Origin: Escherichia virus ESCO5
Lineage: Duplodnaviria > Heunggongvirae > Uroviricota > Caudoviricetes
Reading direction: 5' to 3' (one strand)
Length of the DNA stretch: 64,000 bases
Virus record (IMG/VR): IMGVR_UViG_2974610597_000001
The notes under the pieces were generated by a model. It worked only from the letters and a program-made list of their open reading frames with translations, made no database searches and was not told the origin of the DNA. The stretch's first letter is position 1, and each line of letters opens with the position of its first letter. The position numbers were made by a program, and so were the translations under genes. Positions 1 through 64,000 of the stretch are shown here, in pieces.

Positions 1-1451
1 CTAGGGGTACTTCAACTTCTGCTGCTGGTTCTACATTAGCAATGAGTGCTGACCTTGGAGAAAACTGGAATTACTTAAGATTTCCTAACAACGTTCATCA
101 TACAAACCTACCATTTGCAAAAGTTGGTAACTACCTTTATATCTTTGGTACAGAACGTTCATTTGGAGAATGGGAAGGAGAAGAACTAGATAATAGATAT
201 AAAGGTACGTATCCTCGAACGTTTATGTGCAAGATTAATGTATCTGCATGGCCTGCATCTTTATCCGATGTTCAATGGTTTAATATCACCGATCAGATGT
301 ATCAAGGGCATATTGTTAATTCTGCATGTGGTGTTGGTTCGGTATGTGTTAAAGATGGTTGGTTATATTATATCTTTGGAGGCGAAGATTTCTTATCTCC
401 TTGGTCTATTGGGGATAATAGTAAAAAATTATGGTACAAGCACGATGGTCATCCAGCCGATTTATATAGCTATAGACTAAAGATTACCGAACATGATTTT
501 GTATCACGTGATTTCAAATATGGAGCTACGCCAAACCGTACATTGCCTGTATCTATGGGTACAGATGGGGTAAGGCATGTCTCAGCCCCTGTAACTTTTG
601 ATAATGATGTGCAAGTACACTCTTTAACAGTTACTGGTCTTGAGCATGATGGGACACAACAATCTGCCGTTAGAATAAAATTAGATGGTGATTATGGGGT
701 TGTTGCAAAAAATGTCCCAATAAAAAATCCTTCTGAACAGCGACTAATCTTATGTGGAGGAGAAACTCCTTACGTTACTGATGGATCGCTATTACAACTA
801 TATGGTTCAAACCATACGTATCCAAACAGAGCAGTTTTATATGCCCCAGGAGGAGCATATACCCAAAATAATTTCATGCCATATTTAGATGGACAAGTTG
901 CATTAGGTGGTGCATCTAACAGATGGTCAGAAGTGTACGCATCTACAGGAACCATTAATACTTCAGATGGAACATTAAAAACTAAACCTACAGAGATTGA
1001 AGATATTTTACTGAAAGCGTGGGAAGATATTCATGTAATCTCTTATCAATGGCTGAGTGCTATCGCGGAGAAAGGAGATTCTGCGCGTATTCATTTTGGT
1101 GTTATAGCTCAAGATGTAAGAGATATTCTGATTAATTATGGTTTAATGGATGAAAATAGCACTGATTGTAAGTATGCTTTTCTGTGTTATGATGAATACC
1201 CTGCTATGTACGATAGTGTTGTTACGGGACAAAAAGAAATCCCTTTATTTGATGATGAAGGGAATGTTGTAATTGATGAAGAAGGTAATCCAGTAACAAT
1301 CGTAGAAGATGTTGTAGAAACTATCGAAATAATTCCAGCAGGATCGCGATGGGGTATCCGCGCTGACCAAATGTTTTTTATTGAGATGGCTTATCAACGT
1401 AAAAAGTTAAAAGCTCTTGAAGAAAGACTTGCAACCCTGGAAAGTAAATAA
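1..1451 (+). CDS. Tail fiber/tailspike protein, C-terminal part with intramolecular-chaperone (peptidase S74-like) self-cleaving domain; 5' end outside window
   Basis: Frame of ORF 42..1451 stays open back to base 3, so gene is 5'-truncated. C-terminus (HFGVIAQDVRDILINYG ... coiled-coil KKLKALEERLATLESK) resembles the autoproteolytic C-terminal chaperone of phage L-shaped tail fibers/endosialidases. Confidence 0.55.
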   Translation, partial: RGTSTSAAGSTLAMSADLGENWNYLRFPNNVHHTNLPFAKVGNYLYIFGTERSFGEWEGEELDNRYKGTYPRTFMCKINVSAWPASLSDVQWFNITDQMYQGHIVNSACGVGSVCVKDGWLYYIFGGEDFLSPWSIGDNSKKLWYKHDGHPADLYSYRLKITEHDFVSRDFKYGATPNRTLPVSMGTDGVRHVSAPVTFDNDVQVHSLTVTGLEHDGTQQSAVRIKLDGDYGVVAKNVPIKNPSEQRLILCGGETPYVTDGSLLQLYGSNHTYPNRAVLYAPGGAYTQNNFMPYLDGQVALGGASNRWSEVYASTGTINTSDGTLKTKPTEIEDILLKAWEDIHVISYQWLSAIAEKGDSARIHFGVIAQDVRDILINYGLMDENSTDCKYAFLCYDEYPAMYDSVVTGQKEIPLFDDEGNVVIDEEGNPVTIVEDVVETIEIIPAGSRWGIRADQMFFIEMAYQRKKLKALEERLATLESK

Positions 1452-1499
1452 TACCGCTTAGGCGGTATTTCAATCTTTATATCTCACTTAGAGGTACTC

Positions 1500-1763
1500 A
1501 TGGTTAAAGAGAAAAACGGTTTTAAAAAATTTATTCGCGGAATGTTCTGCACTTACCCCGGCAACGGGGTAAGCTCTACGAAAGTCTGGAACGCTGTAGG
1601 CATGTCGGTTATGACAGGCATGTTTATCTTTTTAGGAATAGAAAAAGAAATTCCTGAATGGATGGGTTGGGCTTTTGTTTTCATGATAACCCCTTCTCGC
1701 CTCATGAAAAATCTTATTGATTTACGTTGGGGCAGATCACAATCTACCAAAGAGGATGACTAA
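1500..1763 (+). CDS. Small hypothetical protein, likely membrane-associated
   Basis: 87-aa ORF with hydrophobic stretch, between structural genes; stop overlaps next start. Confidence 0.3.
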   Translation: MVKEKNGFKKFIRGMFCTYPGNGVSSTKVWNAVGMSVMTGMFIFLGIEKEIPEWMGWAFVFMITPSRLMKNLIDLRWGRSQSTKEDD

Positions 1764-3250
1764 TGGACGAATATGGTTTGACAGATGCGGGATTTGTAAT
1801 CCCGACTTTTGACGATGTTTTAAACAACTACATGACAGCAGTAAAAAACACATTTGGTGCAGATGCAGCCACTTCGGAAGATACTGTGATCGGACAACTG
1901 TTTAGAATAATTGCATACACAGATTACACATTGTGGGAAGGTATGCAAGGGGTTTATAATACTCAAACACTGGATGGTGCAGAAGGTATTTATCTTGACG
2001 AAATCTTTTCTAAACGTGGTTTCTATCGAGCAGGGGCAGCAGCAAGTACAGGTTATGCATATGTTAAAAGTAATAACAAAGCAGCTTGGACTTACGAGTT
2101 AGGCACAGATATTTACTTCAACTCTGATAGCGATATGAACTACTATGTTAGCACACCAACTATGTTGAATGCTAAGATTGCAGCTTATCAAATTTCTCGT
2201 GCTAATGCCACTGCTACAGGTGTTCCAAATATTACTTTTTATGCACAAAGTGCGATAGATGGAGGACTAAACAGTAAAACACTTGCACCTGGTTCTTCTA
2301 CATTTATAGCCGATCTTGAAACTTTTATCAAGGCAAACTTAACAGAGGCTGATCGTAGTCTTGTATTTTCTGATTCTGGTAACTTGTCAATTGGTTTTAC
2401 TTCTTTAACCAGTGATACTCCAGTGGGACTAGTAACTCCTATCAAATTTTATGCTAGTGTTCCAGTTGGAACCAAATGGAGTGAAATTCCGGTAGTTGCA
2501 GCAGAGAAAGGATACAATCCGGTGGGTGTGGAGTCTATTACAGGGATATCTTCTACCTTTACAGGTTATCTTGATAGTGGTAACTTCTATTCGTTTTCTC
2601 CTGGTCGAGATGTTGAGACAGATGCAGAATTCCGCTCTCGTTTCAATGACAACGTTGACGAAGCTAACGCAGGGACACGAGCAGCTATTGTGAAAGCTCT
2701 GTTACTTACAGATGGTGTTACTAAGGTGAAGATTTATGATAACCCTACGTTACATGATCAAGAACATGCTCCAGCTATGACTTTCCAGACTATAGTCTAT
2801 GGAGGGAGTGCTGAAGAAGTTGCTGAAGTTATTTACAAAACTAAACCAATCAACAGTTTGACACATGGAACAACTAACATAACTGTTACAACGGAAGACG
2901 GAGGACAAGAAATTATTCGTTTTTCTCCTGGTGCTTCTGCTACGTATTCCGTAAAACTTGTTTATCAAACTGTCAACGGAACAACTTTAAGTGGAACAGA
3001 AAAACAAAACATTGTAGAAGCTTTACAAAACCTGCAAGCTTACTTTGAATTAGGTTCTTCAGTAACGAACGATCAAATCAAAGGTGTTATTTATGCAGCA
3101 CTTGCTTTTGGACGCTTGACTTCTCTTCGTGTTTATGTTAAACTTAATACTGAGGATGACAGTAAATATACAGAGAATAATATAGTTCCTGCTTATAATG
3201 TTGTCCCTTCTTTTGACCTTGATAACATTTCTTACGAGTATGGAGTGTAA
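1763..3250 (+). CDS. Virion structural protein (tail/baseplate component)
   Basis: 495-aa ORF, Ser/Thr/Asn-rich, in tightly packed plus-strand structural operon; no enzymatic motif. Confidence 0.4.
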   Translation: MDEYGLTDAGFVIPTFDDVLNNYMTAVKNTFGADAATSEDTVIGQLFRIIAYTDYTLWEGMQGVYNTQTLDGAEGIYLDEIFSKRGFYRAGAAASTGYAYVKSNNKAAWTYELGTDIYFNSDSDMNYYVSTPTMLNAKIAAYQISRANATATGVPNITFYAQSAIDGGLNSKTLAPGSSTFIADLETFIKANLTEADRSLVFSDSGNLSIGFTSLTSDTPVGLVTPIKFYASVPVGTKWSEIPVVAAEKGYNPVGVESITGISSTFTGYLDSGNFYSFSPGRDVETDAEFRSRFNDNVDEANAGTRAAIVKALLLTDGVTKVKIYDNPTLHDQEHAPAMTFQTIVYGGSAEEVAEVIYKTKPINSLTHGTTNITVTTEDGGQEIIRFSPGASATYSVKLVYQTVNGTTLSGTEKQNIVEALQNLQAYFELGSSVTNDQIKGVIYAALAFGRLTSLRVYVKLNTEDDSKYTENNIVPAYNVVPSFDLDNISYEYGV

Positions 3251-3252
3251 AA

Positions 3253-3882
3253 ATGGCAGTGAGTGTTGACCATGTAACAACTTGGGCCAGTATCAATGAA
3301 GATGTTAAAAACCTTCTGATTGAAGATTTTAAATCTTCTCCTAACATTGTCAAGCTCCTCTACATCGTATCCAGTGAAAAGCAAAAGATAGATCAGGCAA
3401 TGATCTATCTTGCTAAACACCGCTTGATCTCCACAGCCACAGGCAAATACCTAGATATCTTAGGAGAAGAAATGGGGATCGAACGTAATGGCTCTGATGA
3501 TGAAGAGTATAGAACAATATTAAAAATCAGGGCTTACCGCGTAGCCTCATCGGGGACTCGTGGTGACATAATTGATATCTTCGCCCGTTTCACAGGAACA
3601 GAGCGTGAAACGCTTAATACTTACGTAGGTTTGAATAAAACCTTTGATGTGTTTTTCTACAACCTGTGTCTTCAATCTGATCAAGCTTTAGAGCAGTTGC
3701 TAAGTGTTTTCCCTATTATTAGTAGCTACCGTCTTGGAGCAAAAGCAGGATCAGCTTTTGGTTTTAGTTCTTATTATGCTGCCAAACCGCCTCATGGTAT
3801 TGGTGGTTTAGGTTCCCTGTACATGGAATCTACTGGGGATGAAACAGGACGCATGTGTACGCTTCTCAAGCAAATAGATTAA
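3253..3882 (+). CDS. Hypothetical structural protein
   Basis: 209-aa ORF 2 bp after previous stop, same operon. Confidence 0.35.
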   Translation: MAVSVDHVTTWASINEDVKNLLIEDFKSSPNIVKLLYIVSSEKQKIDQAMIYLAKHRLISTATGKYLDILGEEMGIERNGSDDEEYRTILKIRAYRVASSGTRGDIIDIFARFTGTERETLNTYVGLNKTFDVFFYNLCLQSDQALEQLLSVFPIISSYRLGAKAGSAFGFSSYYAAKPPHGIGGLGSLYMESTGDETGRMCTLLKQID

Positions 3883-3891
3883 GGAGTTTAA

Positions 3892-4953
3892 ATGGCGAAG
3901 CCAATATATTATCCTGACTGGGCTACACAAACTGTAACGCTCCCAGGAACTTTAAACACAAACAAAATTAGACCTAAAGAAACCATCCGCACAATTGGTA
4001 TGGATTATGGTCAAATCATGACTTGCGAAGAAATGAACTGGATTCTTAATAATATCGGTTTATGGATTCGCTATTTGGTGGATGACTTTCTTCCAACTTT
4101 ACCTGATACTTACTTGCCTTTAATTGGAACTAAGATTACAATGGCAGGTGATGCTACTGGTGAGGCTACTTGGAATGGTAATAAAGAAGTTACTTTATCT
4201 ATCCAAGTTCAAGATAATAGTCATAATCACTTGTCGGCAAACATTACAGATGCCACTAGTTCAACAGTAACACCAAACGTGTTGGTAAAACGTGATGCAG
4301 GTGGTGCTATTTACGGTGGTGATATTTATGTTAATGGCACTTCCACAACAGATCCTGCAACACTGTTCTTCAAAAACTTTGCAGGACAAACGAATGGTGA
4401 GATTTCTGCCGAGTATCAAAGCGGAGGTCAGCTTTACATCTATCGTAGAAATCCTAGCACAGGTAGTGTATCGGCAGGTGTTCGTTTATATGATGCAGGT
4501 TATGTTCTAATAGATAATCCAAGATCAAACAGTGGACAAGACACTTCTAACGGAAATGCTTTAGTTCGTTTAGATTATCTGAACTCTCGTTTGACTTCCC
4601 TTCAGAATACATTGCAGACGAATATTAACACTGTTCAAAACAACTTGAATAATGTTAACAACAACCTCTCTTCTCGTATAAACAATGTAGAAAGTAATCA
4701 TCAAAGTCAGATTACAAATAACTACAACTATGCTAACGGAACCTTTGTAAGAGATATTCGTTATACTAGCCAAGGTGTGTATTATCCACCAGGGAACGAG
4801 GTTTCTTGGACTTATATCTGTTCTTCTGGTTATGTTCTTTCTGGTATTATCGTACAGGAAACAGGACGTAGCTCTGCGGATAACATCGGTGGGGTTTACT
4901 TCAAACGCCTCCAGCGCAACGTTAACGGAAACTGGTACGATATTGGAGGCTAA
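3892..4953 (+). CDS. Tail fiber protein (short fiber)
   Basis: 353 aa; Asn/Gln-rich heptad region (LQNTLQTNINTVQNNLNNVNNNLSSRINNVESN) typical of fiber shafts. Confidence 0.45.
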   Translation: MAKPIYYPDWATQTVTLPGTLNTNKIRPKETIRTIGMDYGQIMTCEEMNWILNNIGLWIRYLVDDFLPTLPDTYLPLIGTKITMAGDATGEATWNGNKEVTLSIQVQDNSHNHLSANITDATSSTVTPNVLVKRDAGGAIYGGDIYVNGTSTTDPATLFFKNFAGQTNGEISAEYQSGGQLYIYRRNPSTGSVSAGVRLYDAGYVLIDNPRSNSGQDTSNGNALVRLDYLNSRLTSLQNTLQTNINTVQNNLNNVNNNLSSRINNVESNHQSQITNNYNYANGTFVRDIRYTSQGVYYPPGNEVSWTYICSSGYVLSGIIVQETGRSSADNIGGVYFKRLQRNVNGNWYDIGG

Positions 4954-5499
4954 ATGATATTTACAAACTTTAAAAAATATATTCCTGAAGACCCTGAACT
5001 AAAAGAATTGGTAGAAGCAGAGAACATTCTTTTTCTTCGTTGCGATCAAGGTTACGATTGGTATGATTTACGTAGCACAGAATTCAATAACGATAAAATG
5101 AAAGTCGTTTTTGATGATCAAAATCGTATTGTGTTTTGGAATACTGATCCTACACTACTTTGCCCTGAAGATCTTTCTATAGCACAAGTAGACTTTAACA
5201 TAGATACTTTTGAGGATATTAGGAACAAGGTTCTGGATTTAGAAACCTTAACTCTTAAGAATAAAGAGTATTCCCGTGAAGAGTTGATGACACAAGCTAG
5301 TGCAAAAATTCGCTCTTTACAAGAAACAGCGGTAGCACTTATAACACCTTTACAGTATGCTAAAGATTTAGAAATGGCTACTGAAGACGAATTAGCTTAT
5401 CTTAAAAATCTTCAAGTTTATGTAGTTAAACTAAATCGTGTTCCGCTTCAAAAAGACTATCCTTACGCTATAGATTGGCCTACATTACCGACAGAATAA
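4954..5499 (+). CDS. Tail fiber assembly/chaperone-like protein
   Basis: 181-aa acidic protein immediately downstream of fiber gene (ATGA start/stop overlap); assignment by position only. Confidence 0.3.
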   Translation: MIFTNFKKYIPEDPELKELVEAENILFLRCDQGYDWYDLRSTEFNNDKMKVVFDDQNRIVFWNTDPTLLCPEDLSIAQVDFNIDTFEDIRNKVLDLETLTLKNKEYSREELMTQASAKIRSLQETAVALITPLQYAKDLEMATEDELAYLKNLQVYVVKLNRVPLQKDYPYAIDWPTLPTE

Positions 5500-5508
5500 G
5501 GGATCACT

Positions 5509-5844
5509 ATGGAATTTCAAGAAGCATGGGGACTTGCAAAGGATGCAATAATCCCTTTAATCGGAGTCATCTGGTTCTTTTTCAAACAAAAAATGGATAA
5601 ATTCGGCTCTGATCTTGAGGAAATGGAGGAGAAAAGTCGAGAGCTAGAGAAGAAGTTGGTCTTTGTTGAATCAACTTATGCAACTAAAGCCGAACTTACC
5701 CAGATGCTAAATCAAATTAACTCTACATTAATGGCAAATAATAACACTCTTGAGCAAAAAATTGAAAAGATTATGGACCTCAAGAATGCGACTATCCAAA
5801 TGATGCTAGATGACATAGTTAAACGTACACAGAATAAGGGGTAA
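5509..5844 (+). CDS. Small membrane-anchored coiled-coil protein
   Basis: 111 aa; N-terminal hydrophobic segment (IIPLIGVIWFFF) then coiled-coil. Confidence 0.3.
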   Translation: MEFQEAWGLAKDAIIPLIGVIWFFFKQKMDKFGSDLEEMEEKSRELEKKLVFVESTYATKAELTQMLNQINSTLMANNNTLEQKIEKIMDLKNATIQMMLDDIVKRTQNKG

Positions 5845-5847
5845 TTA

Positions 5848-8800
5848 ATGGCAACATTCCCAACATATCCAGCAACGTCTCTCGAACAGGGCGTAGACCT
5901 GGTTATTTTCTCATCTAACCAACTCCATGATGTTATTAATGGAAGTGCTACAGAGAGTATTGAAACAGAATCAGGGTTGATACCAACCCTGAGAAAATCC
6001 CTTGTTGACAACTTTTTCTTTAAAAGCCCATTGGATTGGGCGCAAGGCACAAACGAAACAGTTTTTAACCAACTACGTTATTTTCAGAATGGGGTATTGA
6101 GCGGTTATTATTATGCTCCTAATGCTACATTGGTAAACCCAATTCCTATGCAAGGGACTCCAGTAGGAGATAACAACTGGGTATTGTGGGGACTGAAGAC
6201 AGAACAACTAGCAACAGAAGTCACCCCTTGGGTATATTCTGGTGCAACTGGTTATGAAACAGTAATCAGTCCTCCCTACATCTTTGATAGTGCTATTGTT
6301 ACAATCAATGGTGTTATTCAGGTTCTGGGAGAAGCTTTCCGCATAGAAGATAGTAAAATCATTTTATCTGAACCTTTGGGACATGATCCTGCAACAGGAC
6401 TGCCAAACAAGCTTTTTGCCTATATTGGTAAAATCGTAGCTTCCGCAGATACAGATCCTAACTTAGAAAACCGTCTTGTCAGTTTAGAAACAAAAACTGA
6501 AGAACTGACAGAAAACATGGATAAAGTACCTTTACAAACTATTGCTCGTAAATACGGTTTGTTGGATGACGAAGTAGCTTACGCAACAGCGGGTCAATCA
6601 TTAACAGGGATTAAAGCTCTGTATGATCCGGTAGCACAATCTTCCTACACATTGCCTCCTAACATCACAGGGACTTTAACATCTTTGTCTGTTTCTGGAG
6701 TAATGACTTATTCTGGCGGATCTGTAGATCTTTCTGCATTAGCTGTTGAACGTGGACAGTTTGTTCATTTGCCTACAAGCTTTGGTAATAATGTAACTCT
6801 GACAGCTAAAAATCAGACGATTGGGCGTGGCGCTGGTCGCTATCGTTGGGCGGGAAGTTTACCAAAAAGTATTTTAGCTTCTGATACATTGGAAACAAGT
6901 GGTGGATTAGGTCCAAATGCATGGGTTCTAACTAATACAGAAGGACTGTTAACCCCTCGTGGTGGAACATACAACGATTTATTCGATGTTGTCCGCTTAT
7001 CAGAATTTGCTAACAATACAACTACCTATACCACACCAGAAGCAGCTTTCCAGGCGGCACTGTTAGCAGCAAAAGCTTCGAAAAGTAAGATTCTCGACGC
7101 TTACGGTTGTGATATGACTTTCACGACAAGCTCTTTTGATATTCAAGATATCACTTTGCGTGGGGGTGTGTTCCGTGGTCAACGCGATTATCGTGTGCAA
7201 AATGCTACAGTAGAAGGCACAACTTTCCGTAACTCTCGTGTTATGTATTGGGGTGGTGCTGTGCGCATGTTCGATTGTTTGTGGGACGGTGCTCCTCGCG
7301 CAGGTCAAGTTGGTAGCTTGGTATTCCAAGGAAACCCAATATCAGGTACTTTTGAAATTGATAATTGTACTTTTAAAAACGGGTTATATGGCATCCTTCA
7401 ACAAGGAACAGGGGAACCAGTAACACGCGGTGTCTTCCGTAACCTTACCTTCATGGACATGCAAGGTGATGCAATAGAACTGAACGTCATCAATAAACAT
7501 TATGATGATGGTTGTGTGATTGAGAATATTTACCTGTCTAATATTGATGGGACTAACGCTCCTATTCCTCTGTCCAACTGGGGTATCGGTATTGGTGTGG
7601 CTGGTAAAGGACCATATGGTTACGGAATTCCTGATGATCAATATTGCAAGAATATTACAATTCGTAACGTTTTTGCAAAACGTTGTCGTCAGATTGTCCA
7701 CGTAGAAGTTGGTCGTAATATTTCTATCGAAAACATTCATGGCGATCCAGATCAAACTGTATCTGTTGGGACAGGTTTGGCAACTGGCGCAGTTGTAATG
7801 TATGGAAGTAAAGATTTTACGATTGATGGTGTTTACGGAGAGCCTAAAACAGACGGTAGCACACTTGCAAGTAATATCCGTATGATTTATTTGGAGTGGG
7901 GAACTAACGCAGTTCTGGATGAAGAGGGCAATCCGGTAGTTCCGGCACAGGGCAGACCTTCAAACCCATGCTTTAACTATTCTGTTCGTAACATTCACAC
8001 CAAAACTGGGCGTGTTTTTGCAGGAGTTTCCGCTGGGCCAGGTTATGAAAACAGAGTCAGCTTTGAGAATATCCATTGTGCTGCGTTGCAGTTGTTCGGT
8101 GTAGCTTCTTGGCTTTCAATGTCTAACATCACCTGTAATATCTTTGATTGTGTTGGTCAACCTGAATCTGGTCCAGGGACATTTTATGATGGATTCTTCC
8201 GTAGAGAAAAATCTGTTCTTGAGATGGTTAACGTAAACTGTTACCCAGATGGCAAGACTATGGTTACTGGTCGCCCACAGTGGAGCCGTTGCCGTTACTC
8301 TGATATTCATCGTGTCAACTGTAATGTTGAAGCTAATATGTATACCAATATCGCAGGTGGTATTGGAGCTATTGTAGGGACAACTGGCAAAGTTTATTAC
8401 TTAGAGCCTAACCCTAGCCGAAACATTGATGGGATGCATTTCCCAACAGGGAAGGAGTTTGACAAAGGGGATATGATAGTCAAAGCGGATAATACGTTCT
8501 TCCTTGTAACAACAAGTGGGGCATACATTCCAGATATCCCAGCTTTCGGTATTCGAGCTACACAAGCAGGAGATACCTTCCTGACACAGAACTTGACTCC
8601 TAATGGGACAGCAACAAACGCTTCTTGGTTGTATCACTATCCTCTGTCAGCAGGAACACGTATCCGTATTCCTGGTGCTGGTGTAGGTGGAGCAGATTTG
8701 GACACAGTTATTACTCGTGCACCTTATCAAGATAATGATACGTGGACTAACCCAGTTAAAATAGACATTGCAGATCCAATTGTAACGCCTACGAGTGCTG

Positions 8801-8901
8801 GAGTTAGAATCAAAACCATACCTAACGATTCTAGTAATGTTTCTGTAGGTAATACTGCGGTTATTCGCCCAACACCAGTGGTAGATGTGCCAACAACCTA
8901 A
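5848..8901 (+). CDS. Tailspike-like protein with predicted parallel beta-helix (possible depolymerase)
   Basis: 1017 aa; recurring short N-I-x-x-x-N/V-x-I rungs (IENIYLSNIDGT, ITIRNVFAKRC, ISIENIHGD, SVRNIHTKTG, SFENIHCAA, MSNITCNIFDC) typical of pectate-lyase-fold tailspikes. Confidence 0.5.
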   Translation: MATFPTYPATSLEQGVDLVIFSSNQLHDVINGSATESIETESGLIPTLRKSLVDNFFFKSPLDWAQGTNETVFNQLRYFQNGVLSGYYYAPNATLVNPIPMQGTPVGDNNWVLWGLKTEQLATEVTPWVYSGATGYETVISPPYIFDSAIVTINGVIQVLGEAFRIEDSKIILSEPLGHDPATGLPNKLFAYIGKIVASADTDPNLENRLVSLETKTEELTENMDKVPLQTIARKYGLLDDEVAYATAGQSLTGIKALYDPVAQSSYTLPPNITGTLTSLSVSGVMTYSGGSVDLSALAVERGQFVHLPTSFGNNVTLTAKNQTIGRGAGRYRWAGSLPKSILASDTLETSGGLGPNAWVLTNTEGLLTPRGGTYNDLFDVVRLSEFANNTTTYTTPEAAFQAALLAAKASKSKILDAYGCDMTFTTSSFDIQDITLRGGVFRGQRDYRVQNATVEGTTFRNSRVMYWGGAVRMFDCLWDGAPRAGQVGSLVFQGNPISGTFEIDNCTFKNGLYGILQQGTGEPVTRGVFRNLTFMDMQGDAIELNVINKHYDDGCVIENIYLSNIDGTNAPIPLSNWGIGIGVAGKGPYGYGIPDDQYCKNITIRNVFAKRCRQIVHVEVGRNISIENIHGDPDQTVSVGTGLATGAVVMYGSKDFTIDGVYGEPKTDGSTLASNIRMIYLEWGTNAVLDEEGNPVVPAQGRPSNPCFNYSVRNIHTKTGRVFAGVSAGPGYENRVSFENIHCAALQLFGVASWLSMSNITCNIFDCVGQPESGPGTFYDGFFRREKSVLEMVNVNCYPDGKTMVTGRPQWSRCRYSDIHRVNCNVEANMYTNIAGGIGAIVGTTGKVYYLEPNPSRNIDGMHFPTGKEFDKGDMIVKADNTFFLVTTSGAYIPDIPAFGIRATQAGDTFLTQNLTPNGTATNASWLYHYPLSAGTRIRIPGAGVGGADLDTVITRAPYQDNDTWTNPVKIDIADPIVTPTSAGVRIKTIPNDSSNVSVGNTAVIRPTPVVDVPTT

Positions 8902-8965
8902 TGGAAATAGAGAGGGGGATTCCCCCTCTTCTTCCAATAGAATGGTCTAATAATAGGAGAGATAA

Positions 8966-10990
8966 ATGAATTTAACAAGACCTAATAGTGCGATAGCCGA
9001 TCTAGTAGAAGCTACTTATCGAAAACGTCGCAGTTTTGAGGCAGGTTTTACATTACGTAATTCCCGTGAAGTTTTGCTGTTAGCGGCAGAAGGGAATTAT
9101 TACCAATGGAAAGGAACTTTTCCTAAAGTAGTTCCAGCAAACTCTACGCCAGCCACCACAGGTGGTATTTCTTCCCTTGCATGGCAAAGTGTTGGGACCG
9201 CTGATGATATAGCAATTATCAATGCCAAGTTTACGGCAATGCAGCAACAGATTGATGATCTGTCGGAAACAATACCTGAAGCTGGTAAATCGGCTTATCA
9301 GATCGCACTTGATAATGGTTTTGTTGGAACAGAAGCACAATGGCTTGCTTCTTTGAAAGGGGATACTGGTGCTCAACTTAATATTAAAGGATCATTAGCA
9401 AGCACTAGTGAACTACCATCTACAGGTAACGTAGCAGGTGATGGTTATATTGTAGGAGATGTAATCTACGCTTGGGATGGGGCTGTTTGGAAACTTATCT
9501 CTTCTCTTGGGCCAGAAGGGAAATCAGCTTACGAGGTATGGTTAGCAGATGGTAATACAGGATCTGTTTATGACTTTCTTGCCTCTATAAAAGGTGATAA
9601 AGGAGACGTTGGTCCTACAGGTCCACAGGGTGCACCTGGTGTCAACGCTAATGGTTTTGATTACCGTGGAGATTTGCCTTCTACAAGTAACTTACCACAA
9701 CCTAACTCTGAAAACGTAAGCCAAGCTTATTCTATTAATGGTAATCTTTATGTCTCTAATGGGACAGCTTGGGTCAACATGGGTAATATTGTTGGTCCTC
9801 AAGGTCCACAAGGTGAGGCAGGTAAAGACGGTCTAGATGGAACAGATGGAGACGAAGGGAAATCTGCATATCAAAGTTGGCTGGATGCTGGTAATGAAGG
9901 GACAGAAGTAGATTTTATTGCCTCACTTAAAGGTCCAAAAGGAGACAAGGGTGATCAAGGAGAGCGAGGTCCACAAGGTGAACTAGGTCCACAAGGACCA
10001 GTGGGTGCAACAGGATCAGGTTTAGAGATTATCGGGGTTCTGAACAGCGAAGCTGAACTTCCTCCTACTGGAGAAGTAGGTGATGCATATAAAATTAATA
10101 ATGATTTGTATGTTTGGGTTCAAGATGCTACAGAATGGATGAATGTAGGCAGTCTTGGAGGAACATCAATTACAGCTAAAGGTCATGTTCCGAACAGTGA
10201 AGCTCTCCCTGTTTATAATAACTACGGTGATGCCTATTTAACTGAAGACACTAGTAATCTTTACATCTATACCTACGATCAAGACACCAATTCCGCATCT
10301 TTTGTTGACATGGGAAGTATTAAAGGCGACAAAGGTGAAAAAGGGGATAAAGGAGATAAGGGTGATCCTGGAACAAACGGAACCAACGGTACTGATGGGA
10401 CCAACGGTAAGGACGGCGCACAGTGGTTTGTAGCAACAACTAATCCAGTCACAGGAGACGGTGTTATCAATGATTACGCCTTCAATACTACCACTGGAGC
10501 AGTATTTAAGAAAACAGATTCTTCTACGTGGACACTTATAGGAACTCTTCCTAGTATACCAGAAGCCCCTCAAGACGGCTTGACGTATGGTCGTTCTGAT
10601 GGAAACTGGATCGAAATATCAGGATCAGATCCTACGGAAGCTATAACACCAACTAGAGTTACAGCAGGTTTCATGGAACTTGAAACAACTACTGCCAACT
10701 CTGGAGCATCTTGGACTCCTTCTGGAACTTCCAATATGTATGTTGTTACAGTAACTGACGCTCTGACAGTTGGAGCATGGCCTGGTGTCACTGGCTCTAC
10801 AAAACCTAAAGCGTTTTCAGCAATGATTTATTTGATTCAAGATACAACGGGACACACGGTTACACTAGATGCGTCTTATGGAGCACTAAATGATACAGAA
10901 ATAGCAACTACTGCTAACGCAGTAACAATTTTGCAATTAACGTATCCTGGTGTGGGTGATATCGTGGACATGGTTGTTGTAACACGATAA
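8966..10990 (+). CDS. Collagen-like repeat tail fiber protein
   Basis: 674 aa; Gly-X-Y runs (GPQGPQGEAGKDGLDGTDGDEG; KGDKGEKGDKGDKGDPGTNGTNGTDGTNGKDG) and three copies of a module GKSAYxxWLxxGxxG(T/S)xxDFxASxKG. Confidence 0.6.
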   Translation: MNLTRPNSAIADLVEATYRKRRSFEAGFTLRNSREVLLLAAEGNYYQWKGTFPKVVPANSTPATTGGISSLAWQSVGTADDIAIINAKFTAMQQQIDDLSETIPEAGKSAYQIALDNGFVGTEAQWLASLKGDTGAQLNIKGSLASTSELPSTGNVAGDGYIVGDVIYAWDGAVWKLISSLGPEGKSAYEVWLADGNTGSVYDFLASIKGDKGDVGPTGPQGAPGVNANGFDYRGDLPSTSNLPQPNSENVSQAYSINGNLYVSNGTAWVNMGNIVGPQGPQGEAGKDGLDGTDGDEGKSAYQSWLDAGNEGTEVDFIASLKGPKGDKGDQGERGPQGELGPQGPVGATGSGLEIIGVLNSEAELPPTGEVGDAYKINNDLYVWVQDATEWMNVGSLGGTSITAKGHVPNSEALPVYNNYGDAYLTEDTSNLYIYTYDQDTNSASFVDMGSIKGDKGEKGDKGDKGDPGTNGTNGTDGTNGKDGAQWFVATTNPVTGDGVINDYAFNTTTGAVFKKTDSSTWTLIGTLPSIPEAPQDGLTYGRSDGNWIEISGSDPTEAITPTRVTAGFMELETTTANSGASWTPSGTSNMYVVTVTDALTVGAWPGVTGSTKPKAFSAMIYLIQDTTGHTVTLDASYGALNDTEIATTANAVTILQLTYPGVGDIVDMVVVTR

Positions 10991-10992
10991 CA

Positions 10993-11019
10993 GAAGCCCC
11001 GAAAGGGGCTTTCTTTTTA
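10993..11019 (+). terminator. Rho-independent terminator
   Basis: GC stem GAAGCCCC-GAAA-GGGGCTTC followed by TTTTTAT, right after stop of collagen-like fiber gene. Confidence 0.6.
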
Positions 11020-11031
11020 TGGAGGGTTTAA

Positions 11032-13704
11032 ATGTTTCCAATTCCAATATTTACTATTATGACCAGCACTGGTGTCGTTCCTCTGCCAGCAGGTATTGTT
11101 AAAAAAGTAATCACTCTAGATTACCCAGATAATGCTGGCAATTCTAATAGCAGTTTAGCAATTTTGCTTAATGATGGTAGATTGTTTACTCAAGGCGCAA
11201 ACCTTTTTGGTGAGATTGCAGATGGAACTCGTAGTGCACGATTCAATAATTTCCACTTAGCTTCTACTGTAGTAGCGGATGTGTTTACCGCAGATCGTTG
11301 TTTTGTTATTAAAACTAACAGTGGGGGATGGCAATATTCAGGATTGACAGCAGGGTTGGTAGGATCTATAGCAGCAGGTGGTACGGATGCATGTGTAACT
11401 ACTTGGACCAGCTTTCCATCTGTAATAACAGGGACTATCTCTTTAGCCAATCTTAAAGAGGTTAAGGGAGGATATAACAACACTCTCTGGTTGATGAATA
11501 GTGGTGTTCTTTATGGATCAGGTCAAAACACAGTAGGCAGTTTAGGTGCAAGTACTACTAACGAAGTTTCTACTCCTCGTCAGATAACAAGTGCAGCAGT
11601 TGCTTTTGATGCAGGTTACAACCAATGCTCTTATGTCAACAATGTGGGAACCTTGCGTGTTTGTGGGGCTAGTAAAGGTTTAGCAGGTAATAATAACACA
11701 ACAACAGCTTTTGTCAATGCCAAGATATCCGCTACTGAAACAGTGTATGTCAAAGATTACATCAATACAGTTTCCCAGACAATAGTTGTAGGAGATACCT
11801 CCGGTGGCACGGGTACAGTAAACTACTTATATGTTAGATCTAATACAGAAACAACCTACACTAAACTGGACACCTTTGCAGCAGGTTTCTCAACATGGAA
11901 ATTTCCACCAAGCCGCCACTCTTTTTTCGTTGGGATCAATAATTCCTTGTGGGCTATTGGTAAGAACTACACTGCAAACTTAGGTTTGGGGTATGATTCT
12001 GCGAGCGGAGATCCACTCCAAGTGGGAAAACCAGTTAAACCTGAAGGAGTGGGTTCCTGGGATATAAACAAGCTCACAAGCGTTCATACACTGAATATGG
12101 ATGTTACTAACCAATTAGGTTATCAAGGAACCTTTTTCGTTTATAATGGAGATATGTATTATTCAGGTATTTGGAAAGATGGGAAAGCCTCGTATCTGTT
12201 CAATAGTGGTCTAAACTATAATAAATTCACACCAATAGCAAGCTCCGTGATTACAGGGGATGTTCTGGCAACTGGCTTAACTACAGATTCTTTAGGAATT
12301 TGTATTGTAGGTGGAACTAAACAGTTGACACATTCTGTTAGCCCAGAAGGAGGTAAACTTTTCAATATTAAATACACTTCTTCTGCCCCTGCAAACATGA
12401 CAATATCATCTACTGGTTTAATGACTTTCCATGCAGAAGGTGGTTTTGATGCAGGTATGACAGCCTTAAACGCTGAAGGAACAATTTTATCAGATACCTC
12501 TGGAGGATATGCTTCAACATTGAGTGTTTACACCCCTAGCTTATCTGCGATGGATGTAGGAACAACACAAACAATGGTAGCAGAAATAACACCAACAGGA
12601 GCAGCAAGCTTACCTGATATGGTTGTTGAGTATACAACTACAGATCCTAATGTTGCTACAGTAGATCCTACAACTGGTGTAATAACTGGTGTTGGTGATG
12701 GTGGTTGTAGGATTGGTTGCACAGCTACGTATCAAGGTGTTGTTACCGCTTCTGATAGTTCTTATTTAACGGTGAATGCTGTTGCGGGAAAGGAGTTAGC
12801 TCCATCTCCGAGTAGTAGTTTAACGGTTCTAAACGGATATTTCAACCACTCGGCAGATGGGGCAATTACGTTCCCAACTTTATCGGGTACTGTTACACCA
12901 GCTAACTTTGTAGTTAAGGTGGATGACGTTGTAGTTCCTTCAAGTAAAGTAATATTTAGAAACAAAGCTTTCTCTACAGTGGATAGTTATCCAGCAGGAG
13001 AATATAGACTGGCTATTGAATTTGCAAGTGCTTCAGTAGTTAATAGTGTGGAAGTGTCTATGGAAGCAAACCCAAGTCTTTTAGAACTTTGGGGCGGTAA
13101 TAGAATCAGTTATTCTACAAGCCCAGCCTCACAATTCTTAAAAGGTTGTGCTAACTTAAGACGAATAACTTCTGATTGTTTTAGTAACACATCTTACACC
13201 GGAACATCTATAAGCGGTATCTTCTCTGGCTGCACAAGTTTGACAGCTATCCCTGAAGGATTATTCAGTGATGCTTTATTTCCTTCAATGACAACAATGT
13301 CAAGCACGTTTGAAGGTTGTACATCTTTAACATCTATTCCTTCAGATTTATTTAAGAATCTGTCAAAAGTTACAAGATATTCTTACACCTTTAAAGATTG
13401 CACCTCTCTTGCAGAAGTTCCAGCAGGAATGTTTGATAATATTCCAACGAAAGTGACCTCTTTAACAGCTACATTCCAAGGTTGTTTAGGACTTACAGAT
13501 TTTAATAAGATCTTTAATGACAACCCAGGGTTAACTGTTTGTGGTAAACGTGGAGCATTATCTTCTTTCTTTAGTGGATGCACAAATCTTACAGGAACAG
13601 GAACAACATTAACAAATACATTAGGCGGAGTAGCTAATAGTTACCTATTCAGGTATTGCACAAAACTTTCTGATTATAACAACATTCCTTCCGGTTATAA
13701 ATAA
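11032..13704 (+). CDS. Tail fiber/receptor-binding protein with Big_2-like Ig domain and C-terminal BspA-type leucine-rich repeats
   Basis: 890 aa; VATVDPTTGVITGVGDGGCRIGCTATYQG (Big_2-like); C-terminus has 5+ repeats of F-x-GC-T-S/N-L-T-x-I/V-P (FSGCTSLTAIPEGLF, FEGCTSLTSIPSDLF, FKDCTSLAEVPAGMF, FQGCLGLTDF, FSGCTNLTGT). Confidence 0.55.
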   Translation: MFPIPIFTIMTSTGVVPLPAGIVKKVITLDYPDNAGNSNSSLAILLNDGRLFTQGANLFGEIADGTRSARFNNFHLASTVVADVFTADRCFVIKTNSGGWQYSGLTAGLVGSIAAGGTDACVTTWTSFPSVITGTISLANLKEVKGGYNNTLWLMNSGVLYGSGQNTVGSLGASTTNEVSTPRQITSAAVAFDAGYNQCSYVNNVGTLRVCGASKGLAGNNNTTTAFVNAKISATETVYVKDYINTVSQTIVVGDTSGGTGTVNYLYVRSNTETTYTKLDTFAAGFSTWKFPPSRHSFFVGINNSLWAIGKNYTANLGLGYDSASGDPLQVGKPVKPEGVGSWDINKLTSVHTLNMDVTNQLGYQGTFFVYNGDMYYSGIWKDGKASYLFNSGLNYNKFTPIASSVITGDVLATGLTTDSLGICIVGGTKQLTHSVSPEGGKLFNIKYTSSAPANMTISSTGLMTFHAEGGFDAGMTALNAEGTILSDTSGGYASTLSVYTPSLSAMDVGTTQTMVAEITPTGAASLPDMVVEYTTTDPNVATVDPTTGVITGVGDGGCRIGCTATYQGVVTASDSSYLTVNAVAGKELAPSPSSSLTVLNGYFNHSADGAITFPTLSGTVTPANFVVKVDDVVVPSSKVIFRNKAFSTVDSYPAGEYRLAIEFASASVVNSVEVSMEANPSLLELWGGNRISYSTSPASQFLKGCANLRRITSDCFSNTSYTGTSISGIFSGCTSLTAIPEGLFSDALFPSMTTMSSTFEGCTSLTSIPSDLFKNLSKVTRYSYTFKDCTSLAEVPAGMFDNIPTKVTSLTATFQGCLGLTDFNKIFNDNPGLTVCGKRGALSSFFSGCTNLTGTGTTLTNTLGGVANSYLFRYCTKLSDYNNIPSGYK

Positions 13705-13706
13705 GA

Positions 13707-13734
13707 AAAGGAGCCATTTGGCTCCTTTCTTTTA
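13707..13734. terminator. Bidirectional Rho-independent terminator between convergent structural (+) and replication (-) blocks
   Basis: Hairpin AAAGGAGCC-ATTT-GGCTCCTTT flanked by A-run upstream and T-run downstream. Confidence 0.55.
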
Positions 13735-13760
13735 TAAAAACTCTTTATAAATCAATAAGA

Positions 13761-14648
13761 TCAGAACGGAATATCATCATCGAAGTCCATCGGAGGTTCT
13801 TCTTGATTACTTGGAGTTGGTTCTGGTTGTGGTTCAGGCTTTTTAACTTCTTTCTTCTCTTCTTTCTTAGGTTGTTCTGCGGAACCACGAATGGCAGCAG
13901 CAACTTTATCAGACAGAGCCAGAACTTTACGAGCAGAATCAATCAGATCTTCTACAGATACAGTCTTAATGGTATGGTCTTTACAAGCATTAAGGATAGC
14001 GTGACCAACAGATGCCCCAAGATCATAATCATTAATATCAACGCCACGAGATTCAGCAATTTCAGATTTCAGCGTGACAGTTGCAGATTGAACAACCCCA
14101 GCGATATCGAAAGCATCGCCTTTAACACCATTACGAATCAGTTCCAGTGCACCATTTACTGCGTGACCAGTTTCCAGACCTACAGTATCACGTTTTTTAT
14201 AGGACTGTTTAGGAGCAGCATCGTTGGAACCTTTATTGCCAGAAGATTTGTTAGACTTCTGAACACCATCGGTAGACAATACTGTAATACGAGATTTTTT
14301 AGTATTGTAGTAAGTTTTACCGCCTTTATTATCAACGCGATCAATATCAATACTTACTTCTACACCTTTTTCAATAGTGATCCAGTTATCACCTTCTTTG
14401 ACTTGCAGGTTTTCATAACCTTCTTTCAGTTCAATGTCACCAAGAGAAATCCAAACACCTTTCTCCTCTGGTTTAGCACCTTTCTCTTTCAGAACAAGAG
14501 AAGCTCGGTGAGTTGAAACAATCGTTTTTCCTTCCCAATGAAAAGTTTTAGGTTCAGCGAATTTATCCAGTTTAACGTAGTCTACGATACCAGTTGCATA
14601 AGTTACGGTTTTGCCTTTACGATCAGTTTCAGTATTAATTACGGACAT
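13761..14648 (-). CDS. ssb: Single-stranded DNA-binding protein
   Basis: 295 aa; Gly/Ser/Lys-rich linker and acidic C-terminal tail ending MDFDDDIPF, the canonical SSB partner-binding tail. Confidence 0.6.
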   Translation of the reverse strand: MSVINTETDRKGKTVTYATGIVDYVKLDKFAEPKTFHWEGKTIVSTHRASLVLKEKGAKPEEKGVWISLGDIELKEGYENLQVKEGDNWITIEKGVEVSIDIDRVDNKGGKTYYNTKKSRITVLSTDGVQKSNKSSGNKGSNDAAPKQSYKKRDTVGLETGHAVNGALELIRNGVKGDAFDIAGVVQSATVTLKSEIAESRGVDINDYDLGASVGHAILNACKDHTIKTVSVEDLIDSARKVLALSDKVAAAIRGSAEQPKKEEKKEVKKPEPQPEPTPSNQEEPPMDFDDDIPF

Positions 14649-14664
14649 TATTATCTCCTCTATA

Positions 14665-15057
14665 TTACATTAATTTTGCACAGAAAGAGCGGAGTCTTTC
14701 CATATCATCTTGCTCTAACAGGTATTTACCTTTACCTATTCCAACTCCAATTTCACCGTTAGGGAAATGAACTATTTGCACTGGAAAACCTCCGAGTTTA
14801 ATTGTGGCAGCTTTGCCTTCTTCGTCTATAACGTTTCGGATTGTATCTTGCAGTGAAATGAATTCTTTGTTTGTAACAGTGGCTTCAATTATTTCAGAGG
14901 TTTCAACACGAGCCGTTAGCTTCTTGTCTCCACCTTGAATAATCAAAATTTGAAAATAAAAAGAGTTGTCAAGACCTACAACATTTTTCTCAACTAGTGT
15001 CAAACTGGTATAATTTCCATAAACAGTTTCAACAGCTATTTTAGAACGTTCAGTCAT
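14665..15057 (-). CDS. Hypothetical protein
   Basis: 130-aa ORF downstream of nucleotidyltransferase-like gene, same strand. Confidence 0.35.
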   Translation of the reverse strand: MTERSKIAVETVYGNYTSLTLVEKNVVGLDNSFYFQILIIQGGDKKLTARVETSEIIEATVTNKEFISLQDTIRNVIDEEGKAATIKLGGFPVQIVHFPNGEIGVGIGKGKYLLEQDDMERLRSFCAKLM

Positions 15058-15102
15058 TGAATGCTATCCTATCATAAAATGTTTAATATTGTCAAGCTTT
15101 AA

Positions 15103-15696
15103 TTACCAAGGAATATCTTCTTCTTCCAATTTGGTATCTACTTGAGGTGGACGTGGAACCTTAACCTCTTTAACAAAACGAAGATATGGAAAACGTGTAG
15201 CGATTTTAATAACATGTTTGGCATCTTCTCTAACATCTTTGTGCAAGAAGCAGATCCCTGTTTCCAAAGTTGTTTCAAAATCTTTAGAGTAATAACAATC
15301 CTTTCCATCAAATGCAGCCTGGCAGATGGACAGATCAAACTCATTCAGAAAGGTTGTCATTACATTTGGGTCCATAATCATAAGGTTGCAAAGCTGACCG
15401 TCACGTTCAAATTCAAAAACGTGTTTAAGACCAGTAACACCCTCGTAGTTATCAGAAGCCTCTTTGTTTCCTAGCTTACGAACATTAGTTCCCATTAAAG
15501 CAGATGCAATTAGTTCTTGTATTTGCTCTTCTGATCGATGTGCAGGAAGTGACGTATAGAAATCCAGATCACGTCCAGCAATATCAAGAATACGCCAATC
15601 ACGAACAGCACCGCCAGCCAAGACAGAATTAGGATCAGCGATCTTTAAGACAGTAAGAATTTCTTTGGCAATGTTGATTTGTTTTGATTTAGTCAT
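15103..15696 (-). CDS. Minimal nucleotidyltransferase-fold protein (Pol-beta superfamily, CCA-enzyme-like head motif)
   Basis: 197 aa; GGAVRDW ... DLDFYT matches the GG(A/S)VRD + DxD head motif of tRNA nucleotidyltransferase/polyA polymerase family; acidic C-terminal tail EEEDIPW resembles the SSB tail. Confidence 0.5.
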   Translation of the reverse strand: MTKSKQINIAKEILTVLKIADPNSVLAGGAVRDWRILDIAGRDLDFYTSLPAHRSEEQIQELIASALMGTNVRKLGNKEASDNYEGVTGLKHVFEFERDGQLCNLMIMDPNVMTTFLNEFDLSICQAAFDGKDCYYSKDFETTLETGICFLHKDVREDAKHVIKIATRFPYLRFVKEVKVPRPPQVDTKLEEEDIPW

Positions 15697-15907
15697 TGAT
15701 ACGCTCCACAGTTACTTTAACAATATCGTCCATATTAATCTCATCTCCCAAGACTTCAATAACACCTTCCTCATAAAGTCGAGCACATTCTTCCCATACT
15801 TCTGCTTCCGTCATTCCACCTTCAATCTTATTTGCAAGACCTTTAATAACATCTTCATTTTGTTCATCAATAAGAATTGAAACATTAAAGCTCACTAGTT
15901 TACGCAT
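15689..15907 (-). CDS. Small acidic hypothetical protein
   Basis: 72-aa ORF, start/stop overlaps with neighbours. Confidence 0.3.
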   Translation of the reverse strand: MRKLVSFNVSILIDEQNEDVIKGLANKIEGGMTEAEVWEECARLYEEGVIEVLGDEINMDDIVKVTVERIND

Positions 15908-16084
15908 TGTTTTCTCCTTATACCTCTAAACGGAAAGTTTCTTTAGATACAAAATCGTATCCACCTTTTTCAAGCCAGTCATTGTAAACCTCATCAGCTT
16001 GAGACTCTATCATAAAATACCGAGTGGTAATTTCGTCTCCGACAATACGCACAATTTTATAGCAAATCATGATACCATTTCCCA

Positions 16085-16276
16085 TTAATCTTCCTCCAGA
16101 TCAATTTCATTATAGCAATGTATGCAGTAGCCATCGTTGTGCATATGTTGTTCATAAGACATATCTTTACCACAAGACCAACAACGAATATCGCCATCGT
16201 CCCATTCACGTTCTTCTTCGCCTTCAAATGCATCTGGTAGGTAAGGCATACCAAGACAATCTAAATCGTAATGCAT
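16085..16276 (-). CDS. Small zinc-ribbon protein
   Basis: Start refined to ATG at 16276 (AGGAGG 6 nt upstream; the longer ORF 16085..16360 would run through the upstream hairpin); CWSCG ... CIHC pattern. Confidence 0.35.
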   Translation of the reverse strand: MHYDLDCLGMPYLPDAFEGEEEREWDDGDIRCWSCGKDMSYEQHMHNDGYCIHCYNEIDLEED

Positions 16277-16283
16277 ATCTCCT

Positions 16284-16308
16284 CCTATAAAGGGGCAGAA
16301 GCCCCTTA
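16284..16308 (-). terminator. Stem-loop/weak terminator downstream of DNA polymerase gene
   Basis: AAGGGGC-TTCT-GCCCCTT hairpin followed by short T tract on minus strand. Confidence 0.35.
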
Positions 16309-16325
16309 TAAAACAATATGTTAGA

Positions 16326-19300
16326 TCAATGACAGGATGCCCAGGAATTACCCACGTCATATCCGGCAGTAAGCTGAACGTTAAGATTGTAAAATTCTCC
16401 AGCCTTAGTAACAGCTAAAGCAGCAAGTTCACCTGCCCGACTATAAGCTGTAAACCATCCACCTTTGGGAGATTCATGAATGTTAGCCCAAATTTGCCCT
16501 GTCTCTTTTTCCTTATTATGCTTCCATTCTTCAACTTTAGCAAGGCATTCTTTATCAATTTTCTTTTGTTCTTCAGGATCGTCTACTTTCTTCCAACCTA
16601 ATGATTCAGGTGAAAACCATTTGAATTCTACAAGGTTACGAGAAACTTCAAGCTGGGCTTCATCGTGGTATGCAATCATTTGTTGCACGAAGTCTTTATT
16701 CTTCCAGTCATCTTTAAAGAAGTCAACACTTAGTCCTTCTTCTTCGATCATATCGTCATAAATAACCATTGCACGTTTAGCACAGATAACCCCACCACTT
16801 TGGAACAGAGAGTTAAGAATCGCGTGAGCAGAACGAGTAGGAACCTTACGACCGTCAATACCCAAAACATACTGTTTACCAGTCTTAACCCAGAAATCGT
16901 TTAAACGTTCTTTAAGACGCGCCAGTGGGAATGCAGCTTCCCAGAAAGCATCGAACACCAGTTGCCCTGTAAACTTATCGCTACCAATTGTTTTAGCAAC
17001 CTTGTCGGCTTGTGCACCATAGGTAATACCATACTTAACAGATTTAGCAGGACTACGTTCAAATTTACGTCCAATAGTTTCAGTGATACGTTTTGCCATC
17101 ATGGTATGAACATCGTTAGGCTTCTCTAACAAGAGAGCGTTACAGTATTCATGAGGCTCCGGTTCGTAGCGCCAACAGTTTCCTGTGATGGTAATGCAGT
17201 CTTTCTGACGCATGACCCACGTACCAAGTTCTGTTTGTGGACACCAAACATCCTCTACACCCCACTCTTCAATAGTCAAACTTTGAACAGGAATGTGAGA
17301 GCGGTTAGCCAATGTTACCACTTTTACTTTCTGCTCTTTTGTATTGAAAGCTACAGAGATATTGCCTCCATGCACCAGGTACGAGGCAGTTAAAGCTGCT
17401 TCAAAAAGTTCACCTGGGTTCTGCGCCCAACGCCAAACAGGTTTTTGTTTATGTTCATGCCAGTAACCATCTGCAATCAAGAAACCTTCCAAGAAAGCTA
17501 CACGCTCGGCATGAGACATATTAACTACACGCTCTACCCACGGAACATCCCATTTACCTTGTTGAACAGAAGTTAAACTATTTACCTGATCTTGTTCCAT
17601 GTTAAATGGAGCATTACAAATAATATTATCTCCTGTGCAAAGCTCGGCAGTTGTTCTGACTTTAGGCACATAAGTATTCCCTTTACTACGGGTATTAACA
17701 TACCAACGGTGATCTGCTGTTGCACGGTAAGTGTGTGATTTCCCTTTAATCTCAAACGTCTTACTATTTTTATAGAAGACCTTACCTTTTACTTTAGTCC
17801 ATTCTTTCAGACCTGTTTCAGCATTGTACCCTAAAATCTCATCCCCTTCCTTCAGGTCGTGATATCCTACCCAACCTTTACGAGTCAAAGCTTGAGCATC
17901 CATCGGCACACAGTAATGCGACTCAATCTTTGCTTCCAAAGAGTCGAAGTCATAACCGATCTGGAAATATTTAGGAACTTCTACACCAAACAAGTTACGC
18001 ATCTCCCATCCAAACAAAGATGTGACACGAGGGATATTGGCTACAGACCTATGCTTCATACGAGAGGTTGCAGCATCACATGTAGCGGCTGGGGTAGGAA
18101 TACGCCCATCTGCCCTTACTGCGGCTAAGAAACCTTTATCGTATTCTTGATCTTCTTCATCTTCTTCCCAATCAGCACCGCCACCTAAAATAGAGTTCCT
18201 ACGATGCTTATACGTTAAGTATTCTACAATCTGAGTAGCATAAGGAAATTTCTCACCCAAAGCTTGCAGGTTAGGACAGATTTCTTTTTCCTGACCTTTG
18301 GTAAAACATGGGTTAGTCAATACTTTAAGACCGCGACCTTTACCTTTTGCTATACGCTCTTGAATCTTCCTTTCCAAGGTTTCCGGTGCGCACTCCAGAT
18401 GATCACAACGGTCCTGACAAAAATTAGAAGATAAAGTTTGCTCAACGTAAGCTCGAATACCTTTCTGAAGTTCTTCCTCACTCTTTTTAATCTTGGTGCC
18501 AGATTTAAGAGTCAAATCTTTATCTTTATATTCCGATGGTACCCAACCTAATCCTACAAGCCAGTTTTTAATATGGGTTGTATCGTTCAATGTCGCAGGG
18601 ATGTTAGGATCACACAGAGGCTCATCTGCTGCAACTGGCAGTTTCCACTCTTTCCCCAACATAACTAACCACCAATCGCCATCCCTCTCTTCCAAATGAC
18701 CATCATGTTTTTTAGCAAAATTGATCATATGGTTAGTTGGTTCGAGGTTCTTTTTAATTTGCAATTTAGGCGGAATAAAAGCTTTAAGATAACCTTTTGT
18801 TGCTGGTTTAGGTGGCAAAATAGGCTCAACGAGTAAACGAAGACGCTCCATTTCTGCATCCAAAAAAGCAAGGTTCTCTTCTGCTTGCTTCATATTAAAA
18901 GCAAACCCACGGTGTTCCTGGCGCGTGATAATGTCTGCTACACGTTGTTCAAGTTCAAATGGACCTTCCCATTTATCATAATCACCCCATTCTTCCATAA
19001 GGTAGTTATATACGCTCGTATTGGCTTTGTTGTCATAGATACAGTAATAAAGCATATCCGCAGCAAAAGTCTTAAATCGATCTTCTTCTGGAATCTCTTT
19101 ACGGAAATCTATTTTTACATCACCACCTGCTTTTCGAGAAAGTGCTGCCAAGCTATGTCCTGATTTGCCCTCAATCTTTCGATCTGGGTTTAACACTTTA
19201 CTCAAAATCAAGGAGTCAATAAGTTTTACCTTATTTTTGCCCCACGTATTATATTTAACACTGTAATCTAATCCATAAAACAGTTTTGTAGCCAACCAGT

Positions 19301-19658
19301 CGTAGTTGATACCGTTGTGAGCCACAGCCATTTCAACCAGATATTCAGGCTTGTCTTTAAAATAACCTTCATGATTAATAAAGTCTGGGAAATCTTTTAG
19401 TTGAAAATGCGTGTAATCTTGCGCCACATACTCTTTAAGAACATATGTATATTTACCATCTGACTCTTCATAAGGACGCCCATCAAAGATGTATTTAGGG
19501 CCATCGTGGAAAGCTACTATTTCTCCTGTTTCATGGTTCTCTAAGACAATACAGTGCATTTGAAATGTGTCTTTGAGACGATAAGGACTAGCTAAATAAT
19601 CAATAGTGTCATTATTCAACAATCCGTTTGCTTCAATATCCCATGTAAACTTACTCAC
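16326..19658 (-). CDS. Family A DNA polymerase with 3'-5' exonuclease domain, interrupted by an intein
   Basis: 1110 aa; exo motif WDIEANGL; pol motif A IGYDFDSLEAKI; motif B RSPAKSVKYGITYG; motif C AYHDE; about 245-aa insertion between motifs A and B. Confidence 0.85.
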   Translation of the reverse strand: MSKFTWDIEANGLLNNDTIDYLASPYRLKDTFQMHCIVLENHETGEIVAFHDGPKYIFDGRPYEESDGKYTYVLKEYVAQDYTHFQLKDFPDFINHEGYFKDKPEYLVEMAVAHNGINYDWLATKLFYGLDYSVKYNTWGKNKVKLIDSLILSKVLNPDRKIEGKSGHSLAALSRKAGGDVKIDFRKEIPEEDRFKTFAADMLYYCIYDNKANTSVYNYLMEEWGDYDKWEGPFELEQRVADIITRQEHRGFAFNMKQAEENLAFLDAEMERLRLLVEPILPPKPATKGYLKAFIPPKLQIKKNLEPTNHMINFAKKHDGHLEERDGDWWLVMLGKEWKLPVAADEPLCDPNIPATLNDTTHIKNWLVGLGWVPSEYKDKDLTLKSGTKIKKSEEELQKGIRAYVEQTLSSNFCQDRCDHLECAPETLERKIQERIAKGKGRGLKVLTNPCFTKGQEKEICPNLQALGEKFPYATQIVEYLTYKHRRNSILGGGADWEEDEEDQEYDKGFLAAVRADGRIPTPAATCDAATSRMKHRSVANIPRVTSLFGWEMRNLFGVEVPKYFQIGYDFDSLEAKIESHYCVPMDAQALTRKGWVGYHDLKEGDEILGYNAETGLKEWTKVKGKVFYKNSKTFEIKGKSHTYRATADHRWYVNTRSKGNTYVPKVRTTAELCTGDNIICNAPFNMEQDQVNSLTSVQQGKWDVPWVERVVNMSHAERVAFLEGFLIADGYWHEHKQKPVWRWAQNPGELFEAALTASYLVHGGNISVAFNTKEQKVKVVTLANRSHIPVQSLTIEEWGVEDVWCPQTELGTWVMRQKDCITITGNCWRYEPEPHEYCNALLLEKPNDVHTMMAKRITETIGRKFERSPAKSVKYGITYGAQADKVAKTIGSDKFTGQLVFDAFWEAAFPLARLKERLNDFWVKTGKQYVLGIDGRKVPTRSAHAILNSLFQSGGVICAKRAMVIYDDMIEEEGLSVDFFKDDWKNKDFVQQMIAYHDEAQLEVSRNLVEFKWFSPESLGWKKVDDPEEQKKIDKECLAKVEEWKHNKEKETGQIWANIHESPKGGWFTAYSRAGELAALAVTKAGEFYNLNVQLTAGYDVGNSWASCH
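17178..17912 (-). mobile_element. Intein (Hint domain with LAGLIDADG homing-endonuclease motif) inside DNA polymerase
   Basis: Residues about 583-827 of the polymerase: starts Cys (CVPMDAQALT, block A), block B TADHRWY, LAGLIDADG-like LEGFLIADGY, ends ITGN followed by Cys; flanks ESHY / CWRYEPEPHEY..NDVH align to the contiguous T7-type motif A to motif B linker. Confidence 0.55.
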
Positions 19659-20452
19659 TATTCCTCCTTTCTAATGTTCTCCAGAACCCACTGAAGTTCT
19701 TTTAAACTTAAACTTCTTACTCCCGCAGTTTTACTAGCTTCAGCTTTAAGTAACGGGTAAGCCTCAATGATACGCGTTTTAAGATCAGAAGTCAAGGCTT
19801 TTAAAAAATAGGTAGATGCTTCAGATAAAGAATCTTCTTCTGATAACACTTTACCTGCACTTGCTCCCGCTCTCCTAACGGCTATATCGTAGTCTTTACT
19901 GTTACCTAATACGAATAGTCGATTCTCTCCTAAAACAACGGGAGAACGCTTCTCGTTGCGTTTAATCCATATCTGGAATACACAAGGAACATCCCAAGGT
20001 TCTCCATGAAGAATAAAAGATCCTTTTGGACATTCTTCTTCGTAAAGAAGATGCATGTGGGGATTTAGTTTGTGTGCAAAAAAGATTTTTTGAAATGTGC
20101 GAGGCAAGATAAAACAAATACCACCTTCGTTATCCAACATTTCAGCACAATGGTTAAAGAACTTAATGGCAAGACTAGCATTTTTTCCAAACGGAGGATT
20201 ACCGACAAAAGCAGTTACACTACCAACAGACTCAACAGATTGAGCTAAAAAATCTGCCTCAATACAATCTTCAAACTTAGGGTCAATATCAAAAGAAGTT
20301 ATGTTTTTAAAACAAGAAGAGAAAGCTCCTTCTCCCGCAGATGGTTCTACGTAGTTAGCTTCCTCTCCAAAAATTTCTTTGATCTTATCACATAAGAACC
20401 CCGCATAAGCGGGGTTAGTGTAATATTGATCAAGTGTGTTCAACTTGCTCAA
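19658..20452 (-). CDS. DNA N6-adenine (or N4-cytosine) methyltransferase
   Basis: 264 aa; SAM motif I VEPSAGEGAF and catalytic motif IV NPPF (D/N-P-P-Y/F). Confidence 0.6.
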   Translation of the reverse strand: MSKLNTLDQYYTNPAYAGFLCDKIKEIFGEEANYVEPSAGEGAFSSCFKNITSFDIDPKFEDCIEADFLAQSVESVGSVTAFVGNPPFGKNASLAIKFFNHCAEMLDNEGGICFILPRTFQKIFFAHKLNPHMHLLYEEECPKGSFILHGEPWDVPCVFQIWIKRNEKRSPVVLGENRLFVLGNSKDYDIAVRRAGASAGKVLSEEDSLSEASTYFLKALTSDLKTRIIEAYPLLKAEASKTAGVRSLSLKELQWVLENIRKEE

Positions 20453-20461
20453 TAGTCCTCC

Positions 20462-20893
20462 TTAGTTGTTAGCGAACTCAATAGTGAGGTCAACTTTACC
20501 ATCGTCAGAAATAACCATGTTTTTGGTATTTTTAAAGATGATATCTACTTTACCTTCACTTACACGACAGAATGCAACACCATCTGCAACTTTATCGATA
20601 TAATATTTGTAAGAAAGAATACCCACTTTACTACGACCAGCACCTTTTGTGAAAGAAGGGCTTACATCGAAACGGAAACCTTTAGAAGAAACAACACGGT
20701 AAGAACGTCCAGTTGGAAGATGTTCAATAACAGAGACATTGTTCTCAACAACTTTTACAGCAAACTCTTCAGGATGATCCTCAACAATCATATGTGGGAT
20801 GGCAAATGCCAACGCTTGTTTGTGTTTAATAACACCAGCACCCAGAGCACCAGCAGCTTTAACTTTTGCATTCAGATCGATTGTCATACGCAT
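20462..20893 (-). CDS. Hypothetical protein
   Basis: 143-aa ORF between primase-helicase and methyltransferase. Confidence 0.4.
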   Translation of the reverse strand: MRMTIDLNAKVKAAGALGAGVIKHKQALAFAIPHMIVEDHPEEFAVKVVENNVSVIEHLPTGRSYRVVSSKGFRFDVSPSFTKGAGRSKVGILSYKYYIDKVADGVAFCRVSEGKVDIIFKNTKNMVISDDGKVDLTIEFANN

Positions 20894-20959
20894 TTTTACT
20901 TCTCCTCTTGTTTGGTTGATGAGACAAGTATAAGTCCCTTCCGTAAAGTTGTCAACAGG

Positions 20960-20988
20960 TATTTTTAATAAAAGGGCCGAAGCCCTTA
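20960..20988 (-). terminator. Rho-independent terminator after primase-helicase gene
   Basis: Minus-strand hairpin AAGGGC-TTCG-GCCCTT followed by TTTTATTAAAAA. Confidence 0.5.
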
Positions 20989-22764
20989 ATAATTGCTATC
21001 CGTAGGCAAATTAGCAGGATTGTTGAAATACTGCTCTTTGTCATGCAGAGTTGCAGTTCTAATGTCATAGTAAAACTGCCCTGCCGGACCAGTTTCCGAG
21101 AACTCACGGTTTTTTAGGATAAAGCAATGAGTCGTATTGCGTTCTACAGGGTCTTCAGCGGCTTTATCTCGTTCCAAAGCCAAGGTAATACCAGCACCTT
21201 TAGCCAAGAAACTACTACCCATTGCATCGTCCTCTGTTAAGTGTTCATTGCCACCATTAGCCGATTTCTTAACGTGTGAGATGACGATAATAGTTATAGC
21301 ATACTCTTTCATGATGCGCTTCAACCATGTTGCTAACTCTTCCTGGGCTTGAACATCCATACCAGAAAGCAAATCAGAATAAGGGTCGATAACAAGAATT
21401 GTTACTCCAAAATAGATGATCATCTCCAAAACTTTTTCTTTGATAGACTCCACATCTGCTCCACGATCATCACACACATAAAAACGTGGTGATCCATCTT
21501 CTCTTTCGTAAAAATCCAGGATTTTTTCTTTATTCTCTTCCAAGATTTGAAATTTCTCTTCCGGTGTTTTCCTGTGTAGAGGAATATGCAGGAACGAGGA
21601 CAACAGGTTACGAGAATATTTCTTATAAGTTGCTTCCAAGGACAGAATACCTAGGGTATGTTCTGGGTGCGCAACAATAATATGTTTGGTGATCTCGTTC
21701 ACCATCAAAGTTTTACCGATACTGGTCTTTGCCAGGATGACTGTAATCTCTTCCTCTACTAAACCACCACCCAGCATATTTGCAGCAACACGCATAAAAG
21801 GAGGCAAGGTAATCATCTTGGATTCCAAGCATTCTAATGCAGCTTCATACAAGACATTAGAAGCATAAACACCTGCTGGGGTGTATAGACGAGCACTCCA
21901 AAAAGCTTTTACGAAATCTTTTGCACGACCTTCTTCCAGATACTGATTGGCATCCTTAAGATCCATCTGCATACGATAGACTTTGTTACGAGGCAGCACC
22001 TTAACAATATTTTCAAATGCCTCATTACCTGCTTTGTCGTTATCCATGCAAACAATAATCTTCTTAAATTTTTCAAAGAAAGGATATTGTGCCTGAACTT
22101 GTTTATACATACTGGTTTCACCAGTTGTGCCACTTACTACGGCTGGAAGCTCATATTTACTGTCCAAGTTTTCAGATAGCATTTGATAAGCTGCCAGAGC
22201 ATCGTGTTCACCACCTGTAATTACAACAGTATGAGAACGGTCTGCAAAACGAATTTGTCCAAAAAGATCTACATCTTTACCTACTTGACCAATAGGTTTA
22301 CTGAAATCTTTAGGATGAATACGACGCTTAAAACCAACCAATTCTTTACCGATGGTAGTCGGATATAAACAACTTTCTACTACCATCTGATCTCCTTCCT
22401 GACGGTATTCATAACGAACACCATAGAAAGATGAAACTTTTTCTTTAATGCCTCGATAACCACGTGGGTTGGTTGATGTTTCTTGAACAATTTTACGATG
22501 AATCTGTTTATTAAATTCCGAACCCACAATCTCCTCCTCTTCTTCTAAAACTTCACCATTTTCTCGTAACCATTCTACGCTAGGAATAGTGTATTCACAC
22601 GCAAAGCACTTAGCACCTTTATGCTCTCCATTAGAATCTAATCCGTAAACCATCAGGTTATTACGAGAGCGATCCTTGCCATTTTTCATGCAGCGCGGAC
22701 AACCTGTATGTCCTTCCTTGCTAAGATCAACATCAAATCCATATTTAGTTATAATGTGCGACAC
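20986..22764 (-). CDS. Bifunctional DNA primase-helicase (T7 gp4-like)
   Basis: 592 aa; N-terminal zinc ribbon CPRC...CFAC, TOPRIM-like middle, C-terminal DnaB-type helicase with Walker A (AKTSIGKT) and Walker B-like (VLVIDPYSD). Confidence 0.8.
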   Translation of the reverse strand: MSHIITKYGFDVDLSKEGHTGCPRCMKNGKDRSRNNLMVYGLDSNGEHKGAKCFACEYTIPSVEWLRENGEVLEEEEEIVGSEFNKQIHRKIVQETSTNPRGYRGIKEKVSSFYGVRYEYRQEGDQMVVESCLYPTTIGKELVGFKRRIHPKDFSKPIGQVGKDVDLFGQIRFADRSHTVVITGGEHDALAAYQMLSENLDSKYELPAVVSGTTGETSMYKQVQAQYPFFEKFKKIIVCMDNDKAGNEAFENIVKVLPRNKVYRMQMDLKDANQYLEEGRAKDFVKAFWSARLYTPAGVYASNVLYEAALECLESKMITLPPFMRVAANMLGGGLVEEEITVILAKTSIGKTLMVNEITKHIIVAHPEHTLGILSLEATYKKYSRNLLSSFLHIPLHRKTPEEKFQILEENKEKILDFYEREDGSPRFYVCDDRGADVESIKEKVLEMIIYFGVTILVIDPYSDLLSGMDVQAQEELATWLKRIMKEYAITIIVISHVKKSANGGNEHLTEDDAMGSSFLAKGAGITLALERDKAAEDPVERNTTHCFILKNREFSETGPAGQFYYDIRTATLHDKEQYFNNPANLPTDSNY

Positions 22765-22776
22765 TTTGTTCTCCTG

Positions 22777-23055
22777 TTAAAATGGTTCGTTAGTCTCCAT
22801 CATATATTCTGCTTCTAGTTCTTCCATGTGCTTTCTAAATTGGAAAGCAATTTCTGCTACAGTTACATTTAAATCTTTTTCAAAAACTTCTGTAGATCCT
22901 TCATAAAAACGAATACCGTCAATTAAAAGCCCTCCGTGGTAATCCCAATCGCTTTCACGAGAAAGTGGATTAGGTTCTTCATAATAGTAATCCACCTCCA
23001 CAACCAAGGCTTTCCCGTTACGAGTGGTGTATTCAAAATCAAAAGTGTTAATCAT
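22777..23055 (-). CDS. Hypothetical protein
   Basis: 92-aa ORF; stop overlaps downstream start. Confidence 0.35.
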   Translation of the reverse strand: MINTFDFEYTTRNGKALVVEVDYYYEEPNPLSRESDWDYHGGLLIDGIRFYEGSTEVFEKDLNVTVAEIAFQFRKHMEELEAEYMMETNEPF

Positions 23056-23999
23056 TATAGCTCCTCAAATAAAAGTCTACGACGCTCATTCAACACATCA
23101 ATGTGATAATGAGTCCTGACATACTTAGCTAATGCTAATCCTTTCTCCATGCAAACATCGGGAGCACTTAATAAGTATTCCGTAATATCTTTCCACTCGG
23201 AAGGTGTTTCAGCAAAGAATAACAAATCTTTAAACTCTTGTGTATGATAATTCTCACGAGGAGAGCAGATTAAAGGTAAACCCTTAGCACCTGCCTCAAG
23301 AATTTTAAGATTGCTTTTTGCATTATTAAACACGTTATCGATCAATGGTGCAAGACTGATTTGATGACCATCGTAAGATTCCATGTAGTAGGCATATGGT
23401 CTTACACCTTCATAAACACAAGTTGGTGCTACATTTTCCCTGATTAAAGACCATTCACGACTACTTAAAACTTCAGAATCCCTACGAAAACCACATATTG
23501 TAAGATCTTTACCAAAATCGGGCAAGATAGCCAAATCTTGTTTATGTGTTTCACTTCCAGCCCAGACTAATGGAGTTTTGGAGTAGCGATCACGGGTCAA
23601 CACAAATTGACCTTCATCGTAAGGAAGTCCATTAGGGATTATGTGCACATTATCATTGTATTGTGAAAGTTCAACTTGCAAGGCAGGTGTCGTAGTTGTA
23701 ACAAGATCACTGTGCTCTAAAAACCATTTTAAATGTTCACGAATACCTGATTCAAAAATACCTTCTAACATGTGTCCTTTTGGAATAACTAAAGAGTCAT
23801 CCAAATCCATAACCATTTTAAAGCCCAGGTTTTTAAGGGCTAAAAAGCCCTCTTTACCTTTTGTTGGCACTCCGTTAAAAACGAAAACGTTGTGTTTAGG
23901 TTGTGAAGAGAACTGCCTTGAGTAAGGCAGCACTACCCTATGGAAATCGCAGACACTATAATTGATTCCGTTACGATTGTCAAGAATTATTTGTCCCAT
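23055..23999 (-). CDS. Glycosyltransferase (GT-B fold, GT1/GT4-like), paralog 1
   Basis: 314 aa; C-terminal nucleotide-sugar motif NAKSNLKILEAGAKGLPLICS; paralogous to next gene. Confidence 0.5.
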   Translation of the reverse strand: MGQIILDNRNGINYSVCDFHRVVLPYSRQFSSQPKHNVFVFNGVPTKGKEGFLALKNLGFKMVMDLDDSLVIPKGHMLEGIFESGIREHLKWFLEHSDLVTTTTPALQVELSQYNDNVHIIPNGLPYDEGQFVLTRDRYSKTPLVWAGSETHKQDLAILPDFGKDLTICGFRRDSEVLSSREWSLIRENVAPTCVYEGVRPYAYYMESYDGHQISLAPLIDNVFNNAKSNLKILEAGAKGLPLICSPRENYHTQEFKDLLFFAETPSEWKDITEYLLSAPDVCMEKGLALAKYVRTHYHIDVLNERRRLLFEEL

Positions 24000-24006
24000 A
24001 CTTCAC

Positions 24007-24954
24007 CTACAAACTTTCAATAACCTGGCGTCGCAATTCGTTTGCATCTGCCAGATTATAATGTGTTCGAACATGTTCCGCTAAGAACAAGCCGCGATCT
24101 TCCCGATAGTTCGGATTGCGAAGAAGCTTAACAATTTCGTAATGCCATTCAGCTTTATTCTCTGCGTAAGCAACAGCGCGAGCATCTACAGGGTTAAAAT
24201 AAGGTAATACCTTAGAACAAACAATCGGAATACCTTTTGCCCCAGCTTCAAGGATTTTGAGATTACTTTTACAATTATTAAAATCATTGTCTACCAAAGG
24301 AGCTATAGCAATAGCATGACTTTCGTAAACACTCATGTAATTATCTAAATCTTTTACAGCAGCTTTATATTTGGCGTTTGGTAAATTTCTACGGATCTTA
24401 ATCCACTCTTGCCCTGTGATACTCTGCGATGCTTCATATCCTGCAATAGTAAGAAGTTCATCATCGAAAGTATTAGAGACTAGTCGTAAATCGGGTTCGT
24501 GACTAGCACCGCCAGCCCATACAACAGGGGTACCGGATGAACGATCATTTGACAAAGTGAATTGTCCGCTATCAAAAGGAAGTGCATTTCGGATCACAAC
24601 AACATTCCTATTTAAGTGACGGATCTTATATGCCAAATATTCCGTAGTCACAATGACCACATCGGCAAGCTTAACCATAGCTACAATAGCATGAGTGTTT
24701 GACTCATATAAACTTGCTAAATAATGTTCTGGATTAAGTTGGTAGAAATCATCTAAATCTACAACAATCTTAACACCTTGACGTTTCAGTGACAGAACAT
24801 ATTCTGCCCCTTTAGAATGAATACGGTTAAACACGACAACATCTTTCTTAGGCTGAAAATTATTGTTGTTAAATGGTATAACAATACGATGATAATCACA
24901 ACCACTGTGAGGTTTTGCATCAATTTTCAGTTTAGTCCATTTTTTATTTGACAT
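24007..24954 (-). CDS. Glycosyltransferase (GT-B fold, GT1/GT4-like), paralog 2
   Basis: Start refined to internal ATG at 24954 (GGAGG about 9 nt upstream); motif KSNLKILEAGAKGIPIVCS; N-terminus SGCDYHRIVIP parallels SVCDFHRVVLP of paralog 1. Confidence 0.5.
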   Translation of the reverse strand: MSNKKWTKLKIDAKPHSGCDYHRIVIPFNNNNFQPKKDVVVFNRIHSKGAEYVLSLKRQGVKIVVDLDDFYQLNPEHYLASLYESNTHAIVAMVKLADVVIVTTEYLAYKIRHLNRNVVVIRNALPFDSGQFTLSNDRSSGTPVVWAGGASHEPDLRLVSNTFDDELLTIAGYEASQSITGQEWIKIRRNLPNAKYKAAVKDLDNYMSVYESHAIAIAPLVDNDFNNCKSNLKILEAGAKGIPIVCSKVLPYFNPVDARAVAYAENKAEWHYEIVKLLRNPNYREDRGLFLAEHVRTHYNLADANELRRQVIESL

Positions 24955-25627
24955 GTGCCAGTGCCTCCTCATAAGAAATTCGGATTTTCCCATTTTTAAT
25001 ATCTTCTAAAGACGCTTTATATTCTTCCCAGTTAATGCCAATAGCAACTTCTTTCTCTTCTTTTGTCAGATTAGCAAAAGGCATAGGATTGTTTCCAAAA
25101 ACATCGTCTGGGTGGATATAAGCCATGATACGAAGTGGACAAGGTATTGCCTGAATGCCCTGATTCAAACCAGCAGCTTTCAAACGGTGTACCCATTCAG
25201 CATCTTCAAAACCATAGCCGTGAGTGTAAGGGCGGAAATAACCCATCTTCTCAACAACGGCACGAGAATACATTGCAAATTGACACATTGCAAGTTCCCA
25301 GAGAATAACTTCTCCTTTACTCCCAACAACTTTATCTTTGAAATACTCCGGCATACCAAAGAAATCCCATCCTCCAGAGACAGCTTGATCTACAAAATAT
25401 GTTTCCCATCCCTCCATGATTGGGTAGCAATCGTCGTCAAAAATAAACCAATAATCATAACCTTCTTCATAAAACTGGTGCATAAGTTCATTCCTGGCGT
25501 AAGCTACACCTTTACGATCTGGATCGTTGAATACTCGAAAATCTGCATGTGGATCTGTTACAAGGTAGTCTTTAAGTGGACGGACACCTACAGTGATAAC
25601 ACCCACTCCGATTTTAATATTTTCCAT
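24944..25627 (-). CDS. Glycosyltransferase-like protein (GT-A-like, acidic DDD motif)
   Basis: 227 aa; YDYWFIFDDDCYP resembles the DxD-containing core of GT-A enzymes. Confidence 0.4.
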   Translation of the reverse strand: MENIKIGVGVITVGVRPLKDYLVTDPHADFRVFNDPDRKGVAYARNELMHQFYEEGYDYWFIFDDDCYPIMEGWETYFVDQAVSGGWDFFGMPEYFKDKVVGSKGEVILWELAMCQFAMYSRAVVEKMGYFRPYTHGYGFEDAEWVHRLKAAGLNQGIQAIPCPLRIMAYIHPDDVFGNNPMPFANLTKEEKEVAIGINWEEYKASLEDIKNGKIRISYEEALAHVK

Positions 25628-25635
25628 TTTCTCTC

Positions 25636-26199
25636 CTAAATAGTTTTACTGTGATCGTGACAGTGTAATAAATGATGTATAGACCGTTGAGGATTTGTTT
25701 GACCTAATCTGTAAATGTGAAACAGATACATTCCCCGCATCAATCCTAACCTCTTTCCTTTTTCATGTAAAGTGCGAGAGAAAATTAAGTCGAATTGGAT
25801 AGATTTTTCTTCGAAAGGAATTTCATTCCACAATGATTTTCTAAAAAGCAAAAAGAAACCTGCCAGAGGTGTTCCGAAAGGAACTTCTTCAACACTCACT
25901 TTATGATATTCTCTTGCAATCTTAGCATATTCTATATGGTTTAGAATATCTGGATCATCGTTAATTTGGTTAGAGAAAAGCTGATAACCACTACCTAACC
26001 TGTTACAAGTTGCACCTATTACATCAAAAGGCGGGTTTGACATAACAAGCTCTTCAAGCATAGATGGTTGATCAGGCAGGAGGAACATTGTATCGGTATC
26101 TCTTAAGCACACCCAACTATCATCTGGAAGAACGGCAATAGCTTCATTGATAGCCTTGCCGATATTTCCTGTCAGATAGGGAGTAATATAATAAATCAT
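25636..26199 (-). CDS. Glycosyltransferase-like protein
   Basis: 187 aa; N-terminal Rossmann-like start MIYYITPYLTGNIGKAINEAI and CLRDTDTMF acidic motif; fourth member of cluster. Confidence 0.35.
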   Translation of the reverse strand: MIYYITPYLTGNIGKAINEAIAVLPDDSWVCLRDTDTMFLLPDQPSMLEELVMSNPPFDVIGATCNRLGSGYQLFSNQINDDPDILNHIEYAKIAREYHKVSVEEVPFGTPLAGFFLLFRKSLWNEIPFEEKSIQFDLIFSRTLHEKGKRLGLMRGMYLFHIYRLGQTNPQRSIHHLLHCHDHSKTI

Positions 26200-26215
26200 T
26201 CTCCCCTCCGTTATA

Positions 26216-26407
26216 TTAACTGTCAGCTACAATCCCACGTTTAATCATTTCTTGTTGGATTTGGATGACACGATCTCGTGCTTCCATATATTCTTTAAAA
26301 GATTCTTGGAGATGGTCACGAGCTACATCCCGTAGTTTAATCAGCTTGTCGTTTGTCACTTCTTGAAGAGAGATCTCGCCAGTTTCATTGGTCCCAAGCG
26401 TTTTCAT
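26216..26407 (-). CDS. Small hypothetical protein
   Basis: 63-aa ORF. Confidence 0.3.
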   Translation of the reverse strand: MKTLGTNETGEISLQEVTNDKLIKLRDVARDHLQESFKEYMEARDRVIQIQQEMIKRGIVADS

Positions 26408-26663
26408 TTACAACCTCCTTAATAGCTACTGCACAGTTCTTACAAATACATTGACCTTTGTTCTTAGAAATTTCAATGTAAGGTTCATTTTCGTTTTCTC
26501 CGCGTCGTGAATCGTATATTACAGTATTGAAGCAGACAACGCAAATGTTTTTAATAACAACATATTTTTGCACTTTTTGTTTAGTGCGAAAATTTACTTC
26601 AATGACTTCTCCCATCAGTGAATCTCCCCTAAAATGTTGTTTTGAGACATTACTGCGGAGCAT
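26385..26663 (-). CDS. Small zinc-ribbon protein
   Basis: CVVC ... CICKNC pattern; exact start uncertain. Confidence 0.3.
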   Translation of the reverse strand: MLRSNVSKQHFRGDSLMGEVIEVNFRTKQKVQKYVVIKNICVVCFNTVIYDSRRGENENEPYIEISKNKGQCICKNCAVAIKEVVNENAWDQ

Positions 26664-26962
26664 TCTACAGCATCATGAGTCCTTGCAAAACGCTCCCACA
26701 GCACAGCATCTACTTTAAGAACCACACAAGGATAAATACTGTCGTTGATCATATCAATGCTATATTTATCTACATCCTTTTCATCTTCCATAAACAAAGT
26801 AGCGTATGCTTCCAAATGTTTACGGGTGTAGTATACGTCCTCTTCGGTAAGACCGACAACCAGGTAACTTGCTACAACAACAGTATTATCTTCTTGCATT
26901 TTAACTCCCCTTTGGTAGATAGAAACCATGCACTTTATCTCGATAAACAAGACGCATATCAC
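26615..26962 (-). CDS. Hypothetical protein
   Basis: 115-aa ORF. Confidence 0.3.
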   Translation of the reverse strand: MICVLFIEIKCMVSIYQRGVKMQEDNTVVVASYLVVGLTEEDVYYTRKHLEAYATLFMEDEKDVDKYSIDMINDSIYPCVVLKVDAVLWERFARTHDAVECSAVMSQNNILGEIH

Positions 26963-27422
26963 GCTCCCAGTGTGTCCTTATATTCCGTTTCTTGAAGTAT
27001 AGAGCACCTTTAGTAACATCTAAAACAGACCGCAATTCAGGAAAATGTTTCTCTAAATAAAGTAAACGCTCCGCTATTGCTTTTGCTTCCTGCCATTTAT
27101 CTTTCTCTGTCACGTTAAAAGTTTTCGCATATGAGAATTGCCCTTTCTGGAACAAGACTCCCTTGACTGTGTTAGGGAAGTAGGCATCATTTCTTCTGTT
27201 GATTACCACATTCCCAACGGCATTCATTCCTTTTTTACCCAGACCGCGACCTTCTGCGTAAATTGCACAAGCTAATAGAATTTTATCATTATATTGCTTT
27301 GTACATTTGTGAACTACTTTAGCGGTTTTTACGTTTGCAGCTTCGGCTTTCGCCACAACAGGTGTAAATGTAAAAGCAGTTAAGGATAGTAACGCAACTG
27401 TTACAAAGTTTTTTATCAGCAA
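26901..27422 (-). CDS. Secreted cell-wall hydrolase, SleB-like (candidate endolysin)
   Basis: 173 aa; N-terminal signal/anchor MLIKNFVTVALLSLTAFTFTPVVAKA; LLACAIYAEGRG ... GNVVINRRNDAYFPNTVKGVLFQKGQFS matches SleB/Hydrolase_2 core. Confidence 0.6.
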   Translation of the reverse strand: MLIKNFVTVALLSLTAFTFTPVVAKAEAANVKTAKVVHKCTKQYNDKILLACAIYAEGRGLGKKGMNAVGNVVINRRNDAYFPNTVKGVLFQKGQFSYAKTFNVTEKDKWQEAKAIAERLLYLEKHFPELRSVLDVTKGALYFKKRNIRTHWERDMRLVYRDKVHGFYLPKGS

Positions 27423-27483
27423 ATTTTGCCTCCTTTTTAAGTTAACGAATTTCTAGTATAACACGATAGAGGCTTTATTGCAA

Positions 27484-27503
27484 GAGGGGGATTTCTCCCC
27501 CTC
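27484..27503. other. GC stem-loop in intergenic region (possible terminator after terD)
   Basis: GAGGGGGA-TTTC-TCCCCCTC perfect inverted repeat; no strong T-run. Confidence 0.3.
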
Positions 27504-27518
27504 AAAATCATTTGTTAA

Positions 27519-28121
27519 TTATGGACATTCATACCATTCTTTTTTACCACCGAAGGCCATTACCACATCGCAAATATCCAGACCAGCTTTACCTACACCA
27601 TATGCTTTCAGCTTCCATTCTCCATCTTCACGAACCAGGGAAGCCACGTGGCAGATTGTGTTGCCAGCTACTTCAGGAGCCAGGAAGTCAAAATCCAGAA
27701 TTTCCACATTACGCTCGGAGTCGAAGATTTTAAGCATACCTTCAGAAGCATGACCAAAACGTTTCAGACCTGTATCATCATCAATAGTCAGAACAAAGGC
27801 AATCTCTTGTGCATCAGGAGAGATTTTAGCCAGAGTAATATCAATCTGCTCCATGCTGCCAGTTCCATCACGAACATCGTCACCAGCAAAGGTAGAACGT
27901 TCAGGATCAAACTTATTAGCATAGCAAACCAGATGACGTGCAGACAGCATTTCAGGATTGCCAGCGGCATTGTGACGACAAACCAGTGCACTTACATCCA
28001 GATCCAGTTTAGAATCAGATTTCCAAGAGAACTCCAGGCGTAGTTCTTTCAGAGCCGGAGCAACTTTCTTCAGGGAAATTTTTTCGCTAGAGCCTTTTTT
28101 CAGGGAAATTTTATCAGTCAT
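27519..28121 (-). CDS. terD: TerD-family stress protein
   Basis: 200 aa; N-terminal ISLKKG...EKISLKK, DLDVSA, GDDVRDG, IAFVLTIDD, REDGEWKLKAYG match conserved TerD-domain blocks. Confidence 0.8.
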   Translation of the reverse strand: MTDKISLKKGSSEKISLKKVAPALKELRLEFSWKSDSKLDLDVSALVCRHNAAGNPEMLSARHLVCYANKFDPERSTFAGDDVRDGTGSMEQIDITLAKISPDAQEIAFVLTIDDDTGLKRFGHASEGMLKIFDSERNVEILDFDFLAPEVAGNTICHVASLVREDGEWKLKAYGVGKAGLDICDVVMAFGGKKEWYECP

Positions 28122-28136
28122 CTTTTGTCTCCTCTA

Positions 28137-28406
28137 TTATTTAAGTGTAATACCAGTTACAGTCAATTCTACTTCCAAAAGCTTAGATGTGTTTTGGATT
28201 GATACTAATTGTGCATGATGGTTTAGTTCTACAGCAGAATAATCATTTTCCCCATCATCTACTTTTAAATAAACAATGATTTCACTAAGGTCTAAACCAT
28301 TTTCGTCAAATGCATTTTCATAGACGAAAGTATCTCCTACATCCAAATCTTTAATGGTAAGGCATCGTTTATTTACTTTTTGCTCATCAATTTCGAAGTT
28401 TAACAC
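28137..28406 (-). CDS. Hypothetical protein (paralog of 29428..29772)
   Basis: 89 aa; shares DLDVGDTF(V/M)Y..A(F/Y)(D/E)(E/D)(N/A)GLD core with the 114-aa paralog. Confidence 0.35.
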   Translation of the reverse strand: MLNFEIDEQKVNKRCLTIKDLDVGDTFVYENAFDENGLDLSEIIVYLKVDDGENDYSAVELNHHAQLVSIQNTSKLLEVELTVTGITLK

Positions 28407-28635
28407 TTCTTCCTCCTAATATTATCTCCGGTTTATATATACGAAGAATTATAGCATTTTCATTTTCTTTGTCAACCCATTCTTCATAATCAGGCCATAC
28501 ATGAATCTCTACTCTACTTACAATATCTTCCATTCGCACAGTCCCAATGAAATACTCTTTGAGACTGCACATAATGAAAGCTTCTCTCTCGCGCCAATAA
28601 TTTTCTATGACTTGAGAGGCAAGCTCGTCGATCAT
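28387..28635 (-). CDS. Hypothetical protein
   Basis: 82-aa ORF with start/stop overlaps. Confidence 0.3.
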   Translation of the reverse strand: MIDELASQVIENYWREREAFIMCSLKEYFIGTVRMEDIVSRVEIHVWPDYEEWVDKENENAIILRIYKPEIILGGRSVKLRN

Positions 28636-29426
28636 TTTTTAGCACCTACTTTAACAACCCACTCTCCGAACTCTTCAGATAAGAGTTTGTCATAAAGCTC
28701 TGAATCTGTCAAGTCTAAATCTTTAATGCCAATAAAACCAACATTATCATAAGCATTTGCCAGTTCTTTCAGGAAGCCAAACTTCTCATTACCAACGCCA
28801 ACCATGAACCAATAAATAGGTTTATTCTTATTCTCTTCAATAAGACGACGAACAGCACTAGGATCACCATTCTCACCATCCGTCTGGAAGAATACAACAC
28901 CAGGGGTAACGTCAGCACCTGGTTCAGACACAGCTACAACCTTTTCACGCTCTACAGATACTGTTTCAGTTTTACCAAGCAGACGATTAAAGAAGCCTTT
29001 CTTTGGAGCCTCTTCTTGTACCACTTGTTTAGTGGTAATATATTTGGTAACAGTGCCAAAATACTCATCGTAGATATCTGCCATTACAGGGGCGTAATTT
29101 GTTCCACCTCCGATACGAACATTACGCATACATTTACCAACATAGTCATCGTAAACGTCTGCTGTTGCTGGAGTAAGCTCTTGGGAACTCGTATTGAAGG
29201 CCCACATATCAATTTGTTGATTATCGTCGAACAGCATACCAAAAGGAAGCAGTTTACCTACAAAATCACTCACTACCCCACTAGAATATAGACCATGCAT
29301 ACTACCAGAAATATCTAGAGCACATGCTACACGAAGAACAATCTTACCTTCATTCAGGTTCTTATTCTTTTTCAGAGAGAAAGCAAGGTTTTCTTGACGT
29401 TTTTTCAGGCTGATTTTATCGGACAT
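28632..29426 (-). CDS. von Willebrand factor A domain protein with TerD-like N-terminus (TerY-like)
   Basis: 264 aa; N-terminus MSDKISLKK near-identical to terD start; MIDAS motif ALDISGSM. Confidence 0.6.
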   Translation of the reverse strand: MSDKISLKKRQENLAFSLKKNKNLNEGKIVLRVACALDISGSMHGLYSSGVVSDFVGKLLPFGMLFDDNQQIDMWAFNTSSQELTPATADVYDDYVGKCMRNVRIGGGTNYAPVMADIYDEYFGTVTKYITTKQVVQEEAPKKGFFNRLLGKTETVSVEREKVVAVSEPGADVTPGVVFFQTDGENGDPSAVRRLIEENKNKPIYWFMVGVGNEKFGFLKELANAYDNVGFIGIKDLDLTDSELYDKLLSEEFGEWVVKVGAKK

Positions 29427-29427
29427 A

Positions 29428-29772
29428 TTATTTCTCCTTCTTAAGTGTAATGTTGGTAACTTCTAAATCTACTTCCACCATATTTGTATCTGGCGGGATG
29501 CAATGAGTATAGCCTCGTTGTGCTAGTGATCCATTAATACAAATCGCACTGTTTGTGGAATTTTTAATGAACACCAAGTTACGGTAGGTATCCAACCCTG
29601 CGTCTTCATAGGCATCATAATACATGAATGTGTCCCCTACGTCAAGATCTTCGAAAGCAATAGGTAAATCCTGACCTTTTTCTTCTTGAATATTGAATCT
29701 AAACACGCATACCTCCTCTACCAATTTTGAAGCCCAAATCGTAAGCTTCCTTAGTAATCTTTTGTAACTCAC
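29428..29772 (-). CDS. Hypothetical protein (paralog of 28137..28406)
   Basis: 114 aa; FEDLDVGDTFMYYDAYEDAGLD core shared with paralog. Confidence 0.35.
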   Translation of the reverse strand: MSYKRLLRKLTIWASKLVEEVCVFRFNIQEEKGQDLPIAFEDLDVGDTFMYYDAYEDAGLDTYRNLVFIKNSTNSAICINGSLAQRGYTHCIPPDTNMVEVDLEVTNITLKKEK

Positions 29773-30262
29773 TTATAGGAAGTGTTACAAGAGGATCATC
29801 TTCTTCAATTTCCATCTTGTCATCTTCTGTTTCAATGAGAGTATTATGCACTTTGTGATAAGGGTTGTCAACACGTTTAAACTTATTCTTTTCTGTGCTG
29901 AAAAAACAATCTGGATCTTCTTCACCATCACCCCAACCTTGATTAGGATCTCCGTCAGATTGTTCTGTAGGGATTTCACCTGTAAAGTACTCTTCCAGCA
30001 CCATAGCAATACCGTCCCTTGGATTTGAGGAATGCATTAAATCACAAACCTTACCCCAATCCATAGCCCATTCGAACCGTTCACGAACGCCATTTTCATC
30101 CTCTTTTCCAGAGAAAACACAACCATAACTATCATAGTTGCCATACATCTCTTCAATAACAACACCGTCTTTCAAAAGAAAGAGGTAGCAAGGTGATCCG
30201 TCGAAAGAAGTAGAAAGGGCAGCTTTGCCCGATTCTTTGCACAAAAAACTAAAACAACCCAT
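29699..30262 (-). CDS. Hypothetical acidic protein
   Basis: 187-aa ORF, Asp/Glu-rich C-terminal half. Confidence 0.35.
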   Translation of the reverse strand: MGCFSFLCKESGKAALSTSFDGSPCYLFLLKDGVVIEEMYGNYDSYGCVFSGKEDENGVRERFEWAMDWGKVCDLMHSSNPRDGIAMVLEEYFTGEIPTEQSDGDPNQGWGDGEEDPDCFFSTEKNKFKRVDNPYHKVHNTLIETEDDKMEIEEDDPLVTLPISELQKITKEAYDLGFKIGRGGMRV

Positions 30263-30465
30263 TACAAACCCTCCTTCAGATTATCAAGAGCTACAGTGGT
30301 TTCACAAAATTCTCCATAAGCTTTATGATGTTCCAGAAAAGCTTCGGGTCCACCCCAGTCATTATCTTGTGTATTCCAACCATCAATAAAAGCATCTTCA
30401 ATGATTGTGATCAGTTCTTGTCGGGTTAACTGGATAATATTAGGATCGTTATCGTAGTTAAACAT
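30262..30465 (-). CDS. Small hypothetical protein
   Basis: 67-aa ORF. Confidence 0.3.
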   Translation of the reverse strand: MFNYDNDPNIIQLTRQELITIIEDAFIDGWNTQDNDWGGPEAFLEHHKAYGEFCETTVALDNLKEGL

Positions 30466-30631
30466 CTTCTTCCTCCTCTAAAATATGAAACCCGTAATTA
30501 CAATAGTCCTGAAAGGTTTCGTGCGCAAGATCTTCTATATCCTCTTGAGACATATCATCTTCAATTTCGATATCCACAACCTCATTGCATCCACACCAAG
30601 CAGTTTCAATATTCACTCGTAATATTTTCAT
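30458..30631 (-). CDS. Small acidic protein (missed by ORF track, 57 aa)
   Basis: ATG at 30631 overlaps upstream stop (TAATG); MKILRVNIETAWCGCNEVVDIEIEDDMSQ...; fills an otherwise empty 170-bp gap. Confidence 0.3.
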   Translation of the reverse strand: MKILRVNIETAWCGCNEVVDIEIEDDMSQEDIEDLAHETFQDYCNYGFHILEEEEDV

Positions 30632-30828
30632 TACTCCTCCTCCTCATTGAAGTCAATATCTGCAAGGAGTTCGAATTTACGGAAGTTACGACAACCTTCA
30701 TAAATATAACAATCACGACAAACTGCTAGAACACTTGGGGGATATATGCCTCCCATCGGTGCGAATCGTTTTTCGTCATCATAACGGACACCAATGTCTT
30801 CATCAATTATATAGATACGGATTCTCAT
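30631..30828 (-). CDS. Small hypothetical protein
   Basis: 65-aa ORF. Confidence 0.3.
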   Translation of the reverse strand: MRIRIYIIDEDIGVRYDDEKRFAPMGGIYPPSVLAVCRDCYIYEGCRNFRKFELLADIDFNEEEE

Positions 30829-31937
30829 TTACCAAGCCCTCGTTTCACAGCAGCTACCATCCCGTCTTCCAGAGATTGAACTTCATTAATATAATCAACA
30901 CGAGCAGCACGGGCTTCCGTATTGATGCGGTTAGTTTCTTCCAACATCTTAACCAAGTTTTCCTGATCGTGACGCAGAGTTTCAATATCCAACACTTGAC
31001 GGTTAGCCAGTGCTGCTGCTTCGATCTGATTCTGTGTGGCAAGATCGCTACCTAGTTTAATTGCCAGGTTAAATTCATCAAGAACGTTATTCTGCGTCTC
31101 TGCTGCTTTCATTTGACGTAAGCTCTCGATATACATTGAGAAGTTAGCAGAGTAAGCAGGAATAACATTATTTACTATGTTACGCGCAGATCGCATTAAG
31201 CTTGCAGAAACTTTTTGCATACCTTGTACACGCGGTCCCATTTGGACACACAGTAGGCGCAACGCCTTTAAATCTGCAATACGAATCTCCAGGAGATCCA
31301 AAGTATCTCGGATCACTTGTCGCTGTTCTACGGCATCTTCTGGAAGAGCAGCCAAAGCTTGTTCTTCTTTTTCATAGGTTGCTGTTAGAAGCTGCATATC
31401 TCGGTTCAAACTTGCAGCATATTGTCCAATAGCTTGGTGTAGCTTTTCAAGATATACCAAGGAATCTTCTTCTTTGCGAATATCCATTTGAAGGTTCTTT
31501 ACCAACTCTTCAATACGGTTATTAACATTATCAAACTCCCCAAACAGGTCTTCTTTCATACCCATAACTTTTTTAATGAGTTTAGTAATACCCTTGCTTT
31601 GTTTAATAGAGTTTGGATCAAGTTGTTTTGCCTGTTTAATCAAGGCTGTGAGTCGTTCACTCATCTGATCGCCTTGATTACTACGTTGATGTTTTAACAC
31701 CTCGGCATTCAAGGAACGCAAGGTTGTTCCTGCCTCTGCCCCAATCTCTTCGATCTCTTGTCGGGTCATAGAAGGTAAAACTGGAACTTCTTGCGGTGCT
31801 GCTGGTGCATAAACAGGACTGGCATCTAACACACTTGGAGCAAATACAGATTTACTTGCATCTGTTGTTGCAGCGAATACACTCATTTCAGACTTCTTCT
31901 GACCACCAGTAGCTGCTTTTAAAAATGGACTTGTCAT
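30825..31937 (-). CDS. TelA-like (toxic anion resistance family) coiled-coil protein, tentative
   Basis: 370 aa, long alpha-helical/coiled-coil architecture with Ala/Pro-rich N-terminus; size, composition and Ter-gene context suggest TelA/KlaA family; no diagnostic motif verified. Confidence 0.3.
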   Translation of the reverse strand: MTSPFLKAATGGQKKSEMSVFAATTDASKSVFAPSVLDASPVYAPAAPQEVPVLPSMTRQEIEEIGAEAGTTLRSLNAEVLKHQRSNQGDQMSERLTALIKQAKQLDPNSIKQSKGITKLIKKVMGMKEDLFGEFDNVNNRIEELVKNLQMDIRKEEDSLVYLEKLHQAIGQYAASLNRDMQLLTATYEKEEQALAALPEDAVEQRQVIRDTLDLLEIRIADLKALRLLCVQMGPRVQGMQKVSASLMRSARNIVNNVIPAYSANFSMYIESLRQMKAAETQNNVLDEFNLAIKLGSDLATQNQIEAAALANRQVLDIETLRHDQENLVKMLEETNRINTEARAARVDYINEVQSLEDGMVAAVKRGLGK

Positions 31938-32524
31938 TCTTCATTCTCCTCTTCTGCATCTCTTATATATGGTGAAACACCGTACTCTTTAGCTACTTTA
32001 ACCCAATCATCCCATTTATACAACCATAATTTTCCTTCAGTTCCTTCTTTATCTGATTTCAACCACATGTTAGGTTGCTTGCCTGGGTACATGCGATTAG
32101 GTTTACGATTATAACCTCTAACACATCTTGTCGCAAACCTATCTACCAGAACAAGAACATATTTATATTCGTGGTTCAACGGCTCTTTGGAAGTGGCTTT
32201 AGGATTAGCTCCTAATTCTGCTGCCAGTTTTTGCCAATGAGCACCGTGTCTACTAAACTTACCCATACAACCATCAATAGCATGAGCAATTTCGTGCTTC
32301 ATTGTATCCACGATCATATCTCTTGTAGAGTTCTTATGCAAGTGCCAATTTACAACAACAATTTTATCTCGGTAGTTGCACCAACCGAAAGAGTTATTAA
32401 CTTTGTTTCTAACACAAGCTTTATATCCTGCTTCACGTAACATGTTGTAGTAAACAGGAAAATCTTCTTTTATTTCCTGCATCACTTCCCACCACAAGAG
32501 TTGCAAGTCTCTCTCGGTATGCAT
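31934..32524 (-). CDS. SprT-like zinc metallopeptidase domain protein
   Basis: 196 aa; HExxH motif in MKHEIAHAIDGCMGKFSRHGAHW, preceded by conserved Trp-rich N-terminus. Confidence 0.5.
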   Translation of the reverse strand: MHTERDLQLLWWEVMQEIKEDFPVYYNMLREAGYKACVRNKVNNSFGWCNYRDKIVVVNWHLHKNSTRDMIVDTMKHEIAHAIDGCMGKFSRHGAHWQKLAAELGANPKATSKEPLNHEYKYVLVLVDRFATRCVRGYNRKPNRMYPGKQPNMWLKSDKEGTEGKLWLYKWDDWVKVAKEYGVSPYIRDAEEENEE

Positions 32525-32527
32525 AAC

Positions 32528-33121
32528 TTACACCTTAAAAGCGAAATGCGTGGTCGTGGCTTCAAAATCAGGGCCAGATAAACTTGCACTGAAATCTGAA
32601 ATATTTGTAATTAAAAAGCTTTTATGCATACCTAACACAGCCACGCTTTCAATATCTTCTACTAACATTTCAATCATGTTAGAAACATGGCTGAACGTAG
32701 AGTTTTGTTTTTTGATGGTGTAGAAAGAAAGATTCCCACCTGCTATATAAGACACCTCTTCAAAATCTTTAATCGTATATTGTGTGCCATCAGTAAAGAA
32801 AATGGTAGCTTTATTAGTAGCACGTTTCTTGTTTTTTGGTCCTTTTTTACGTTTACTGCGAGTAGGCAAACCGTTTGGAAATACCGTAGCTACAAATTCT
32901 TCAGGAGAAACCTCCTTACCGAAATCATAACCGTAAGAAACAGCGTCTATAAACTCGTCGTCTTCATTTTTAAAATAATGAAAATAGGGCCAATTTGAGA
33001 GATTATCGAGCATCTTATGCTCATCCACAGCAGAGAACGTATCCCTCAAAGCACGTGTGATTTGCAAAGCATTAGGCAAACTTTTAACACCTGTAATGGA
33101 AGTACGAATAGAAATTGTCAT
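32528..33121 (-). CDS. Hypothetical protein
   Basis: 197-aa ORF with KR-rich central patch. Confidence 0.35.
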   Translation of the reverse strand: MTISIRTSITGVKSLPNALQITRALRDTFSAVDEHKMLDNLSNWPYFHYFKNEDDEFIDAVSYGYDFGKEVSPEEFVATVFPNGLPTRSKRKKGPKNKKRATNKATIFFTDGTQYTIKDFEEVSYIAGGNLSFYTIKKQNSTFSHVSNMIEMLVEDIESVAVLGMHKSFLITNISDFSASLSGPDFEATTTHFAFKV

Positions 33122-33135
33122 TGTTTTTCTCCTTA

Positions 33136-33573
33136 TTAACGTCGCTTGCTACGAGATGAACTCTTTTTACTTAAAGGACTATTGTAAGATTTACGAGTTG
33201 TATAGCTACTATTTGTTTTAAAAGTTTGTCTCGGCTTTTCATAAGTTTTTATCTCTTGTTTAGGCTTACTATAAAAATTAGTTTTCGGTTTAGGTGTATT
33301 ATAATGCTTATTAATAATCGTTCTGTTATCGTTATAATCCCCACTGCTACGATTACTACCGCCACTCATCATATGCCCTAACAACATACCTGTAGCAAAC
33401 TCACCAACACCGCTACTACTAGAACCGCCACCATTGTTGATAATAGTTGTATCTCCGTCAGATCCTTGTTGAGCGTATTGTTGAGGAGGTTGTTGGTATT
33501 GTGCAGGATTTGTTTCATCCTCGCAAGCTGTTAAAAAGATACAACCAATTAAAATCAGGGCTAGTTTTTTCAT
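33136..33573 (-). CDS. Lipoprotein, Gln/Gly/Ser-rich
   Basis: Start refined to ATG at 33573 giving MKKLALILIGCIFLTAC (signal peptide plus lipobox LTAC). Confidence 0.45.
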   Translation of the reverse strand: MKKLALILIGCIFLTACEDETNPAQYQQPPQQYAQQGSDGDTTIINNGGGSSSSGVGEFATGMLLGHMMSGGSNRSSGDYNDNRTIINKHYNTPKPKTNFYSKPKQEIKTYEKPRQTFKTNSSYTTRKSYNSPLSKKSSSRSKRR

Positions 33574-33760
33574 ATTTGCTTTCCTCGTTTTGGCTATTAA
33601 TACATCTGTGTTTGAAATCTCCAGAGAAGCAATAAAGTTGCTCTCCATCTCGGTATAAACTCACTTTACTGCCGTTGATTACGCTTGTCAATACAAAAAT
33701 TACAACAAACAACCCTATTGCAAAACAAATATTTTCAAACACAACCAACAAGTATTTCAT
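33515..33760 (-). CDS. Small membrane protein
   Basis: 81 aa with one hydrophobic helix (VVFENICFAIGLFVVIFVL). Confidence 0.3.
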   Translation of the reverse strand: MKYLLVVFENICFAIGLFVVIFVLTSVINGSKVSLYRDGEQLYCFSGDFKHRCINSQNEESKYEKTSPDFNWLYLFNSLRG

Positions 33761-34107
33761 TTTAAAAATACCTCATCATCAGTTTCATTATCCCAGAAGA
33801 ACAAGTCCCAACCATTCGGATCATTCCATTTAGCTGCTGGAGAAGTCCATATTTGCTCGATATCAATATTCAAAACTTCACCGTTTCGTTTTGAAACAGC
33901 TTTAGTTAATTCCCAACGGGATACAGGCTCCACTTCCCCTGAACCACTCCCACAACAAGCTACCACATTAGGAGGCAAATTAATTGGATCTTTGGTCACA
34001 ATCATAACGCTTACCCCAGGGTAAACTTTTGAAAGATAATCTAAAACGTAATCCACATCACCAGATAAATCCCAAACAAGTTCTTGAATTTCATCAAAAT
34101 TATTCAT
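33757..34107 (-). CDS. Hypothetical protein
   Basis: 116-aa ORF. Confidence 0.35.
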   Translation of the reverse strand: MNNFDEIQELVWDLSGDVDYVLDYLSKVYPGVSVMIVTKDPINLPPNVVACCGSGSGEVEPVSRWELTKAVSKRNGEVLNIDIEQIWTSPAAKWNDPNGWDLFFWDNETDDEVFLK

Positions 34108-34149
34108 AAGTCTCTCCTATAAAATAGCCTCCCGAAGGAGGCTCATCTA

Positions 34150-35223
34150 TTAAACAGCAGCTTCTTCTTTTTCAGGGAAGATAAAGCTTGCAATAACACC
34201 AAGAGATAATGTGCCTAGAACAATCATCAGACTTACGTTAGGGGAAATATCATGCGGGAGGAATGACCACTTGGCATGAAGTGTTTCACCGAACGGGTGA
34301 TACATAAGTTTAGCACCAACAAACACCAGAACCACAGCAACAGCTTTCTCTAAGTGAACCAGATATTTCACAGCTACACTTAACACAAAGAAAAGTGCAC
34401 GTAAACCAAGAACAGCCATCAGCATTGCAGAATAAACTAGCAGAGGTTCTTGTGTCACACCGATTACAGCCGGAACTGAATCAAAAGAGAAGACAATATC
34501 TGTAAGCTCAATAACAAACACACAAAGAAGAGCAGGAGTTGCATATTTAATACCATTCTTAATGGTAATGAACTTTTCACCATCTAGTGCATTGTGCACA
34601 GGCAGAACTTTACCTACTAAACGAACAGCCCAATGCTTAGAGTAATCAATATCCTCTTCTTCGTCACCACCTTTGATGATAGCCACGGCAGACCAAGCTA
34701 CAATCAAACCGAACAACACTTGGACCGACCAATGAAGGTTAAACAAAGCGGTCCCTGCTGCAACAAAAATACCTCGGAAGACAATGGCTCCTGCAATCCC
34801 CCAAAGTAAAATCTTATGTTGAAGATGTGTGCTCTTAATTCCAAAGCTTGCAAAAATTGCCATGAATACCATCAGGTTATCTACAGAAAGACTCTTTTCC
34901 AACACATAGCCACTTAGGAAAAGCGCGGCAAACTCTTTACCATGTTCTACCCAAATGAATGCGTAATATCCTAAAGCTAAAGCAATCCAAAAAACAGACC
35001 AAAGCAAAGCAGATTTAATTCCAATTTCTTTATTTTTACCATGTTCTACCCAAATGAATGCGTAATATCCTAAAGCTAAAGCAATCCAAAAAACAGACCA
35101 AAGCAAAGCAGATTTAATTCCAATTTCTTTATTCTCTTTATGACCAAAGAAATCGATACCAATAGACAATGCCAAAATACCAACTAAAACAACTACATCA
35201 ATAATTGGGAAACCGAGTTGCAT
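34150..35223 (-). CDS. terC: TerC-family integral membrane protein, containing an in-frame 33-aa tandem duplication
   Basis: 357 aa, multiple TM helices; signature LEKSLSVDNLMVF; segment KNKEIGIKSALLWSVFWIALALGYYAFIWVEHG occurs twice consecutively. Confidence 0.75.
   Translation of the reverse strand: MQLGFPIIDVVVLVGILALSIGIDFFGHKENKEIGIKSALLWSVFWIALALGYYAFIWVEHGKNKEIGIKSALLWSVFWIALALGYYAFIWVEHGKEFAALFLSGYVLEKSLSVDNLMVFMAIFASFGIKSTHLQHKILLWGIAGAIVFRGIFVAAGTALFNLHWSVQVLFGLIVAWSAVAIIKGGDEEEDIDYSKHWAVRLVGKVLPVHNALDGEKFITIKNGIKYATPALLCVFVIELTDIVFSFDSVPAVIGVTQEPLLVYSAMLMAVLGLRALFFVLSVAVKYLVHLEKAVAVVLVFVGAKLMYHPFGETLHAKWSFLPHDISPNVSLMIVLGTLSLGVIASFIFPEKEEAAV
34939..35136. repeat. Near-perfect 99-bp tandem direct duplication inside terC coding sequence
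   Basis: 34939..35037 and 35038..35136 identical over about 95 bp (accatgttctacccaaatgaatgcgtaatatcctaaagctaaagcaatcc...), diverging only in last few bases. Confidence 0.9.
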
Positions 35224-35240
35224 TCTTTTCTCCTCTCTTT

Positions 35241-35301
35241 GCGGGGAACTATTCCCCGCTTCATTTGATATATATCTTACTCTTTTTAAGAACTATGTCA
35301 A
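35241..35301 (-). promoter_or_regulatory. Promoter plus 5'-UTR hairpin cassette driving terC
   Basis: Minus-strand reading: TTGACA - 16 nt - TAAGAT, then hairpin GCGGGGAA-TAG-TTCCCCGC, then SD AGAGGAG and ATG; same architecture and near-identical hairpin as cassette at 57455..57510. Confidence 0.5.
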
Positions 35302-35304
35302 CAC

Positions 35305-35526
35305 TTATTTTGTTGAATGAGAGGAAAAGATTCCTCGTAATACCGCCAGAATAAACGAAACACAAACCACGGTCCAGAAGGTTACTGGGACAGTGATATC
35401 TGCATGACCCATAACTTCAGCAACATAGTTGTAAGCCAGCAACAGTAACCAAGCTGGAATCAAACTAAGCATAAAAGCAATAACAAAAAAGCTTACCACC
35501 GCAATAATACCTGCAAAAACACCCAT
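35305..35526 (-). CDS. Small membrane protein
   Basis: 73 aa, two hydrophobic helices. Confidence 0.3.
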   Translation of the reverse strand: MGVFAGIIAVVSFFVIAFMLSLIPAWLLLLAYNYVAEVMGHADITVPVTFWTVVCVSFILAVLRGIFSSHSTK

Positions 35527-35538
35527 ACTAATCTCCTC

Positions 35539-36012
35539 TTAAAGTTTATAAATAGTCACATCGTGACCTGTTTTTACTAAAGTTTCTTCAATCATCACTT
35601 GGATGATAGCCCAATTACCTCCAGCATATCCAGCGCCAATCATAGGTAAGCCGATCTTACATTTTTGGTCACGGAGAAGCACATCATTAGCCATAGCTAT
35701 TAGTGCATCGTAAAGTGCATCATAGTCCAACTGACGACCTTTAGCATTGTATCCGTAACGGTATTGCCCGTATAGATTATATACCAAAGGGTCTGATTGT
35801 TCGTCTGGCACCCCTAAACTAAAAGAACCTAACTTACTTTGATCACCAGCCATTGTGTCTAAATCTGCCGCATATGCATAAGGGAATGCTCGTTTAATTT
35901 GCGGAGCAATTCCTGCCCCCATATTACACATACAATTGCAACAATGAGCAATAACAGTTACTTCACCTGCTTTAGCGGCATCAATAAGATTACCTGTTTT
36001 CATTTTAAGCAT
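35539..36012 (-). CDS. Macro-domain protein (ADP-ribose binding/hydrolase family)
   Basis: Start refined to ATG at 36012 (TAAGGAG 6 nt upstream); VIAHCCNCMCNMGAGIAPQI and KIGLPMIGAGYAGGNW correspond to the two Gly-rich ADP-ribose-binding loops of macro domains. Confidence 0.55.
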   Translation of the reverse strand: MLKMKTGNLIDAAKAGEVTVIAHCCNCMCNMGAGIAPQIKRAFPYAYAADLDTMAGDQSKLGSFSLGVPDEQSDPLVYNLYGQYRYGYNAKGRQLDYDALYDALIAMANDVLLRDQKCKIGLPMIGAGYAGGNWAIIQVMIEETLVKTGHDVTIYKL

Positions 36013-36025
36013 TTTTAGCTCCTTA

Positions 36026-36853
36026 TTACAGAATGTGTTGTTTTGTGTAACGATCCAAGAATTCAAAGTTTTCAGCATACTTTGAAATTCGGTTGTAACC
36101 TTCTCCCAAACATCCGAAGAAAAGTTGCTCTACATAGTAGTGTGGCAATTGGCTAAGAATGATTTTGAAGTCTTCGTGATTTTGGCCCATAAGATACTTA
36201 ATAGGACGAACAAGACACTGTGCATCACGTTCTTCATTAATCATTTTAACAAACGCTTCTGGTGTATTGATATAGTTAAAATTCAGTTTAGCTTCAGTAT
36301 CTGCTTGATTACCTTCATATTTTGCAAAATACAAGAAGTAAACATCATTTTTAACTTGATTTTCATCAAGAATCTCAATCAGTTTGTCTTCATGAGTTCC
36401 GGTGATATTTACATCATCAATGAACACAAGCTTCTTATCACCCCAGAATTCTTTGTTGCAGTAGAATGTATCCCCATCAATAAGTTTCTTACGACTAGCT
36501 TTATCCAAGAAACCATAATCGTTGATATAGCTAACTTTACGATGAATAATATCCAGTTCTGCTGAACGACCTTGATCATATTGTGCTTGCAACATATTAA
36601 AGTAATTAATAAAATGATCTGTCATCATTGTTGCAGCATTGTGCACATGGTTATAAGGAGAAGGGATGATAACAAATTGTTCCCCAATATGTTTCATTGC
36701 CACTTGAGCAAAAAACTGAAGTACCAATTCTTTACCCATACGACGCGCAGCTTGGTTACTACCAAATTTCAATTTTGAATAGTCTTTGATATCAAAAGTA
36801 GCAGTTTCCAGGTCATCAAATTTATTTGCAAAAATTTGAGTTTGATTACGCAT
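36026..36853 (-). CDS. Phosphoribosyltransferase-like protein (type I PRT fold)
   Basis: 275 aa; PRPP-binding-type motif KKLVFIDDVNITGTHED (hydrophobic run, two acidic residues, then T-G-T). Confidence 0.45.
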   Translation of the reverse strand: MRNQTQIFANKFDDLETATFDIKDYSKLKFGSNQAARRMGKELVLQFFAQVAMKHIGEQFVIIPSPYNHVHNAATMMTDHFINYFNMLQAQYDQGRSAELDIIHRKVSYINDYGFLDKASRKKLIDGDTFYCNKEFWGDKKLVFIDDVNITGTHEDKLIEILDENQVKNDVYFLYFAKYEGNQADTEAKLNFNYINTPEAFVKMINEERDAQCLVRPIKYLMGQNHEDFKIILSQLPHYYVEQLFFGCLGEGYNRISKYAENFEFLDRYTKQHIL

Positions 36854-37502
36854 TTACAATTTCTCCTCTTTTAAGTTTCTCTAGTAAGTCGTTAGGGTTC
36901 TTAATATGACAGAAGTTAATCCCTATGTCAACACATTTACCATCAAATTCTTCGCTGTCCCCAACATGTAAAATCTCTTCAGCCTTCAAAGGAATGCTTG
37001 AATATGTGGCGGTCCTAACAAAGAATCTAGGATCTGGTTTACATAACAGATGTTCGTCTGAAAAATGCATAAATTCAAAACAATTCCAACTGTCGAACAT
37101 ACAAGCACGACGCAAAATATCCCCAGATATAAAATTAGTATTGCTTTTAATACTAAGATCATATTTACCAGACAAGTATAGCAAACAAACTGGCAAATCT
37201 AAAGCGATATGTGGAGGAAATTTAAGAAACCATTGCTCACAATCAAAACGCATTTGTGCAGATTCTACAGGGGTTAAACCTATCTTTCTTCCCAACATAT
37301 TCCATGCATATGCTACACCTTCTGCACACCCATTTAGTGCAGCATTATCCATAATTTCTTTGGCATCTTTATATGCTTCTTTTGCCGCACGTTCAGACAT
37401 TCTACCATATGTAGCAATAGTGTGCGTACGTGCATCTGCATAGTTTTGATTGGCAGAAATAAGAGTATTCCATACATCAAAAGAAATATGTTTTATTGTC
37501 AT
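36846..37502 (-). CDS. HAD-superfamily hydrolase-like protein
   Basis: N-terminal ISFDVWNTL (degenerate motif I), CKPDP (motif III Lys), HVGDSEEFD (motif IV); start codon uncertain (ATG at 37502 or 37520). Confidence 0.4.
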   Translation of the reverse strand: MTIKHISFDVWNTLISANQNYADARTHTIATYGRMSERAAKEAYKDAKEIMDNAALNGCAEGVAYAWNMLGRKIGLTPVESAQMRFDCEQWFLKFPPHIALDLPVCLLYLSGKYDLSIKSNTNFISGDILRRACMFDSWNCFEFMHFSDEHLLCKPDPRFFVRTATYSSIPLKAEEILHVGDSEEFDGKCVDIGINFCHIKNPNDLLEKLKRGEIVNA

Positions 37503-37503
37503 A

Positions 37504-38109
37504 CTAGGCCCACCACGCATCAAGATTTAAGTTACTGTCTACCACAACTTGTTCTATGTGGTAGCCTTTTATCTGTATCCCACTGTTCAAGAGCATATCA
37601 TATGCTTCATTGAAACGCAACTTATCTTCTGCGGAATATAAGCGAGCATTGTAAAATCGGTAATCAAGTTCTTCAGCATTAGAAGAAATACGGAAGAAGT
37701 TTGTTTCTACTTCAGGATCACTTGCTGAAGTTTTAATGTGAACTTCTCCGTAATTTTCTTTGCTTAGATCCATGAAAAGAACACAGGCAACATGTTTAAA
37801 CATTCGTTCCAGTTTGTAACGAACAACATTGAAACCTGCGTTCTCAAGTTTTTCTACACATTGCAACATTAACGTAGTGTCGAGATCGCTTTGATACTTT
37901 GTTAACATACGATCACGTTGAGACTTTGTATCCCGATGTAAATCAATTGTTGTGCATTTGGCACCAATGATCTTAGCTGCTTTCATCAACTCTTCAGAAC
38001 TAACGTTAGATAAAGTAAGATGAAAATGGGCTTTCCACACTTTTTTAGCAGGGACACCAAAAGATTTATCCCCACTATTCGGCATGTTGACTACTACACT
38101 ATGTTGCAT
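37504..38109 (-). CDS. Hypothetical protein (weak 2H-phosphoesterase-like features)
   Basis: 201 aa; one clear H-x-T-x motif (HFHLTLS), second motif degenerate (VHIKTS). Confidence 0.25.
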   Translation of the reverse strand: MQHSVVVNMPNSGDKSFGVPAKKVWKAHFHLTLSNVSSEELMKAAKIIGAKCTTIDLHRDTKSQRDRMLTKYQSDLDTTLMLQCVEKLENAGFNVVRYKLERMFKHVACVLFMDLSKENYGEVHIKTSASDPEVETNFFRISSNAEELDYRFYNARLYSAEDKLRFNEAYDMLLNSGIQIKGYHIEQVVVDSNLNLDAWWA

Positions 38110-38124
38110 TACTTATCTCCTCAC

Positions 38125-38349
38125 TTAAAATGGAAGTCTTTGAAGTTCATCTCCTCCGATATCAAGTAATTTAGCAACATCTCGATCAGAAAGCAACTCT
38201 TTTCTTTGTAAAATATCCACAAGGGTTGCAAGAATGTCCTTAACGTCCCGATCACTGTTCTTCAAAAGTTCTCCTGCCGTCCCTACCCTATCTCCTACAG
38301 CAAAATATGTAACCATAAAACCTCCTACGCTAATCTGATTGCCAACCAC
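38125..38349 (-). CDS. Small hypothetical protein
   Basis: 74-aa ORF downstream of nrdG. Confidence 0.3.
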   Translation of the reverse strand: MVGNQISVGGFMVTYFAVGDRVGTAGELLKNSDRDVKDILATLVDILQRKELLSDRDVAKLLDIGGDELQRLPF

Positions 38350-38800
38350 TCGCCGTTTTGGTCCATAATCTTTGATTATCTGACCCTCTGAAAGGTTTTG
38401 TGGTTGGATTGTTTATTTCATACTTTCCGTCTACAATAATGTCAACAAGATTTTTAATATACAAAGGCACTTCCTCAAAAGTATATCCTGTATACACCAT
38501 TATATCTTTGCTTGACCCATAAACGTCTCTAACCTTTTCTATAAGGTTTTTAACATTGTAAATATTCTGCGGATCTAATGGTTCTCCTCCTAAAATTGTT
38601 AAACCTTTTACAAACGGTCTTGACAAATCTTTTAAAACTTGCTCTACATTTTCGTTAGTGAACGGTTTCCCATAAGAATAAGACCAGGCTTTCTGGTTAA
38701 AACAGCCACGACAACCGTGGCTACAACCACTAACCCAGAGGGAGCACCTAACTCCCTCACCATTAATAAGATCTACAGGTTCATATCCTGCAAAATTCAA
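38330..38800 (-). CDS. nrdG: Anaerobic ribonucleotide reductase activating protein (radical SAM)
   Basis: 156 aa; radical-SAM cluster motif CSHGCRGC (Cx3Cx2C) near N-terminus; overlaps nrdD stop (ATGA). Confidence 0.75.
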   Translation of the reverse strand: MNFAGYEPVDLINGEGVRCSLWVSGCSHGCRGCFNQKAWSYSYGKPFTNENVEQVLKDLSRPFVKGLTILGGEPLDPQNIYNVKNLIEKVRDVYGSSKDIMVYTGYTFEEVPLYIKNLVDIIVDGKYEINNPTTKPFRGSDNQRLWTKTASGWQSD

Positions 38801-40611
38801 AGATGTTTCTCCCTTTGCAAAACTTCCTGCATTTTACCTTTGTTATAAGGCCGTGAATTAGGGGCAGAAAGATACCCTGATACACGTCTAACTACAGAAA
38901 TAGTTTCTTCTTCATGGTTGCCACAATTAGGACACTCAAACCCTTTAGCCGTTGCCTTAAATTCTCCATGAAAACCACACTTAAAGCATTGATCCACGGG
39001 CTGATTAATACCAAAATAGTGAATATGTTCATAAGCGTAGTCTACTAAAGTCTCCAAAGCTTCTAAGTTATTCTTTAAGTTTGGTGTTTCGACATAACTT
39101 ATGTTACCACCATTGCTAATCTGTGCAAAACCTGCTTCATAATCCCATTTTTCAAAAGGATTTGTTACCAACCATACAGGTTGATGAAAAGAATTAGTAA
39201 GATAGTCTCTTTCTACCAGACCTGGATATTTTTCATTTAAAGCTGTTGCAAATTTATAGCACAAGGATTCTGCTGGAGTTCCATAAAGACTAAATGCCAA
39301 CTTAGATCGTTCTTTAAACACAGCACACACATCTTTCATATGTTGCAGAATGTTTTTACCTAGTTCCTTTTTATCTTTTTCCTCTGGATAAAGGATTTCC
39401 AAAGCTTCGGCAAGACCTACATAACCAATACTAATAGAAGCATAACCACCTTCAAACAAAGCACCAATTTCATCGTTGGCATTTAAACGCGCTAAAGCCC
39501 CTTCCATGAAAAGAATAGGGTTTTCAGATGCTTTGGTATGTCTGATACGGTTTACACGTAGCATGTGAGCATCGTAGGCTATCTCCATATGTTTATTAAG
39601 AAGATCGGTGAAAGATTCTCCTTTACTTCTCGCTTCCGCAGCAATCAGAGGCAAGTTGATAGAAACTACTCCAAGGTTGAATCGTCCATCATATTTTTCT
39701 CCTTGTTCGGTGGCATAGTACGACAAAAAGGAACGACAACCCATACTCGTAACGGTACCATCTGCTGATCCCGTAACTTCTTTGTTCAAAGGAACAGAAA
39801 TAAAATCTGGATAAATACGATCAGCACAACATGCCAAAGCTTGTTGCTTAAGGTCGTAGTTAGGATCACTAGGTTTCATGTTAACACCTTCTTGTAAAAA
39901 GAAAATAACTTTAGGGAATACAGGCGTTACATGATCTTTACCTAGACCGTTACTATGCACTTTAAGATAGTTAGCTGTGATCATTCTGCCAAAAACAGAG
40001 GTATCCAGACCCATACTGATTGTAATAAAAGGAGATTGTCCATTAACACTCATTAAAGTGTTAACCTGATACAAAAGAGTTTGCATAGCGTCATATACAT
40101 CTTGTTCGGTCATTTCTAGGGCTTCTTTCCTTGCATAACAACCGTAGCGACGTTTGGTTATCTCCATGTTTTTAAGGAAACTGGCTTCAACATAAGGACT
40201 AAGACCTTTATCAATGTGCGCACACGTCTGACCTCCATACTGACTGGAGGCAACAGCTTGGATGATTTGAGTTAGCACTGTAGTAGCTACTCCAATAGAT
40301 TTTGGTTTTTCTATCTGTGCAGCACCGATCTTAAAACCATTCTCTAACATATCTTGATAATTAACAAGACAACAGTTTGTAAGAGGAGAGAGCAGATAAT
40401 CCAAGTCGTGAATATGTCCAAAACCTTCTGTATGCCATTCTGACAAGTTTTTTGGCAGTATCTGTGTCATTGCCATATGTTTGCTTAAAATCCCCGCCAA
40501 GAGATCCCTGTGCGTGTTAACAAGGTGGGAAGGTTTGTTTGCATTCTCTCTAGTGTATGTTTCTGAAGTGCGATCTAAAAAAGAAAAAACATCTTGGTAC
40601 AAATCTTTCAT
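38797..40611 (-). CDS. nrdD: Anaerobic ribonucleoside-triphosphate reductase (class III RNR)
   Basis: 604 aa; C-terminal zinc ribbon CFKCGFHG...CPNCGNHE and glycyl-radical motif RRVSGYL. Confidence 0.85.
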   Translation of the reverse strand: MKDLYQDVFSFLDRTSETYTRENANKPSHLVNTHRDLLAGILSKHMAMTQILPKNLSEWHTEGFGHIHDLDYLLSPLTNCCLVNYQDMLENGFKIGAAQIEKPKSIGVATTVLTQIIQAVASSQYGGQTCAHIDKGLSPYVEASFLKNMEITKRRYGCYARKEALEMTEQDVYDAMQTLLYQVNTLMSVNGQSPFITISMGLDTSVFGRMITANYLKVHSNGLGKDHVTPVFPKVIFFLQEGVNMKPSDPNYDLKQQALACCADRIYPDFISVPLNKEVTGSADGTVTSMGCRSFLSYYATEQGEKYDGRFNLGVVSINLPLIAAEARSKGESFTDLLNKHMEIAYDAHMLRVNRIRHTKASENPILFMEGALARLNANDEIGALFEGGYASISIGYVGLAEALEILYPEEKDKKELGKNILQHMKDVCAVFKERSKLAFSLYGTPAESLCYKFATALNEKYPGLVERDYLTNSFHQPVWLVTNPFEKWDYEAGFAQISNGGNISYVETPNLKNNLEALETLVDYAYEHIHYFGINQPVDQCFKCGFHGEFKATAKGFECPNCGNHEEETISVVRRVSGYLSAPNSRPYNKGKMQEVLQREKHL

Positions 40612-40689
40612 TATTAATCCTTATTTTGTGAGTAGAACTATTATTCTACCTCTTTCAACCGAAAAAAGCTTTGAGGGAAATCAAAAAAG

Positions 40690-40714
40690 GCGCAAAGTGC
40701 GCCTTTAAGTTTTA
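40690..40714 (-). terminator. Rho-independent terminator
   Basis: Minus-strand hairpin AAGGCGCACTTTGCGCCTT followed by TTTTTTGATTT, immediately after stop of 40715..42130. Confidence 0.5.
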
Positions 40715-42130
40715 TCATTTGGAGAGGAATTGTCTTCCCATGATCTTACCGTTCTTCACAGCGGTCCCATCGTGTCCATTGTAATCCCAGGTTCCATCGA
40801 TATTACGCAAGAAGCTATCACGAACAGTATAGGCTTTACCGTTCTCTACTTTACTTTCTTCCACAATGATTGCCATAACAAGCTTATTTTCAATTTCGGT
40901 AGTAACCGATTCTTTGATACCCTCTGTAACTTCACGATCATATTGGATATAAACTCGCTCCTCGGTTACTTGCACGTCTACCACATTTTTAAATGTGTAG
41001 GTCTGTTGCGTAGTGTAGAGGACACGAACGACACTCTTCTTACCTACCGGAGGCTTCTTACGAGGCTTACGGTAACGTGGTTTAGGGTTGTTAGTTGGAA
41101 GCCAACCAACAATATCCCGATCATATCCAACATGACCCCAAGTGAAATGCGTAGCCGATCCACTATCCGTAGTTCCGTCACGAAAGAGAACTTCTACGTG
41201 ACCACCACAAGGGCGGTGTCCACCATTATTATAGTTGTATTTTGCCGTGCGCGGGAGAATGAAGTATTCTTTAATCGCCCACTCTTCCAGATTGTCGATA
41301 TTCCAAGTGAATACTGTTCCCTTAGCAACATCTGTTTGACCATTGTTGAAGCGAACCTGCACGAAATCTTCCGAAGGCATAACACCTGTGTTCGGCAGAT
41401 ATTCAAATGCAGTATCTTCCGCTACAAACTGTTCTTCCTCTTGCTCCTCAATACTTGGCACAGGCGCAGCTTCATCGTATTTCGCAGCAAACATATTTTT
41501 AAATTCTTGAGCCGTGACTTCTACAAGGCCGCGATCACCAGTAGCAGCAGAGTGTGGGCGTGGTAAATCCCCAACTTCAATATGCATTGCATCTAAGCCT
41601 GCTTGACGATCAAAGAAGATAACCTTGCGGAATTGTTTATCTTTATATTGTGGCAGTTCATACATACTTGGATCGATTGTCTTCAAACGTTCAGCATCTT
41701 CTGGCTTCCAGAAGCTTTTACCTGTTGCAAATCTAAAGTCTACCAGTAGTTTAACAACATCTCCTAATGATAAACTATCTGCATCTACGAAAACGTCTTC
41801 GATTCCCAATAACCCTGATTTCTTAAGAATCAAATCTAACATGTAACCTCCTGTGGTTTGTTCTGCGTCTGGATAACGATCAACACTGGTGCTGGTTACA
41901 CCGTTTATTTCACCAGTGGAGGCATTGTAGGAAATATATGGGAAGGTCATATCGTTCATTGCAAAATCACCTGAACAGGTTGGATCATCTTCTCCCTCCC
42001 AGCCATACACCTTCACAATACCTTCACACAATTTGTCATACACACCAGCGCGACGTGCTGCTTCAGCAACTTCCTGTTTACGGGCAAATTTATTAATCAT
42101 GATTCCTCCTGTTAATTGCCATAGATGCAC
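40715..42130 (-). CDS. Hypothetical protein (471 aa)
   Basis: Long ORF, no recognisable catalytic motif; basic C-terminal patch PKPRYRKPRKKPPVGKK. Confidence 0.4.
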   Translation of the reverse strand: MHLWQLTGGIMINKFARKQEVAEAARRAGVYDKLCEGIVKVYGWEGEDDPTCSGDFAMNDMTFPYISYNASTGEINGVTSTSVDRYPDAEQTTGGYMLDLILKKSGLLGIEDVFVDADSLSLGDVVKLLVDFRFATGKSFWKPEDAERLKTIDPSMYELPQYKDKQFRKVIFFDRQAGLDAMHIEVGDLPRPHSAATGDRGLVEVTAQEFKNMFAAKYDEAAPVPSIEEQEEEQFVAEDTAFEYLPNTGVMPSEDFVQVRFNNGQTDVAKGTVFTWNIDNLEEWAIKEYFILPRTAKYNYNNGGHRPCGGHVEVLFRDGTTDSGSATHFTWGHVGYDRDIVGWLPTNNPKPRYRKPRKKPPVGKKSVVRVLYTTQQTYTFKNVVDVQVTEERVYIQYDREVTEGIKESVTTEIENKLVMAIIVEESKVENGKAYTVRDSFLRNIDGTWDYNGHDGTAVKNGKIMGRQFLSK

Positions 42131-42650
42131 GAGGTTCGGCTATGGCTGTTGCATAAATATATGGATGACCTTGTGGGGACAATCTTGTTCCGAATGACCC
42201 TAATTCTAAACCATTCATGTCTTCCACGTCAAGCCCTATTTCTGTTTCTACAATTCTTGTTTGGACTTTGTAGTAGGTCCAGAAGAAGTATCGCATTTCT
42301 TCGGCATACTCTTTCACTTCACCAAAGCTGGGATAGAACTCAATCAACTCCAGCTTCAAGAAGATGTTGAAGTGAGAATCATCCAACACTTCCTCTGTGC
42401 GGTAACATGGTGTCAGGGCCATGTAGGGATGACCAGCGATAAACTCGTAGCCATCCTTTTCCATTTGCAAGAATGATTGCTCGGCACTGGCAACATAAAA
42501 CTTCCCATTAGGATGCCCCAAAGGAGCATCTTCTTTGCCAGGTGGCAGTGTGAATGCCAAAATATCTGCATCCACTAAATAAGGAACATCTAACATTTCA
42601 GCAAAGCGTCCATAACTCTGGATGGCTTCGGCAATCACACCTGTGTTCAT
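42093..42650 (-). CDS. Hypothetical protein
   Basis: 185-aa ORF. Confidence 0.35.
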   Translation of the reverse strand: MNTGVIAEAIQSYGRFAEMLDVPYLVDADILAFTLPPGKEDAPLGHPNGKFYVASAEQSFLQMEKDGYEFIAGHPYMALTPCYRTEEVLDDSHFNIFLKLELIEFYPSFGEVKEYAEEMRYFFWTYYKVQTRIVETEIGLDVEDMNGLELGSFGTRLSPQGHPYIYATAIAEPRASMAINRRNHD

Positions 42651-42898
42651 GACCTTCCTCCTGTGCGGAAAGCGCGTTTAGTAATGTTGGACATAATGAT
42701 TAAATCTTGTAAAGTCATATCTGGGAACTGTTGTTCTAAAACTCCCTCGACAGCCCCTATAATATCTGACAATTCAACAAGTTGCATTATTTTGCAATCC
42801 TGCTCAACAGCATCAAAAAGTTCTTCTACTTCCTCTTTAATCTTTTCTATGCTGCCATAAGGTTGTTTCTTAATGTCTGTTATGTGATACCCTGCCAT
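42647..42898 (-). CDS. Small all-alpha NTP pyrophosphohydrolase-like (MazG-like) protein, tentative
   Basis: 83 aa; acidic helix pattern EEVEELFDAVEQ ... ELSDIIGAVE reminiscent of the EExxE/D metal-binding helices of MazG-like enzymes. Confidence 0.3.
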   Translation of the reverse strand: MAGYHITDIKKQPYGSIEKIKEEVEELFDAVEQDCKIMQLVELSDIIGAVEGVLEQQFPDMTLQDLIIMSNITKRAFRTGGRS

Positions 42899-44491
42899 TT
42901 AACGATCCTCTCTGATTTGATTAATCTTACGAGCAAGGGCAGCTATAAGCTTATCTTCTTCAGATACAGGAGCCGTGCTCTTACCTAAACGATGCATGTC
43001 TAAAATCTCTTGAACAGTTCGGTTCCATTGCAGACATTTAATACAACGTGTATGTGCAACATACAGAAGATTTCGTTCTGATTCTTCAAGACCTACCCAC
43101 TCACCCTTCTTATCGTAATTAGAAGGGAAGTCATTTGCAACAATAACCTGATCCCATTCCAAACCTTTTGATTTGTGGGCTGTAGTTAAAGTAACTTTAG
43201 CCGTTGGAGAGTTACGGTGCATACGTAAAGTGTATGCAATATTATTAGCTTTACCAGAAACAACAATGTTTAAAAGTCGTTTTGCATCAGGATCTGATTC
43301 TGCACACTCTACAAATTCTTCCCAAGAAGTGTAAGGTAGAACTGTCTCATGCTTAACTTTGTCCAAATCACCTCTACGTAAAGCATTAACACTATCAACC
43401 ATAGAAATGAAATCTTTGGTATCTACGTTAATAATAATCTCTTCTCCGTTAGCGATTCGGTCCATAGCTTCGAGCAACAGGGTCAAATTCTTACGGAAAA
43501 TAATGGTGTAAGGTTTACTATAATCTACCACATCAGAATGAAAACTTCCAGTGACAGTATCATAACCTTTCCCTACCAGCGGATGCTTCAGAGGTGAGCG
43601 ATCAGAAAGGATCGCATTAGCAATGTCCGCAACTTTAGGACCAAAGCGAAAACAAGCTGTCAGAGGCAACTCAACCCCATATGTAGCCGTTTGCTTCATC
43701 ATGTTCTGGCTTCCACGGAACTGATAAATACTCTGAAACTCATCACCCACAACAACAATACGTTTAGCCGATTTAGCATTGCGAAGGATAGACAGGAATG
43801 CAGGGTTAACATCCTGGAATTCATCTCCAAAAATAATATCGTATCCTAAATCTTCTTTACTCAATTCAAAGAGTTTCACATAGGTGTCATGAGTCATAAT
43901 GGTTTCTGATTTAGGATCAATACGCTCACGCCAAAGTTGCTTCGCATATTTAACAACTTCGTTAATAAGTTTTTGTTCGTTGATGTTCTTACGTTTAAGA
44001 TCTGACATATGCACTTTAGGAAAATGTTTATGTCCAATATATTCATCGTCAGAAAACTCGTATTTAGCTAAAGTTTGTTTTACCATTAACCCGATCATTG
44101 CACGAGTCAGTAGCACTTTACCATTCTTATCAATCAAGTTCTGAATCTTGAATTTTTTGGCAATCTCACTACCAGTTCCAGCTACGTTAACATATTGACC
44201 TTCTGGACGAGACAATTTGTGTCGAAGGTTTTGTGGAAGACGCTGGTAACAGATTGAATGTAGCGTTCGGCACATAACATTAGGCGGCATTTTACGTCGA
44301 GCTTCCTCTGCCATACTTTTGTTAAACGCCAAGTATAGAATACTATCATTTGTGCCATTAGCCAACATATACAGCGTTGACGTTTTACCTGATCCAGATT
44401 TAGCTTGAATTGTAACGAAACGATTTTCTTGATACCCACTTTCAATAGCGTATTGTTCGTCGGTAGGTGTAAAACTCAATTGTGTAGACAC
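42899..44491 (-). CDS. Superfamily 1 DNA helicase (UvrD/Dda-like)
   Basis: 530 aa; Walker A AKSGSGKTST, Walker B-like FGDEFQD, C-terminal motif VI LYVAHTRC. Confidence 0.75.
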   Translation of the reverse strand: MSTQLSFTPTDEQYAIESGYQENRFVTIQAKSGSGKTSTLYMLANGTNDSILYLAFNKSMAEEARRKMPPNVMCRTLHSICYQRLPQNLRHKLSRPEGQYVNVAGTGSEIAKKFKIQNLIDKNGKVLLTRAMIGLMVKQTLAKYEFSDDEYIGHKHFPKVHMSDLKRKNINEQKLINEVVKYAKQLWRERIDPKSETIMTHDTYVKLFELSKEDLGYDIIFGDEFQDVNPAFLSILRNAKSAKRIVVVGDEFQSIYQFRGSQNMMKQTATYGVELPLTACFRFGPKVADIANAILSDRSPLKHPLVGKGYDTVTGSFHSDVVDYSKPYTIIFRKNLTLLLEAMDRIANGEEIIINVDTKDFISMVDSVNALRRGDLDKVKHETVLPYTSWEEFVECAESDPDAKRLLNIVVSGKANNIAYTLRMHRNSPTAKVTLTTAHKSKGLEWDQVIVANDFPSNYDKKGEWVGLEESERNLLYVAHTRCIKCLQWNRTVQEILDMHRLGKSTAPVSEEDKLIAALARKINQIREDR

Positions 44492-44505
44492 GTATTTCTC
44501 CTCTC

Positions 44506-45015
44506 TTAATAAAAACTCTTGACAATCCTCATCATTTCCTTAGCTCTGCTGGCATAAGGTTCTTTTAGATTAGGTGGCAAATGTGCATTAATGTATCCCA
44601 TTTGTTTTTCCCATGTCCACTTATCTTTAAATCTTGGCATGGTATCTCCTGCTAAACTGTTTTCTTTTCGTGTTTGAATAATCCAATTACATGGAAAATG
44701 CACACCACCTTTACGGAAGGGAATATAATGTCCCAATGTGAATGCCTTATTGTTCTTTAAACGTCCAGCTAAATTAAGATTAACAATAAGACTACGAAAC
44801 ACATAGTATTGATAAAGATTGTCAACAGTATATACAGAGTAGTATGCTCTAAGTGCATTATCTCTACTAAGATTACCAACATCCAAACTGCACCAGTTTA
44901 AATTACTTGGATCATAGTTGTGATTATCAATCCATTCTTCTCTTTCCTCAAATTCTGCATTAACAGCAGATTGCCCTGCTGTAGATACAAAAAGAGAATT
45001 TGCATCAAAGAACAT
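44506..45015 (-). CDS. Hypothetical protein with HNH-like spacing, tentative
   Basis: 169 aa; LGHYIPFRKGGVHFPCNWIIQTRKEN resembles H...GG...N...N spacing of HNH nucleases. Confidence 0.25.
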   Translation of the reverse strand: MFFDANSLFVSTAGQSAVNAEFEEREEWIDNHNYDPSNLNWCSLDVGNLSRDNALRAYYSVYTVDNLYQYYVFRSLIVNLNLAGRLKNNKAFTLGHYIPFRKGGVHFPCNWIIQTRKENSLAGDTMPRFKDKWTWEKQMGYINAHLPPNLKEPYASRAKEMMRIVKSFY

Positions 45016-45025
45016 ACTCCCTCCT

Positions 45026-45436
45026 TTAGTTTACATCGTTTAGAGCATTACCAATCTTTAAGATAATAACATCGTTAAGGGCTTCTTCTCCATTAAGGCC
45101 AGAGAAAGCAGGAGTAACGAAAGTTACCATATAATAATGGTCTTCTTGTAGGATTGCGATAACGCCGTCTAGTTTAACATCTCCTGTGAAACGAAAAACT
45201 TTCAACTTTTGTTCTAAAGGAAGATCTCCTTCAACATTTAAAACCATATCTCCAACACCAAACTTTTCTGCCCCGATGTAGATGTAAGCTTGGTCCTCTT
45301 TTTTATGATAATACAGTGTTGCTTGTTTGTCTTGTAGTGTTGTGATACCAAACACATCTACATCAATAATATTTTTCAAAAATTCTCCTCCCAAATCCAA
45401 TAATTGTCTACATAAGTAGGATGCCTTTTGTCCCAC
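45026..45436 (-). CDS. Hypothetical protein
   Basis: 136-aa ORF. Confidence 0.3.
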   Translation of the reverse strand: MGQKASYLCRQLLDLGGEFLKNIIDVDVFGITTLQDKQATLYYHKKEDQAYIYIGAEKFGVGDMVLNVEGDLPLEQKLKVFRFTGDVKLDGVIAILQEDHYYMVTFVTPAFSGLNGEEALNDVIILKIGNALNDVN

Positions 45437-45744
45437 TCTTTTCTAGCCCAAGCCACGGCTGCTATCAATACATCTCCATGACAAGGTTGAGGGGAGCAGA
45501 AGCAAACTAAATCTTTCCCTTCTAGCTCTAATAAATCTTCAAGAGTGATCTTACCACAACGAATTTGCTCCCACAACCACTCTTTATACCTTTGTATAGT
45601 TGATCCTCGTGGTTCATCATCTTTTAACTTAAAAGGGTTTGCAAACTTGGAGGCTTTTAGTCCCATGTGTGGCATTGCTCTACCAATATAAACAGCACCT
45701 TCTGGGATTGTTTTGCCTAAATGGTAAAAGTTTAATACCTTCAT
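45376..45744 (-). CDS. Hypothetical protein with conserved Cys-x-Cys...Cys-His motif
   Basis: 122 aa; DLVCFCSPQPCHGDVL motif recalls a small domain common in phage genomes; function unknown. Confidence 0.3.
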   Translation of the reverse strand: MKVLNFYHLGKTIPEGAVYIGRAMPHMGLKASKFANPFKLKDDEPRGSTIQRYKEWLWEQIRCGKITLEDLLELEGKDLVCFCSPQPCHGDVLIAAVAWARKEWDKRHPTYVDNYWIWEENF

Positions 45745-45745
45745 A

Positions 45746-46108
45746 TTAACCTAAACACATACGTGCGATCAGACCTTGAATTAGTTTATCTGCTTCTTCT
45801 CGATCATAGTCGGTATCTTCTATACCACCATCTTCGTCACGATAAACTTTACCTTCCAGGTACCCAGCATCGATCAAACCAATAATCAAATCGAACTGCC
45901 AACAAGAATTACCGAAAGGACGTTTTCCACTGAAACTGTCTTCTTCTTCCCAAAGTGTAGAGAGCAGTCGTCTGAAATATTCACGCACAGTAACAGTGCC
46001 AAGATCATCGTCTTCAAAAACAACATCTAAAGCATCTGGTTCAGCTTTATCTACAACAGGCACATAACGTTGACCATTAATAACAACATCTACAATCGTT
46101 TCTCTCAT
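45746..46108 (-). CDS. Hypothetical acidic protein
   Basis: 120-aa ORF. Confidence 0.3.
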   Translation of the reverse strand: MRETIVDVVINGQRYVPVVDKAEPDALDVVFEDDDLGTVTVREYFRRLLSTLWEEEDSFSGKRPFGNSCWQFDLIIGLIDAGYLEGKVYRDEDGGIEDTDYDREEADKLIQGLIARMCLG

Positions 46109-46467
46109 TTTTCCTCCTTCTTGTATTCTAAGAACATGTCAACTTCATAAGCTGCCCGTTCATTAAATTTACTAGGATCTACTAAAATAAAAAGTTGTTT
46201 ATTTATATCTTGAAACTCTTTTACTACAATGTAAAGGTGTTTCTTACAAGAGAAGCCTGTTGCTTGATAAGCATCGCCCCAATCATCCACACCTTTTAAT
46301 GTTTCTACATACTTACATTTTATTTTATCTTTACCGTCTTGGTAAAGTGCTTCACCTCCGAACCATGTGAAGAATTTAGTGCGATCTGCCCCAACCTTAA
46401 AGCCGTCACGAGCAAAAACACCAGTAGAGGCTAATAACAGCAAGGCAAACAGCACTTTTCTCATCAC
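46105..46467 (-). CDS. Secreted hypothetical protein
   Basis: 120 aa; signal peptide MMRKVLFALLLLASTGVFA. Confidence 0.35.
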   Translation of the reverse strand: MMRKVLFALLLLASTGVFARDGFKVGADRTKFFTWFGGEALYQDGKDKIKCKYVETLKGVDDWGDAYQATGFSCKKHLYIVVKEFQDINKQLFILVDPSKFNERAAYEVDMFLEYKKEEK

Positions 46468-46775
46468 ATCTCCTCGTCGGACTTCAAGGCTTTAGAGAAT
46501 ACTACATTAAACATTTCACCGCAACCATTATTAACATAATACATGATGTAATTATCATCTTCGTCTACAGGCGCACGATACTCCAATTCATAACTATACA
46601 GATTAGAATTACTTGTGCAACCTTGTGGATACCAAAAGTAAAGTTCACCACAAGATTCTACCCATTTAAGACCAGTCCGATCTTCAAACACCAATGTAGA
46701 AGGGTTTTCTGAATCTTTCACAGCTTCTTCATACTGTTGATGTACCATAACTGCTAATGATAATGTACTCATCAC
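46464..46775 (-). CDS. Hypothetical protein
   Basis: 103-aa ORF. Confidence 0.3.
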   Translation of the reverse strand: MMSTLSLAVMVHQQYEEAVKDSENPSTLVFEDRTGLKWVESCGELYFWYPQGCTSNSNLYSYELEYRAPVDEDDNYIMYYVNNGCGEMFNVVFSKALKSDEEM

Positions 46776-46988
46776 GCCTCCAAATAGTGTTTACAAATGA
46801 CAAAACGCCATGTTTGTTTATAATAGTTTCTTTTTTCAAGAGCCTCTTTGTAAGAGGGTATACGTTGCGACAGAAGCATCCATTCACAATCTGCACCCAT
46901 TCTTCCATAAAGCGCGTAACGGATGTTACTTTGTTTATCTCCCATAAATGCCTCCTTAATCTTGTTTACAAGTATACCCTCTAATTAG

Positions 46989-47186
46989 TTACACTTTTTC
47001 CCAAGTACCAAAAGCACAGGAAGGGTAGATTCCAACTTGAGGGTTTCCGTTATCATCTTTGAAAGTAAAACTGTTGTTGTCTTTATCAAGAACTGTAGAA
47101 TAAATCTTACCAACAGTAACGCAGTTGGAAGCTTGACCCAGTTCAGTAAGAGTAAGACATTTCATTTTCTGTTTCTTTGTAGCCAT
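46989..47186 (-). CDS. Small hypothetical protein
   Basis: 65-aa ORF. Confidence 0.25.
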   Translation of the reverse strand: MATKKQKMKCLTLTELGQASNCVTVGKIYSTVLDKDNNSFTFKDDNGNPQVGIYPSCAFGTWEKV

Positions 47187-47268
47187 TTATAAAGTCTCCT
47201 TAGTAAGTGAATCTTTATTCTACACAAAGAGCTTTGCACATGTCAAGTAACTCTTTGTGAGATTAATC

Positions 47269-47538
47269 TTAATGATTGATGATGTTGATGACGATCTTAG
47301 TTTCAACCTTAGCCCAACAGGAATCTGCTTCATTAAAACGACTATTTGCAATGTATTCTCCTGCACGAGAACCTGTTAAGCAAACTGCACCTGTATCTGT
47401 AGCTAAGTAGTAGTCCCGTTCTTGTTCATTTACTTCTGAGTTGTAGTAATAGAAAACAGACATAGGTTCAATTTCAGATAAACGGTATAACTTTGGAACA
47501 GGGGATTTCTCGATAAACTCAACAGAAGTTTTACTCAT
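47269..47538 (-). CDS. Small hypothetical protein
   Basis: 89-aa ORF. Confidence 0.3.
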   Translation of the reverse strand: MSKTSVEFIEKSPVPKLYRLSEIEPMSVFYYYNSEVNEQERDYYLATDTGAVCLTGSRAGEYIANSRFNEADSCWAKVETKIVINIINH

Positions 47539-47771
47539 TTGTTTTCTCCTAGATCTAAACTAATTAAGAAGTCACGAAGGATGATCATTTGTTCTGTAGA
47601 CAATGATAATACACCTTCTCCATAAATATCACCAGACCATTCAGCAGTTAGATCTAGTGTACCAGTACCAGGAAACCAATCAATAGTGATCTGATTACCA
47701 TTAGAGTCAGGTAGTATTTCACTGACTAACATAACACACTCTCCTATTATTGTTCTTGATCTTACGATCAT
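47535..47771 (-). CDS. Small hypothetical protein
   Basis: 78-aa ORF. Confidence 0.3.
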   Translation of the reverse strand: MIVRSRTIIGECVMLVSEILPDSNGNQITIDWFPGTGTLDLTAEWSGDIYGEGVLSLSTEQMIILRDFLISLDLGENK

Positions 47772-47901
47772 CTACCGATAAGAACAAGTACTTAAATCTC
47801 TGTTCTTCGAACATCTAACGATAGAGATTAATCTATTACATAATCTATACTCGCTATCGCTCGACCCTTCGGGGTTAGGGTAGCATATTTTTTGAAAAAA
47901 G

Positions 47902-48258
47902 TCAACACTTATTTTTGGTAAGTAGATAAATCAATTGTTCACCTGCTTCTGGTGCATATAGTGCTTTAGTATCGAAGTCAAAGAAGTGAGTGACTCCTGT
48001 TACTTTGGATGCCTGAATAGATAATCGTGCAAGCTTAAGCAGATTATCCATTTCTGCAATCTTTGCACGAAACACTGCACGTGTAGCGTCAAAAGCTGCA
48101 TGTGGCATGTATTTACGATTTAGACTACTACGTTTAAATTTACGATAATCTGCAATGATCTTGTTACGTTCTTTGTTCAAGTGCTTTACCAGTGCAGTGT
48201 ATACATGTGGTTCTTTGTTAGCCATTGTTAATCTCCTCTTCATATGTTGGTAGTGCAT
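47902..48258 (-). CDS. Hypothetical basic protein
   Basis: 118 aa, Lys/Arg-rich. Confidence 0.3.
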   Translation of the reverse strand: MHYQHMKRRLTMANKEPHVYTALVKHLNKERNKIIADYRKFKRSSLNRKYMPHAAFDATRAVFRAKIAEMDNLLKLARLSIQASKVTGVTHFFDFDTKALYAPEAGEQLIYLLTKNKC

Positions 48259-48430
48259 GGTATGCGATCACAGGTGCCAAGTCAAAATAAAAATGACCAT
48301 TGATAACAGCTATCGTGCCATTGCGTGTTTTGTTAACTTCACAGAATCCCTTCTTGCCGTTTGCCATGATTACAAGCCACTCTCCGATAGGAACATCCTC
48401 GGTACCAGATACTTTAATCCATCCACTCAC
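48218..48430 (-). CDS. Small hypothetical protein
   Basis: 70-aa ORF. Confidence 0.3.
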   Translation of the reverse strand: MSGWIKVSGTEDVPIGEWLVIMANGKKGFCEVNKTRNGTIAVINGHFYFDLAPVIAYHALPTYEEEINNG

Positions 48431-48684
48431 TTTACTTCCCCTTTGTAATCGGACACTATACCAGGTCTTACTTTTGCCTTAAGATGTTTCAACTCTACCA
48501 TAGGAGTTGCCACTTGTATAGGGCTAACTTCAACCTTGTAGATAGTATATTCATAAGTCGCATATTTACCGATGGAATGCAAATACTTAATTGCGTGTTC
48601 AGGGGAATCTGCTTCAACATACCCTAAATCTTTCGTAGTGCGGCCTTCACAGTCGCCTTCTGTAGTTACGTGATAAAGTGTCAT
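48427..48684 (-). CDS. Small hypothetical protein
   Basis: 85-aa ORF. Confidence 0.3.
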   Translation of the reverse strand: MTLYHVTTEGDCEGRTTKDLGYVEADSPEHAIKYLHSIGKYATYEYTIYKVEVSPIQVATPMVELKHLKAKVRPGIVSDYKGEVK

Positions 48685-49004
48685 AAAACCTCCTTCTTGT
48701 TGGCTGCTTCAATCATAGCGTTAAGAGTCTCCATACCGCTTTCAACTGCTTGAGCAATCTCTTGGAACACAGACTTCTTAAAGATGTATAAAGACCCTGC
48801 CTGTAAGCGTTGCACACAGCATAAGATCGCTTGGTGATCCATCAGGAAGTCGCCGTAGGCTGAATCAATCTTACCTGTAATTGGGTTGTCTCGTGAGCGA
48901 GGATCGTATTCTAATGTGATATGCGTTACACCAGGTAAAGTAACAAACTGACAACGGATGTTGACACGTGGTGCAATTGACACGCTAAACAGACTGTTTG
49001 ACAT
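48681..49004 (-). CDS. Hypothetical protein
   Basis: 107-aa ORF. Confidence 0.3.
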   Translation of the reverse strand: MSNSLFSVSIAPRVNIRCQFVTLPGVTHITLEYDPRSRDNPITGKIDSAYGDFLMDHQAILCCVQRLQAGSLYIFKKSVFQEIAQAVESGMETLNAMIEAANKKEVL

Positions 49005-49151
49005 TTAAACCTCCTCATAGTAAGGCAAAGCTTTAATCAACTGTTCTGAAATGCCATTCTCTGTCCATGTAACCCCGTTGTCAAGAGAAACATACCCTTT
49101 CTTATCGATAAATTTACGGAGACAACCAGTGAACTTGTTTTTGTAGATCAT
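49005..49151 (-). CDS. Small protein (missed by ORF track, 48 aa)
   Basis: ATG overlaps upstream stop, own stop abuts next ATG (TAAATG); MIYKNKFTGCLRKFIDKKGYVSLDNGVTWTENG... Confidence 0.3.
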   Translation of the reverse strand: MIYKNKFTGCLRKFIDKKGYVSLDNGVTWTENGISEQLIKALPYYEEV

Positions 49152-49591
49152 TTCTTCTTTCCTTTCTTTAATTTGTTGTGACCTTTACCCTTGTAAAGCT
49201 TGTGATTACGAGCAGACGGGTTATTTTGGTTCTCCAGTCGGCTAACAGGTGTCTTCCAAAGATTCCCTGCTACAAAAGAGGCTGCCACAAGTTCTTCCAG
49301 GCATACAAAATCCAAAGCAGGCATCTTTGTTTCCCTCATCTCGCGTTCTACATTAGACAACACTCCTTCTTCCTTACTGTCTTCTTTTTCAATTACAGAC
49401 CAACCCTGTTCCTGCCAAGCTTCCCCTCTGAACCAAGTTTCCATGTTATAACCGTGTTCGTCGAGAATAACACCATCTCGCATCTCAAACCATTCGCCAC
49501 CACAAAAATGGCGGTGCTCAACACGTCTACCTTCCTTCATTGCTTCTTTAGCTTCGGGCCAAGTCAGTTTGATGTTTTGGATGTTTTGCAT
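49148..49591 (-). CDS. Hypothetical protein with basic C-terminal tail
   Basis: 147 aa; first gene of the minus-strand block, C-terminus KLYKGKGHNKLKKGKKK. Confidence 0.35.
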   Translation of the reverse strand: MQNIQNIKLTWPEAKEAMKEGRRVEHRHFCGGEWFEMRDGVILDEHGYNMETWFRGEAWQEQGWSVIEKEDSKEEGVLSNVEREMRETKMPALDFVCLEELVAASFVAGNLWKTPVSRLENQNNPSARNHKLYKGKGHNKLKKGKKK

Positions 49592-49705
49592 TTGTTTTCT
49601 CCTTTTGTTTGGTAGGAGTTGATCTTAACAAGATTAAAAAGTATGTCAATACTTGATCTGAAATTATTTTCAGGTATCATGTATGAACATTAACAAGAGA
49701 GGTAG
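49592..49705. promoter_or_regulatory. Divergent promoter region at strand switch
   Basis: Minus-strand reading gives TTGACA - 16 nt - TAAGAT upstream of 49591 start; plus strand has TTGATC - 16 nt - TATCAT and SD AGAGAGG before 49706. Confidence 0.4.
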
Positions 49706-49999
49706 ATGATGAACATTACTTTAGCAACTAAGAATATTTCTGAAACAATTAACGGTTTTGGTGTGATTGTAGCCTTGCACGGTAACAATGAGAAATGGTT
49801 GGCTTCTTTTGAAGAGGATCGTCAACACAACATTATTTTAGATGCCCCTATAAAAGTTATGCATATCGTTGGTGAAAGCAAAGTGCTCACTTCCTCCCGT
49901 TCAAAAGAACAAATTACAAATGAATTAGTAAAACTGCTTGACAATGTTCTTAACATGTTTGATAATGCACCCATCGATACAAAACGTGTCTTAATGTGA
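49706..49999 (+). CDS. Hypothetical protein
   Basis: 97-aa ORF, first gene of plus-strand operon. Confidence 0.35.
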   Translation: MMNITLATKNISETINGFGVIVALHGNNEKWLASFEEDRQHNIILDAPIKVMHIVGESKVLTSSRSKEQITNELVKLLDNVLNMFDNAPIDTKRVLM

Positions 50000-50011
50000 G
50001 AGGAGAACAAA

Positions 50012-50299
50012 ATGTACTATTCACAAGACGAAGTAGCAAACATTAAACTGGCAGTGGGAGATCTTATTGTGTCACCTAACTACTATTGGGATAACACAGA
50101 TTTGGTTGAAGTAGTAACCCATGTTGGAGTTGAAGGTATTGTGCTCTACACACTAGGTGGAGGTGTTGTTGGGGAAATGGAACGTTATACGACAACGAAG
50201 AAACTGGTAAGCTCTTATCACATGTTTTTACACCAAGGTTCGGAAGAGTATACAGCTTTCTTGTTGAAATTAGATGCAGATCGGGAGAAGGCACGATGA
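50012..50299 (+). CDS. Hypothetical protein
   Basis: 95-aa ORF. Confidence 0.35.
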   Translation: MYYSQDEVANIKLAVGDLIVSPNYYWDNTDLVEVVTHVGVEGIVLYTLGGGVVGEMERYTTTKKLVSSYHMFLHQGSEEYTAFLLKLDADREKAR

Positions 50300-50652
50300 A
50301 AATTGTACACGATGAAATTCAAATAGAAGAAAGTGACCTGATGGATTTGGATGCAGCTTTGGGGAAGGTAATCTATGCAGGAATTAAAGCCTTCCGTGAG
50401 AAGGCAAACAATAGCACGTTTGTCATGATCCCCACTAAACTGATGCGTGTTTTGTATCCAAATAGAAGTGCGCCGTATACAGATGAAGAAGAGGAGACAG
50501 GTAGAAGAGAGTGGTTAAATATTTTAGAAAAGATGGAGAATGCTTTTATTGATAGTGGTAATCCAGAAATCGTGTATGCTGAAGATCAAAGGAAGGCACG
50601 GTTAGAGGGCCGTCTTTTATTCGCTAGTTATTTTGATAATCTTTGGAGCTAA
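50296..50652 (+). CDS. Hypothetical protein
   Basis: 118-aa ORF, ATGA overlap. Confidence 0.35.
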   Translation: MKIVHDEIQIEESDLMDLDAALGKVIYAGIKAFREKANNSTFVMIPTKLMRVLYPNRSAPYTDEEEETGRREWLNILEKMENAFIDSGNPEIVYAEDQRKARLEGRLLFASYFDNLWS

Positions 50653-50831
50653 ATATGTCTGAATTCTTCACAATGGCTTTCTTAGGGATCTATCTGATTA
50701 TTAGTGCTGTTGGCTTAATCATGTCTCTAATAGAGGAAATGGGAATTAAGTGGAATTGTGCATTCGGTATAGCTCTTATGCTCACTCCAGTTTGGATCTA
50801 CATTTGCAAATCGGTTGAACTAATTGGTTAA
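50643..50831 (+). CDS. Small membrane protein
   Basis: 62 aa, two hydrophobic helices. Confidence 0.3.
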   Translation: MELNMSEFFTMAFLGIYLIISAVGLIMSLIEEMGIKWNCAFGIALMLTPVWIYICKSVELIG

Positions 50832-51180
50832 TGGAGGTAATATGTTTAGTAAAGAAATGAGAGAGGTGATCGCTACTCTGGTAGTTGATCATGGTGTTGA
50901 AGTTGAGCGTCACGTTTGGAAAGACGAGCCTCCTTTCTTTGATTTGGCATCACGGGCTAAAAGTCACATGTATCTCCTTGAAGATGATAAGGATTTTATT
51001 CTGCGTATGCGTTATGATCGAGAGTTTAGAATTCCTCTTGACACAGATCCTGATGATGTAGTATTGTGGTTGGCAGAGCATTTCGCATTTAACGCTCTAC
51101 ATGGAAGAAGTTTTGGTAATGAACGTTGGGATACCATTTGTCGTAAACATAATATTGAACCAGAATACGGGAGTATGTAA
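50824..51180 (+). CDS. Hypothetical protein
   Basis: 118-aa ORF. Confidence 0.35.
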   Translation: MVNGGNMFSKEMREVIATLVVDHGVEVERHVWKDEPPFFDLASRAKSHMYLLEDDKDFILRMRYDREFRIPLDTDPDDVVLWLAEHFAFNALHGRSFGNERWDTICRKHNIEPEYGSM

Positions 51181-51431
51181 TGTTAAGTATCAAACCTAAA
51201 ATGATTACTGAAGATCAAAAAGATTACATTTATAAATGTGGTCGGGTGTGGAAAGAATACACTAAAGGTAATGAAGTTATTGTAGTTACGGAACATGCTA
51301 TTTCTTTATCAGATCTTTTTGGTGATTATTTGCAAGTCATTAAAATTGGTATTGACAGAGGTTTGGTGCAGGTGTTAACATTATCCCAAGTTGAAGCAGA
51401 ACACTTAGACAAAATCATTGTCGAGTTCTAA
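51180..51431 (+). CDS. Hypothetical protein
   Basis: 83-aa ORF. Confidence 0.35.
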   Translation: MLSIKPKMITEDQKDYIYKCGRVWKEYTKGNEVIVVTEHAISLSDLFGDYLQVIKIGIDRGLVQVLTLSQVEAEHLDKIIVEF

Positions 51432-51609
51432 GAGGAGAAAGAATATGATCTCTTTAGAATCAATAGCTTTTAAGAAAGGGTATACCGCAGGGTTCAAGTT
51501 TGGTATGTTTAATAAAGTAAATCCATATTGTCCAATGACACACAAAAAGGAATTCGAAGAATGGGAAGATGGATTTTCTAAAGGCTATCAGGCAAAGGGT
51601 TGGTTGTAA
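51418..51609 (+). CDS. Small hypothetical protein
   Basis: 63-aa ORF; start may be ATG at 51435 after GAGGAGAAAG. Confidence 0.3.
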   Translation: MSSSKRRKNMISLESIAFKKGYTAGFKFGMFNKVNPYCPMTHKKEFEEWEDGFSKGYQAKGWL

Positions 51610-51618
51610 GGAGAGAAT

Positions 51619-51783
51619 ATGATTTTAAACTTCATCATCAACTTGTGTTTGACATTGGGACTACTTTGTGCAATAGTATCCCCTTTGGTTGGTGAATATT
51701 GTTCTGAATTGGCGATGTTTATAGTTCTTGGTGCGGCTATTGCTAATATGTTTGTCGCTGCGATTTGTATGTTGTGGGAATAG
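51619..51783 (+). CDS. Small membrane protein (missed by ORF track, 54 aa)
   Basis: SD AGGAGAG then ATG at 51619; MILNFIINLCLTLGLLCAIVSPLVGEYCSELAMFIVLGAAIANMFVAAICMLWE. Confidence 0.35.
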   Translation: MILNFIINLCLTLGLLCAIVSPLVGEYCSELAMFIVLGAAIANMFVAAICMLWE

Positions 51784-51794
51784 GAGGGAAGTTT

Positions 51795-52151
51795 ATGAAA
51801 AAATTAATCTTAGCCACATTGCTGGCTACCGTAAGCTTCACCACTTACGCTCAAAAATTTGTAGCAGTTAAAACGGATATTGGTAAAGATGTTGTGATCA
51901 CAGGCAACAAGTTTTACTATACACCTGGAAATGGTGTTCTAGAAGAGTGTAAAGATGTTGAGGCATATACAGGAAAAGAAGATAACACGGAACGTCCTTT
52001 TTATTCGATTATAGCTACTTGCAAAAATGAAATAGTAGCTATTAAACAATACAAAGATGCCCCTGGAGGAGAGTACTTATTAATCAAGAATATTAAGAGT
52101 GAAAAAACTGCAAAGTTTACAGTAATTATTTTAAAAGGAGAAACGTTCTAA
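51795..52151 (+). CDS. Secreted protein
   Basis: Start refined to ATG at 51795 after AGGAGGGAAG; signal peptide MKKLILATLLATVSFTTYAQ. Confidence 0.4.
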   Translation: MKKLILATLLATVSFTTYAQKFVAVKTDIGKDVVITGNKFYYTPGNGVLEECKDVEAYTGKEDNTERPFYSIIATCKNEIVAIKQYKDAPGGEYLLIKNIKSEKTAKFTVIILKGETF

Positions 52152-53290
52152 TGAAATACACTATTTTTGGAGATGTGGCTGTTGTAAATAAGGAATATGG
52201 CGTTGAAGCTAATAAACTTCCTGCTGGAGTTTGGGTTGTCAACTGCGATCCGCACGGTAACTACTCTTTAGTGCGTGGTGAAAGTTTCTCTCTTCCGAAC
52301 ACTCTTTATGGGGAAACTAAAGACCGCGCCGCACATGTTATTAAAACATTTGCTCGTCGTAGTAAAGAAGGTAAAAATACTGGGGTGTTACTGACAGGGA
52401 CAAAGGGCAGTGGTAAGACGATGTTAGCTAAACTGATTAGCATGTCCCTAATGTCCACAGAAGGTTTAGGTATTCCAACCATTTTGGTGACACAGCCTTA
52501 CACAGATGCTGGATTCTTAGAATTTATGAGCAAAATTACAGATCGTGCTGTTGTTTTATTTGACGAGTTTGATAAAGTGTACGCTAAGAAAGAAGATCAG
52601 GAAGCACTGTTGACCTTGTTGGATGGAACAGGAAGTGGAAATAAACTTTACATCCTCACTAAAAATAGTGGCTATATCTCGGAATATTTTGTAAACCGTC
52701 CTAGTCGTATCTATTACAGTTTCAATTACGATAAACTGTCTAGTGAAACTATGTTAGATTACTTGGATAAGAACTTGGTAAATAAAAAACACGTAGATAA
52801 CTTCCAACGTTTATGGGATGTTAGCACAGAGTTGTCTTTCGATGTTATTCAAGGCATTGTAGAAGAATTGAATTTCTATCCAAAAATGACTTTTAAAGAA
52901 TGTCTTGAAATGATGGGTATTTCTTTAGGGAACGATGCTAAATGGAATGTGGCTTCTATCGTAGCTAATGGCAAAACCTTGAAGGTGAATTGGATCAATA
53001 ACTGGCACGACTTCACCCCTACTAAGTTTTTGTCGGGTGCTTGTTCCCTGAACATCTATCTACAAAGTTTGAAAGATGATGAAGTGGAAGCAATGGAAAC
53101 CAACAGTTATGTTATCCTGGATGAAGATGGTGATCCACATATTGATCTATGTGCAACGGCTGATGGTCTAACTTGTGATCTGATTGAAGGTGGTAAGATT
53201 CTGGTTATGAGCACTACACCAGGAAACACTCTGCGAGTGGTGCTGGAGCCTGTAACACAACGTTCCACCACACTGGGTAGCGTGTTCTAA
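52151..53290 (+). CDS. AAA+ ATPase
   Basis: 379 aa; Walker A LTGTKGSGKTMLAKLI, Walker B VVLFDEFDK. Confidence 0.6.
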   Translation: MKYTIFGDVAVVNKEYGVEANKLPAGVWVVNCDPHGNYSLVRGESFSLPNTLYGETKDRAAHVIKTFARRSKEGKNTGVLLTGTKGSGKTMLAKLISMSLMSTEGLGIPTILVTQPYTDAGFLEFMSKITDRAVVLFDEFDKVYAKKEDQEALLTLLDGTGSGNKLYILTKNSGYISEYFVNRPSRIYYSFNYDKLSSETMLDYLDKNLVNKKHVDNFQRLWDVSTELSFDVIQGIVEELNFYPKMTFKECLEMMGISLGNDAKWNVASIVANGKTLKVNWINNWHDFTPTKFLSGACSLNIYLQSLKDDEVEAMETNSYVILDEDGDPHIDLCATADGLTCDLIEGGKILVMSTTPGNTLRVVLEPVTQRSTTLGSVF

Positions 53291-53294
53291 TAAA

Positions 53295-53320
53295 GATGCC
53301 CCGCAAGGGGCATTTCTTAT
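53295..53320 (+). terminator. Rho-independent terminator
   Basis: GATGCCCC-GCAA-GGGGCATT then TCTTAT directly after ATPase stop. Confidence 0.5.
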
Positions 53321-53331
53321 AGGATGAAATC

Positions 53332-54540
53332 ATGAGTAAAGCTAAAAGTTGGGAAGAATATAAAGCAGAATGCGAGATCATAGCTCTCTCTAAAGGATAT
53401 AAAATTTTAGGCCATAAAGAATGGAAAGGGTGTGAGACTAAACTCCTGATAGAATGTCCTGTGCACGGTGTATGGGATACTTGTAAAATATCTAACTTTA
53501 AAAGTGGGAAGTCTTGCCCTTCTTGTGGTGAATTAACAAAAAGGGAGAAGAGAACGAAGAGCAGAGAGGACCAAGAGAAAGAGTGTGAAGAAGAAGCGTT
53601 AAAAAGAGGTTGGCGCTTCTTGGGTATCTACGGAGAATGGCTGAAAGCTAAAAAGACACGAGTAATCTTACGTTGTGATAGGGGTCACGAGTTTAACACA
53701 TCTACCATAGACAACTTTAAGAATAATAAACAAGGTTGTCCAGTTTGTCGTTTAGAGGATATAGGTAAACACAATAAGCTTTCAGACGATCAGCACATAC
53801 AAGATTTCATGAGTACGGGTGTGTTTCCCGAAGGCACTACCTTCACTAATACAGGGGAAAAAGCTGGGAGGAGCGAAATACTTTGGAGTGTATTTTGCCC
53901 TATCTGTGCTATAGATGAGTTTTCCAAAGCTGGGGTAGGAACGGGATATTTTATCGGTAGAGGTAGTTCATTAAAACAGGGTATGCGCCCTTGTCGTTGT
54001 TCTGCCAGTTACAAATATTCTGAAGAAGAGATGACATTTAGAGCAAAAAGTGACGTAGAACGTAGAGGGTACGTGTGGTTGGGGTGGATTGGGAAAGCTT
54101 CTATACTTGGGGATTTTGAATATGGTTGCAAGGATCATGGGAAACATGTGTGTAGTGCTAACAATTGGTTAAATAAGGGGTGTGGTTGCCCTGGTTGTGC
54201 AGGTATGAATCAACAACAAGCCTACATTAATTATATTTACGATGAGCAAGATATTATCTGTGCACTGAAGTTTGGTATTGCTAATAATAGTAATCGCCGT
54301 ATGAAAGAACAAAATAGTCGTAATGTGTTTACTATGAAACAGAGCCAAGTGTGGCACTTCCCTACTGTGAAGCAATGCAAAGATGCAGAAAAGCGTTGTA
54401 AGCGTGTCCTTCACACGGAAGCAGTGAGCAAATATTCTATGCCAGATGGCTACACAGAGACAGTGGAGTTATCTTGCATGGCATCAATACAAAATATTTA
54501 TAAACTTTATGGTGGAACATTACAGGAGGAAACATGTTAG
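53332..54540 (+). CDS. Cys/His-rich repeat protein (three zinc-binding modules) with possible T5orf172/GIY-YIG-like C-terminal domain
   Basis: 402 aa; three repeats of K(G/R)(Y/W)..LG...W.G......C..HG ... GCP.C; C-terminal YINYIYDEQDIICALKFGIANNSNRRMKEQ. Confidence 0.35.
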   Translation: MSKAKSWEEYKAECEIIALSKGYKILGHKEWKGCETKLLIECPVHGVWDTCKISNFKSGKSCPSCGELTKREKRTKSREDQEKECEEEALKRGWRFLGIYGEWLKAKKTRVILRCDRGHEFNTSTIDNFKNNKQGCPVCRLEDIGKHNKLSDDQHIQDFMSTGVFPEGTTFTNTGEKAGRSEILWSVFCPICAIDEFSKAGVGTGYFIGRGSSLKQGMRPCRCSASYKYSEEEMTFRAKSDVERRGYVWLGWIGKASILGDFEYGCKDHGKHVCSANNWLNKGCGCPGCAGMNQQQAYINYIYDEQDIICALKFGIANNSNRRMKEQNSRNVFTMKQSQVWHFPTVKQCKDAEKRCKRVLHTEAVSKYSMPDGYTETVELSCMASIQNIYKLYGGTLQEETC

Positions 54541-54899
54541 TTGACGTTCAAATTATGCGCAACGAAAGAATGGACTTCTTTGAAGCAGTAGAGAAACATC
54601 TGATCCGATGGGACTATGAATTTGTTCCTGCTGGATGTGGACCAGTAGAGCATTTAGCGGAAGACGACGATGTATACATGATCATTCGTCAAGTGTACCA
54701 GACAGACCAGTGTGAAGAAACTCCCGAACTGATTTTGTTTGAGTGTAAAGATCTTGCAAAATATTTTGACTATGGTGGAAAAGAGGGTCATAATCTCTCC
54801 AGATACAATAAACGTCTACTTATCTTAGACTACATGCGGAACAACAAACACAAACTCATCGACGCAGACGCAGTTTATGGCTACTGGTGGATGGACTAA
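54534..54899 (+). CDS. Hypothetical protein
   Basis: 121-aa ORF. Confidence 0.35.
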   Translation: MLVDVQIMRNERMDFFEAVEKHLIRWDYEFVPAGCGPVEHLAEDDDVYMIIRQVYQTDQCEETPELILFECKDLAKYFDYGGKEGHNLSRYNKRLLILDYMRNNKHKLIDADAVYGYWWMD

Positions 54900-54912
54900 C
54901 AAAGGAGAAACT

Positions 54913-55092
54913 ATGGCACGTTTAGCAGACCATGAAATCTTTAAACCTATTCTGAACCACTATGATGAACTTAAGGCAGTGTTGGATTGTTATAGAGAGG
55001 ATGAAGAACGTTTGGAAGTGAATCTTAAGATAGTTCTGATGAAAGCTTTTCAAGACGGGCAAGCTGAAGTCTTAGGAGGCATGAAAAAATGA
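54913..55092 (+). CDS. Small hypothetical protein
   Basis: Start refined to ATG at 54913 after AAAGGAGAAA. Confidence 0.3.
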   Translation: MARLADHEIFKPILNHYDELKAVLDCYREDEERLEVNLKIVLMKAFQDGQAEVLGGMKK

Positions 55093-55631
55093 GAATAACT
55101 GATGAATATGTATTCTTCTTTTCACATAAAGATGTGTTTAGTAATTGGTATATTGCACCCTTTACAGAAACCGAACCAGGTTACAATCAGACATTTAATT
55201 GTGTCGAACAATACATGATGTGGCGTAAAGCTTTGCTTTTTAATGACCACAACACGGCACAGGCTATTCTGACTCATAGTTTGATACGGAAAGATGAGAA
55301 GATCCAAGCTTATTACAAACGTATGGGTAGGGCAGTGTCAGATTTTGATAACAACGTATGGGAAGAGAACCGTGAGCGTATTGTTATGCGAGGTTTATGC
55401 TTGAAATATGTACAGAATCCAGATTTGTATGCAGACTTACACCTTTACCAATACAAAACGTTTGTTGAAGCAAGTCCTTACGATAAGGTTTACGGTATTG
55501 GAATGGGAATGTATGAACCAGGGGTGCTAAATCCGGTCAACTGGAAAGGGCAAAATCTTTTAGGTAAATATCATAACAAACTGATCGAAATACTTTTCCC
55601 AGACAAAATACCGCAAAGACGATATTTGTGA
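55089..55631 (+). CDS. NADAR-domain (YbiA-like) protein
   Basis: 180 aa; FFFSHKDVFSNWYIAPF ... GYNQTFNCVEQYMMWRKALLFND and C-terminal NWKGQNLLGKYHNKLIEIL match conserved NADAR/DUF1768 blocks. Confidence 0.55.
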   Translation: MRITDEYVFFFSHKDVFSNWYIAPFTETEPGYNQTFNCVEQYMMWRKALLFNDHNTAQAILTHSLIRKDEKIQAYYKRMGRAVSDFDNNVWEENRERIVMRGLCLKYVQNPDLYADLHLYQYKTFVEASPYDKVYGIGMGMYEPGVLNPVNWKGQNLLGKYHNKLIEILFPDKIPQRRYL

Positions 55632-55686
55632 TATTTTAACTTTTTTCATTTTTAGAACAAAGGCGTCACTTTGTAGCACAGAAATA

Positions 55687-55722
55687 AGGCTCCTACAGCA
55701 CCGTAGAGAGCCTATTATTTTG
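55687..55722 (+). terminator. Rho-independent terminator ending the plus-strand operon
   Basis: Hairpin AGGCTCCTACAGCACCGTAGAGAGCCT followed by ATTATTTTG. Confidence 0.45.
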
Positions 55723-55875
55723 TCCTATACAAACCCTTGTCTTTTTCAGTTTGCATCACTAGGATTCGATCTGAGTGGGTTCCTGAAGGTCTGCCAATAA
55801 GATTAAAGGTTATCTCAAATTCCCACTACCTATTATCTCAAAAATCCCTCAAATTATTTAAACTTTTTAAGAATT

Positions 55876-56060
55876 TACAAAAGTGAAAGTTGAAAACCAA
55901 AATTTAAAGTTTAGGAAAATTATCTTAAAATGTCAGATACAAAACAAAACTCAAAAGTCAAGGAAAATTTTAAAAATTTTGCGCGCCCACAGTATTTAAA
56001 GTTTTTTTGCTTTTACAAAAATGAAAGTACAAAAGCAAAATTTAAAGTTTACAAAAATTT
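55876..56060. repeat. AT-rich direct repeats (about 45 bp, 2 full plus 1 partial copy)
   Basis: acaaaagtgaaagttgaaaaccaaaatttaaagtttaggaaaat (55876-) and acaaaaatgaaagtacaaaagcaaaatttaaagtttacaaaaat (56013-), with related partial copy around 55940. Confidence 0.7.
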
Positions 56061-56069
56061 ATGCAGATG

Positions 56070-56185
56070 GGAATGAGAAGAGTTCTCATATGGAAATGCA
56101 AATGATAATGATTCGCATTTAGGTTTATAAATGAGATTGATTCTTATTTGATAAGGTAAATGATAATCATTCTCATTTAGAGAAT
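56070..56185. repeat. Array of four about 29-bp tandem repeats, each carrying an imperfect palindrome AAATGAnA...TTCnCATTT (iteron/operator-like)
   Basis: Units begin near 56072, 56101, 56129, 56158: aatgagaagagttctcat / aatgataatgattcgcattt / aatgagattgattcttattt / aatgataatcattctcattt. Confidence 0.7.
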
Positions 56186-56436
56186 GACGCGCAGGGGCGG
56201 TGTTTGTCTCGCGCTCCCGTGTCCCCTCGCCATGTAATAAGAATAACAGATCCAGCCAGGAAAGCAAGCGATTATTTTATCTTTACATTTCTTTACAAAT
56301 ATATAGCGCCCAGCCTACCGGCGATCAACCTTCCAACCAGCGCCCTGGTATGTTAGCCCCGCCTTTACGCCGTGGGGGTGGCGCTTCCTCTTCTGTATGT
56401 AAAACAGTATAAGCCCGATCCCTGGGCTTGTCAAGA

Positions 56437-56703
56437 TTATTTTTTGTTTTCTTGCCAGGATAGGACACCTAACCAAAAATGCATATCGCCCCGCGCCCCT
56501 GGTGGGATCTTGCTTTCCCCGCCGCCACTGCAAGCCCATAAATAACCATCAGCGAACGGATCAAAGTTTTCTATTTCTTCCACCTTATGATCGCCCAGGT
56601 TGAGAACTGTTTCAACCTTTAAGCCCGTTGCGCTTGCTACCTGGTGCACCGTGCCGCCTTGCCAGCCTAATGAGTGCATAAGGTGTAATGTAGTATTCGT
56701 CAT
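56437..56703 (-). CDS. Hypothetical protein encoded in GC-rich island, opposite strand to flanking genes
   Basis: 88-aa ORF MTNTTLHLMHSLGWQGGTVHQVASATG...; ATG at 56703 preceded by AAAGAAAGGG; local GC clearly above phage average. Confidence 0.3.
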   Translation of the reverse strand: MTNTTLHLMHSLGWQGGTVHQVASATGLKVETVLNLGDHKVEEIENFDPFADGYLWACSGGGESKIPPGARGDMHFWLGVLSWQENKK

Positions 56704-56811
56704 GGTGTCGCCCTTTCTTTGTTGTGCGCCCTGGTTGGCGCGGTAGAAAGATGATAGCCCTTTCTTTTATATATAGCAAGCAAAAAGAAAATAAAAAGAT
56801 TGAAAAAGTGA

Positions 56812-56870
56812 TTGACGTTCGCCAGGTGGCGGCATAATATTTACCACGTAGGGCGGCAATGGTGCCGCTC
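56812..56870 (+). promoter_or_regulatory. Promoter-hairpin cassette 1
   Basis: TTGACG - 17 nt - TAATAT, then TTACCACGTA and hairpin GGGCGGCA-ATGG-TGCCGCTC. Confidence 0.55.
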
Positions 56871-56889
56871 ATTATTTGGAGTTAAAATC

Positions 56890-57087
56890 ATGGCAACATT
56901 GCACATTGTGGCGAAAGCTGGACAAATAAACGTGGTAGTAAACGGTTTTACTGAGTTCAGTCATCCCCAGGATGATCATGAAACGGTTTTATCTTTCATT
57001 GATTCTCTGTTAGAAATGGGAGTCATTACAGAAGACCAGCACGCTACAAAATGCAAGCGCGTTAATCAAATTGCAGGGATAGAATAA
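56890..57087 (+). CDS. Small early-type protein
   Basis: Start refined to ATG 56890 (SD GGAG upstream); ORF-track start 56812 would lie within the promoter. Confidence 0.4.
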   Translation: MATLHIVAKAGQINVVVNGFTEFSHPQDDHETVLSFIDSLLEMGVITEDQHATKCKRVNQIAGIE

Positions 57088-57093
57088 AAAGTA

Positions 57094-57155
57094 TTGACAA
57101 CAAACAACAACCTGATAAGATGTATCACATAGGGCGGCGGAATGGTCCACCGCTC
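57094..57155 (+). promoter_or_regulatory. Promoter-hairpin cassette 2
   Basis: TTGACA - 16 nt - TAAGAT, then GTATCACATA and hairpin GGGCGGCGG...CCACCGCTC. Confidence 0.5.
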
Positions 57156-57178
57156 ACAACAGAAGAGAGATTATAATC

Positions 57179-57451
57179 ATGGCATCATATAGCGCAACAA
57201 TGATCGTAGCTGGCACCACTGGTAAACCTATGAGCGGTGGCGGATCTTTCGCAAATATCAACATTGACGGGCGTTTATCCCTGGACGCAGCGATCACCGT
57301 GGCGCGGGAAACATTTAAGAAAGAATGTAAATTCAATAAACAAGATTATCTCGGTTTTGCTATTGAAAAAACCGCGCGCTTTGTTGATTATAAAAGCCCG
57401 AAGATGGTTGATACTACACTAAAAGCGCAAGATGTAGCGTTTTTGCTTTAA
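57179..57451 (+). CDS. Small early-type protein
   Basis: 90-aa ORF after SD AGAGAGA. Confidence 0.4.
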   Translation: MASYSATMIVAGTTGKPMSGGGSFANINIDGRLSLDAAITVARETFKKECKFNKQDYLGFAIEKTARFVDYKSPKMVDTTLKAQDVAFLL

Positions 57452-57454
57452 GGC

Positions 57455-57510
57455 TTGACATTAACGAATAATTTGTTAATATGTTACATAAAGCGGGAAT
57501 AGTTCCCGCT
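57455..57510 (+). promoter_or_regulatory. Promoter-hairpin cassette 3
   Basis: TTGACA - 17 nt - TAATAT, hairpin AGCGGGAA-TAG-TTCCCGCT. Confidence 0.5.
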
Positions 57511-57527
57511 ATTTGTAAGGTGGTAGA

Positions 57528-57785
57528 ATGTTTTACATCAAATTAAAAGGTCACGTGATCGCGTTCAAAGATAACGCTTTTTACAGATTAGCAAAATATG
57601 CGTTAATACATCCCCACTATGTTTATATAAGGGGGCGTGATGAAATAAATATCTTTGATCAAACAACATGCGAGAACATCGAGATCCGCAAGGTTGGCGT
57701 ACGTGATTATCGTACATCTTTCTACCCTTGCAAGGATTCAGCAAGTCTTTTTAAAGTATGCCAATTGTTGAAAAAAGGTGGTTAA
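57528..57785 (+). CDS. Small early-type protein
   Basis: 85-aa ORF after SD AAGGTGG. Confidence 0.4.
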   Translation: MFYIKLKGHVIAFKDNAFYRLAKYALIHPHYVYIRGRDEINIFDQTTCENIEIRKVGVRDYRTSFYPCKDSASLFKVCQLLKKGG

Positions 57786-57786
57786 T

Positions 57787-58344
57787 ATGGGCCGCGAATA
57801 TGTGATCCAGTCTTGGGTAAAACATGAAGCAGATGATCCGCGCATCATTCCCGATCATCTTATCGATGAATCCACGGGATATAGCGGTGAGCAAATAGGT
57901 AACAGATTAGCACGTAGTAACGGCAACGTAAAAGCGCGTTATGTGCGCCCTGGCTGGCTGGCAAATGGTAACGCTGATTTATCCAGTGCGGAAGATGCGA
58001 GCGACGGCGCGAAAGATAATCCTTTGTACAAAGTTGATCCGGCTTTTCGTGTCCTGGATGAATACCCCAGCAAGATAGCGGCGCTCGATCAGGCCCTGGA
58101 AAGTCAGCGCATCACCTGGACCGCTTACAACATGGCAAAAAACGTACTTGATGGTAAATTGATTCAAGCTGAAAGAAAATTAGCCAAAATTGCAGCCATA
58201 GCCCAGGAGGAAGACGAGGAGACAACGGAAGAGGAAGAGTACGAAGAGATCCCGCCGTTGTTGTGTGTTGATGCTTTTCCTGATTATCAGCCGACAGAGG
58301 AAGAAAAAAGGATCGCACTAGAAAACTTTGAAAATAGTCTTTGA
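57787..58344 (+). CDS. Hypothetical protein with acidic C-terminal region
   Basis: Start refined to ATG 57787 (SD AAGGTGG); Glu-rich stretch QEEDEETTEEEEYEE. Confidence 0.4.
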   Translation: MGREYVIQSWVKHEADDPRIIPDHLIDESTGYSGEQIGNRLARSNGNVKARYVRPGWLANGNADLSSAEDASDGAKDNPLYKVDPAFRVLDEYPSKIAALDQALESQRITWTAYNMAKNVLDGKLIQAERKLAKIAAIAQEEDEETTEEEEYEEIPPLLCVDAFPDYQPTEEEKRIALENFENSL

Positions 58345-58399
58345 CATATCGCCGCCACTGGCATAATATTTACCACGTAGGGCGGCAATGGTGCCGCTC
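58341..58399 (+). promoter_or_regulatory. Promoter-hairpin cassette 4
   Basis: TTGACA - 17 nt - TAATAT + TTACCACGTA + GGGCGGCAATGGTGCCGCTC; near-identical to cassette 1. Confidence 0.55.
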
Positions 58400-58426
58400 A
58401 TAGTGAAATTATGCAAGAGGCTTACA

Positions 58427-58522
58427 ATGATTAATAAAGGAAATAGCTTGACGGTTGGAACGATTAACGCTATCATTCTCGCCGTTCCATTTTGGGTTGT
58501 AGTAGCGGCTATTATTTTCTAA
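58427..58522 (+). CDS. Small hydrophobic peptide (31 aa, missed by ORF track)
   Basis: Own cassette upstream, SD AGAGG; MINKGNSLTVGTINAIILAVPFWVVVAAIIF. Confidence 0.35.
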   Translation: MINKGNSLTVGTINAIILAVPFWVVVAAIIF

Positions 58523-58531
58523 AAAATATTC

Positions 58532-58591
58532 TTGACAACGTTTTTTAATCTGATAAGATGTATCACATAGGGCGGCGGAATACTTCCCCGC
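58532..58591 (+). promoter_or_regulatory. Promoter-hairpin cassette 5
   Basis: TTGACA - 16 nt - TAAGAT + GTATCACATA + GGGCGGCGGAATACTTCCCCGCC; spacer near-identical to cassette 2. Confidence 0.5.
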
Positions 58592-58613
58592 CAAAACAAA
58601 AAAGGGTAACACA

Positions 58614-58976
58614 ATGAGCAAGCAAATCAATACTATCATGTTAAACCTGGTATCCTTCCGCGATGATATGAAAAATTTACCACGTGAAACGGTTGATATT
58701 CATGTTTCAGCTTATCGCGCCCTTATTGACATGTTACCGCTAAAACGTGATCAACATGCCGCTAATATGATGCTTAATGCTATGCTTAAAAAAATGATTC
58801 AAACGGATCTCACTCTGGCGTATGAGTATCAAGGGCGCTTATATGCAACTTACAACAAGGCGGTACCTGGTCTGGGAAGTACCGAAGAGTTGCACGGCTT
58901 AAACCTGGATCAAAACACTTGGGATAGTATGCGCCGCGTTATGGTATGGGCCGAAAGCGGTAAAATTTACGAATAA
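58614..58976 (+). CDS. Small early-type protein
   Basis: 120-aa ORF after SD AAAGGG. Confidence 0.4.
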   Translation: MSKQINTIMLNLVSFRDDMKNLPRETVDIHVSAYRALIDMLPLKRDQHAANMMLNAMLKKMIQTDLTLAYEYQGRLYATYNKAVPGLGSTEELHGLNLDQNTWDSMRRVMVWAESGKIYE

Positions 58977-58982
58977 AAACGG

Positions 58983-59042
58983 TTGACACTGTTTAAAATT
59001 CTAGTATAGTTTACCACATAGGGCGGGAAGTGGTTTCCCGCC
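58983..59042 (+). promoter_or_regulatory. Promoter-hairpin cassette 6
   Basis: TTGACA - 17 nt - TATAGT + TTACCACATA + GGGCGGGAA-GTGGT-TTCCCGCC. Confidence 0.55.
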
Positions 59043-59064
59043 AACAATGAAAAAGGTTATCATC

Positions 59065-59430
59065 ATGGCTATTAATATTAATGTTTCCTCTTATGCTACC
59101 CTGGCTAACACGGCTAAAATTGAATTATCCAGCATTGAGGCGGTGCATATTAGCGCCCGTCGCTGGTTTCAACAGTCCTACGGTAACACATATTTTTCTT
59201 TAATGGTTGACGTTGAGATCGGCGGCAAACTGATTGAAGTGGTAAACGTGCCGTTCCAATATGGATACGGGGATCACTTTGACACTGTAGCAATGGAAGA
59301 ATTTAGCAAGGTTATTAATATGGAAGGTAAAGAGTTTTCACGCGGCGAGTATCTTTCCCGTTTTTGCCGTGACAATGGGATCACTGTATACAGTCATGCA
59401 AGCGATGTTAAACGTAAAAAAGATCTATAA
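59065..59430 (+). CDS. Small early-type protein
   Basis: Start set to ATG 59065 by analogy with 59851 gene (same AAAGGTTATCAT-ATGGCT context); ATG 59047 also possible. Confidence 0.4.
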   Translation: MAININVSSYATLANTAKIELSSIEAVHISARRWFQQSYGNTYFSLMVDVEIGGKLIEVVNVPFQYGYGDHFDTVAMEEFSKVINMEGKEFSRGEYLSRFCRDNGITVYSHASDVKRKKDL

Positions 59431-59436
59431 AAAGCA

Positions 59437-59496
59437 TTGACAGCACGAATAAAAAGAGTAAACTGTATTACATAGAGAGCGGGAACACTTCCCGCC
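59437..59496 (+). promoter_or_regulatory. Promoter-hairpin cassette 7
   Basis: TTGACA ... TAAACT/TATTAC, hairpin GAGCGGGAA-CAC-TTCCCGCC. Confidence 0.45.
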
Positions 59497-59519
59497 TCAC
59501 TGAAAAAGAGAGAAAAATC

Positions 59520-59759
59520 ATGGCTAAATCTAAAATTTACAACGGTCACAAAAACAAAACTCATTGGAATGTAAGCCTTTGGATCAACAACGATGAAGGT
59601 TTTTATAATCTTGCGCGTGAATTTATTGCAGCTAACACCAATAAGAATGACGCAGCGCGTGATATGATGTTATTTCTTGAAAGTATGGATCAAGATAAAA
59701 CGCCAGACGGTTACAAGTTCAGTAAAACTGCAATCCGTGCCGCTATGGTAGGAATGTAA
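59520..59759 (+). CDS. Small early-type protein
   Basis: 79-aa ORF after SD AAAGAGAGA. Confidence 0.4.
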   Translation: MAKSKIYNGHKNKTHWNVSLWINNDEGFYNLAREFIAANTNKNDAARDMMLFLESMDQDKTPDGYKFSKTAIRAAMVGM

Positions 59760-59768
59760 TAAAATAGC

Positions 59769-59829
59769 TTGACACTGATTTTTATTCTGGTATAGTTTAT
59801 CACATAGGGCGGGAAGTGGTTTCCCGCCA
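59769..59829 (+). promoter_or_regulatory. Promoter-hairpin cassette 8
   Basis: About 85 percent identical to cassette 6 over about 88 bp incl. GGGCGGGAAGTGGTTTCCCGCC. Confidence 0.55.
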
Positions 59830-59850
59830 AATCAAAGAAAGGTTATCATT

Positions 59851-60078
59851 ATGGCTATCGTTATTGTTCGCGTATCCGGCACGGTTGGAATCTCCCAGGT
59901 AGTAGCAGTTATCACCGAGAAGAAAGGGGATGATCTTCACTCTTCCTTGAATAGCTGGGCGGTCGCTAACTTCGGGCAATGGTCGAGCGTCGAGTACATC
60001 GAATCCTACCAGGTGCCGACGATTAGCCTAACCGATCTCAACGTTGATCGCTTGTTGTGCCTGGATGAATTAATCTGA
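59851..60078 (+). CDS. Small early-type protein
   Basis: 75-aa ORF. Confidence 0.4.
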   Translation: MAIVIVRVSGTVGISQVVAVITEKKGDDLHSSLNSWAVANFGQWSSVEYIESYQVPTISLTDLNVDRLLCLDELI

Positions 60079-60088
60079 AAAAAGATTA

Positions 60089-60146
60089 TTGACACCGGAA
60101 AGAAAAAGAGTAGAATATATTACATAGGGCGGCAATGGTGCCGCTC
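60089..60146 (+). promoter_or_regulatory. Promoter-hairpin cassette 9
   Basis: TTGACA - 17 nt - TAGAAT + hairpin GGGCGGCAATGGTGCCGCTC. Confidence 0.5.
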
Positions 60147-60167
60147 ACAACTAAAAGAGAAATCATC

Positions 60168-60362
60168 ATGGCGCTTAAAAAACTAACAAGCAATACTCGT
60201 TGGGATGAAATTGACGGGGAAGTATACATTTTCGCCCGTAAACCAGGTGATCAAAAATGGTCAAAGGCTTTTACTTGCCACCCTGCAACAATAGACCTGA
60301 TAAAAAGGGAAGGTTTACGTGAAGCGGTAGCAAGAAGTTTACTGATCCCTTATAAAAAATAG
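60168..60362 (+). CDS. Small early-type protein
   Basis: Start refined to ATG 60168 (SD AAAAGAGA). Confidence 0.4.
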   Translation: MALKKLTSNTRWDEIDGEVYIFARKPGDQKWSKAFTCHPATIDLIKREGLREAVARSLLIPYKK

Positions 60363-60363
60363 T

Positions 60364-60426
60364 TTGACAATATGCTGTTATCTGGTAAAGTGTACGACAT
60401 AGGGCGGGGCAATAAGGCAACGCCCA
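60364..60426 (+). promoter_or_regulatory. Promoter-hairpin cassette 10
   Basis: TTGACA - 17 nt - TAAAGT, hairpin GGGCGGGGCAATAAGGCAACGCCC. Confidence 0.45.
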
Positions 60427-60443
60427 TTAATGAGGGTAGAATC

Positions 60444-60548
60444 ATGTTAGAGAAAATTTTCACGGTTGTAATAGTTGGCCTGGCGTTATCGGTTGGATTG
60501 GTTGCAACTATGGCTAACATGATCCTATCTTCCCACGGTATTGGATAA
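60444..60548 (+). CDS. Small hydrophobic peptide (34 aa, missed by ORF track)
   Basis: SD GAGGGTAG then ATG 60444; MLEKIFTVVIVGLALSVGLVATMANMILSSHGIG. Confidence 0.35.
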   Translation: MLEKIFTVVIVGLALSVGLVATMANMILSSHGIG

Positions 60549-60558
60549 GGTGAATCAA

Positions 60559-60774
60559 ATGATCACGAATAAGACAGGTAAAACAGAATTTTTACGCGGC
60601 TTGCAAATAGGTAAACCTGAGATCTGGCATTGCACTAAATCCGCGCATAATGAAATGAAAGATTTTACCGCTACTTTACAACGTGTTAAAATATCTATCA
60701 CACAGAAAAAAGCCTTGTTAGTAGTAGAAAACGAGATCCCGCAAACTATTATTATTGTCGAGCGTACAGCATGA
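60559..60774 (+). CDS. Small early-type protein
   Basis: Start refined to ATG 60559 (SD TAAGGTGA); track start 60541 is a TTG codon. Confidence 0.35.
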   Translation: MITNKTGKTEFLRGLQIGKPEIWHCTKSAHNEMKDFTATLQRVKISITQKKALLVVENEIPQTIIIVERTA

Positions 60775-61157
60775 AAACAGAAATCATTATTGAAATCATC
60801 AACGGCTATAAAGAAGCCTTTATTTTTGCTGAATCAGCAAGGGATCATGAAGGTAATTTTATTGATAACTTAGACGATTATGATTTTTCTCCTAGCGCGG
60901 ACGAACGGATCGCCCAAGATGTAACAGCCTTTATTAATGCTAATCTTGCCGCTATCTCTGAGGCAATGAGCGACGGCGCAACAGCCAACCAGATCGGGAA
61001 TGATTTACATTTTACCCGTAACGGTCACGGCGTAGGCTTTTGGGATCGCCCTGAAATATACACCACTAACACGGCGAACCGCCTAACCAATGCAGCTAAG
61101 TTTATGCCGAACGTGTCGGCTTACATTGGTGAAGATAATTTGATTTATATTGAATAA
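60771..61157 (+). CDS. Hypothetical protein
   Basis: 128-aa ORF, ATGA overlap with previous gene. Confidence 0.4.
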   Translation: MKTEIIIEIINGYKEAFIFAESARDHEGNFIDNLDDYDFSPSADERIAQDVTAFINANLAAISEAMSDGATANQIGNDLHFTRNGHGVGFWDRPEIYTTNTANRLTNAAKFMPNVSAYIGEDNLIYIE

Positions 61158-61163
61158 AAAGTA

Positions 61164-61220
61164 TTGACACAGATCGCCAGTGTGCTAATATTTACCACGT
61201 AGGGCGGCAATGGTGCCGCC
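61164..61220 (+). promoter_or_regulatory. Promoter-hairpin cassette 11
   Basis: TTGACA - 17 nt - TAATAT + TTACCACGTA + GGGCGGCAATGGTGCCGCC. Confidence 0.55.
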
Positions 61221-61238
61221 GATAATGAGGAAAGTAAA

Positions 61239-61538
61239 ATGGAAACTATCGCTATTGTTACCGTAGAAAAACTGGTTGTTGGTGATGTATTCGCGTTAAT
61301 GGTGCCTAACAGCAGCAAGCTGGGCGCTTATGAAGTAATGGATCATAAAAATGAATCATTTGGCGACGGTTGCACAATGGCGGTAAAATCTTTAAAGGAT
61401 GGAATCATCCGCCAGGCTAACTGGCACAAAGGGAATCAAGTCGGTTTAATATCAGCTAATTTCTTGCCAGAAGAGCAAACGTTAGACCAACTATCAGGCG
61501 GTAAGACGTTAGCCGAACTACTGGAAACAGCGATCTAA
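61239..61538 (+). CDS. Small early-type protein
   Basis: 99-aa ORF after SD GAGGAAAG. Confidence 0.4.
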   Translation: METIAIVTVEKLVVGDVFALMVPNSSKLGAYEVMDHKNESFGDGCTMAVKSLKDGIIRQANWHKGNQVGLISANFLPEEQTLDQLSGGKTLAELLETAI

Positions 61539-61546
61539 TCAACAAA

Positions 61547-61562
61547 GGGGCGGCAACGCCCC
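61547..61562 (+). other. Promoter-less conserved GC hairpin (RNA structure or U-tract-less terminator)
   Basis: GGGGCGGCAACGCCCC perfect stem-loop right after stop codon. Confidence 0.4.
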
Positions 61563-61582
61563 ACATCAGAAAGGAAAAGATT

Positions 61583-61819
61583 ATGAGTATTGCAACAGTA
61601 TTAAACGCCGTTAAAACCGCTGAATCATCCGGCTTGCATGTTGAGCTTATAGATCAACCAGGTGGCGATCTCCTTGTCCAGGTTTACCCGCCGAAAGTAG
61701 GGGATGATTATTATTGGGCTTATTCTGATACGTTCGAACAAGTAGACACGAAAGCGATCACGGCTTTTATTTTAAAAACTATTGAAGAAAATAACTTTCA
61801 TCATAACATCAATCAATAA
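61583..61819 (+). CDS. Small early-type protein
   Basis: 78-aa ORF after SD AAAGGAAAAG. Confidence 0.4.
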   Translation: MSIATVLNAVKTAESSGLHVELIDQPGGDLLVQVYPPKVGDDYYWAYSDTFEQVDTKAITAFILKTIEENNFHHNINQ

Positions 61820-61828
61820 ACCATAAGC

Positions 61829-61844
61829 GGGGCGGTAACGCCCC
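61829..61844 (+). other. Promoter-less conserved GC hairpin, second copy
   Basis: GGGGCGGTAACGCCCC, one base different from 61547 copy. Confidence 0.4.
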
Positions 61845-61873
61845 ATTAAACGCAATAGGAAGAGGATAGACGC

Positions 61874-62164
61874 ATGAAAAAGATGATCGCAGTAGTTGCC
61901 CTGGTTGTTGGTATTAACGCGCCTGTACTGGCTAATGAGTTGCCAGAATCCATCACGCTAACCGATATCAACGCAATAAACCGGATCGGCGTTAATTATC
62001 GCCTATGCCTTGCCGCTAAAACTTTCCAGGACGGCACGACAGAATACCACGGATTCGAGGGTATCCGCTGCGGTGAGCTTGCACGCGACCTTAAGGAAGA
62101 TCCAGACCTTGAGGCCATACCGATGACCGTAAACGGTAAAGCTTACGTAAACCGCCAACAATGA
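61874..62164 (+). CDS. Secreted/periplasmic small protein
   Basis: 96 aa; signal peptide MKKMIAVVALVVGINAPVLA. Confidence 0.4.
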   Translation: MKKMIAVVALVVGINAPVLANELPESITLTDINAINRIGVNYRLCLAAKTFQDGTTEYHGFEGIRCGELARDLKEDPDLEAIPMTVNGKAYVNRQQ

Positions 62165-62295
62165 GAAAGGTAATCATCACAATGGGGATCGTAGTAGCAA
62201 CGCTGGCGCTTATCCCCTTCATGGTTGAACATGTGCTGATCAGTGTTGTCCTTGTAGTCAGTGACCTATTGGAAACGGTTGGCACCTGGTTTTAA
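62161..62295 (+). CDS. Small membrane peptide (44 aa, missed by ORF track)
   Basis: ATGA overlap with upstream stop; MRKVIITMGIVVATLALIPFMVEHVLISVVLVVSDLLETVGTWF. Confidence 0.35.
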   Translation: MRKVIITMGIVVATLALIPFMVEHVLISVVLVVSDLLETVGTWF

Positions 62296-62303
62296 GATAA
62301 TAA

Positions 62304-62331
62304 ATAGGGCTTGCAATAGTCCTATTTTTTG
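62304..62331 (+). terminator. Rho-independent terminator
   Basis: Hairpin TAGGGC-TTGCAATA-GTCCTA (one G-U pair) followed by TTTTTT. Confidence 0.5.
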
Positions 62332-62469
62332 TTATACTTATTGAACGGGCGGCACCTGGGAGCAGGGGAAGATAATCACCGGAAGACCCCGCTATATATT
62401 GATAACTAACGCCTATCAAACAACAAAACATCAAAGGAACAAACTATCAAATCTTTACAATTCTACCTA

Positions 62470-62528
62470 TTGACACCGGATCACGCTTACATTATTATTT
62501 ATCACGTAGGGCGGGAATGTTTCCCGCC
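62470..62528 (+). promoter_or_regulatory. Promoter-hairpin cassette 12
   Basis: TTGACA - 17 nt - TACATT/TATTAT + TTATCACGTA + GGGCGGGAATGTTTCCCGCC. Confidence 0.5.
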
Positions 62529-62546
62529 TGATTTAGGAGTCATATC

Positions 62547-62780
62547 ATGATCGAACAAATTAAAAGCACTAAACCAAATGTTAACGGTAATGTTTCTCAC
62601 TTTATCGGGGATAATGAAAGAGGTACACCGTACGCCGCCGTAACCGTTCAACCGAACGGGGATTATTGGTTTACCGTGTACGGATCTTACTCTTTTGGAC
62701 GTTCGGCACATGATAAGATCTTGCAAGTGGTTAAGCCTACTGGGAAGAATATCACAGCAGAAAAATTTTATAAAAAATAG
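62547..62780 (+). CDS. Small early-type protein
   Basis: 77-aa ORF after SD TAGGAG. Confidence 0.4.
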   Translation: MIEQIKSTKPNVNGNVSHFIGDNERGTPYAAVTVQPNGDYWFTVYGSYSFGRSAHDKILQVVKPTGKNITAEKFYKK

Positions 62781-62781
62781 C

Positions 62782-62842
62782 TTGCTTTATAGCTCCTGTT
62801 AACTTATAGTTATTGCGTAGGGCGAGCAATACAGCAAGCCCA
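62782..62842 (+). promoter_or_regulatory. Degenerate promoter-hairpin cassette 13
   Basis: TTGCTT ... TATAGT + TTATTGCGTA + GGGCGAGCAATACAGCAAGCCC. Confidence 0.35.
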
Positions 62843-62858
62843 CAAAGAGGAAAATAAA

Positions 62859-63227
62859 ATGAGCAAATCAGCAATTAAAGCACTTGAAAAAGCACAAGAA
62901 GTGATCGCAACGTCAACCACTGGCGCAAAGGTTAATCTCGTTTGTTATCTGACAGATGAAACTATCCGTAAAAATTGGCGTAATGCTGATTTACTGGCTT
63001 GCTTATTGATTAATAGTGTCGCTAATGCTTTCCAGTGTGAAACAGCCGAGAGCCTGGAGGAAAACTTGTTTGATAATATGGATCAAGCCATTGAAACCTA
63101 TATACAATCAAACCTGGATAGCTGGAACAGTAAAACATGGCCCGACAATTTACGCGATACAACTGATCAACTGATCCGCCTTGCCCTGATGGTTGAACGC
63201 GATAACGTTCACAACCGCACAAAGTAA
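62859..63227 (+). CDS. Hypothetical protein
   Basis: 122-aa ORF after SD AAAGAGGAAA. Confidence 0.4.
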   Translation: MSKSAIKALEKAQEVIATSTTGAKVNLVCYLTDETIRKNWRNADLLACLLINSVANAFQCETAESLEENLFDNMDQAIETYIQSNLDSWNSKTWPDNLRDTTDQLIRLALMVERDNVHNRTK

Positions 63228-63235
63228 GATTATAC

Positions 63236-63260
63236 AAGGGCGCACTAAGCGCCCTTTAAC
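63236..63260 (+). other. GC hairpin/weak terminator
   Basis: AAGGGCGCACTAAGCGCCCTT followed by TAACG; paralog of terminator at 63800. Confidence 0.35.
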
Positions 63261-63292
63261 GTAAAGAAATGTAAATAATGCGCTATCCCCTA

Positions 63293-63321
63293 TTGACAGG
63301 GGATCGGCGTTATATTATATT
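63293..63321 (+). promoter_or_regulatory. Sigma70-type promoter without downstream hairpin
   Basis: TTGACA - 17 nt - TATATT; -35 embedded in short palindrome CCCCTATTGACAGGGG. Confidence 0.4.
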
Positions 63322-63366
63322 TAACTCACTGGCAGCAAACAACGAAATGAAACAAAGGATAACAAC

Positions 63367-63786
63367 ATGAACATTAAATCAAATAATCCGGCTTACTCTT
63401 TCGATAATGCTTTTTGTCACGGGAGCGCCGCTAAAGGCTTCGAAATTGAGGGTAAGCTGGTTATTGTGAACGTTGACGGGGAAGAGGTTGCAGTATATCC
63501 GGCAAACGATGTTAAAAGCCGTCTACAATGCCGCATGGATGTTACCGCATATCAGCTTGATCCGATCCGTGTAGTTGCCCTGGTCCTGGAGGAAGAGATC
63601 AAAGCAATGCATCATAGCAATAAGTTTATTGGTGACGCGCAGGACAATATGAAAGTATGCCGCAGTAAAGTTAACGAAGCATTGAAAGAATACGGTTTTA
63701 AGGATCTGATGATTAAACGTGATGAAAAATTCCGCTTTCGTAATGACCTGGCGAACCGGATCTACTCAATCTATGAAGCGTTATAA
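63367..63786 (+). CDS. Hypothetical protein
   Basis: 139-aa ORF after SD AAAGGATAA. Confidence 0.4.
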   Translation: MNIKSNNPAYSFDNAFCHGSAAKGFEIEGKLVIVNVDGEEVAVYPANDVKSRLQCRMDVTAYQLDPIRVVALVLEEEIKAMHHSNKFIGDAQDNMKVCRSKVNEALKEYGFKDLMIKRDEKFRFRNDLANRIYSIYEAL

Positions 63787-63799
63787 TTGACAACAAAAC

Positions 63800-63828
63800 A
63801 AGGGCGCACCAAGCGCCCTTTCTTTTTG
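63800..63828 (+). terminator. Rho-independent terminator
   Basis: AGGGCGCACCAAGCGCCCT followed by TTCTTTTTG. Confidence 0.55.
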
Positions 63829-64000
63829 CCCGAACAATGTTGATAGATTCCGCCTATGAAAAACCGACACAGAACAAAATTGCATAATTTGCGCTATCGA
63901 GCTAATCAACCAGCAAACGAATAACCATACACCCCAGGGTTACAGGCTGTTAGAGAGCTATTTAGAGCGGTTAAAATCGATCAACAACCAACAACAAACA

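Follow-up and report, generated by a model that had tools for sequence, protein, structure and literature searches.

Over all of its first 13,704 nt, the window (the whole 64,000-nt stretch of DNA that was analysed) matches Escherichia phage ESCO5 (Phapecoctavirus) with 100% identity. They encode five host-recognition proteins, which lie on one strand (+) among baseplate wedge genes, a fiber chaperone and two small membrane proteins. The features are as follows, with the two hairpins located by a consensus scan:

1..1451, + strand: 3' part of an endo-N-acetylneuraminidase (endosialidase) tailspike, last 482 of 921 aa
1500..1763, + strand: 87-aa small membrane protein, homologue of phi92 gp144 (phrog_1322, 2.6e-26; 84% identity)
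1763..3250, + strand: baseplate wedge subunit (Baseplate_J), homologue of phi92 gp145 (Pfam Baseplate_J, 1.4e-8; phrog_6; 80% identity)
3253..3882, + strand: second baseplate wedge protein (DUF2612), homologue of phi92 gp146 (phrog_4056, 4.3e-81; 86% identity)
3892..4953, + strand: 353-aa short tail fiber, homologue of phi92 gp147, fiber III (phrog_4465, 1e-107)
4954..5499, + strand: tail fiber assembly chaperone for the short fiber (Pfam Caudo_TAP, 5.3e-13)
5509..5844, + strand: 111-aa protein, homologue of phi92 gp149 (phrog_15210, 4e-70; 76% identity)
5848..8901, + strand: 1017-aa tailspike, relative of the phi92 colanidase gp150
8966..10990, + strand: 674-aa collagen-like tail fiber, homologue of phi92 gp151 (phrog_15437, E=0; 60% identity)
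10993..11012, + strand: putative terminator, a G+C-rich hairpin followed by a T-run, between the collagen-like fiber gene and the 890-aa gene
11032..13704, + strand: 890-aa modular adhesin-like protein
13707..13728, both strands: two-way terminator-like hairpin that ends the tail-fiber block

All ORFs named in a sequence-only reading of this DNA are present on the + strand where it had placed them, each with strong homologues; with lengths of 350-1000 aa and E-values down to 0, chance is ruled out. That reading had at least five candidate adhesins in series. The five proteins are indeed encoded, but the first and second are separated by the gp144 homologue and both wedge genes, and the second and third by the chaperone and the 111-aa protein, which combines a coiled coil with a hydrophobic N-terminus and is annotated as ‘lipoprotein’. 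The ESCO5 record itself annotates an endo-N-acetylneuraminidase, a gpH-domain fiber, a tail fiber assembly protein, a colanic acid-degrading protein and a tail spike. An annotated putative terminator of phage phAPEC8 matches the position of the hairpin at 10993..11012. At the hairpin closing the block the GC skew flips its sign, with convergent replication genes beyond it.

The genes are collinear with gp143-gp152 of phage phi92 (Justusliebigvirus) and correspond gene by gene to gp141-gp152, with 60-97% identity for most. The two loci share the same gene order with interleaved wedge genes; identity amounts to 96.7% for the endosialidase, 80-86% for the wedge proteins, 75% for the N-terminus of fiber III, 74% for the tailspike anchor and 60% for the collagen-like fiber. 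They differ as follows: the short-fiber tip and its chaperone are replaced in ESCO5 (chaperone 24% identity); a D1/D2-like insert is added in the ESCO5 tailspike, whose catalytic domain is only 33% identical; and the place of the 890-aa protein is taken in phi92 by only a 202-aa Ig protein, gp152, together with gp153, which is unrelated and 295 aa long. From synteny and sequence identity, together with domain content, the predicted folds and the boundaries of the cassettes, we assign positions 1-13704, with a probability of about 85%, to the distal half of the module encoding the baseplate and tail fibers of ESCO5 (Phapecoctavirus, Stephanstirmvirinae), orthologous to the phi92 ‘multivalent adsorption apparatus’ (Schwarzer et al. 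2012, as cited in PMC5374246; cryo-EM in PMC13450770). The locus is real but of an already known kind, since it closely reproduces, in a published phage, the “Swiss-army-knife” multi-fiber apparatus of phi92, which has been studied in detail; the same ‘Swiss army knife’ locus of Phapecoctavirus was reported in the BASEL paper (PMC8594841). The branched, multi-specific and/or capsule-degrading apparatus proposed by the sequence-only reading thus agrees with a published orthologue, but a view of the whole arrangement as unusual is not supported, as Stephanstirmvirinae and Vequintavirinae are known for this very hallmark. The loci of phAPEC8 and other Phapecoctavirus phages share 97-98% DNA identity over nt 3-12782, in phAPEC8 including the endosialidase; however, phAPEC8 bears another, non-LRR C-terminal module on its 890/891-aa protein, and many members of the genus, Mt1B1_P17 and ESCO13 included, have no endosialidase.

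The endosialidase gene is split by the window edge, with its start codon 1314 nt upstream and nt 3-1451 inside; the predicted fiber with a self-cleaving chaperone domain is right in its S74 domain, but is not a complete gene. The domains in the window are:

nt 3-485, + strand: remainder of the β-propeller
nt 492-962, + strand: stalk
nt 963-1448, + strand: S74 intramolecular chaperone

Pfam matches comprise End_beta_propel (2.8e-87), End_tail_spike (4.5e-63) and Peptidase_S74 (8e-13), and the protein scores 1574 bits against the phi92 endosialidase structure (PDB 4hiz). Alignment to the annotated mature peptide of phi92 predicts self-cleavage at T759|S760 (nt 960/963), with Ser760-Lys765 lying in ‘SDGTLK’. 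The endosialidases of K1F, K1E and K1-5 (GH58 + S74; PDB 1v0e, 3gvl, 3gw6) share the propeller catalytic domain, the stalk and the self-cleaving C-terminal chaperone (1e-237 against K1F endoNF); however, they sit on a podovirus tail rather than a myovirus baseplate fiber, and phi92 gp143 is 51-54% identical to them. A depolymerase activity is a well-founded prediction, given the 96.7% identity of the ESCO5 protein with gp143 (EndoN92), an enzyme whose biochemistry is characterised. The strain used for isolating ESCO5 was O2:K1; the phage has a broad host range that includes K1-negative strains, and its genome announcement states that K1 is not the essential receptor (PMC5374246).

In the short fiber, the identity to gp147 is limited to the conserved N-terminal part (aa 1-267). 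The N/Q-rich character noted from the sequence is borne out, with N+Q making up 16% of the protein overall and 40% of a coiled coil at aa 220-279 (nt 4549-4728), as is the accompanying chaperone. The divergent receptor-binding tip (aa ~286-353, nt 4747-4950) matches the short tail fiber of phiTE (9cuy_c, 6e-23). While the adjoining genes are 75-86% identical to their phi92 counterparts, the chaperone differs from gp148 to the extent given above; it is exchanged jointly with the fiber tip.

The 1017-aa tailspike, anticipated as a β-helix protein of roughly 1000 aa, consists of three parts:

aa 1-215, nt 5848-6492, + strand: N-terminal anchor
aa 227-~400, nt 6526-7047, + strand: D1/D2-like N-domains
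aa 426-1000, nt 7123-8847, + strand: catalytic domain, akin to the phi92 colanidase and WcaM

Its best structural relative by sequence is phi92 gp150 (PDB 6e0v, 2.1e-78 over ~575 aa), and its N-domains match those of the CBA120/G7C tailspikes (1e-29). A homologue of the same length (Logan contig L006) has precomputed Pfam matches to Phage_phiTE_241_N, Tail_spike_N and WcaM. Depolymerase activity is plausible, but the substrate is uncertain, as identity to the proven colanidase drops from 74% at the N-terminus to only 33% in the catalytic part. The name might have been transferred from gp150 to a protein that degrades or binds another glycan (enterobacterial common antigen, ECA; an O-antigen; or another capsule); besides the low catalytic identity, the NCBIfam WcaM match (1e-25) reaches 90 bits, far under the cutoff of 808, and ECA (wecB) is the shared primary receptor that these phages need (BASEL, PMC8594841). 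Against this stand the gp150 structure as closest relative, the assignment to phrog_6117 ‘colanic acid degradation’ (9e-283) and a conservation above 99% across Phapecoctavirus (PMC11126041), as suits a conserved target like colanic acid. We therefore regard a target other than colanic acid as unlikely, at roughly one chance in four, and keep colanic acid as the most probable substrate.

The collagen-like fiber is anchored by a Tail_spike_N domain (aa 12-77, nt 8999-9196; Pfam 9e-20) and carries a repeat region (aa ~107-486, nt 9284-10423; Pfam Collagen 3.6e-12). Its collagen-like nature had been recognised correctly, but the region contains four globular modules of ~45 aa rather than three, along with four G-X-Y runs and three GKSAY motifs. 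The distal tip (aa 558-674, nt 10637-10987) matches a phiTE tail fiber (9cuy_g, 5e-8). Tail_spike_N or D1-D2 domains are common to the tailspike (aa 227-367) and this N-terminus and to the branched complexes of Ackermannviridae (CBA120) and G7C; however, no XD branching domains were detected in the ESCO5 locus. The ESCO5 apparatus may be branched, as we infer from the density maps of phi92 only.

The 890-aa protein, named ‘TfpM1’ in PMC12695924, is built of the following domains:

aa ~8-400, nt 11053-12231, + strand: RCC1-like seven-blade propeller
aa 411-584, nt 12262-12783, + strand: two Ig-like Big_2 domains
aa ~598-686, nt 12823-13089, + strand: β-sandwich
aa ~700-890, nt 13129-13701, + strand: BspA/DUF285-type LRR solenoid

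The LRR part comprises about 6-7 repeats of ~26-28 aa with the consensus ‘FxxCxSLTSIPxxLF’. Direct scoring against Pfam LRR_5 is sub-threshold (17.1 bits; cutoff 27.7), but a genuine LRR module is supported by homologues annotated with PF13306/PF03382 and by the LRR solenoid fold that the predicted structure shows besides the propeller. Repeat consensus, homologue annotation and fold are shared with BspA-type LRR/DUF285 (PARCEL) bacterial surface proteins; the ESCO5 module, however, has only these few repeats and is fused to a phage propeller-Ig scaffold, whereas the bacterial proteins are secreted or cell-wall-anchored. The BspA-type repeats proposed earlier thus stand, but a classical fiber is not supported, as the model contains no recognisable trimeric shaft, trimerisation or baseplate-anchor domain. 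The only proteomic support for this protein on the virion is the marginal detection of rV5 gp27, from a distant relative.

These features might instead suit an accessory virion decoration (binding mucus or other environmental surfaces, like the Ig-domain protein Hoc) or a non-structural protein whose gene borders the tail module, and the locus would then hold four adhesins, not five. The missing shaft and anchor, the terminator-like hairpin between its gene and the fiber operon, the generic adhesive nature of Big_2 and LRR modules and the marginal rV5 gp27 detection (3 peptides, 3.1% coverage) would fit such a role, as would the Justusliebigvirus phages that lack this protein entirely yet have very broad host ranges. 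Conversely, the C-terminal 306 aa are swapped as one clean cassette whereas aa 1-584 keep 98% identity, a typical signature of host-specificity modules, and the two cassette types follow two Wecvirus groups differing in host-factor dependence. In addition, a natural in-frame fusion places the LRR module on the Tail_spike_N anchor of the fiber, RCC1-like proteins were detected in virions of the related phage W70, and the propeller, Ig and DUF285 layout is kept in more distant homologues. A role outside receptor binding is thus rather improbable, about one in five, and we retain the protein as a fifth host-recognition protein.

Cryo-EM of phi92 resolved three fiber sets on the baseplate wedge, with fiber II joined to the base of fiber I (PMC13450770; PMC8594841). 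The sets sit on the wedge protein gp145, the attachment platform of fibers I and III, to which gp143 and gp147 are assigned, respectively; neither gp150 nor gp151, modelled with AlphaFold3, could be fitted into the fiber II density (PMC13450770). Simultaneous display, attachment sites, substrates and the order of events in ESCO5 are taken from phi92 and its relatives, by analogy with which we propose that all five proteins occur together on the virion. Terminator-like hairpins between some genes and the fiber II density without an assigned protein might suggest that only a subset is mounted per particle or infection, for instance by regulated expression, so that multivalency exists at the population level; but the block showed neither invertase nor shufflon repeats, every gene lies on one strand in one late module, and phi92 shows three fiber types on the same particle, which makes such alternation very improbable. 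Under joint display, the proteins would be co-produced and mounted on six baseplate wedges built from the gp145/gp146 homologues of the same block. The endosialidase would trimerise via its S74 chaperone, which would then cleave itself off at the predicted site, and the mature enzyme would digest the polysialic-acid K1 capsule, giving the phage access to the cell surface. The 1017-aa tailspike would remove another exopolysaccharide, most likely colanic acid, and the collagen-like fiber and the propeller-Ig-LRR protein would add reversible contacts. Finally, the chaperone-folded short fiber would bind the LPS core irreversibly and pass the trigger through the wedge to sheath contraction.

The locus contains two mobile modules, the endosialidase gene and the C-terminal 306 aa of the 890-aa protein. 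Across the endosialidase, the DNA identity to phi92 rises from about 70-80% to 96-98%, and the gene is missing from Mt1B1_P17 and many other relatives; it behaves as a cassette that is either present or absent and that ESCO5 and phi92 have recently shared. In the 890-aa protein, a clean break at aa 584 delimits the swapped cassette (nt 12784-13701), and dozens of phages carry each of the two alternative C-modules. The under-described element of the apparatus is this LRR-tipped protein with its swappable tip. Overall, host range would evolve as cassettes are swapped, namely the whole endosialidase gene, the tip of the short fiber along with the chaperone, the tailspike's catalytic part, and the 306 C-terminal residues of the 890-aa protein.

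The region at window 1-13704 consists of an unbroken series of + strand ORFs, and the sign switch of the GC skew at ~13.7 kb marks the start of the convergent replication genes. The ORFs are as follows:

ends 1451, + strand: 3' part of the endosialidase ORF, entering across the left window edge
1500-1763, + strand: 87-aa ORF, small membrane protein
1763-3250, + strand: 495-aa ORF, baseplate wedge protein
3253-3882, + strand: 209-aa ORF, baseplate wedge protein
3892-4953, + strand: 353-aa ORF, short fiber
4954-5499, + strand: 181-aa ORF, chaperone of the short fiber
5509-5844, + strand: 111-aa ORF, small coiled-coil protein
5848-8901, + strand: 1017-aa ORF, tailspike
8966-10990, + strand: 674-aa ORF, collagen-like fiber
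11032-13704, + strand: 890-aa ORF, the protein with a leucine-rich repeat (LRR) tip

Megablast revealed 100% identity of the 13704 nt with Escherichia phage ESCO5 (KX664695.3 / NC_047776.2; Phapecoctavirus, Stephanstirmvirinae), and phAPEC8 together with dozens of other Phapecoctavirus genomes shares 97-98% identity with this block. ESCO5 was isolated on O2:K1 avian-pathogenic E. coli and lyses 32 of 46 strains, K1-negative ones among them (PMC5374246). The ORF list thus contains all five large proteins that a sequence-only reading had placed here as a series of adhesins, each where that reading had it; they do not directly follow one another, as genes for two baseplate wedge proteins, one chaperone and two small membrane/coiled-coil proteins lie among them. 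The latter two, an 87-aa membrane protein (1500-1763) and a coiled-coil "lipoprotein" of 111 aa (5509-5844), possess hydrophobic segments within the fiber block, and are conserved in phi92 as gp144 and gp149, respectively. A promoter scan was uninformative, with 38 sites versus 37 expected.

Gene-by-gene BLASTP in combination with the annotated phi92 locus demonstrated that window 1-13704 is collinear with gp141-gp152 of phi92, a Justusliebigvirus with a well-studied multi-fiber apparatus. The collinear fiber, tailspike and wedge genes place the locus among those encoding a phi92-like multivalent adsorption apparatus. In the cryo-EM structure of phi92, three sets of six trimeric fibers sit on the wedge, with fiber II fixed to the base of fiber I; the endosialidase gp143 was placed at the tip of fiber I and gp147 at fiber III, whereas gp150 and gp151 were tried as candidates for fiber II and no assignment resulted (PMC13450770). 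The BASEL study likened the Phapecoctavirus locus to a "Swiss army knife" and left the pairing of genes to fibers open (PMC8594841). Several fiber types were thus seen on one virion of phi92 by cryo-EM, and a joint display on ESCO5 virions is predicted by analogy. These reports on orthologous systems support the earlier interpretation of a branched, multi-specific apparatus and/or depolymerase, which is therefore also already in the literature. The feature is real and was correctly read, but the phage has been published and its host-recognition locus is already known.

Nucleotides 3-1451 of the window encode the C-terminal 482 aa of an endo-N-acetylneuraminidase that measures 921 aa in full. 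The enzyme has the domain set of a GH58 endosialidase with an S74 intramolecular chaperone, all above the Pfam thresholds: the catalytic β-propeller (End_beta_propel, PF12217; 293.5 bits, cutoff 24), the stalk (End_tail_spike, PF12219; 212.5 bits, cutoff 25) and Peptidase_S74 (PF13884; 48.9 bits, cutoff 22). The protein matches the crystal structure of the phi92 endosialidase (PDB 4hiz) with 1574 bits, and K1F endoNF at 1e-237. The motif GTINT/SDGTLK is identical to the annotated autocleavage site of phi92, with the cut between T759 and S760 (window nt 960/963). A Ser-Lys pair is present at this site, Ser760 and Lys765, which we take to be catalytic from K1F endoNF. With its 96.7% identity to phi92 EndoN92, reported by the ESCO5 authors, who had flagged the gene (PMC5374246), the enzyme is predicted to hydrolyze α-2,8 / α-2,9 polysialic acid; the activity of EndoN92 itself has been published (PMC5374246, PMC13450770).

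The DNA identity between ESCO5 and phi92 rises from ~70-80% in the flanks to 96-98% across window -1867 to +1432 (10133-13432 in comparison sequence L001), a segment that takes in the final third of the gp142 homologue and the entire endosialidase gene. Judged by this identity, the segment is recently common to the two phages. The gp142 homologue (717 aa) contains Calx-beta and TIM-barrel "non-contractile tail sheath" domains. Many Phapecoctavirus genomes are wholly devoid of the endosialidase gene; in these phages, the gp142 homologue keeps 99% identity through aa 683, but its last 34 aa are missing. That this tail peptide is missing exactly in the endosialidase-free phages suggests that it may be the docking site of the endosialidase.

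The ORFs at 1763-3250 (Baseplate_J) and 3253-3882 (DUF2612) encode wedge proteins sharing 80-86% identity with phi92 gp145 and gp146, and gp145 is the attachment point of phi92 fibers I and III (PMC13450770). The 353-aa protein is a homologue of gp147 (fiber III), to which its aa 1-267 are 75% identical; in its N/Q-rich coiled coil, N and Q make up 40% of aa 220-279. Its tip is unlike that of gp147 and instead matches the phiTE short tail fiber. The neighboring Caudo_TAP chaperone (49.7 bits, Pfam cutoff 22.1) shares only 24% identity with phi92 gp148; the divergence of both tip and chaperone therefore argues that the two were swapped together. The fiber and chaperone genes abut at 4953/4954, an arrangement of the Mu gpS/gpU type, and the BASEL study ties the short-fiber locus of Phapecoctavirus to Mu GpS/GpU (PMC8594841).

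The N-terminal anchor of the 1017-aa tailspike is gp150-like, with 74% identity over aa 1-215, and a CBA120/G7C-type D1/D2 domain pair is inserted at aa 227-367. The catalytic domain (aa 426-1000) is akin to the phi92 colanidase gp150 (PDB 6e0v), at 2.1e-78 but with only 33% identity; it also resembles WcaM, although the WcaM equivalog models score far below their cutoffs (90 bits versus ~800). By homology to the colanidase, a β-helix fold is predicted. A search for CBA120-type XD branching domains returned only D1/D2-like matches, and branching is therefore not demonstrated by the sequence.

The 674-aa protein, a homologue of gp151 with 60% identity, has the make-up of a collagen-like tail fiber: a virion-anchoring Tail_spike_N domain at the N-terminus (71 bits, cutoff 25) and G-X-Y repeats (Pfam Collagen, 46.3 bits, cutoff 27.2) in four runs of 6-11 triplets each. 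It also contains three "GKSAY..." motifs and four globular modules of ~45 aa, and its distal tip is akin to that of the phiTE tail fiber. BLASTP self-comparison found no internal repeats in this fiber; they were recovered by motif search and MAFFT alignment of segments.

The 890-aa protein is the least characterized component of the locus. It was named TfpM1 in a 2025 paper, where it is said to be missing from Justusliebigvirus, and neither "RCC1" nor "leucine" is present in that paper (PMC12695924). It is predicted to fold into a seven-bladed propeller carrying RCC1-type repeats (24.2 bits in Pfam RCC1, cutoff 21.7; the RCC1-like domain PF25390 stays short of its cutoff of 150 with 42 bits), followed by a pair of Ig-like domains (aa 411-584), a β-sandwich (aa ~598-686) and an LRR solenoid; a Big_2 domain was also detected. 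The AlphaFold2 model of the full-length protein has a mean pLDDT of 88.4 (74-sequence alignment). Direct scoring of the LRR part remained below the cutoffs of LRR_5 (PF13306; 17.1 bits, cutoff 27.7), DUF285 (PF03382; 14.7 bits, cutoff 25) and the NCBIfam PARCEL repeat (21.9 bits, cutoff 30). Homologues nevertheless numbered 203 among the 5.8 billion proteins searched, many of them with LRR_5/DUF285 and one named BspA family protein, and the alignment consensus of the LRR part contains the repeat "FxxCxSLTSIPxxLF"; the earlier assignment to BspA-type LRRs is therefore right in kind. The same reading had called the protein a fiber, which is the wrong word, since no shaft or trimerization element is visible. 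Distant relatives (46-57% identity) retain the layout of propeller, Ig and DUF285, so that this design is stable. The protein is a putative virion component, with some grounds for doubt: a terminator-like hairpin lies upstream of the gene at 10993-11012, and in the virion proteomics of phage rV5, the related gp27 has only three weak peptides in the table and is not listed in the main text of the study. RCC1-like proteins were detected in the virions of W70, a related phage, but from genes other than that of the 890-aa protein.

Compared to phAPEC8, the 890-aa protein shares 98% identity over aa 1-584 and no similarity from aa 585 onward. The LRR-type C-module, its last 306 aa, occurs in 36 phage records, whereas several dozen Phapecoctavirus-type records carry the phAPEC8 type at an identity of at least 90%, as do some Justusliebigvirus records at 91-92%. 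The phi92 gp153, considered as a split-off equivalent of the phAPEC8-type module, has no similarity to it and was rejected. Modules of either type with 91-99.7% protein identity are also found under Campylobacter, Pseudomonas and Acinetobacter phage labels (e.g. MG065650.1, OR584014.1, OP562383.1); these are likely wrong host names or contaminating coliphages, a doubt also voiced for ABPW7 (PMC11126041).

At the position of window 12784-13701, phiWec190 (LC739539.1) has the LRR-type cassette and phiWec181 (LC739534.1) the phAPEC8 type, and a published Wecvirus study found the phiWec190 group to be YhaH-dependent and the phiWec181 group flagella-dependent. The match of cassette type to host factor is only a correlation, because another fiber gene also differs between the two groups. 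In Mt1B1_P17, a related Phapecoctavirus phage, an extra "endonuclease" gene that ESCO5 lacks lies directly downstream of the 890-aa gene (L004 21213-21620), and may be a homing endonuclease beside an exchangeable module.

An otherwise collinear Phapecoctavirus contig (Logan SRR10359460 contig 34; L006 8001-9191) has a 396-aa in-frame gene in place of the 674-aa and 890-aa genes. Its N-terminal section is the Tail_spike_N anchor of the collagen-like fiber (aa 1-73), and the remainder corresponds to aa ~567-890 of the 890-aa protein, from the last part of the Ig domain through the sandwich to the LRR; the junction runs from window ~9188 to ~12733. An assembly collapse could produce such a fused gene, yet is unlikely, as the microhomology at the junction is imperfect and spans only ~24 nt; a real deletion variant therefore seems more likely. 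In the record of Klebsiella phage ST16-OXA48phi5.4, a P2-like (Peduoviridae) prophage, seven spots have weak similarity (~33% identity) to the LRR module. The best match is "tail protein I" (L007 4523-7549; 1008 aa), a gpI-type baseplate protein lengthened to ~1000 aa, so that baseplate proteins with LRR-type modules also occur outside the phi92 group.

For the 890-aa protein, we put forward a speculative joint reading, to which we give roughly one chance in five. It would represent a phage adhesin of a new class, non-fibrous and probably monomeric, in which the RCC1-like propeller docks to the baseplate or another fiber, the exchangeable BspA/DUF285-type LRR tip binds a protein or other non-glycan receptor, and the choice between an LRR and a non-LRR cassette sets the use of secondary receptors, for which the YhaH-dependent and flagella-dependent Wecvirus groups give a hint.

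Taking phi92 and family knowledge as a guide, with the S74 domain and its cleavage site seen here, we propose the following course of adsorption. The endosialidase trimer would fold with the help of S74, which then cleaves itself off, and the enzyme would open the polysialic-acid capsule of K1 hosts. The tailspike would then strip a second exopolysaccharide, by analogy probably colanic acid, and the collagen-like fiber and the propeller-Ig-LRR protein could provide further reversible contacts. Finally, irreversible binding of the short fiber to the LPS core would signal to the wedge and lead to sheath contraction.

Owing to their broad host range, which is set by this locus, Phapecoctavirus-type phages are candidates for therapy against capsulated and avian-pathogenic E. 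coli. The overall design of the locus has already been published; the value that remains lies in the precise cassette boundaries and in the 890-aa protein with its undescribed architecture and exchangeable LRR tip, a putative virion component of note because fiber II of phi92 still lacks a gene. A map of the exchangeable parts, namely the endosialidase cassette with its boundaries, the short-fiber tip with its chaperone and the 306-aa C-terminal cassette of the 890-aa protein, may be useful, as the cassette borders are natural cut-points for host-range engineering.

Follow-up and report, generated by a model that had tools for sequence, protein, structure and literature searches.

A minimal class II nucleotidyltransferase with an SSB-like C-terminal tip in the replication gene block of Escherichia phage ESCO5

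The window analysed here is a 64,000-nucleotide stretch of Escherichia virus ESCO5 that begins at position 84,347 of the ESCO5 record, the rest of which was joined to it. Comparison of positions 13700-16400 of the window showed 100% DNA identity to ESCO5 and vB_EcoM_REC and 95-99% identity to around 60 other phAPEC8-like phages (Stephanstirmvirinae, Phapecoctavirus). The gene order in ESCO5, all on one strand, is primase/helicase, Dam methyltransferase, family A polymerase, three small ORFs, a nucleotidyltransferase (NTase), a 130-aa ORF and an SSB-like gene. The features considered are as follows:

13706..13729, no strand assigned: bidirectional hairpin terminator predicted to close the replication block after the SSB-like gene (consensus scan only)
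13761..14648, minus strand: SSB-like protein gene (ESCO5_00088), 295 aa (tail match, GenBank annotation, PHROG 4477)
14665..15057, minus strand: 130-aa ORF between the NTase and SSB genes, phrog_16560 (ORF, PHROG)
15103..15696, minus strand: mini class II nucleotidyltransferase gene (ESCO5_00086), ATG start, 197 aa
15106..15168, minus strand: disordered linker and acidic-aromatic tip of the NTase, residues 177-197, EVKVPRPPQVDTKLEEEDIPW, with the tip E191-W197 at 15106-15126 (pLDDT, homologs)
15385..15387, minus strand: codon of N104, in the place of the canonical third catalytic carboxylate (alignment column, Gp22 bridge)
15556..15618, minus strand: motif A, residues 27-47, A-G-G-A-V-R-D-W...D43-L-D45-F-Y, the nucleotide/metal-binding core (conservation, alignment)
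16326..19658, minus strand: family A (T7-like) DNA polymerase, upstream of the NTase (Pfam DNA_pol_A, E 2e-11; annotation)
20986..22764, minus strand: gp4-like primase/helicase, Toprim plus DnaB_C (Pfam; annotation)
22777..23055, minus strand: 92-aa ORF (ESCO5_00078) ending in EYMMETNEPF, an acidic Pro-Phe tip

The translated NTase begins with MTKSKQ, continues with the core LAGGAVRDWRILDIAGRDLDFYT and ends in KLEEEDIPW; the motif residues G28-G29, R32-D33 and D43-L-D45 lie within the core. An earlier reading of this DNA, referred to below as the initial annotation, had described a 197-aa ORF with GGAVRD...DLD and an EEEDIPW end; all of these details were correct, and the strand, which it did not state, is minus. 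The gene itself is no discovery, as an NTase annotation exists and a large phage family is known: ESCO5_00086 is named 'putative tRNA nucleotidyl transferase / poly(A) polymerase' in GenBank and 'nucleotidyltransferase' in RefSeq. The predicted terminator consists of a 10-bp stem with 5 G-C pairs and has T-runs on both strands. The promoter scan showed no excess, with 29 promoters found against a shuffled expectation of 27.1.

The neighbour at 13761..14648 had been taken for an SSB, a claim that found support in its tail and not in its body. The C-terminus, EPPMDFDDDIPF, is an exact SSB tail, the last 12 residues being identical to those of the E. coli SSB C-terminus, and the GenBank annotation agrees. 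No OB-fold or SSB family match, and no Pfam SSB match, was obtained for the body of the protein, and the NCBIfam, PHROG and PDB (E. coli SSB) matches cover only its last ~26-49 residues. Judged from its sequence, the neighbour is recognisable as an SSB only by the tail and the GenBank annotation. In 8 loci, all of them Stephanstirmvirinae-like, the 130-aa ORF is conserved and follows the NTase immediately.

The homology searches place the NTase as a member of a known, uncharacterised family of phage mini-NTases. It matches the PHROG nucleotidyltransferase families phrog_10174 (E 4.2e-63) and phrog_1614 (E 8.2e-12), and a search with the family profile recovered 1047 cluster representatives at E <=1e-3, nearly all of which, among the matches listed, are stand-alone proteins. 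The 200 members retrieved are ~175-257 aa in length (5th to 95th percentile), and no Pfam domain was found in the extra regions of ten longer family members. The viral structure library gave 125 matches, many of them phage proteins of 167-230 aa labelled 'PolyA pol head domain' or 'nucleotidyltransferase', from phages of Pseudomonas (LKD16), Pectobacterium, Dickeya, Caulobacter, Aeromonas, Yersinia and Vibrio (including ICP1 ORF223). A 60%-identical protein (P0009) carries the precomputed label PF26128, as do homologues of Gp22, a 182-aa protein of Klebsiella phage fHe-Kpn01 that has been modelled as NTase-like and is toxic when expressed in E. coli (PMC7291057). KP34, the Drulisvirus reference, has no annotated NTase, and fHe-Kpn01 was used instead. 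Of 46 Pectobacterium Autographiviridae, 37 are also reported to have small 'tRNA nucleotidyltransferases', to which no function is assigned there (PMC7693777). For the phage mini-NTase matches, no functional name or study was found beyond names of the fold, and the literature searched held nothing decisive on a characterised phage mini-NTase, on SSB-tail mimics carried by non-SSB phage proteins or on PF26128. The family members compared (PHROG 10174/1614; phi92 gp158, ICP1 ORF223, Gp22, Pectobacterium PP47/Q19 NT and LKD16) are about 170-230 aa long and share both the fold and the replication location, whereas the DDIPW SSB-like tip belongs to the Phapecoctavirus-type clade only.

Gene neighbourhoods were counted at 63 viral loci with distinct NTases, within 5 kb and on the same strand. 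A gp4-like primase/helicase was present in 38 of these, a family A polymerase in 30, and members of another cluster of ~717 aa, not annotated here, that resembles a second polymerase type in 8. Homing endonucleases, a FEN-like exonuclease and SSB-like genes were also recurrent, and no defence-related genes were seen near the NTases of these loci. Many phages of the family possess T7-type replisomes, and the helicases of these, too, have an acidic C-terminus that finishes in Phe. The order polymerase, NTase, ~130-aa ORF and SSB-like gene is found again in phi92 and in Klebsiella phage KP13-26; in a 47-kb Zobellviridae vibriophage the NTase homologue comes after a 5'-3' exonuclease. The gene for Gp22, a distant relative of the NTase, lies directly after the DNA polymerase gene and overlaps it, and the NT gene of Pectobacterium Autographiviridae is drawn between the helicase region and the DNA polymerase (gene maps, PMC7693777). 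The position of the NTase in the replication block is not decisive as to function, since according to the same gene maps this block (the replication or 'class II' block) in T7-like phages also holds anti-host genes (PMC7693777).

Based on the AF2 model and fold comparison, the predicted structure has the class II (CCA-adding/poly(A) polymerase type) NTase head fold. Fold comparison was needed because sequence searches reach only motif A and remain below thresholds. The model used was built from a 50-sequence alignment, a 12-sequence run (pLDDT 64) having been discarded. It consists of head and neck only, with one short strand after the neck helix followed by the disordered tail, and its mixed beta-sheet/helix fold carries the hG[GS] and [DE]h[DE]h signatures of the DNA polymerase beta-like NTase superfamily. 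The fold matches are 344-517 aa long, with TM values normalised by target of ~0.25-0.30 and identities of 13-17%. The body and tail tRNA-binding domains of class II CCA-adding enzymes are absent from the 197-aa NTase, as judged from sequence length and model, in agreement with the initial annotation, which had proposed a CCA/poly(A)-type head in a protein too short for a full CCA enzyme. That proposal depended on an NTase fold in the predicted structure and on conservation of the catalytic aspartates, and both were found.

Motif A reads GGAVRD...DLD, in line with the GGxVRD...DxD of class II enzymes, and is highly conserved among 258 family members: D43 and D45 are each present in all 258, G28 and G29 each in 257, W34 in 254, R32 in 251, and Y84 and K164, outside the motif, in 249 each. 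It is the sole segment that aligns by sequence to 6IBP, 1MIV, 3AQK and E. coli Cca and PcnB; with hhalign only 24-44 residues could be aligned to Cca and PcnB, and nothing past motif A. An HMMER alignment to 1MIV that extended past motif A was dropped, as it clashed with the topology-based alignment and had low posterior support. The Pfam PolyA_pol head family PF01743 scored 15.4 bits (E 0.025) against a curated cut-off of 23, and NCBIfam TIGR02692 scored 12 bits against a threshold of 438.8.

The third carboxylate, which the NTase superfamily carries in an h[DE]h strand, is missing from the NTase. The N104 column contains Q in 201, N in 44 and D/E in only 10 of the 258 family members. In a profile-profile alignment by hhalign (probability 94.6%, 120 columns), N104 stands opposite Asp115 of Gp22, which is invariant in the fHe-Kpn01 Gp22 sister clade; the Gp22 clade thus keeps Asp where the ESCO5 NTase clade has Asn/Gln. 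The equivalent residue of the Bacillus enzyme we take to be Glu79, and N104 probably corresponds to it, an assignment drawn from strand topology, the Gp22 bridge and the literature. E95 on the neighbouring strand was considered as a relocated third carboxylate and not adopted, its support being partial (acidic in 66% only); in 78 of 257 members both the N104 and the E95 position lack an acid.

Motif B (RRD) serves in ribose recognition and motif D (EDxxR) as the amino-acid template for CTP/ATP. Neither is conserved in the family, positions 118-121 and 157-160 being variable in the 258 members, and the corresponding segments of the NTase are NEFDLSICQ and EDAKHVIK; this correspondence was set by topology and spacing, as the profiles align only motif A. 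Only F120, S123, C125, H/Y161 and K164 are conserved around these places. With the third carboxylate missing, the NTase might catalyse poorly or not at all. The Asn/Gln found where the third metal ligand should be argues against processive polymerisation of the ordinary kind at 3' ends; it would be compatible with transfer of a single nucleotide, with an acceptor other than a nucleic acid, or with nucleotide binding alone.

The NTase falls outside the class II CCA-adding enzymes on four counts: its score lies below the curated cut-off, it has no third carboxylate, motifs B and D are not conserved, and the body and tail domains are absent. It is half the size of the class II NTases (CCA-adding, CC- and A-adding enzymes and E. 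coli PAP I; 1MIV, 3H37, 3WFO, 4WBY, 1OU5 and 3AQL) and differs from them also in an invariant Trp after RD and in the SSB-like tail. A stand-alone CCA-head protein is known from bacteria (NP_344798.1, PDB 2LA3, 191 aa), with 13% identity to the NTase, and is missed by the family profile by sequence. The FAM46/TENT5 poly(A) polymerases likewise have head and neck only, but are eukaryotic, larger and not closely related in sequence.

The free C-terminus of the NTase, EEEDIPW-COOH, has the acidic run followed by hydrophobic-Pro-aromatic that marks an SSB C-terminus, and, as in SSB, it is carried on a disordered and poorly conserved linker. Model confidence is low from residue ~180, with a mean pLDDT of 57 at residues 181-190 and values below 50 at 188-197. 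The tip reads D-D-I-P-W in the ten closest homologue clusters (58-97% identity), except for one with DDSFPW, and EEDIPW in the window protein; the final residue is Trp in all members of the Phapecoctavirus-type clade. By contrast, the 12-18 residues preceding the tip in these ten clusters vary in sequence and length, with indels. Short linear docking motifs, and the SSB C-terminus itself, are built in the same way, with a conserved tip on a variable disordered linker.

When all six reading frames of the window were scanned for endings of the form [DE]{2,}x0-1[ILVM]P[FWY], in 621 stop-to-stop segments 40 aa or more in length, only the NTase and the SSB-like ORF were returned, with 0.012 expected by chance. 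Given this rarity, and given that the tip is conserved while the linker varies, the resemblance to the SSB tail pointed out in the initial annotation is not a matter of chance. Over the whole ESCO5 genome, P-[FWY] ends occur in 5 of 295 non-nested ORFs: the NTase, the SSB-like gene, the 92-aa ORF by the primase/helicase, a 74-aa ORF and one that is probably spurious. The 92-aa ORF, for which no Pfam family was found, lies just upstream of the primase/helicase and is the third replication-block protein with an acidic Pro-Phe tip; its tail is kept as ETNE[PS]F or ESNEYF in loci L007, L008 and L010-L013. SSB-like proteins of related viral loci end in DDDIPF, DDDVPF, DDSLPF, GDDVPW, DKDIPW and EDTPW; as some of these end in Trp, the Trp tip is a natural variant of the SSB tail.

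The tip is limited to one clade, and most of the 79 viral homologues are without it; phi92 gp158 ends in NNEEFKI, the KP13-26 homologue in AWDHL, and ICP1 ORF223 is truncated. Among 80 viral loci, no co-variation of NTase and SSB tips was found outside the Phapecoctavirus clade, perhaps excepting L013-L017, in which an NTase ending in PDVFNF stands beside an SSB ending in DDDIPF. At loci where the SSB ends in DIPW or DVPW, the NTases have no such tips. For want of co-variation, the tail was dropped as a family-wide feature. Nevertheless, F or W is the final residue in 28% of the 200 retrieved family members against 7% of ESCO5 ORFs (F, W or Y in 29% of 258 members), and IP[FWY] or acidic-aromatic tips were found in separate branches of the family (ESIPY, NNIPF, DDGIPF, PDDIPW, EDFEF and SDDDF). 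This distribution of endings suggests that docking tails may have been gained repeatedly in the family.

In phage T7, gp2.5 and gp4 each bind the T7 DNA polymerase through an acidic tail that ends in Phe, a precedent for a non-SSB replisome protein carrying the same tail as the SSB. The SSB C-terminus (DFDDDIPF) and the T7 gp2.5 and gp4 tails have the acidic run, the hydrophobic-Pro-aromatic end and the disordered linker that are likewise present on the ESCO5 NTase. The ESCO5 tip occurs in a T7-type replisome module of PolA and gp4-like primase/helicase, beside an SSB-like protein with the exact host tail. The differences are that the carrier in ESCO5 is an NTase fold and not an ssDNA-binding protein or helicase, and that the end is Trp and not Phe. 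The gp2.5 tail is the subject of PMC10359462.

The explanation that we tentatively prefer is that the tip docks the NTase to the receptors of SSB tails and that the enzyme acts at replication forks or on SSB-coated ssDNA. The protein would be a class II NTase stripped to head and neck, that is, to the catalytic module that binds Mg-NTP, without the domains that hold tRNA. In place of the RNA-binding platform it would have a flexible linker with an acidic Ile-Pro-Trp tip imitating the docking peptide of SSB, and this tip would fit the NTase into the pockets by which SSB tails are recognised. If T7 is a guide, such pockets may be those of the phage T7-like DNA polymerase or primase-helicase, and/or of host SSB-partner proteins. 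The NTase would then carry out nucleotidyl transfer, or bind nucleotides, at replication forks or on SSB-coated ssDNA rather than on free tRNA. Of the functions put forward in the initial annotation, recruitment to SSB-binding sites is the best supported; the docking to SSB-tail receptors and the action at the replisome are inferred. Against this explanation, a tip that ends in Trp where SSB has Phe may not fit the SSB-Ct pockets of the host, and the toxicity of Gp22 alone in E. coli points to a host target that does not need the phage replisome. Moreover, the tip cannot explain the function of the whole family, because it is confined to one clade.

The initial annotation had also suggested tRNA 3'-end repair. 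A minimal enzyme of CCA repair or maturation, with an incidental tail, by which the tRNAs of phage or host would stay chargeable during infection, now appears unlikely. Although the nearest fold relatives are CCA-adding enzymes and the GenBank annotation says as much, the body and tail domains that bind tRNA are absent, the third carboxylate is replaced by Asn/Gln, and motifs B and D are not conserved. Domain acidity was rejected as an argument against RNA binding, and so does not count against tRNA repair, because residues 1-200 (head and neck) of E. coli Cca are equally acidic. ESCO5 does carry 10 tRNA genes, near putative RNA-ligase and phosphatase genes, but all 10 already encode CCA, none lies in the window, and the NTase sits in the replication operon ~42 kb from the tRNA/RNA-ligase region; the host, besides, has its own Cca. 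A distant relative (L040) adjoins a 17-tRNA cluster, whereas 40 of 49 homologue loci have no tRNA gene within 10 kb. Autographiviridae are not known to carry tRNA genes with any frequency. Relatives are reported from many of them (PMC7693777). This structural and genomic evidence lends little support to tRNA maturation or repair.

The toxicity of Gp22 suggests instead a host-directed RNA-tailing enzyme or toxin, PcnB- or MenT-like, which would bring about translation shut-off or else RNA decay and nucleotide salvage. We consider this, too, unlikely for the ESCO5 protein. The toxicity may not transfer, as the Gp22 clade keeps the Asp that is Asn/Gln here; no basic RNA-binding surface is evident, the domain having a pI of 5.6 compared with 9.6 for PcnB; and the conserved SSB-like tip would be left unexplained.

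Somewhat less likely again is a tail-guided transferase that places a nucleotide (e.g. AMP) on a protein or small molecule, whether as a modifier of SSB clients or the replisome or as a source of a nucleotide signal (anti-defence). The argument for it is one from absence alone, the nearest structural relatives are all RNA 3'-end polymerases, and neither defence-related neighbours nor literature support were found. A related proposal, which we rate equally low, is an SSB-tail-addressed NTase, the first example of its kind, with two aspartates plus an amide, that performs no canonical RNA polymerisation; docked by its SSB-mimicking tip on replisome or host SSB-client proteins, it would add a nucleotide either to the side chain of a protein or to the end of a DNA or primer. 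If true, an SSB-tail-addressed NTase would give phages a new means of regulating or sabotaging the SSB interaction hub and, by extension, the entire mini-NTase family would act at the replication fork and not on tRNA. A catalytically dead nucleotide-binder or decoy, whose tail blocks or re-routes host SSB-partner proteins by competition with SSB tails, or else regulates the SSB of the phage, while the domain serves as scaffold or sensor, is improbable, as D43 and D45 (258/258) and G28-G29 (257/258) are strongly constrained across a family of >1000 clusters in a manner typical of active metal-NTP sites, and most members have no such tail. The remaining probability lies with functions not thought of here.

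Two observations appear to be new, literature searches having found no description of either: a conserved SSB-Ct-like tip on an NTase, clade-specific and selected, and the family-wide replacement of the third carboxylate together with linkage to replication modules. Hundreds of phages, including Stephanstirmvirinae, many Autographiviridae, ICP1 and Zobellviridae, have a small gene annotated as 'tRNA nucleotidyltransferase'. This annotation is probably misleading, because the proteins are without tRNA-binding elements and the third catalytic residue and their genes travel with primase/helicase and polymerase genes. Phages of the ESCO5 type are candidates for biocontrol of avian-pathogenic E. 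coli (PMC5374246), which gives an unrecognised and possibly toxic enzyme practical interest. The conserved SSB-tail mimic of the Phapecoctavirus clade predicts specific binding partners. If confirmed, docking through the tip would give the mini-NTase family a function and would extend to another enzyme class the T7 principle that several replisome proteins share one acidic-aromatic docking tail. It would also provide a case of a phage protein tapping, or competing for, the bacterial SSB interaction hub.

Matches of the SSB-like protein of ESCO5 (13761-14648, minus strand), which is annotated as SSB, to SSB families and to E. coli SSB are confined to its last ~26-49 residues, and 12 residues in the tail are identical to those of E. 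coli SSB (EPPMDFDDDIPF). No OB-fold is recognisable by sequence in the 250-aa body, which falls in PHROG 4477, a group of unknown function. This protein may be a non-canonical ssDNA-binding protein with a tail copied from the host SSB.

The homologues in two other phages are as follows.

L002 8026-8973: gp156 of phage phi92, SSB-like protein, DFDDDIPF followed by 17 more residues (APIGLQYGRNFLHCF)
L004 4956-5369: ORF223 of Vibrio phage ICP1, homologue of the nucleotidyltransferase (NTase), just 137 aa

Because of these 17 residues, the DFDDDIPF motif of gp156 is internal rather than C-terminal, which could reflect a frameshift, an annotation problem or masking of the tail. In phi92 the NTase (gp158) is likewise without an SSB-like tip. 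ORF223 of ICP1 spans the head domain as far as the F-x-x-S-x-C motif, and ORF224 is absent from the annotation immediately downstream, so ICP1 may have a split or truncated version of the gene.

Further features of the window are as follows.

13706-13729: perfect 10-bp bidirectional hairpin terminator, between the SSB-like gene and ORF 11032-13704
14665-15057, minus: 130-aa ORF (phrog_16560), between the NTase and SSB-like genes
16326-19658, minus: family A DNA polymerase, 1110 aa
22777-23055, minus: ESCO5_00078, 92-aa ORF immediately upstream of the primase/helicase, ending ...EYMMETNEPF
38125-38349, minus: 74-aa ORF with a further Pro-Phe ending, ...GGDELQRLPF

The 130-aa ORF has no Pfam match and lies invariably between the NTase and SSB-like genes in Stephanstirmvirinae-like loci (n=8); the NTase and the SSB-like protein are both candidate partners of its product. 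The hairpin separates the SSB-like gene from the convergent ORF 11032-13704 (890 aa, tail-fibre-like). The polymerase is longer than that of Klebsiella phage KP13-26 (~860 aa), its Pfam DNA_pol_A match is limited to residues 845-1009, and its mid-part (~residues 590-830) looks like a putative inserted intein/homing-endonuclease-like segment.

Two groups of genes lie in further parts of the ESCO5 record.

L091 6193-8204 (record 56193-58204): ten tRNA genes
L090/L091 (record 49.5-52 kb): putative RNA ligase, metallophosphatase and 'anti-restriction nuclease' cluster, close to the tRNA genes

CCA is genomically encoded in all ten tRNA genes, and the cluster could be an RNA-repair module distinct from the NTase. 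In six viral loci that are otherwise tRNA-poor (L022, L025, L033, L066, L085 and L086) a lone tRNA-Arg(TCT) gene was found within 10 kb of the NTase; for L033 a suppressor-like tRNA with anticodon CTA is predicted as well.

Neither ESCO5_00078 nor the 74-aa ORF belongs to a Pfam family. The acidic Pro/Ser-Phe tail of ESCO5_00078 is kept in related phages (ETNEPF, ETNESF, ESNEYF and YDNEGF), and this protein may be a third replisome component bearing such a tail.

Follow-up and report, generated by a model that had tools for sequence, protein, structure and literature searches.

A probable mobile intein with an unusual combination of catalytic signatures in the DNA polymerase of Escherichia phage ESCO5

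Escherichia phage ESCO5 matches the DNA stretch analysed here (64,000 nucleotides, referred to as the window) at 100% identity. On its minus strand it carries a family A DNA polymerase gene with an in-frame insertion of 735 nt (245 codons) at positions 17178-17912. The insertion is translated as CVPMDAQALT...CITITGN and flanked by ...KIESHY upstream and CWRYEPEPHEY...NDVH downstream. The locus is organized as follows:

16326..19658, minus strand: open reading frame of the family A DNA polymerase precursor (1110 aa, GTG start; ESCO5 HOR27_gp219; Pfam DNA_pol_A)
17913..19658, minus strand: N-extein, aa 1-582, comprising the 3'-5' exonuclease region and the polymerase as far as motif A, ending IGYDFDSLEAKIESHY
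17178..17912, minus strand: intein, 245 aa (precursor aa 583-827), identified by exact indel, Hint fold and family profile
17601..17912, minus strand: Hint domain, N-terminal half (aa 1-104 of the intein), with Cys1 (17910-17912) and block A CVPMDAQALT; the profile matches solved inteins here
17703..17720, minus strand: block B TADHRW with Thr65 (B:7), His68 (B:10) and Trp70 (B:12), assigned from family conservation and class 3 alignment
17298..17600, minus strand: endonuclease-like inserted domain (aa 105-205 of the intein), made up of one LAGLIDADG half-domain with an alpha-beta-beta-alpha-beta-beta fold
17463..17498, minus strand: sole LAGLIDADG motif AFLEGFLIADGY with putative catalytic Asp148 (17469-17471), assigned from family conservation and weak PF14528 matches
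17178..17297, minus strand: Hint domain, C-terminal part (aa 206-245 of the intein), carrying blocks F and G: EDVWCPQTELGTWVMRQKDCITITGN
17241-17243, minus strand: Cys224 of block F, position F:4
17178-17186, minus strand: Thr243-Gly244-Asn245, end of block G
[quoted passage not shown]
16326..17177, minus strand: C-extein, aa 828-1110 plus stop, beginning CWRYEPEPHEY..., with motif B PAKSVKYGITYGAQ and motif C YHDEAQ

The first-pass annotation had placed an insertion of about 245 aa between polymerase motifs A and B and suggested comparison with intein-free polymerases of related phages. Alleles of phages phAPEC8 and ESCO13 confirm the insertion to the base and define the exact 735-nt site: both polymerases are 865 aa long and lack exactly these 735 nt. 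With the intein removed, the ESCO5 protein differs from that of phAPEC8 in one of 865 residues and from that of ESCO13 in three, and the gene outside the intein shares 97.6-98.0% DNA identity with the intein-less alleles, which rules out a native lineage-wide domain. At the DNA level the insertion boundary is ambiguous by 3 nt, since the insert and the downstream extein both begin with TGT.

The intein site lies 8 residues past the acidic cluster of motif A (DFDSLE), upstream of motif B; its equivalent in T7 polymerase is ...GIDASGLELRCLAHF|MARF.... The protein spliced in silico aligns with T7 polymerase without a gap across the junction (E=5e-18), so the ESHY and CWRYEPEPHEY flanks are indeed colinear with a T7-type polymerase, as had been proposed. 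The Pfam DNA_pol_A model matches the spliced protein in one contiguous stretch (51 bits) and the unspliced one in two (43.8 bits). The uninterrupted, in-frame ORF rules out a group I intron or a free-standing endonuclease gene, and the presence of Asn plus Cys+1 rules out a bacterial intein-like domain. Scanning the whole window in six frames with the family HMMs revealed no second intein.

Structure prediction of the excised segment yielded an AF2 model (pLDDT 78, pTM 0.77) whose predicted fold is that of the Hint domain. The model has 43 PDB matches at E<=1e-3. Every one of the fifty entries listed is an intein, an intein-like (BIL) domain or a Hedgehog Hint domain, with the TliVMA and PhoVMA inteins and PI-SceI at the top. 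When the segment and its relatives are combined into a profile, 526 cluster representatives are recovered at E<=1e-30; the insertion is therefore not a chance pattern. Alignment to intein profile HMMs, proposed earlier as a check, gave a divided answer. The family profile reaches solved inteins by sequence (Spl DnaX 3.5e-5, NrdJ-1 1.9e-4), whereas the curated Pfam models stay below threshold on the insert, Intein_splicing (PF14890) scoring 16.3 bits against a cut-off of 35.8 (E=0.009) and the LAGLIDADG model reaching E=0.13; zero NCBIfam models match it. Taken alone, the Pfam and NCBIfam scans are uninformative, and a single-sequence PDB search with the intein was only suggestive.

The failure of curated models, together with the plain annotation of the ESCO5 gene and its close relatives as DNA polymerase, could be taken to mean that the mature polymerase retains the segment, either as an accessory domain specific to the lineage or as a dead insertion. 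This is extremely improbable. Near-identical phages carry intein-less alleles, the predicted fold is Hint, every splice-site residue is conserved, and a segment retained so close to motif A would part the palm from the fingers. Moreover, family elements in unrelated proteins share the same termini, always ...TGN followed by Ser, Thr or Cys. The exact indel, the Hint fold and the LAGLIDADG-fold inserted domain all support the original identification of the segment as an intein.

Both the block B-like TADHRW and the LAGLIDADG motif, noticed at first reading, are present inside the segment, and the splice-junction set is complete: Cys1, Thr65-x-x-His68, Asn245 and Cys+1. Among 114 relatives, Cys1, Thr65, His68 and Cys224 are found in all 114, Trp70 in 113, Thr243 in 112 and Asn245 in 111. 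The class 1 residues (Cys1, Thr B:7 and His B:10) are thus present and invariant, Cys1 also in 143/143 family members; the class 1 expectation for block F position 4 (Asp or a non-nucleophile) is not borne out, this position being occupied by the invariant Cys224. The penultimate His (G:6) is absent from the ESCO5 intein and replaced by Gly, as in 111 of the 114 relatives, and GTW occupies the histidine region of block F, so that an assisting His is lacking there too. Histidine at G:6 is common among inteins, though not defining.

The Gly-Asn C-terminus had been recorded correctly in the first-pass annotation, which suggested that splicing chemistry may be unusual. Hardly any member of a large metagenomic family, spread over many host proteins, departs from this ending, and it has an experimental precedent: the RDF intein of phage Bethlehem splices completely, and changing its Gly316 to His slows splicing (Kelley 2016, mBio, PMC5050341). 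Being family-wide and matched by a spliced precedent, Gly-Asn is a trait of the family and not a mark of impairment. The two inteins have much in common. The Bethlehem RDF intein is likewise phage-borne, has Cys1, TxxH, V-W-C in block F, a penultimate Gly within a T-G-N end followed by a nucleophile, and a LAGLIDADG-type endonuclease sequence; the ESCO5 family HMM matches it at 51 bits, the alignment covering blocks A/B and F/G as well as the LAGLIDADG region. The similarity is nevertheless distant. The Bethlehem element is longer (317 aa vs 245) owing to a larger endonuclease region, has Val at B:12 and Ser+1, and resides in a phosphoesterase/RDF gene of an actinobacteriophage. Its endonuclease is toxic in E. 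coli (PMC5050341).

The invariant cysteine in block F raises the question of mechanism. Class 3 inteins are defined by Trp B:12, Cys F:4 and Thr G:5 (Tori 2010, PMC2807308); they have lost the nucleophile at position 1, and B:7 is not conserved (PMC7891396). The group includes MP-Be 'DnaB' (the Bethlehem TerL intein, the prototype), Msm DnaB-1, MchDnaB1 and AceL NrdHF, and a phage origin has been proposed for it. With W70, C224 and T243 the ESCO5 intein carries the full signature. These residues fall on W67, C320 and T339 of the prototype, whose sequence we extracted from Bethlehem gp11, and the Cys-to-Asn spacing is 21 in both; local-mode HMM alignment of blocks F/G to the prototype failed, so that the C/T/N correspondence comes from the global profile alignment and the F:4 assignment is positional. 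Judged from sequence, the family is unusual in having the class 3 Trp-Cys-Thr triplet at equivalent positions alongside Cys1.

Consequently, splicing could be imagined to follow the class 3 route, in which Cys224 and not Cys1 attacks the N-terminal junction, forming a block F branched thioester that passes to Cys+1. The near-invariance of the triplet (113, 114 and 112 of 114) agrees with this, as does the prevalence of Ser or Thr at +1 (117 of 143 members), as in class 3 inteins. Three Trp-Cys-Thr inteins with Ser1 or Cys1 are on record (Tori 2010, PMC2807308), and the Hint fold is shared, the class 3 mini-inteins 6zgq, 6rix and 6bs8 being among the best structural matches (TM by target 0.72-0.78). 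We still regard this route as unlikely. In contrast to class 3 inteins, the ESCO5 family keeps Cys1 (143/143) and Thr B:7 (114/114), and their conservation argues that Cys1 is used; it also has Gly instead of His at G:6, and ESCO5 itself has Cys+1. In addition, the related RDF intein is treated as class 1 (Kelley 2016, PMC5050341), and F:4 has been assigned by alignment and spacing, not from superposed structures.

The middle domain is predicted to adopt the LAGLIDADG fold. At the end of its motif helix stands a conserved acidic residue, and Gly comes next: position 148 is acidic (Asp or Glu) in 107 of the 114 relatives, and the same number keep Gly149. Searched as a whole, the intein model finds its closest structural counterparts among LAGLIDADG inteins (7qsu, E=5e-7, TM by query 0.69). 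As in PI-SceI, PI-PfuI, PI-PkoII and TliVMA/PhoVMA, the LAGLIDADG-fold domain interrupts Hint at the same topological place. PI-SceI-type enzymes, however, reach 360-540 aa in total; their domain is a pseudo-dimer with two motifs, to which a further DNA-recognition region is often added, whereas ESCO5 has one motif and one half-domain per chain in about 100 aa, aligning with their second sub-domain. Searched alone, the endonuclease part gave no significant Foldseek E-values (>=0.06), and its sequence-profile PDB search was weak, the top match being a spurious Sel1 repeat protein. To our knowledge, all characterised intein endonucleases are twice as large as this part, and our literature search on one-motif intein endonucleases returned nothing relevant.

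Single-motif enzymes such as I-CreI, I-MsoI and I-CeuI are homodimeric. Unlike the ESCO5 domain they are free-standing or intron-encoded, lie outside Hint, have extra C-terminal helices and recognize pseudo-palindromic targets. A homodimeric enzyme would be expected to have a palindromic homing site. The ESCO5 insertion site is not pseudo-palindromic: its symmetry does not exceed chance, since 73% of positions along the gene equal its best value of 6/11.

A second element of the same family is instructive here. The polymerases of nieznany, ukendt, nepoznato, phiWec187 and AV126 contain a 324-aa intein, which shares with that of ESCO5 the host gene, the phage genus and the C1 / TxxHxW / V-F-C / L-T-G-N signature; the two inteins are 33% identical. 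In contrast to the ESCO5 element, it is inserted inside motif B (KYG|C...|CTYGAQ) and possesses two LAGLIDADG motifs. At the ESCO5 insertion site, nieznany-type phages have Thr instead of Cys.

Since the ESCO5 intein lacks the first of these two motifs, its half-domain might be a non-cutting remnant within a splicing-competent intein, spread by general recombination or by neighbouring free-standing endonucleases. The target site without symmetry fits this picture, and so do endonuclease-free mini-inteins of 142-163 aa within the same family, in which only the middle domain is absent, and the HNH endonuclease genes that immediately follow the polymerase gene in nieznany and SD2. We consider a remnant conceivable but improbable. 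No HNH gene adjoins the polymerase gene in ESCO5. Relatives with identities of about 20-50% nearly all retain the acidic residue (107 of 114), and the one-motif size class is dominant (106 of 136 members) and found in numerous different genes and at numerous sites, a distribution that implies repeated invasion. Comparison of ESCO5 with the phi92/SD2 intein revealed 55 synonymous and 6 non-synonymous differences, corresponding to dN/dS of 0.022 overall and 0.039 in the endonuclease part; purifying selection on the half-domain is as strong as on the splicing domain.

The same sequences allow us to trace movement of the intein. Between Phapecoctavirus and Justusliebigvirus, its dS is 0.48 compared with about 2.5 in the extein, and DNA identity reaches 92% in the intein vs 72-80% in the exteins. 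It has therefore moved between the two genera. Mosaic flanks were seen around the intein. Transfer between genera and mosaic flanks lend indirect support to a putative site-specific cleavage of the element-free allele by the intein.

All things considered, the segment is, with high probability, an intein that is both functional and mobile and that resides in a lytic coliphage's essential DNA polymerase. Altogether 35 phage records carry the ESCO5 intein, all of them sequenced phage genomes and nearly all cultured isolates. Because the carriers are sequenced phages and the insertion adjoins the active site, splicing is very probably efficient; that it takes place at all is deduced from phage viability, purifying selection and the spliced Bethlehem RDF relative.

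We propose the following course of events. The polymerase gene would be translated as a 1110-aa precursor, from which the Hint domain would excise 245 residues and join ...ESHY to CWRY..., giving an 865-aa T7-type polymerase. The likeliest chemistry is the standard class 1 route. Cys1 would undergo an N-S acyl shift aided by Thr65 and His68, the N-extein would pass to Cys+1, Asn245 would cyclise without a penultimate His, and an S-N shift would make the peptide bond; Cys224, standing in for the usual block F Asp, may assist or act as a relay. At the DNA level, the intein would spread by gene conversion between co-infecting phages, most likely triggered by the LAGLIDADG domain cutting intein-less polymerase alleles. 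As only one motif is present, the domain would need a homodimer of excised inteins, and this step is the most weakly supported of all.

Tori and Perler are said to have proposed that class 3 inteins descend from a 'standard phage intein'. The very large and mostly phage-borne clade of ESCO5 could be regarded as a living counterpart of that ancestor, uniting the full class 1 apparatus with the class 3 triplet and having, in addition, an obligate Gly at the penultimate position and a LAGLIDADG domain with one motif. It would then use two thiol nucleophiles at the N-terminal junction or a Cys1-Cys224-+1 relay, and would contain the first homodimeric intein LAGLIDADG enzyme. This broader picture is speculative and, as a whole, rather doubtful.

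We found no paper describing the ESCO5-type polymerase intein. The GenBank record of phage SD2 already names an intein-containing polymerase, while the reading frame is called simply DNA polymerase or hypothetical protein in most of the 34 further carrier records as well as in that of ESCO5. If spliced as we infer, the mature polymerase should be annotated as 865 aa and not 1110 aa. A 2024 paper states that inteins are unreported in coliphages (PMC11162368); despite this, the ESCO5-type intein and the second, motif B intein are common in the subfamily Stephanstirmvirinae.

The ESCO5 intein is a known kind of element, with an unusual combination of catalytic signatures in its family. ESCO5 and ESCO13, otherwise nearly identical and easily grown E. 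coli phages, offer a convenient system for intein homing in mixed infections. A small intein with Cys1, F:4 Cys, Thr-Gly-Asn and Cys+1 bears on the relationship between class 3 and class 1 inteins and on Asn cyclisation without either assisting His, and it may serve as a protein-engineering tool.

The window is identical (100%) to the genome of ESCO5 (genus Phapecoctavirus, subfamily Stephanstirmvirinae). The following features make up its polymerase locus:

16326..19658, minus strand: polymerase ORF of 1110 codons, GTG start, annotated as 'DNA polymerase I'
17178..17912, minus strand: intein, translated into 245 residues, CVPMDAQALT...QKDCITITGN
19658-20452: putative N6-adenine methyltransferase gene, directly upstream of the polymerase gene

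In translation the intein stands between ...DFDSLEAKIESHY and CWRYEPEPHEY..., and the coordinates and motifs quoted in the first-pass annotation are exact. At 19656-19660, the polymerase GTG start shares one base with the TAG stop of the upstream gene (TAGTG); this overlap suggests translational coupling of the two genes.

Comparison with intein-free polymerases of related phages, a check proposed at first pass, demonstrates that 17178..17912 is an insertion and not a native domain. In phAPEC8 and ESCO13 the polymerase has 865 aa, and precisely the 735 nt of the ESCO5 intein are missing. Without this segment, the ESCO5 polymerase differs from these two enzymes in one and three residues, respectively, the DNA identity of the remaining gene being 97.6-98.0%, and the Cys following the insert (+1) is already present in the uninterrupted alleles. 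After splicing in silico, Pfam DNA_pol_A gives a single contiguous match (residues 504-764, 51 bits), compared with two stretches (43.8 bits) in the precursor. The spliced palm/fingers align with T7 DNA polymerase (E=5e-18) without a gap at the junction (GYDFDSLEAKIESHY/CWRY vs GIDASGLELRCLAHF/MARF; slashes mark junctions throughout). Therefore, the insertion falls where it was originally placed, between the two motifs, 8 residues past the acidic cluster of motif A and ahead of motif B (PAKSVKYGITYGAQ). A native lineage-wide domain is ruled out by the intein-less alleles and the colinear spliced product.

Curated profiles are suggestive only: in a Pfam scan of the insert Intein_splicing (E=0.009) and LAGLIDADG_3 (E=0.13) stayed under the cut-off, and an NCBIfam scan gave no match. 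That the segment is an intein, as the first-pass annotation had it, is settled by three independent lines, namely family, fold and catalytic residues. Protein searches located this element in unrelated proteins, its ends unchanged: it opens with CVP.D..ALT and closes with DVWCP.TE.GTWVMRQ...ITGN, and the residue after it is Ser, Thr or Cys (76, 41 and 21 cases in 143 family inteins from the best matches). Its hosts include a small protein (FDVYP/SAYANGW) and other family A polymerases interrupted at motif B and at the R.SH/SPNMQNIP motif; two polymerases carry it at the ESCO5-equivalent site (VQGHY/TWRYDN). The family also has short versions of 142-163 aa in which nothing but the middle domain is missing. 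With the family profile, 526 cluster representatives were recovered at E<=1e-30; relaxing the threshold to E<=1e-3 raised the number to 7277, the weaker of these matches probably including other intein families. At the sequence level the profile also detects inteins of solved structure: Spl DnaX mini-intein (3.5e-5), NrdJ-1 (1.9e-4) and AceL NrdHF (2.9e-4).

The small protein (junction FDVYP/SAYANGWA) is the commonest home of the family, and one member of this group carries PF19846. Some metagenomic proteins hold two family inteins per polypeptide; P0035 (residues 1350-1723 and 1774-2097) is one and P0036 another.

The AlphaFold model of the 245-residue intein (pLDDT 78, pTM 0.77) yielded 43 PDB matches at E<=1e-3, and all fifty matches listed are inteins, BIL or Hedgehog Hint domains. 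Endonuclease-bearing inteins (TliVMA, PhoVMA and PI-SceI) rank highest, followed by mini-inteins. Cys1, Thr65, His68 and Cys224 occur without exception in 114 family members with lengths of 140-270 aa; Trp70 is kept in 113, Thr243 in 112, and Gly244 and Asn245 in 111 each.

The Gly-Asn ending, flagged at first pass as non-canonical and a possible sign of unusual splicing, is thus real, and it is a rule of the family rather than a peculiarity of ESCO5. Two proteins of mycobacteriophage Bethlehem serve for comparison of splicing chemistry:

L006 (Bethlehem) 12578-14296, minus strand: gp52, containing the RDF intein
L007 (Bethlehem) 7260-9971: gp11, presumably the large terminase because its ORF is immediately upstream of the portal gene

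The RDF intein, extracted from AY500153 gp52, has 317 aa (CSWTNARAVT...TANHRV...EVWCLRVPNGRFFIEDGGKIHLTGN/S) and is matched by the ESCO5-family HMM with 51 bits over blocks A/B, the LAGLIDADG region and blocks F/G. Like the ESCO5 family it has Cys1, Cys at F:4 and Thr at G:5, but Val at B:12. Phage class 1 inteins frequently lack the penultimate His, and the RDF intein splices to completion, replacement of its penultimate Gly316 by His slowing the reaction to hours; its endonuclease is toxic to E. coli (Kelley et al., PMC5050341). This precedent answers the worry about the C-terminus.

Class 3 inteins are defined by Trp B:12, Cys F:4 and Thr G:5 in the absence of a position-1 nucleophile, with +1 usually Ser/Thr (PMC2807308, PMC3196547, PMC7891396). 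The prototype, 'MP-Be DnaB', corresponds to residues 141-481 of Bethlehem gp11, and its Ser62, His65, Trp67, Cys320, Phe330 and Thr339-His340-Asn341-Thr+1 match the publication exactly. In a global profile alignment, ESCO5 Thr65/His68/Trp70 correspond to Ser62/His65/Trp67, Cys224 to Cys320, and Thr243/Gly244/Asn245 to Thr339/His340/Asn341, the last 26 residues being gap-free. Thus, judging from the alignment, the ESCO5 family carries the full class 3 triplet alongside invariant Cys1 and Thr B:7. Of 37 triplet-bearing inteins, just three with a position-1 nucleophile are mentioned by Tori 2010 (PMC2807308). In view of the triplet, splicing may start by the class 3 route or be relayed via Cys224; dispensable Cys1 and Thr B:7, however, would not stay invariant over 143/114 diverged members. 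Provided that the ESCO5 intein splices, a class 1 start at Cys1 is therefore rather probable. By published definitions it is no class 3 member, since Cys1 is present.

When intein residues 105-205 are modelled on their own (pLDDT 86.7), they fold into a helix-helix-strand-strand-helix-strand-strand arrangement.

Structural comparison of intein residues 105-205
WhiA (two structures): 7.7, 7.2
TliVMA intein: 7.7
I-Tsp061I: 6.9
PI-PkoII: 6.1
I-DmoI: 5.8
E-DreI (I-DmoI/I-CreI chimera): 5.7
PI-SceI: 5.7
I-CeuI: 5.4

Weak sequence matches in TliVMA, I-AniI and I-HjeMI fall within their second sub-domain. The LAGLIDADG motif noticed earlier is present in one copy (AFLEGFLIADGY), its Asp148 being Asp/Glu in 107/114 family members. 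The one-motif size class comprises 106/136 family inteins from the best 150 matches, a count biased toward this class because the query profile was built from it. We lean slightly towards an active endonuclease domain, which would then presumably work as a homodimer: the domain is under purifying selection, its acidic residue is conserved, and the one-motif architecture has spread to many sites. However, the insertion site shows no palindromic symmetry beyond chance.

In nieznany, ukendt, nepoznato, phiWec187 and AV126, this polymerase is interrupted within motif B by another member of the intein family:

L005 (nieznany, NC_052659.1) 2501-3472: motif B intein, within the polymerase gene at 605-4174

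It has 324 aa, 33% identity to the ESCO5 intein and two LAGLIDADG motifs; compared with it, ESCO5 lacks the first endonuclease sub-domain and has the second. Its junctions are KYG/CVPVD...ITLTGN/CTYGAQ, with +1 changed from Ile to Cys. In nieznany-type phages, Thr replaces Cys at the ESCO5 site and the downstream flank is strongly diverged (27/90 nt). The ESCO5-type intein (>90% identity) is found in 35/72 matching phage records, and at least 10 among the records listed, including Phapecoctavirus nieznany, ukendt and nepoznato, have the motif B intein instead.

Between ESCO5 and Justusliebigvirus phi92/SD2, the intein has accumulated 55 synonymous and 6 non-synonymous changes (dN/dS 0.022 overall, 0.039 in the middle domain); it is maintained by selection. 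Its dS is 0.48 and its DNA identity 92%, whereas in the exteins synonymous sites are saturated (pS 0.72, dS about 2.5) and identity is 72-80%; the intein therefore passed between the two genera after their divergence. In Klebsiella phage KP13-16, whose intein has 90.6% protein identity, synonymous changes have reached saturation in intein and exteins alike, indicating long residence in Stephanstirmvirinae.

We compared flanks of the site (+-90 nt; window 17088-17177 and 17913-18002) with both intein-less alleles. ESCO13 (L003) differs at only 2 positions and phAPEC8 (L002) at 19 in 180 nt, all synonymous; compared with 2.4% over the whole gene, the latter are clustered around the empty site, and the majority are common to the phi92/SD2 intein-plus allele. 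This pattern looks like co-conversion tracts or precise past intein loss. Such mosaic flanks fit repeated gene conversion at the site and are no proof of homing. Nieznany (L005 4204-4782) and SD2 (L004 4115-4711) have a gene for a free-standing HNH endonuclease immediately downstream of their polymerase gene, at a place corresponding to about 16100-16325 of the window; this gene is absent in ESCO5, phAPEC8, ESCO13 and phi92. This second mobile element of the locus could contribute to gene conversion there.

The intein is nowhere mentioned in the ESCO5 record or by members of its 90% protein cluster, and we found no published description of it; SD2 record PQ821640.1, the sole such GenBank record noted, labels the orthologue 'intein-containing DNA polymerase precursor'. 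The ESCO5 intein belongs to a known type of element and its oddities sit at the family level. These peculiarities, namely Cys1 together with the Trp-Cys-Thr triplet, the obligate Gly-Asn and the one-motif endonuclease, merit experiment.
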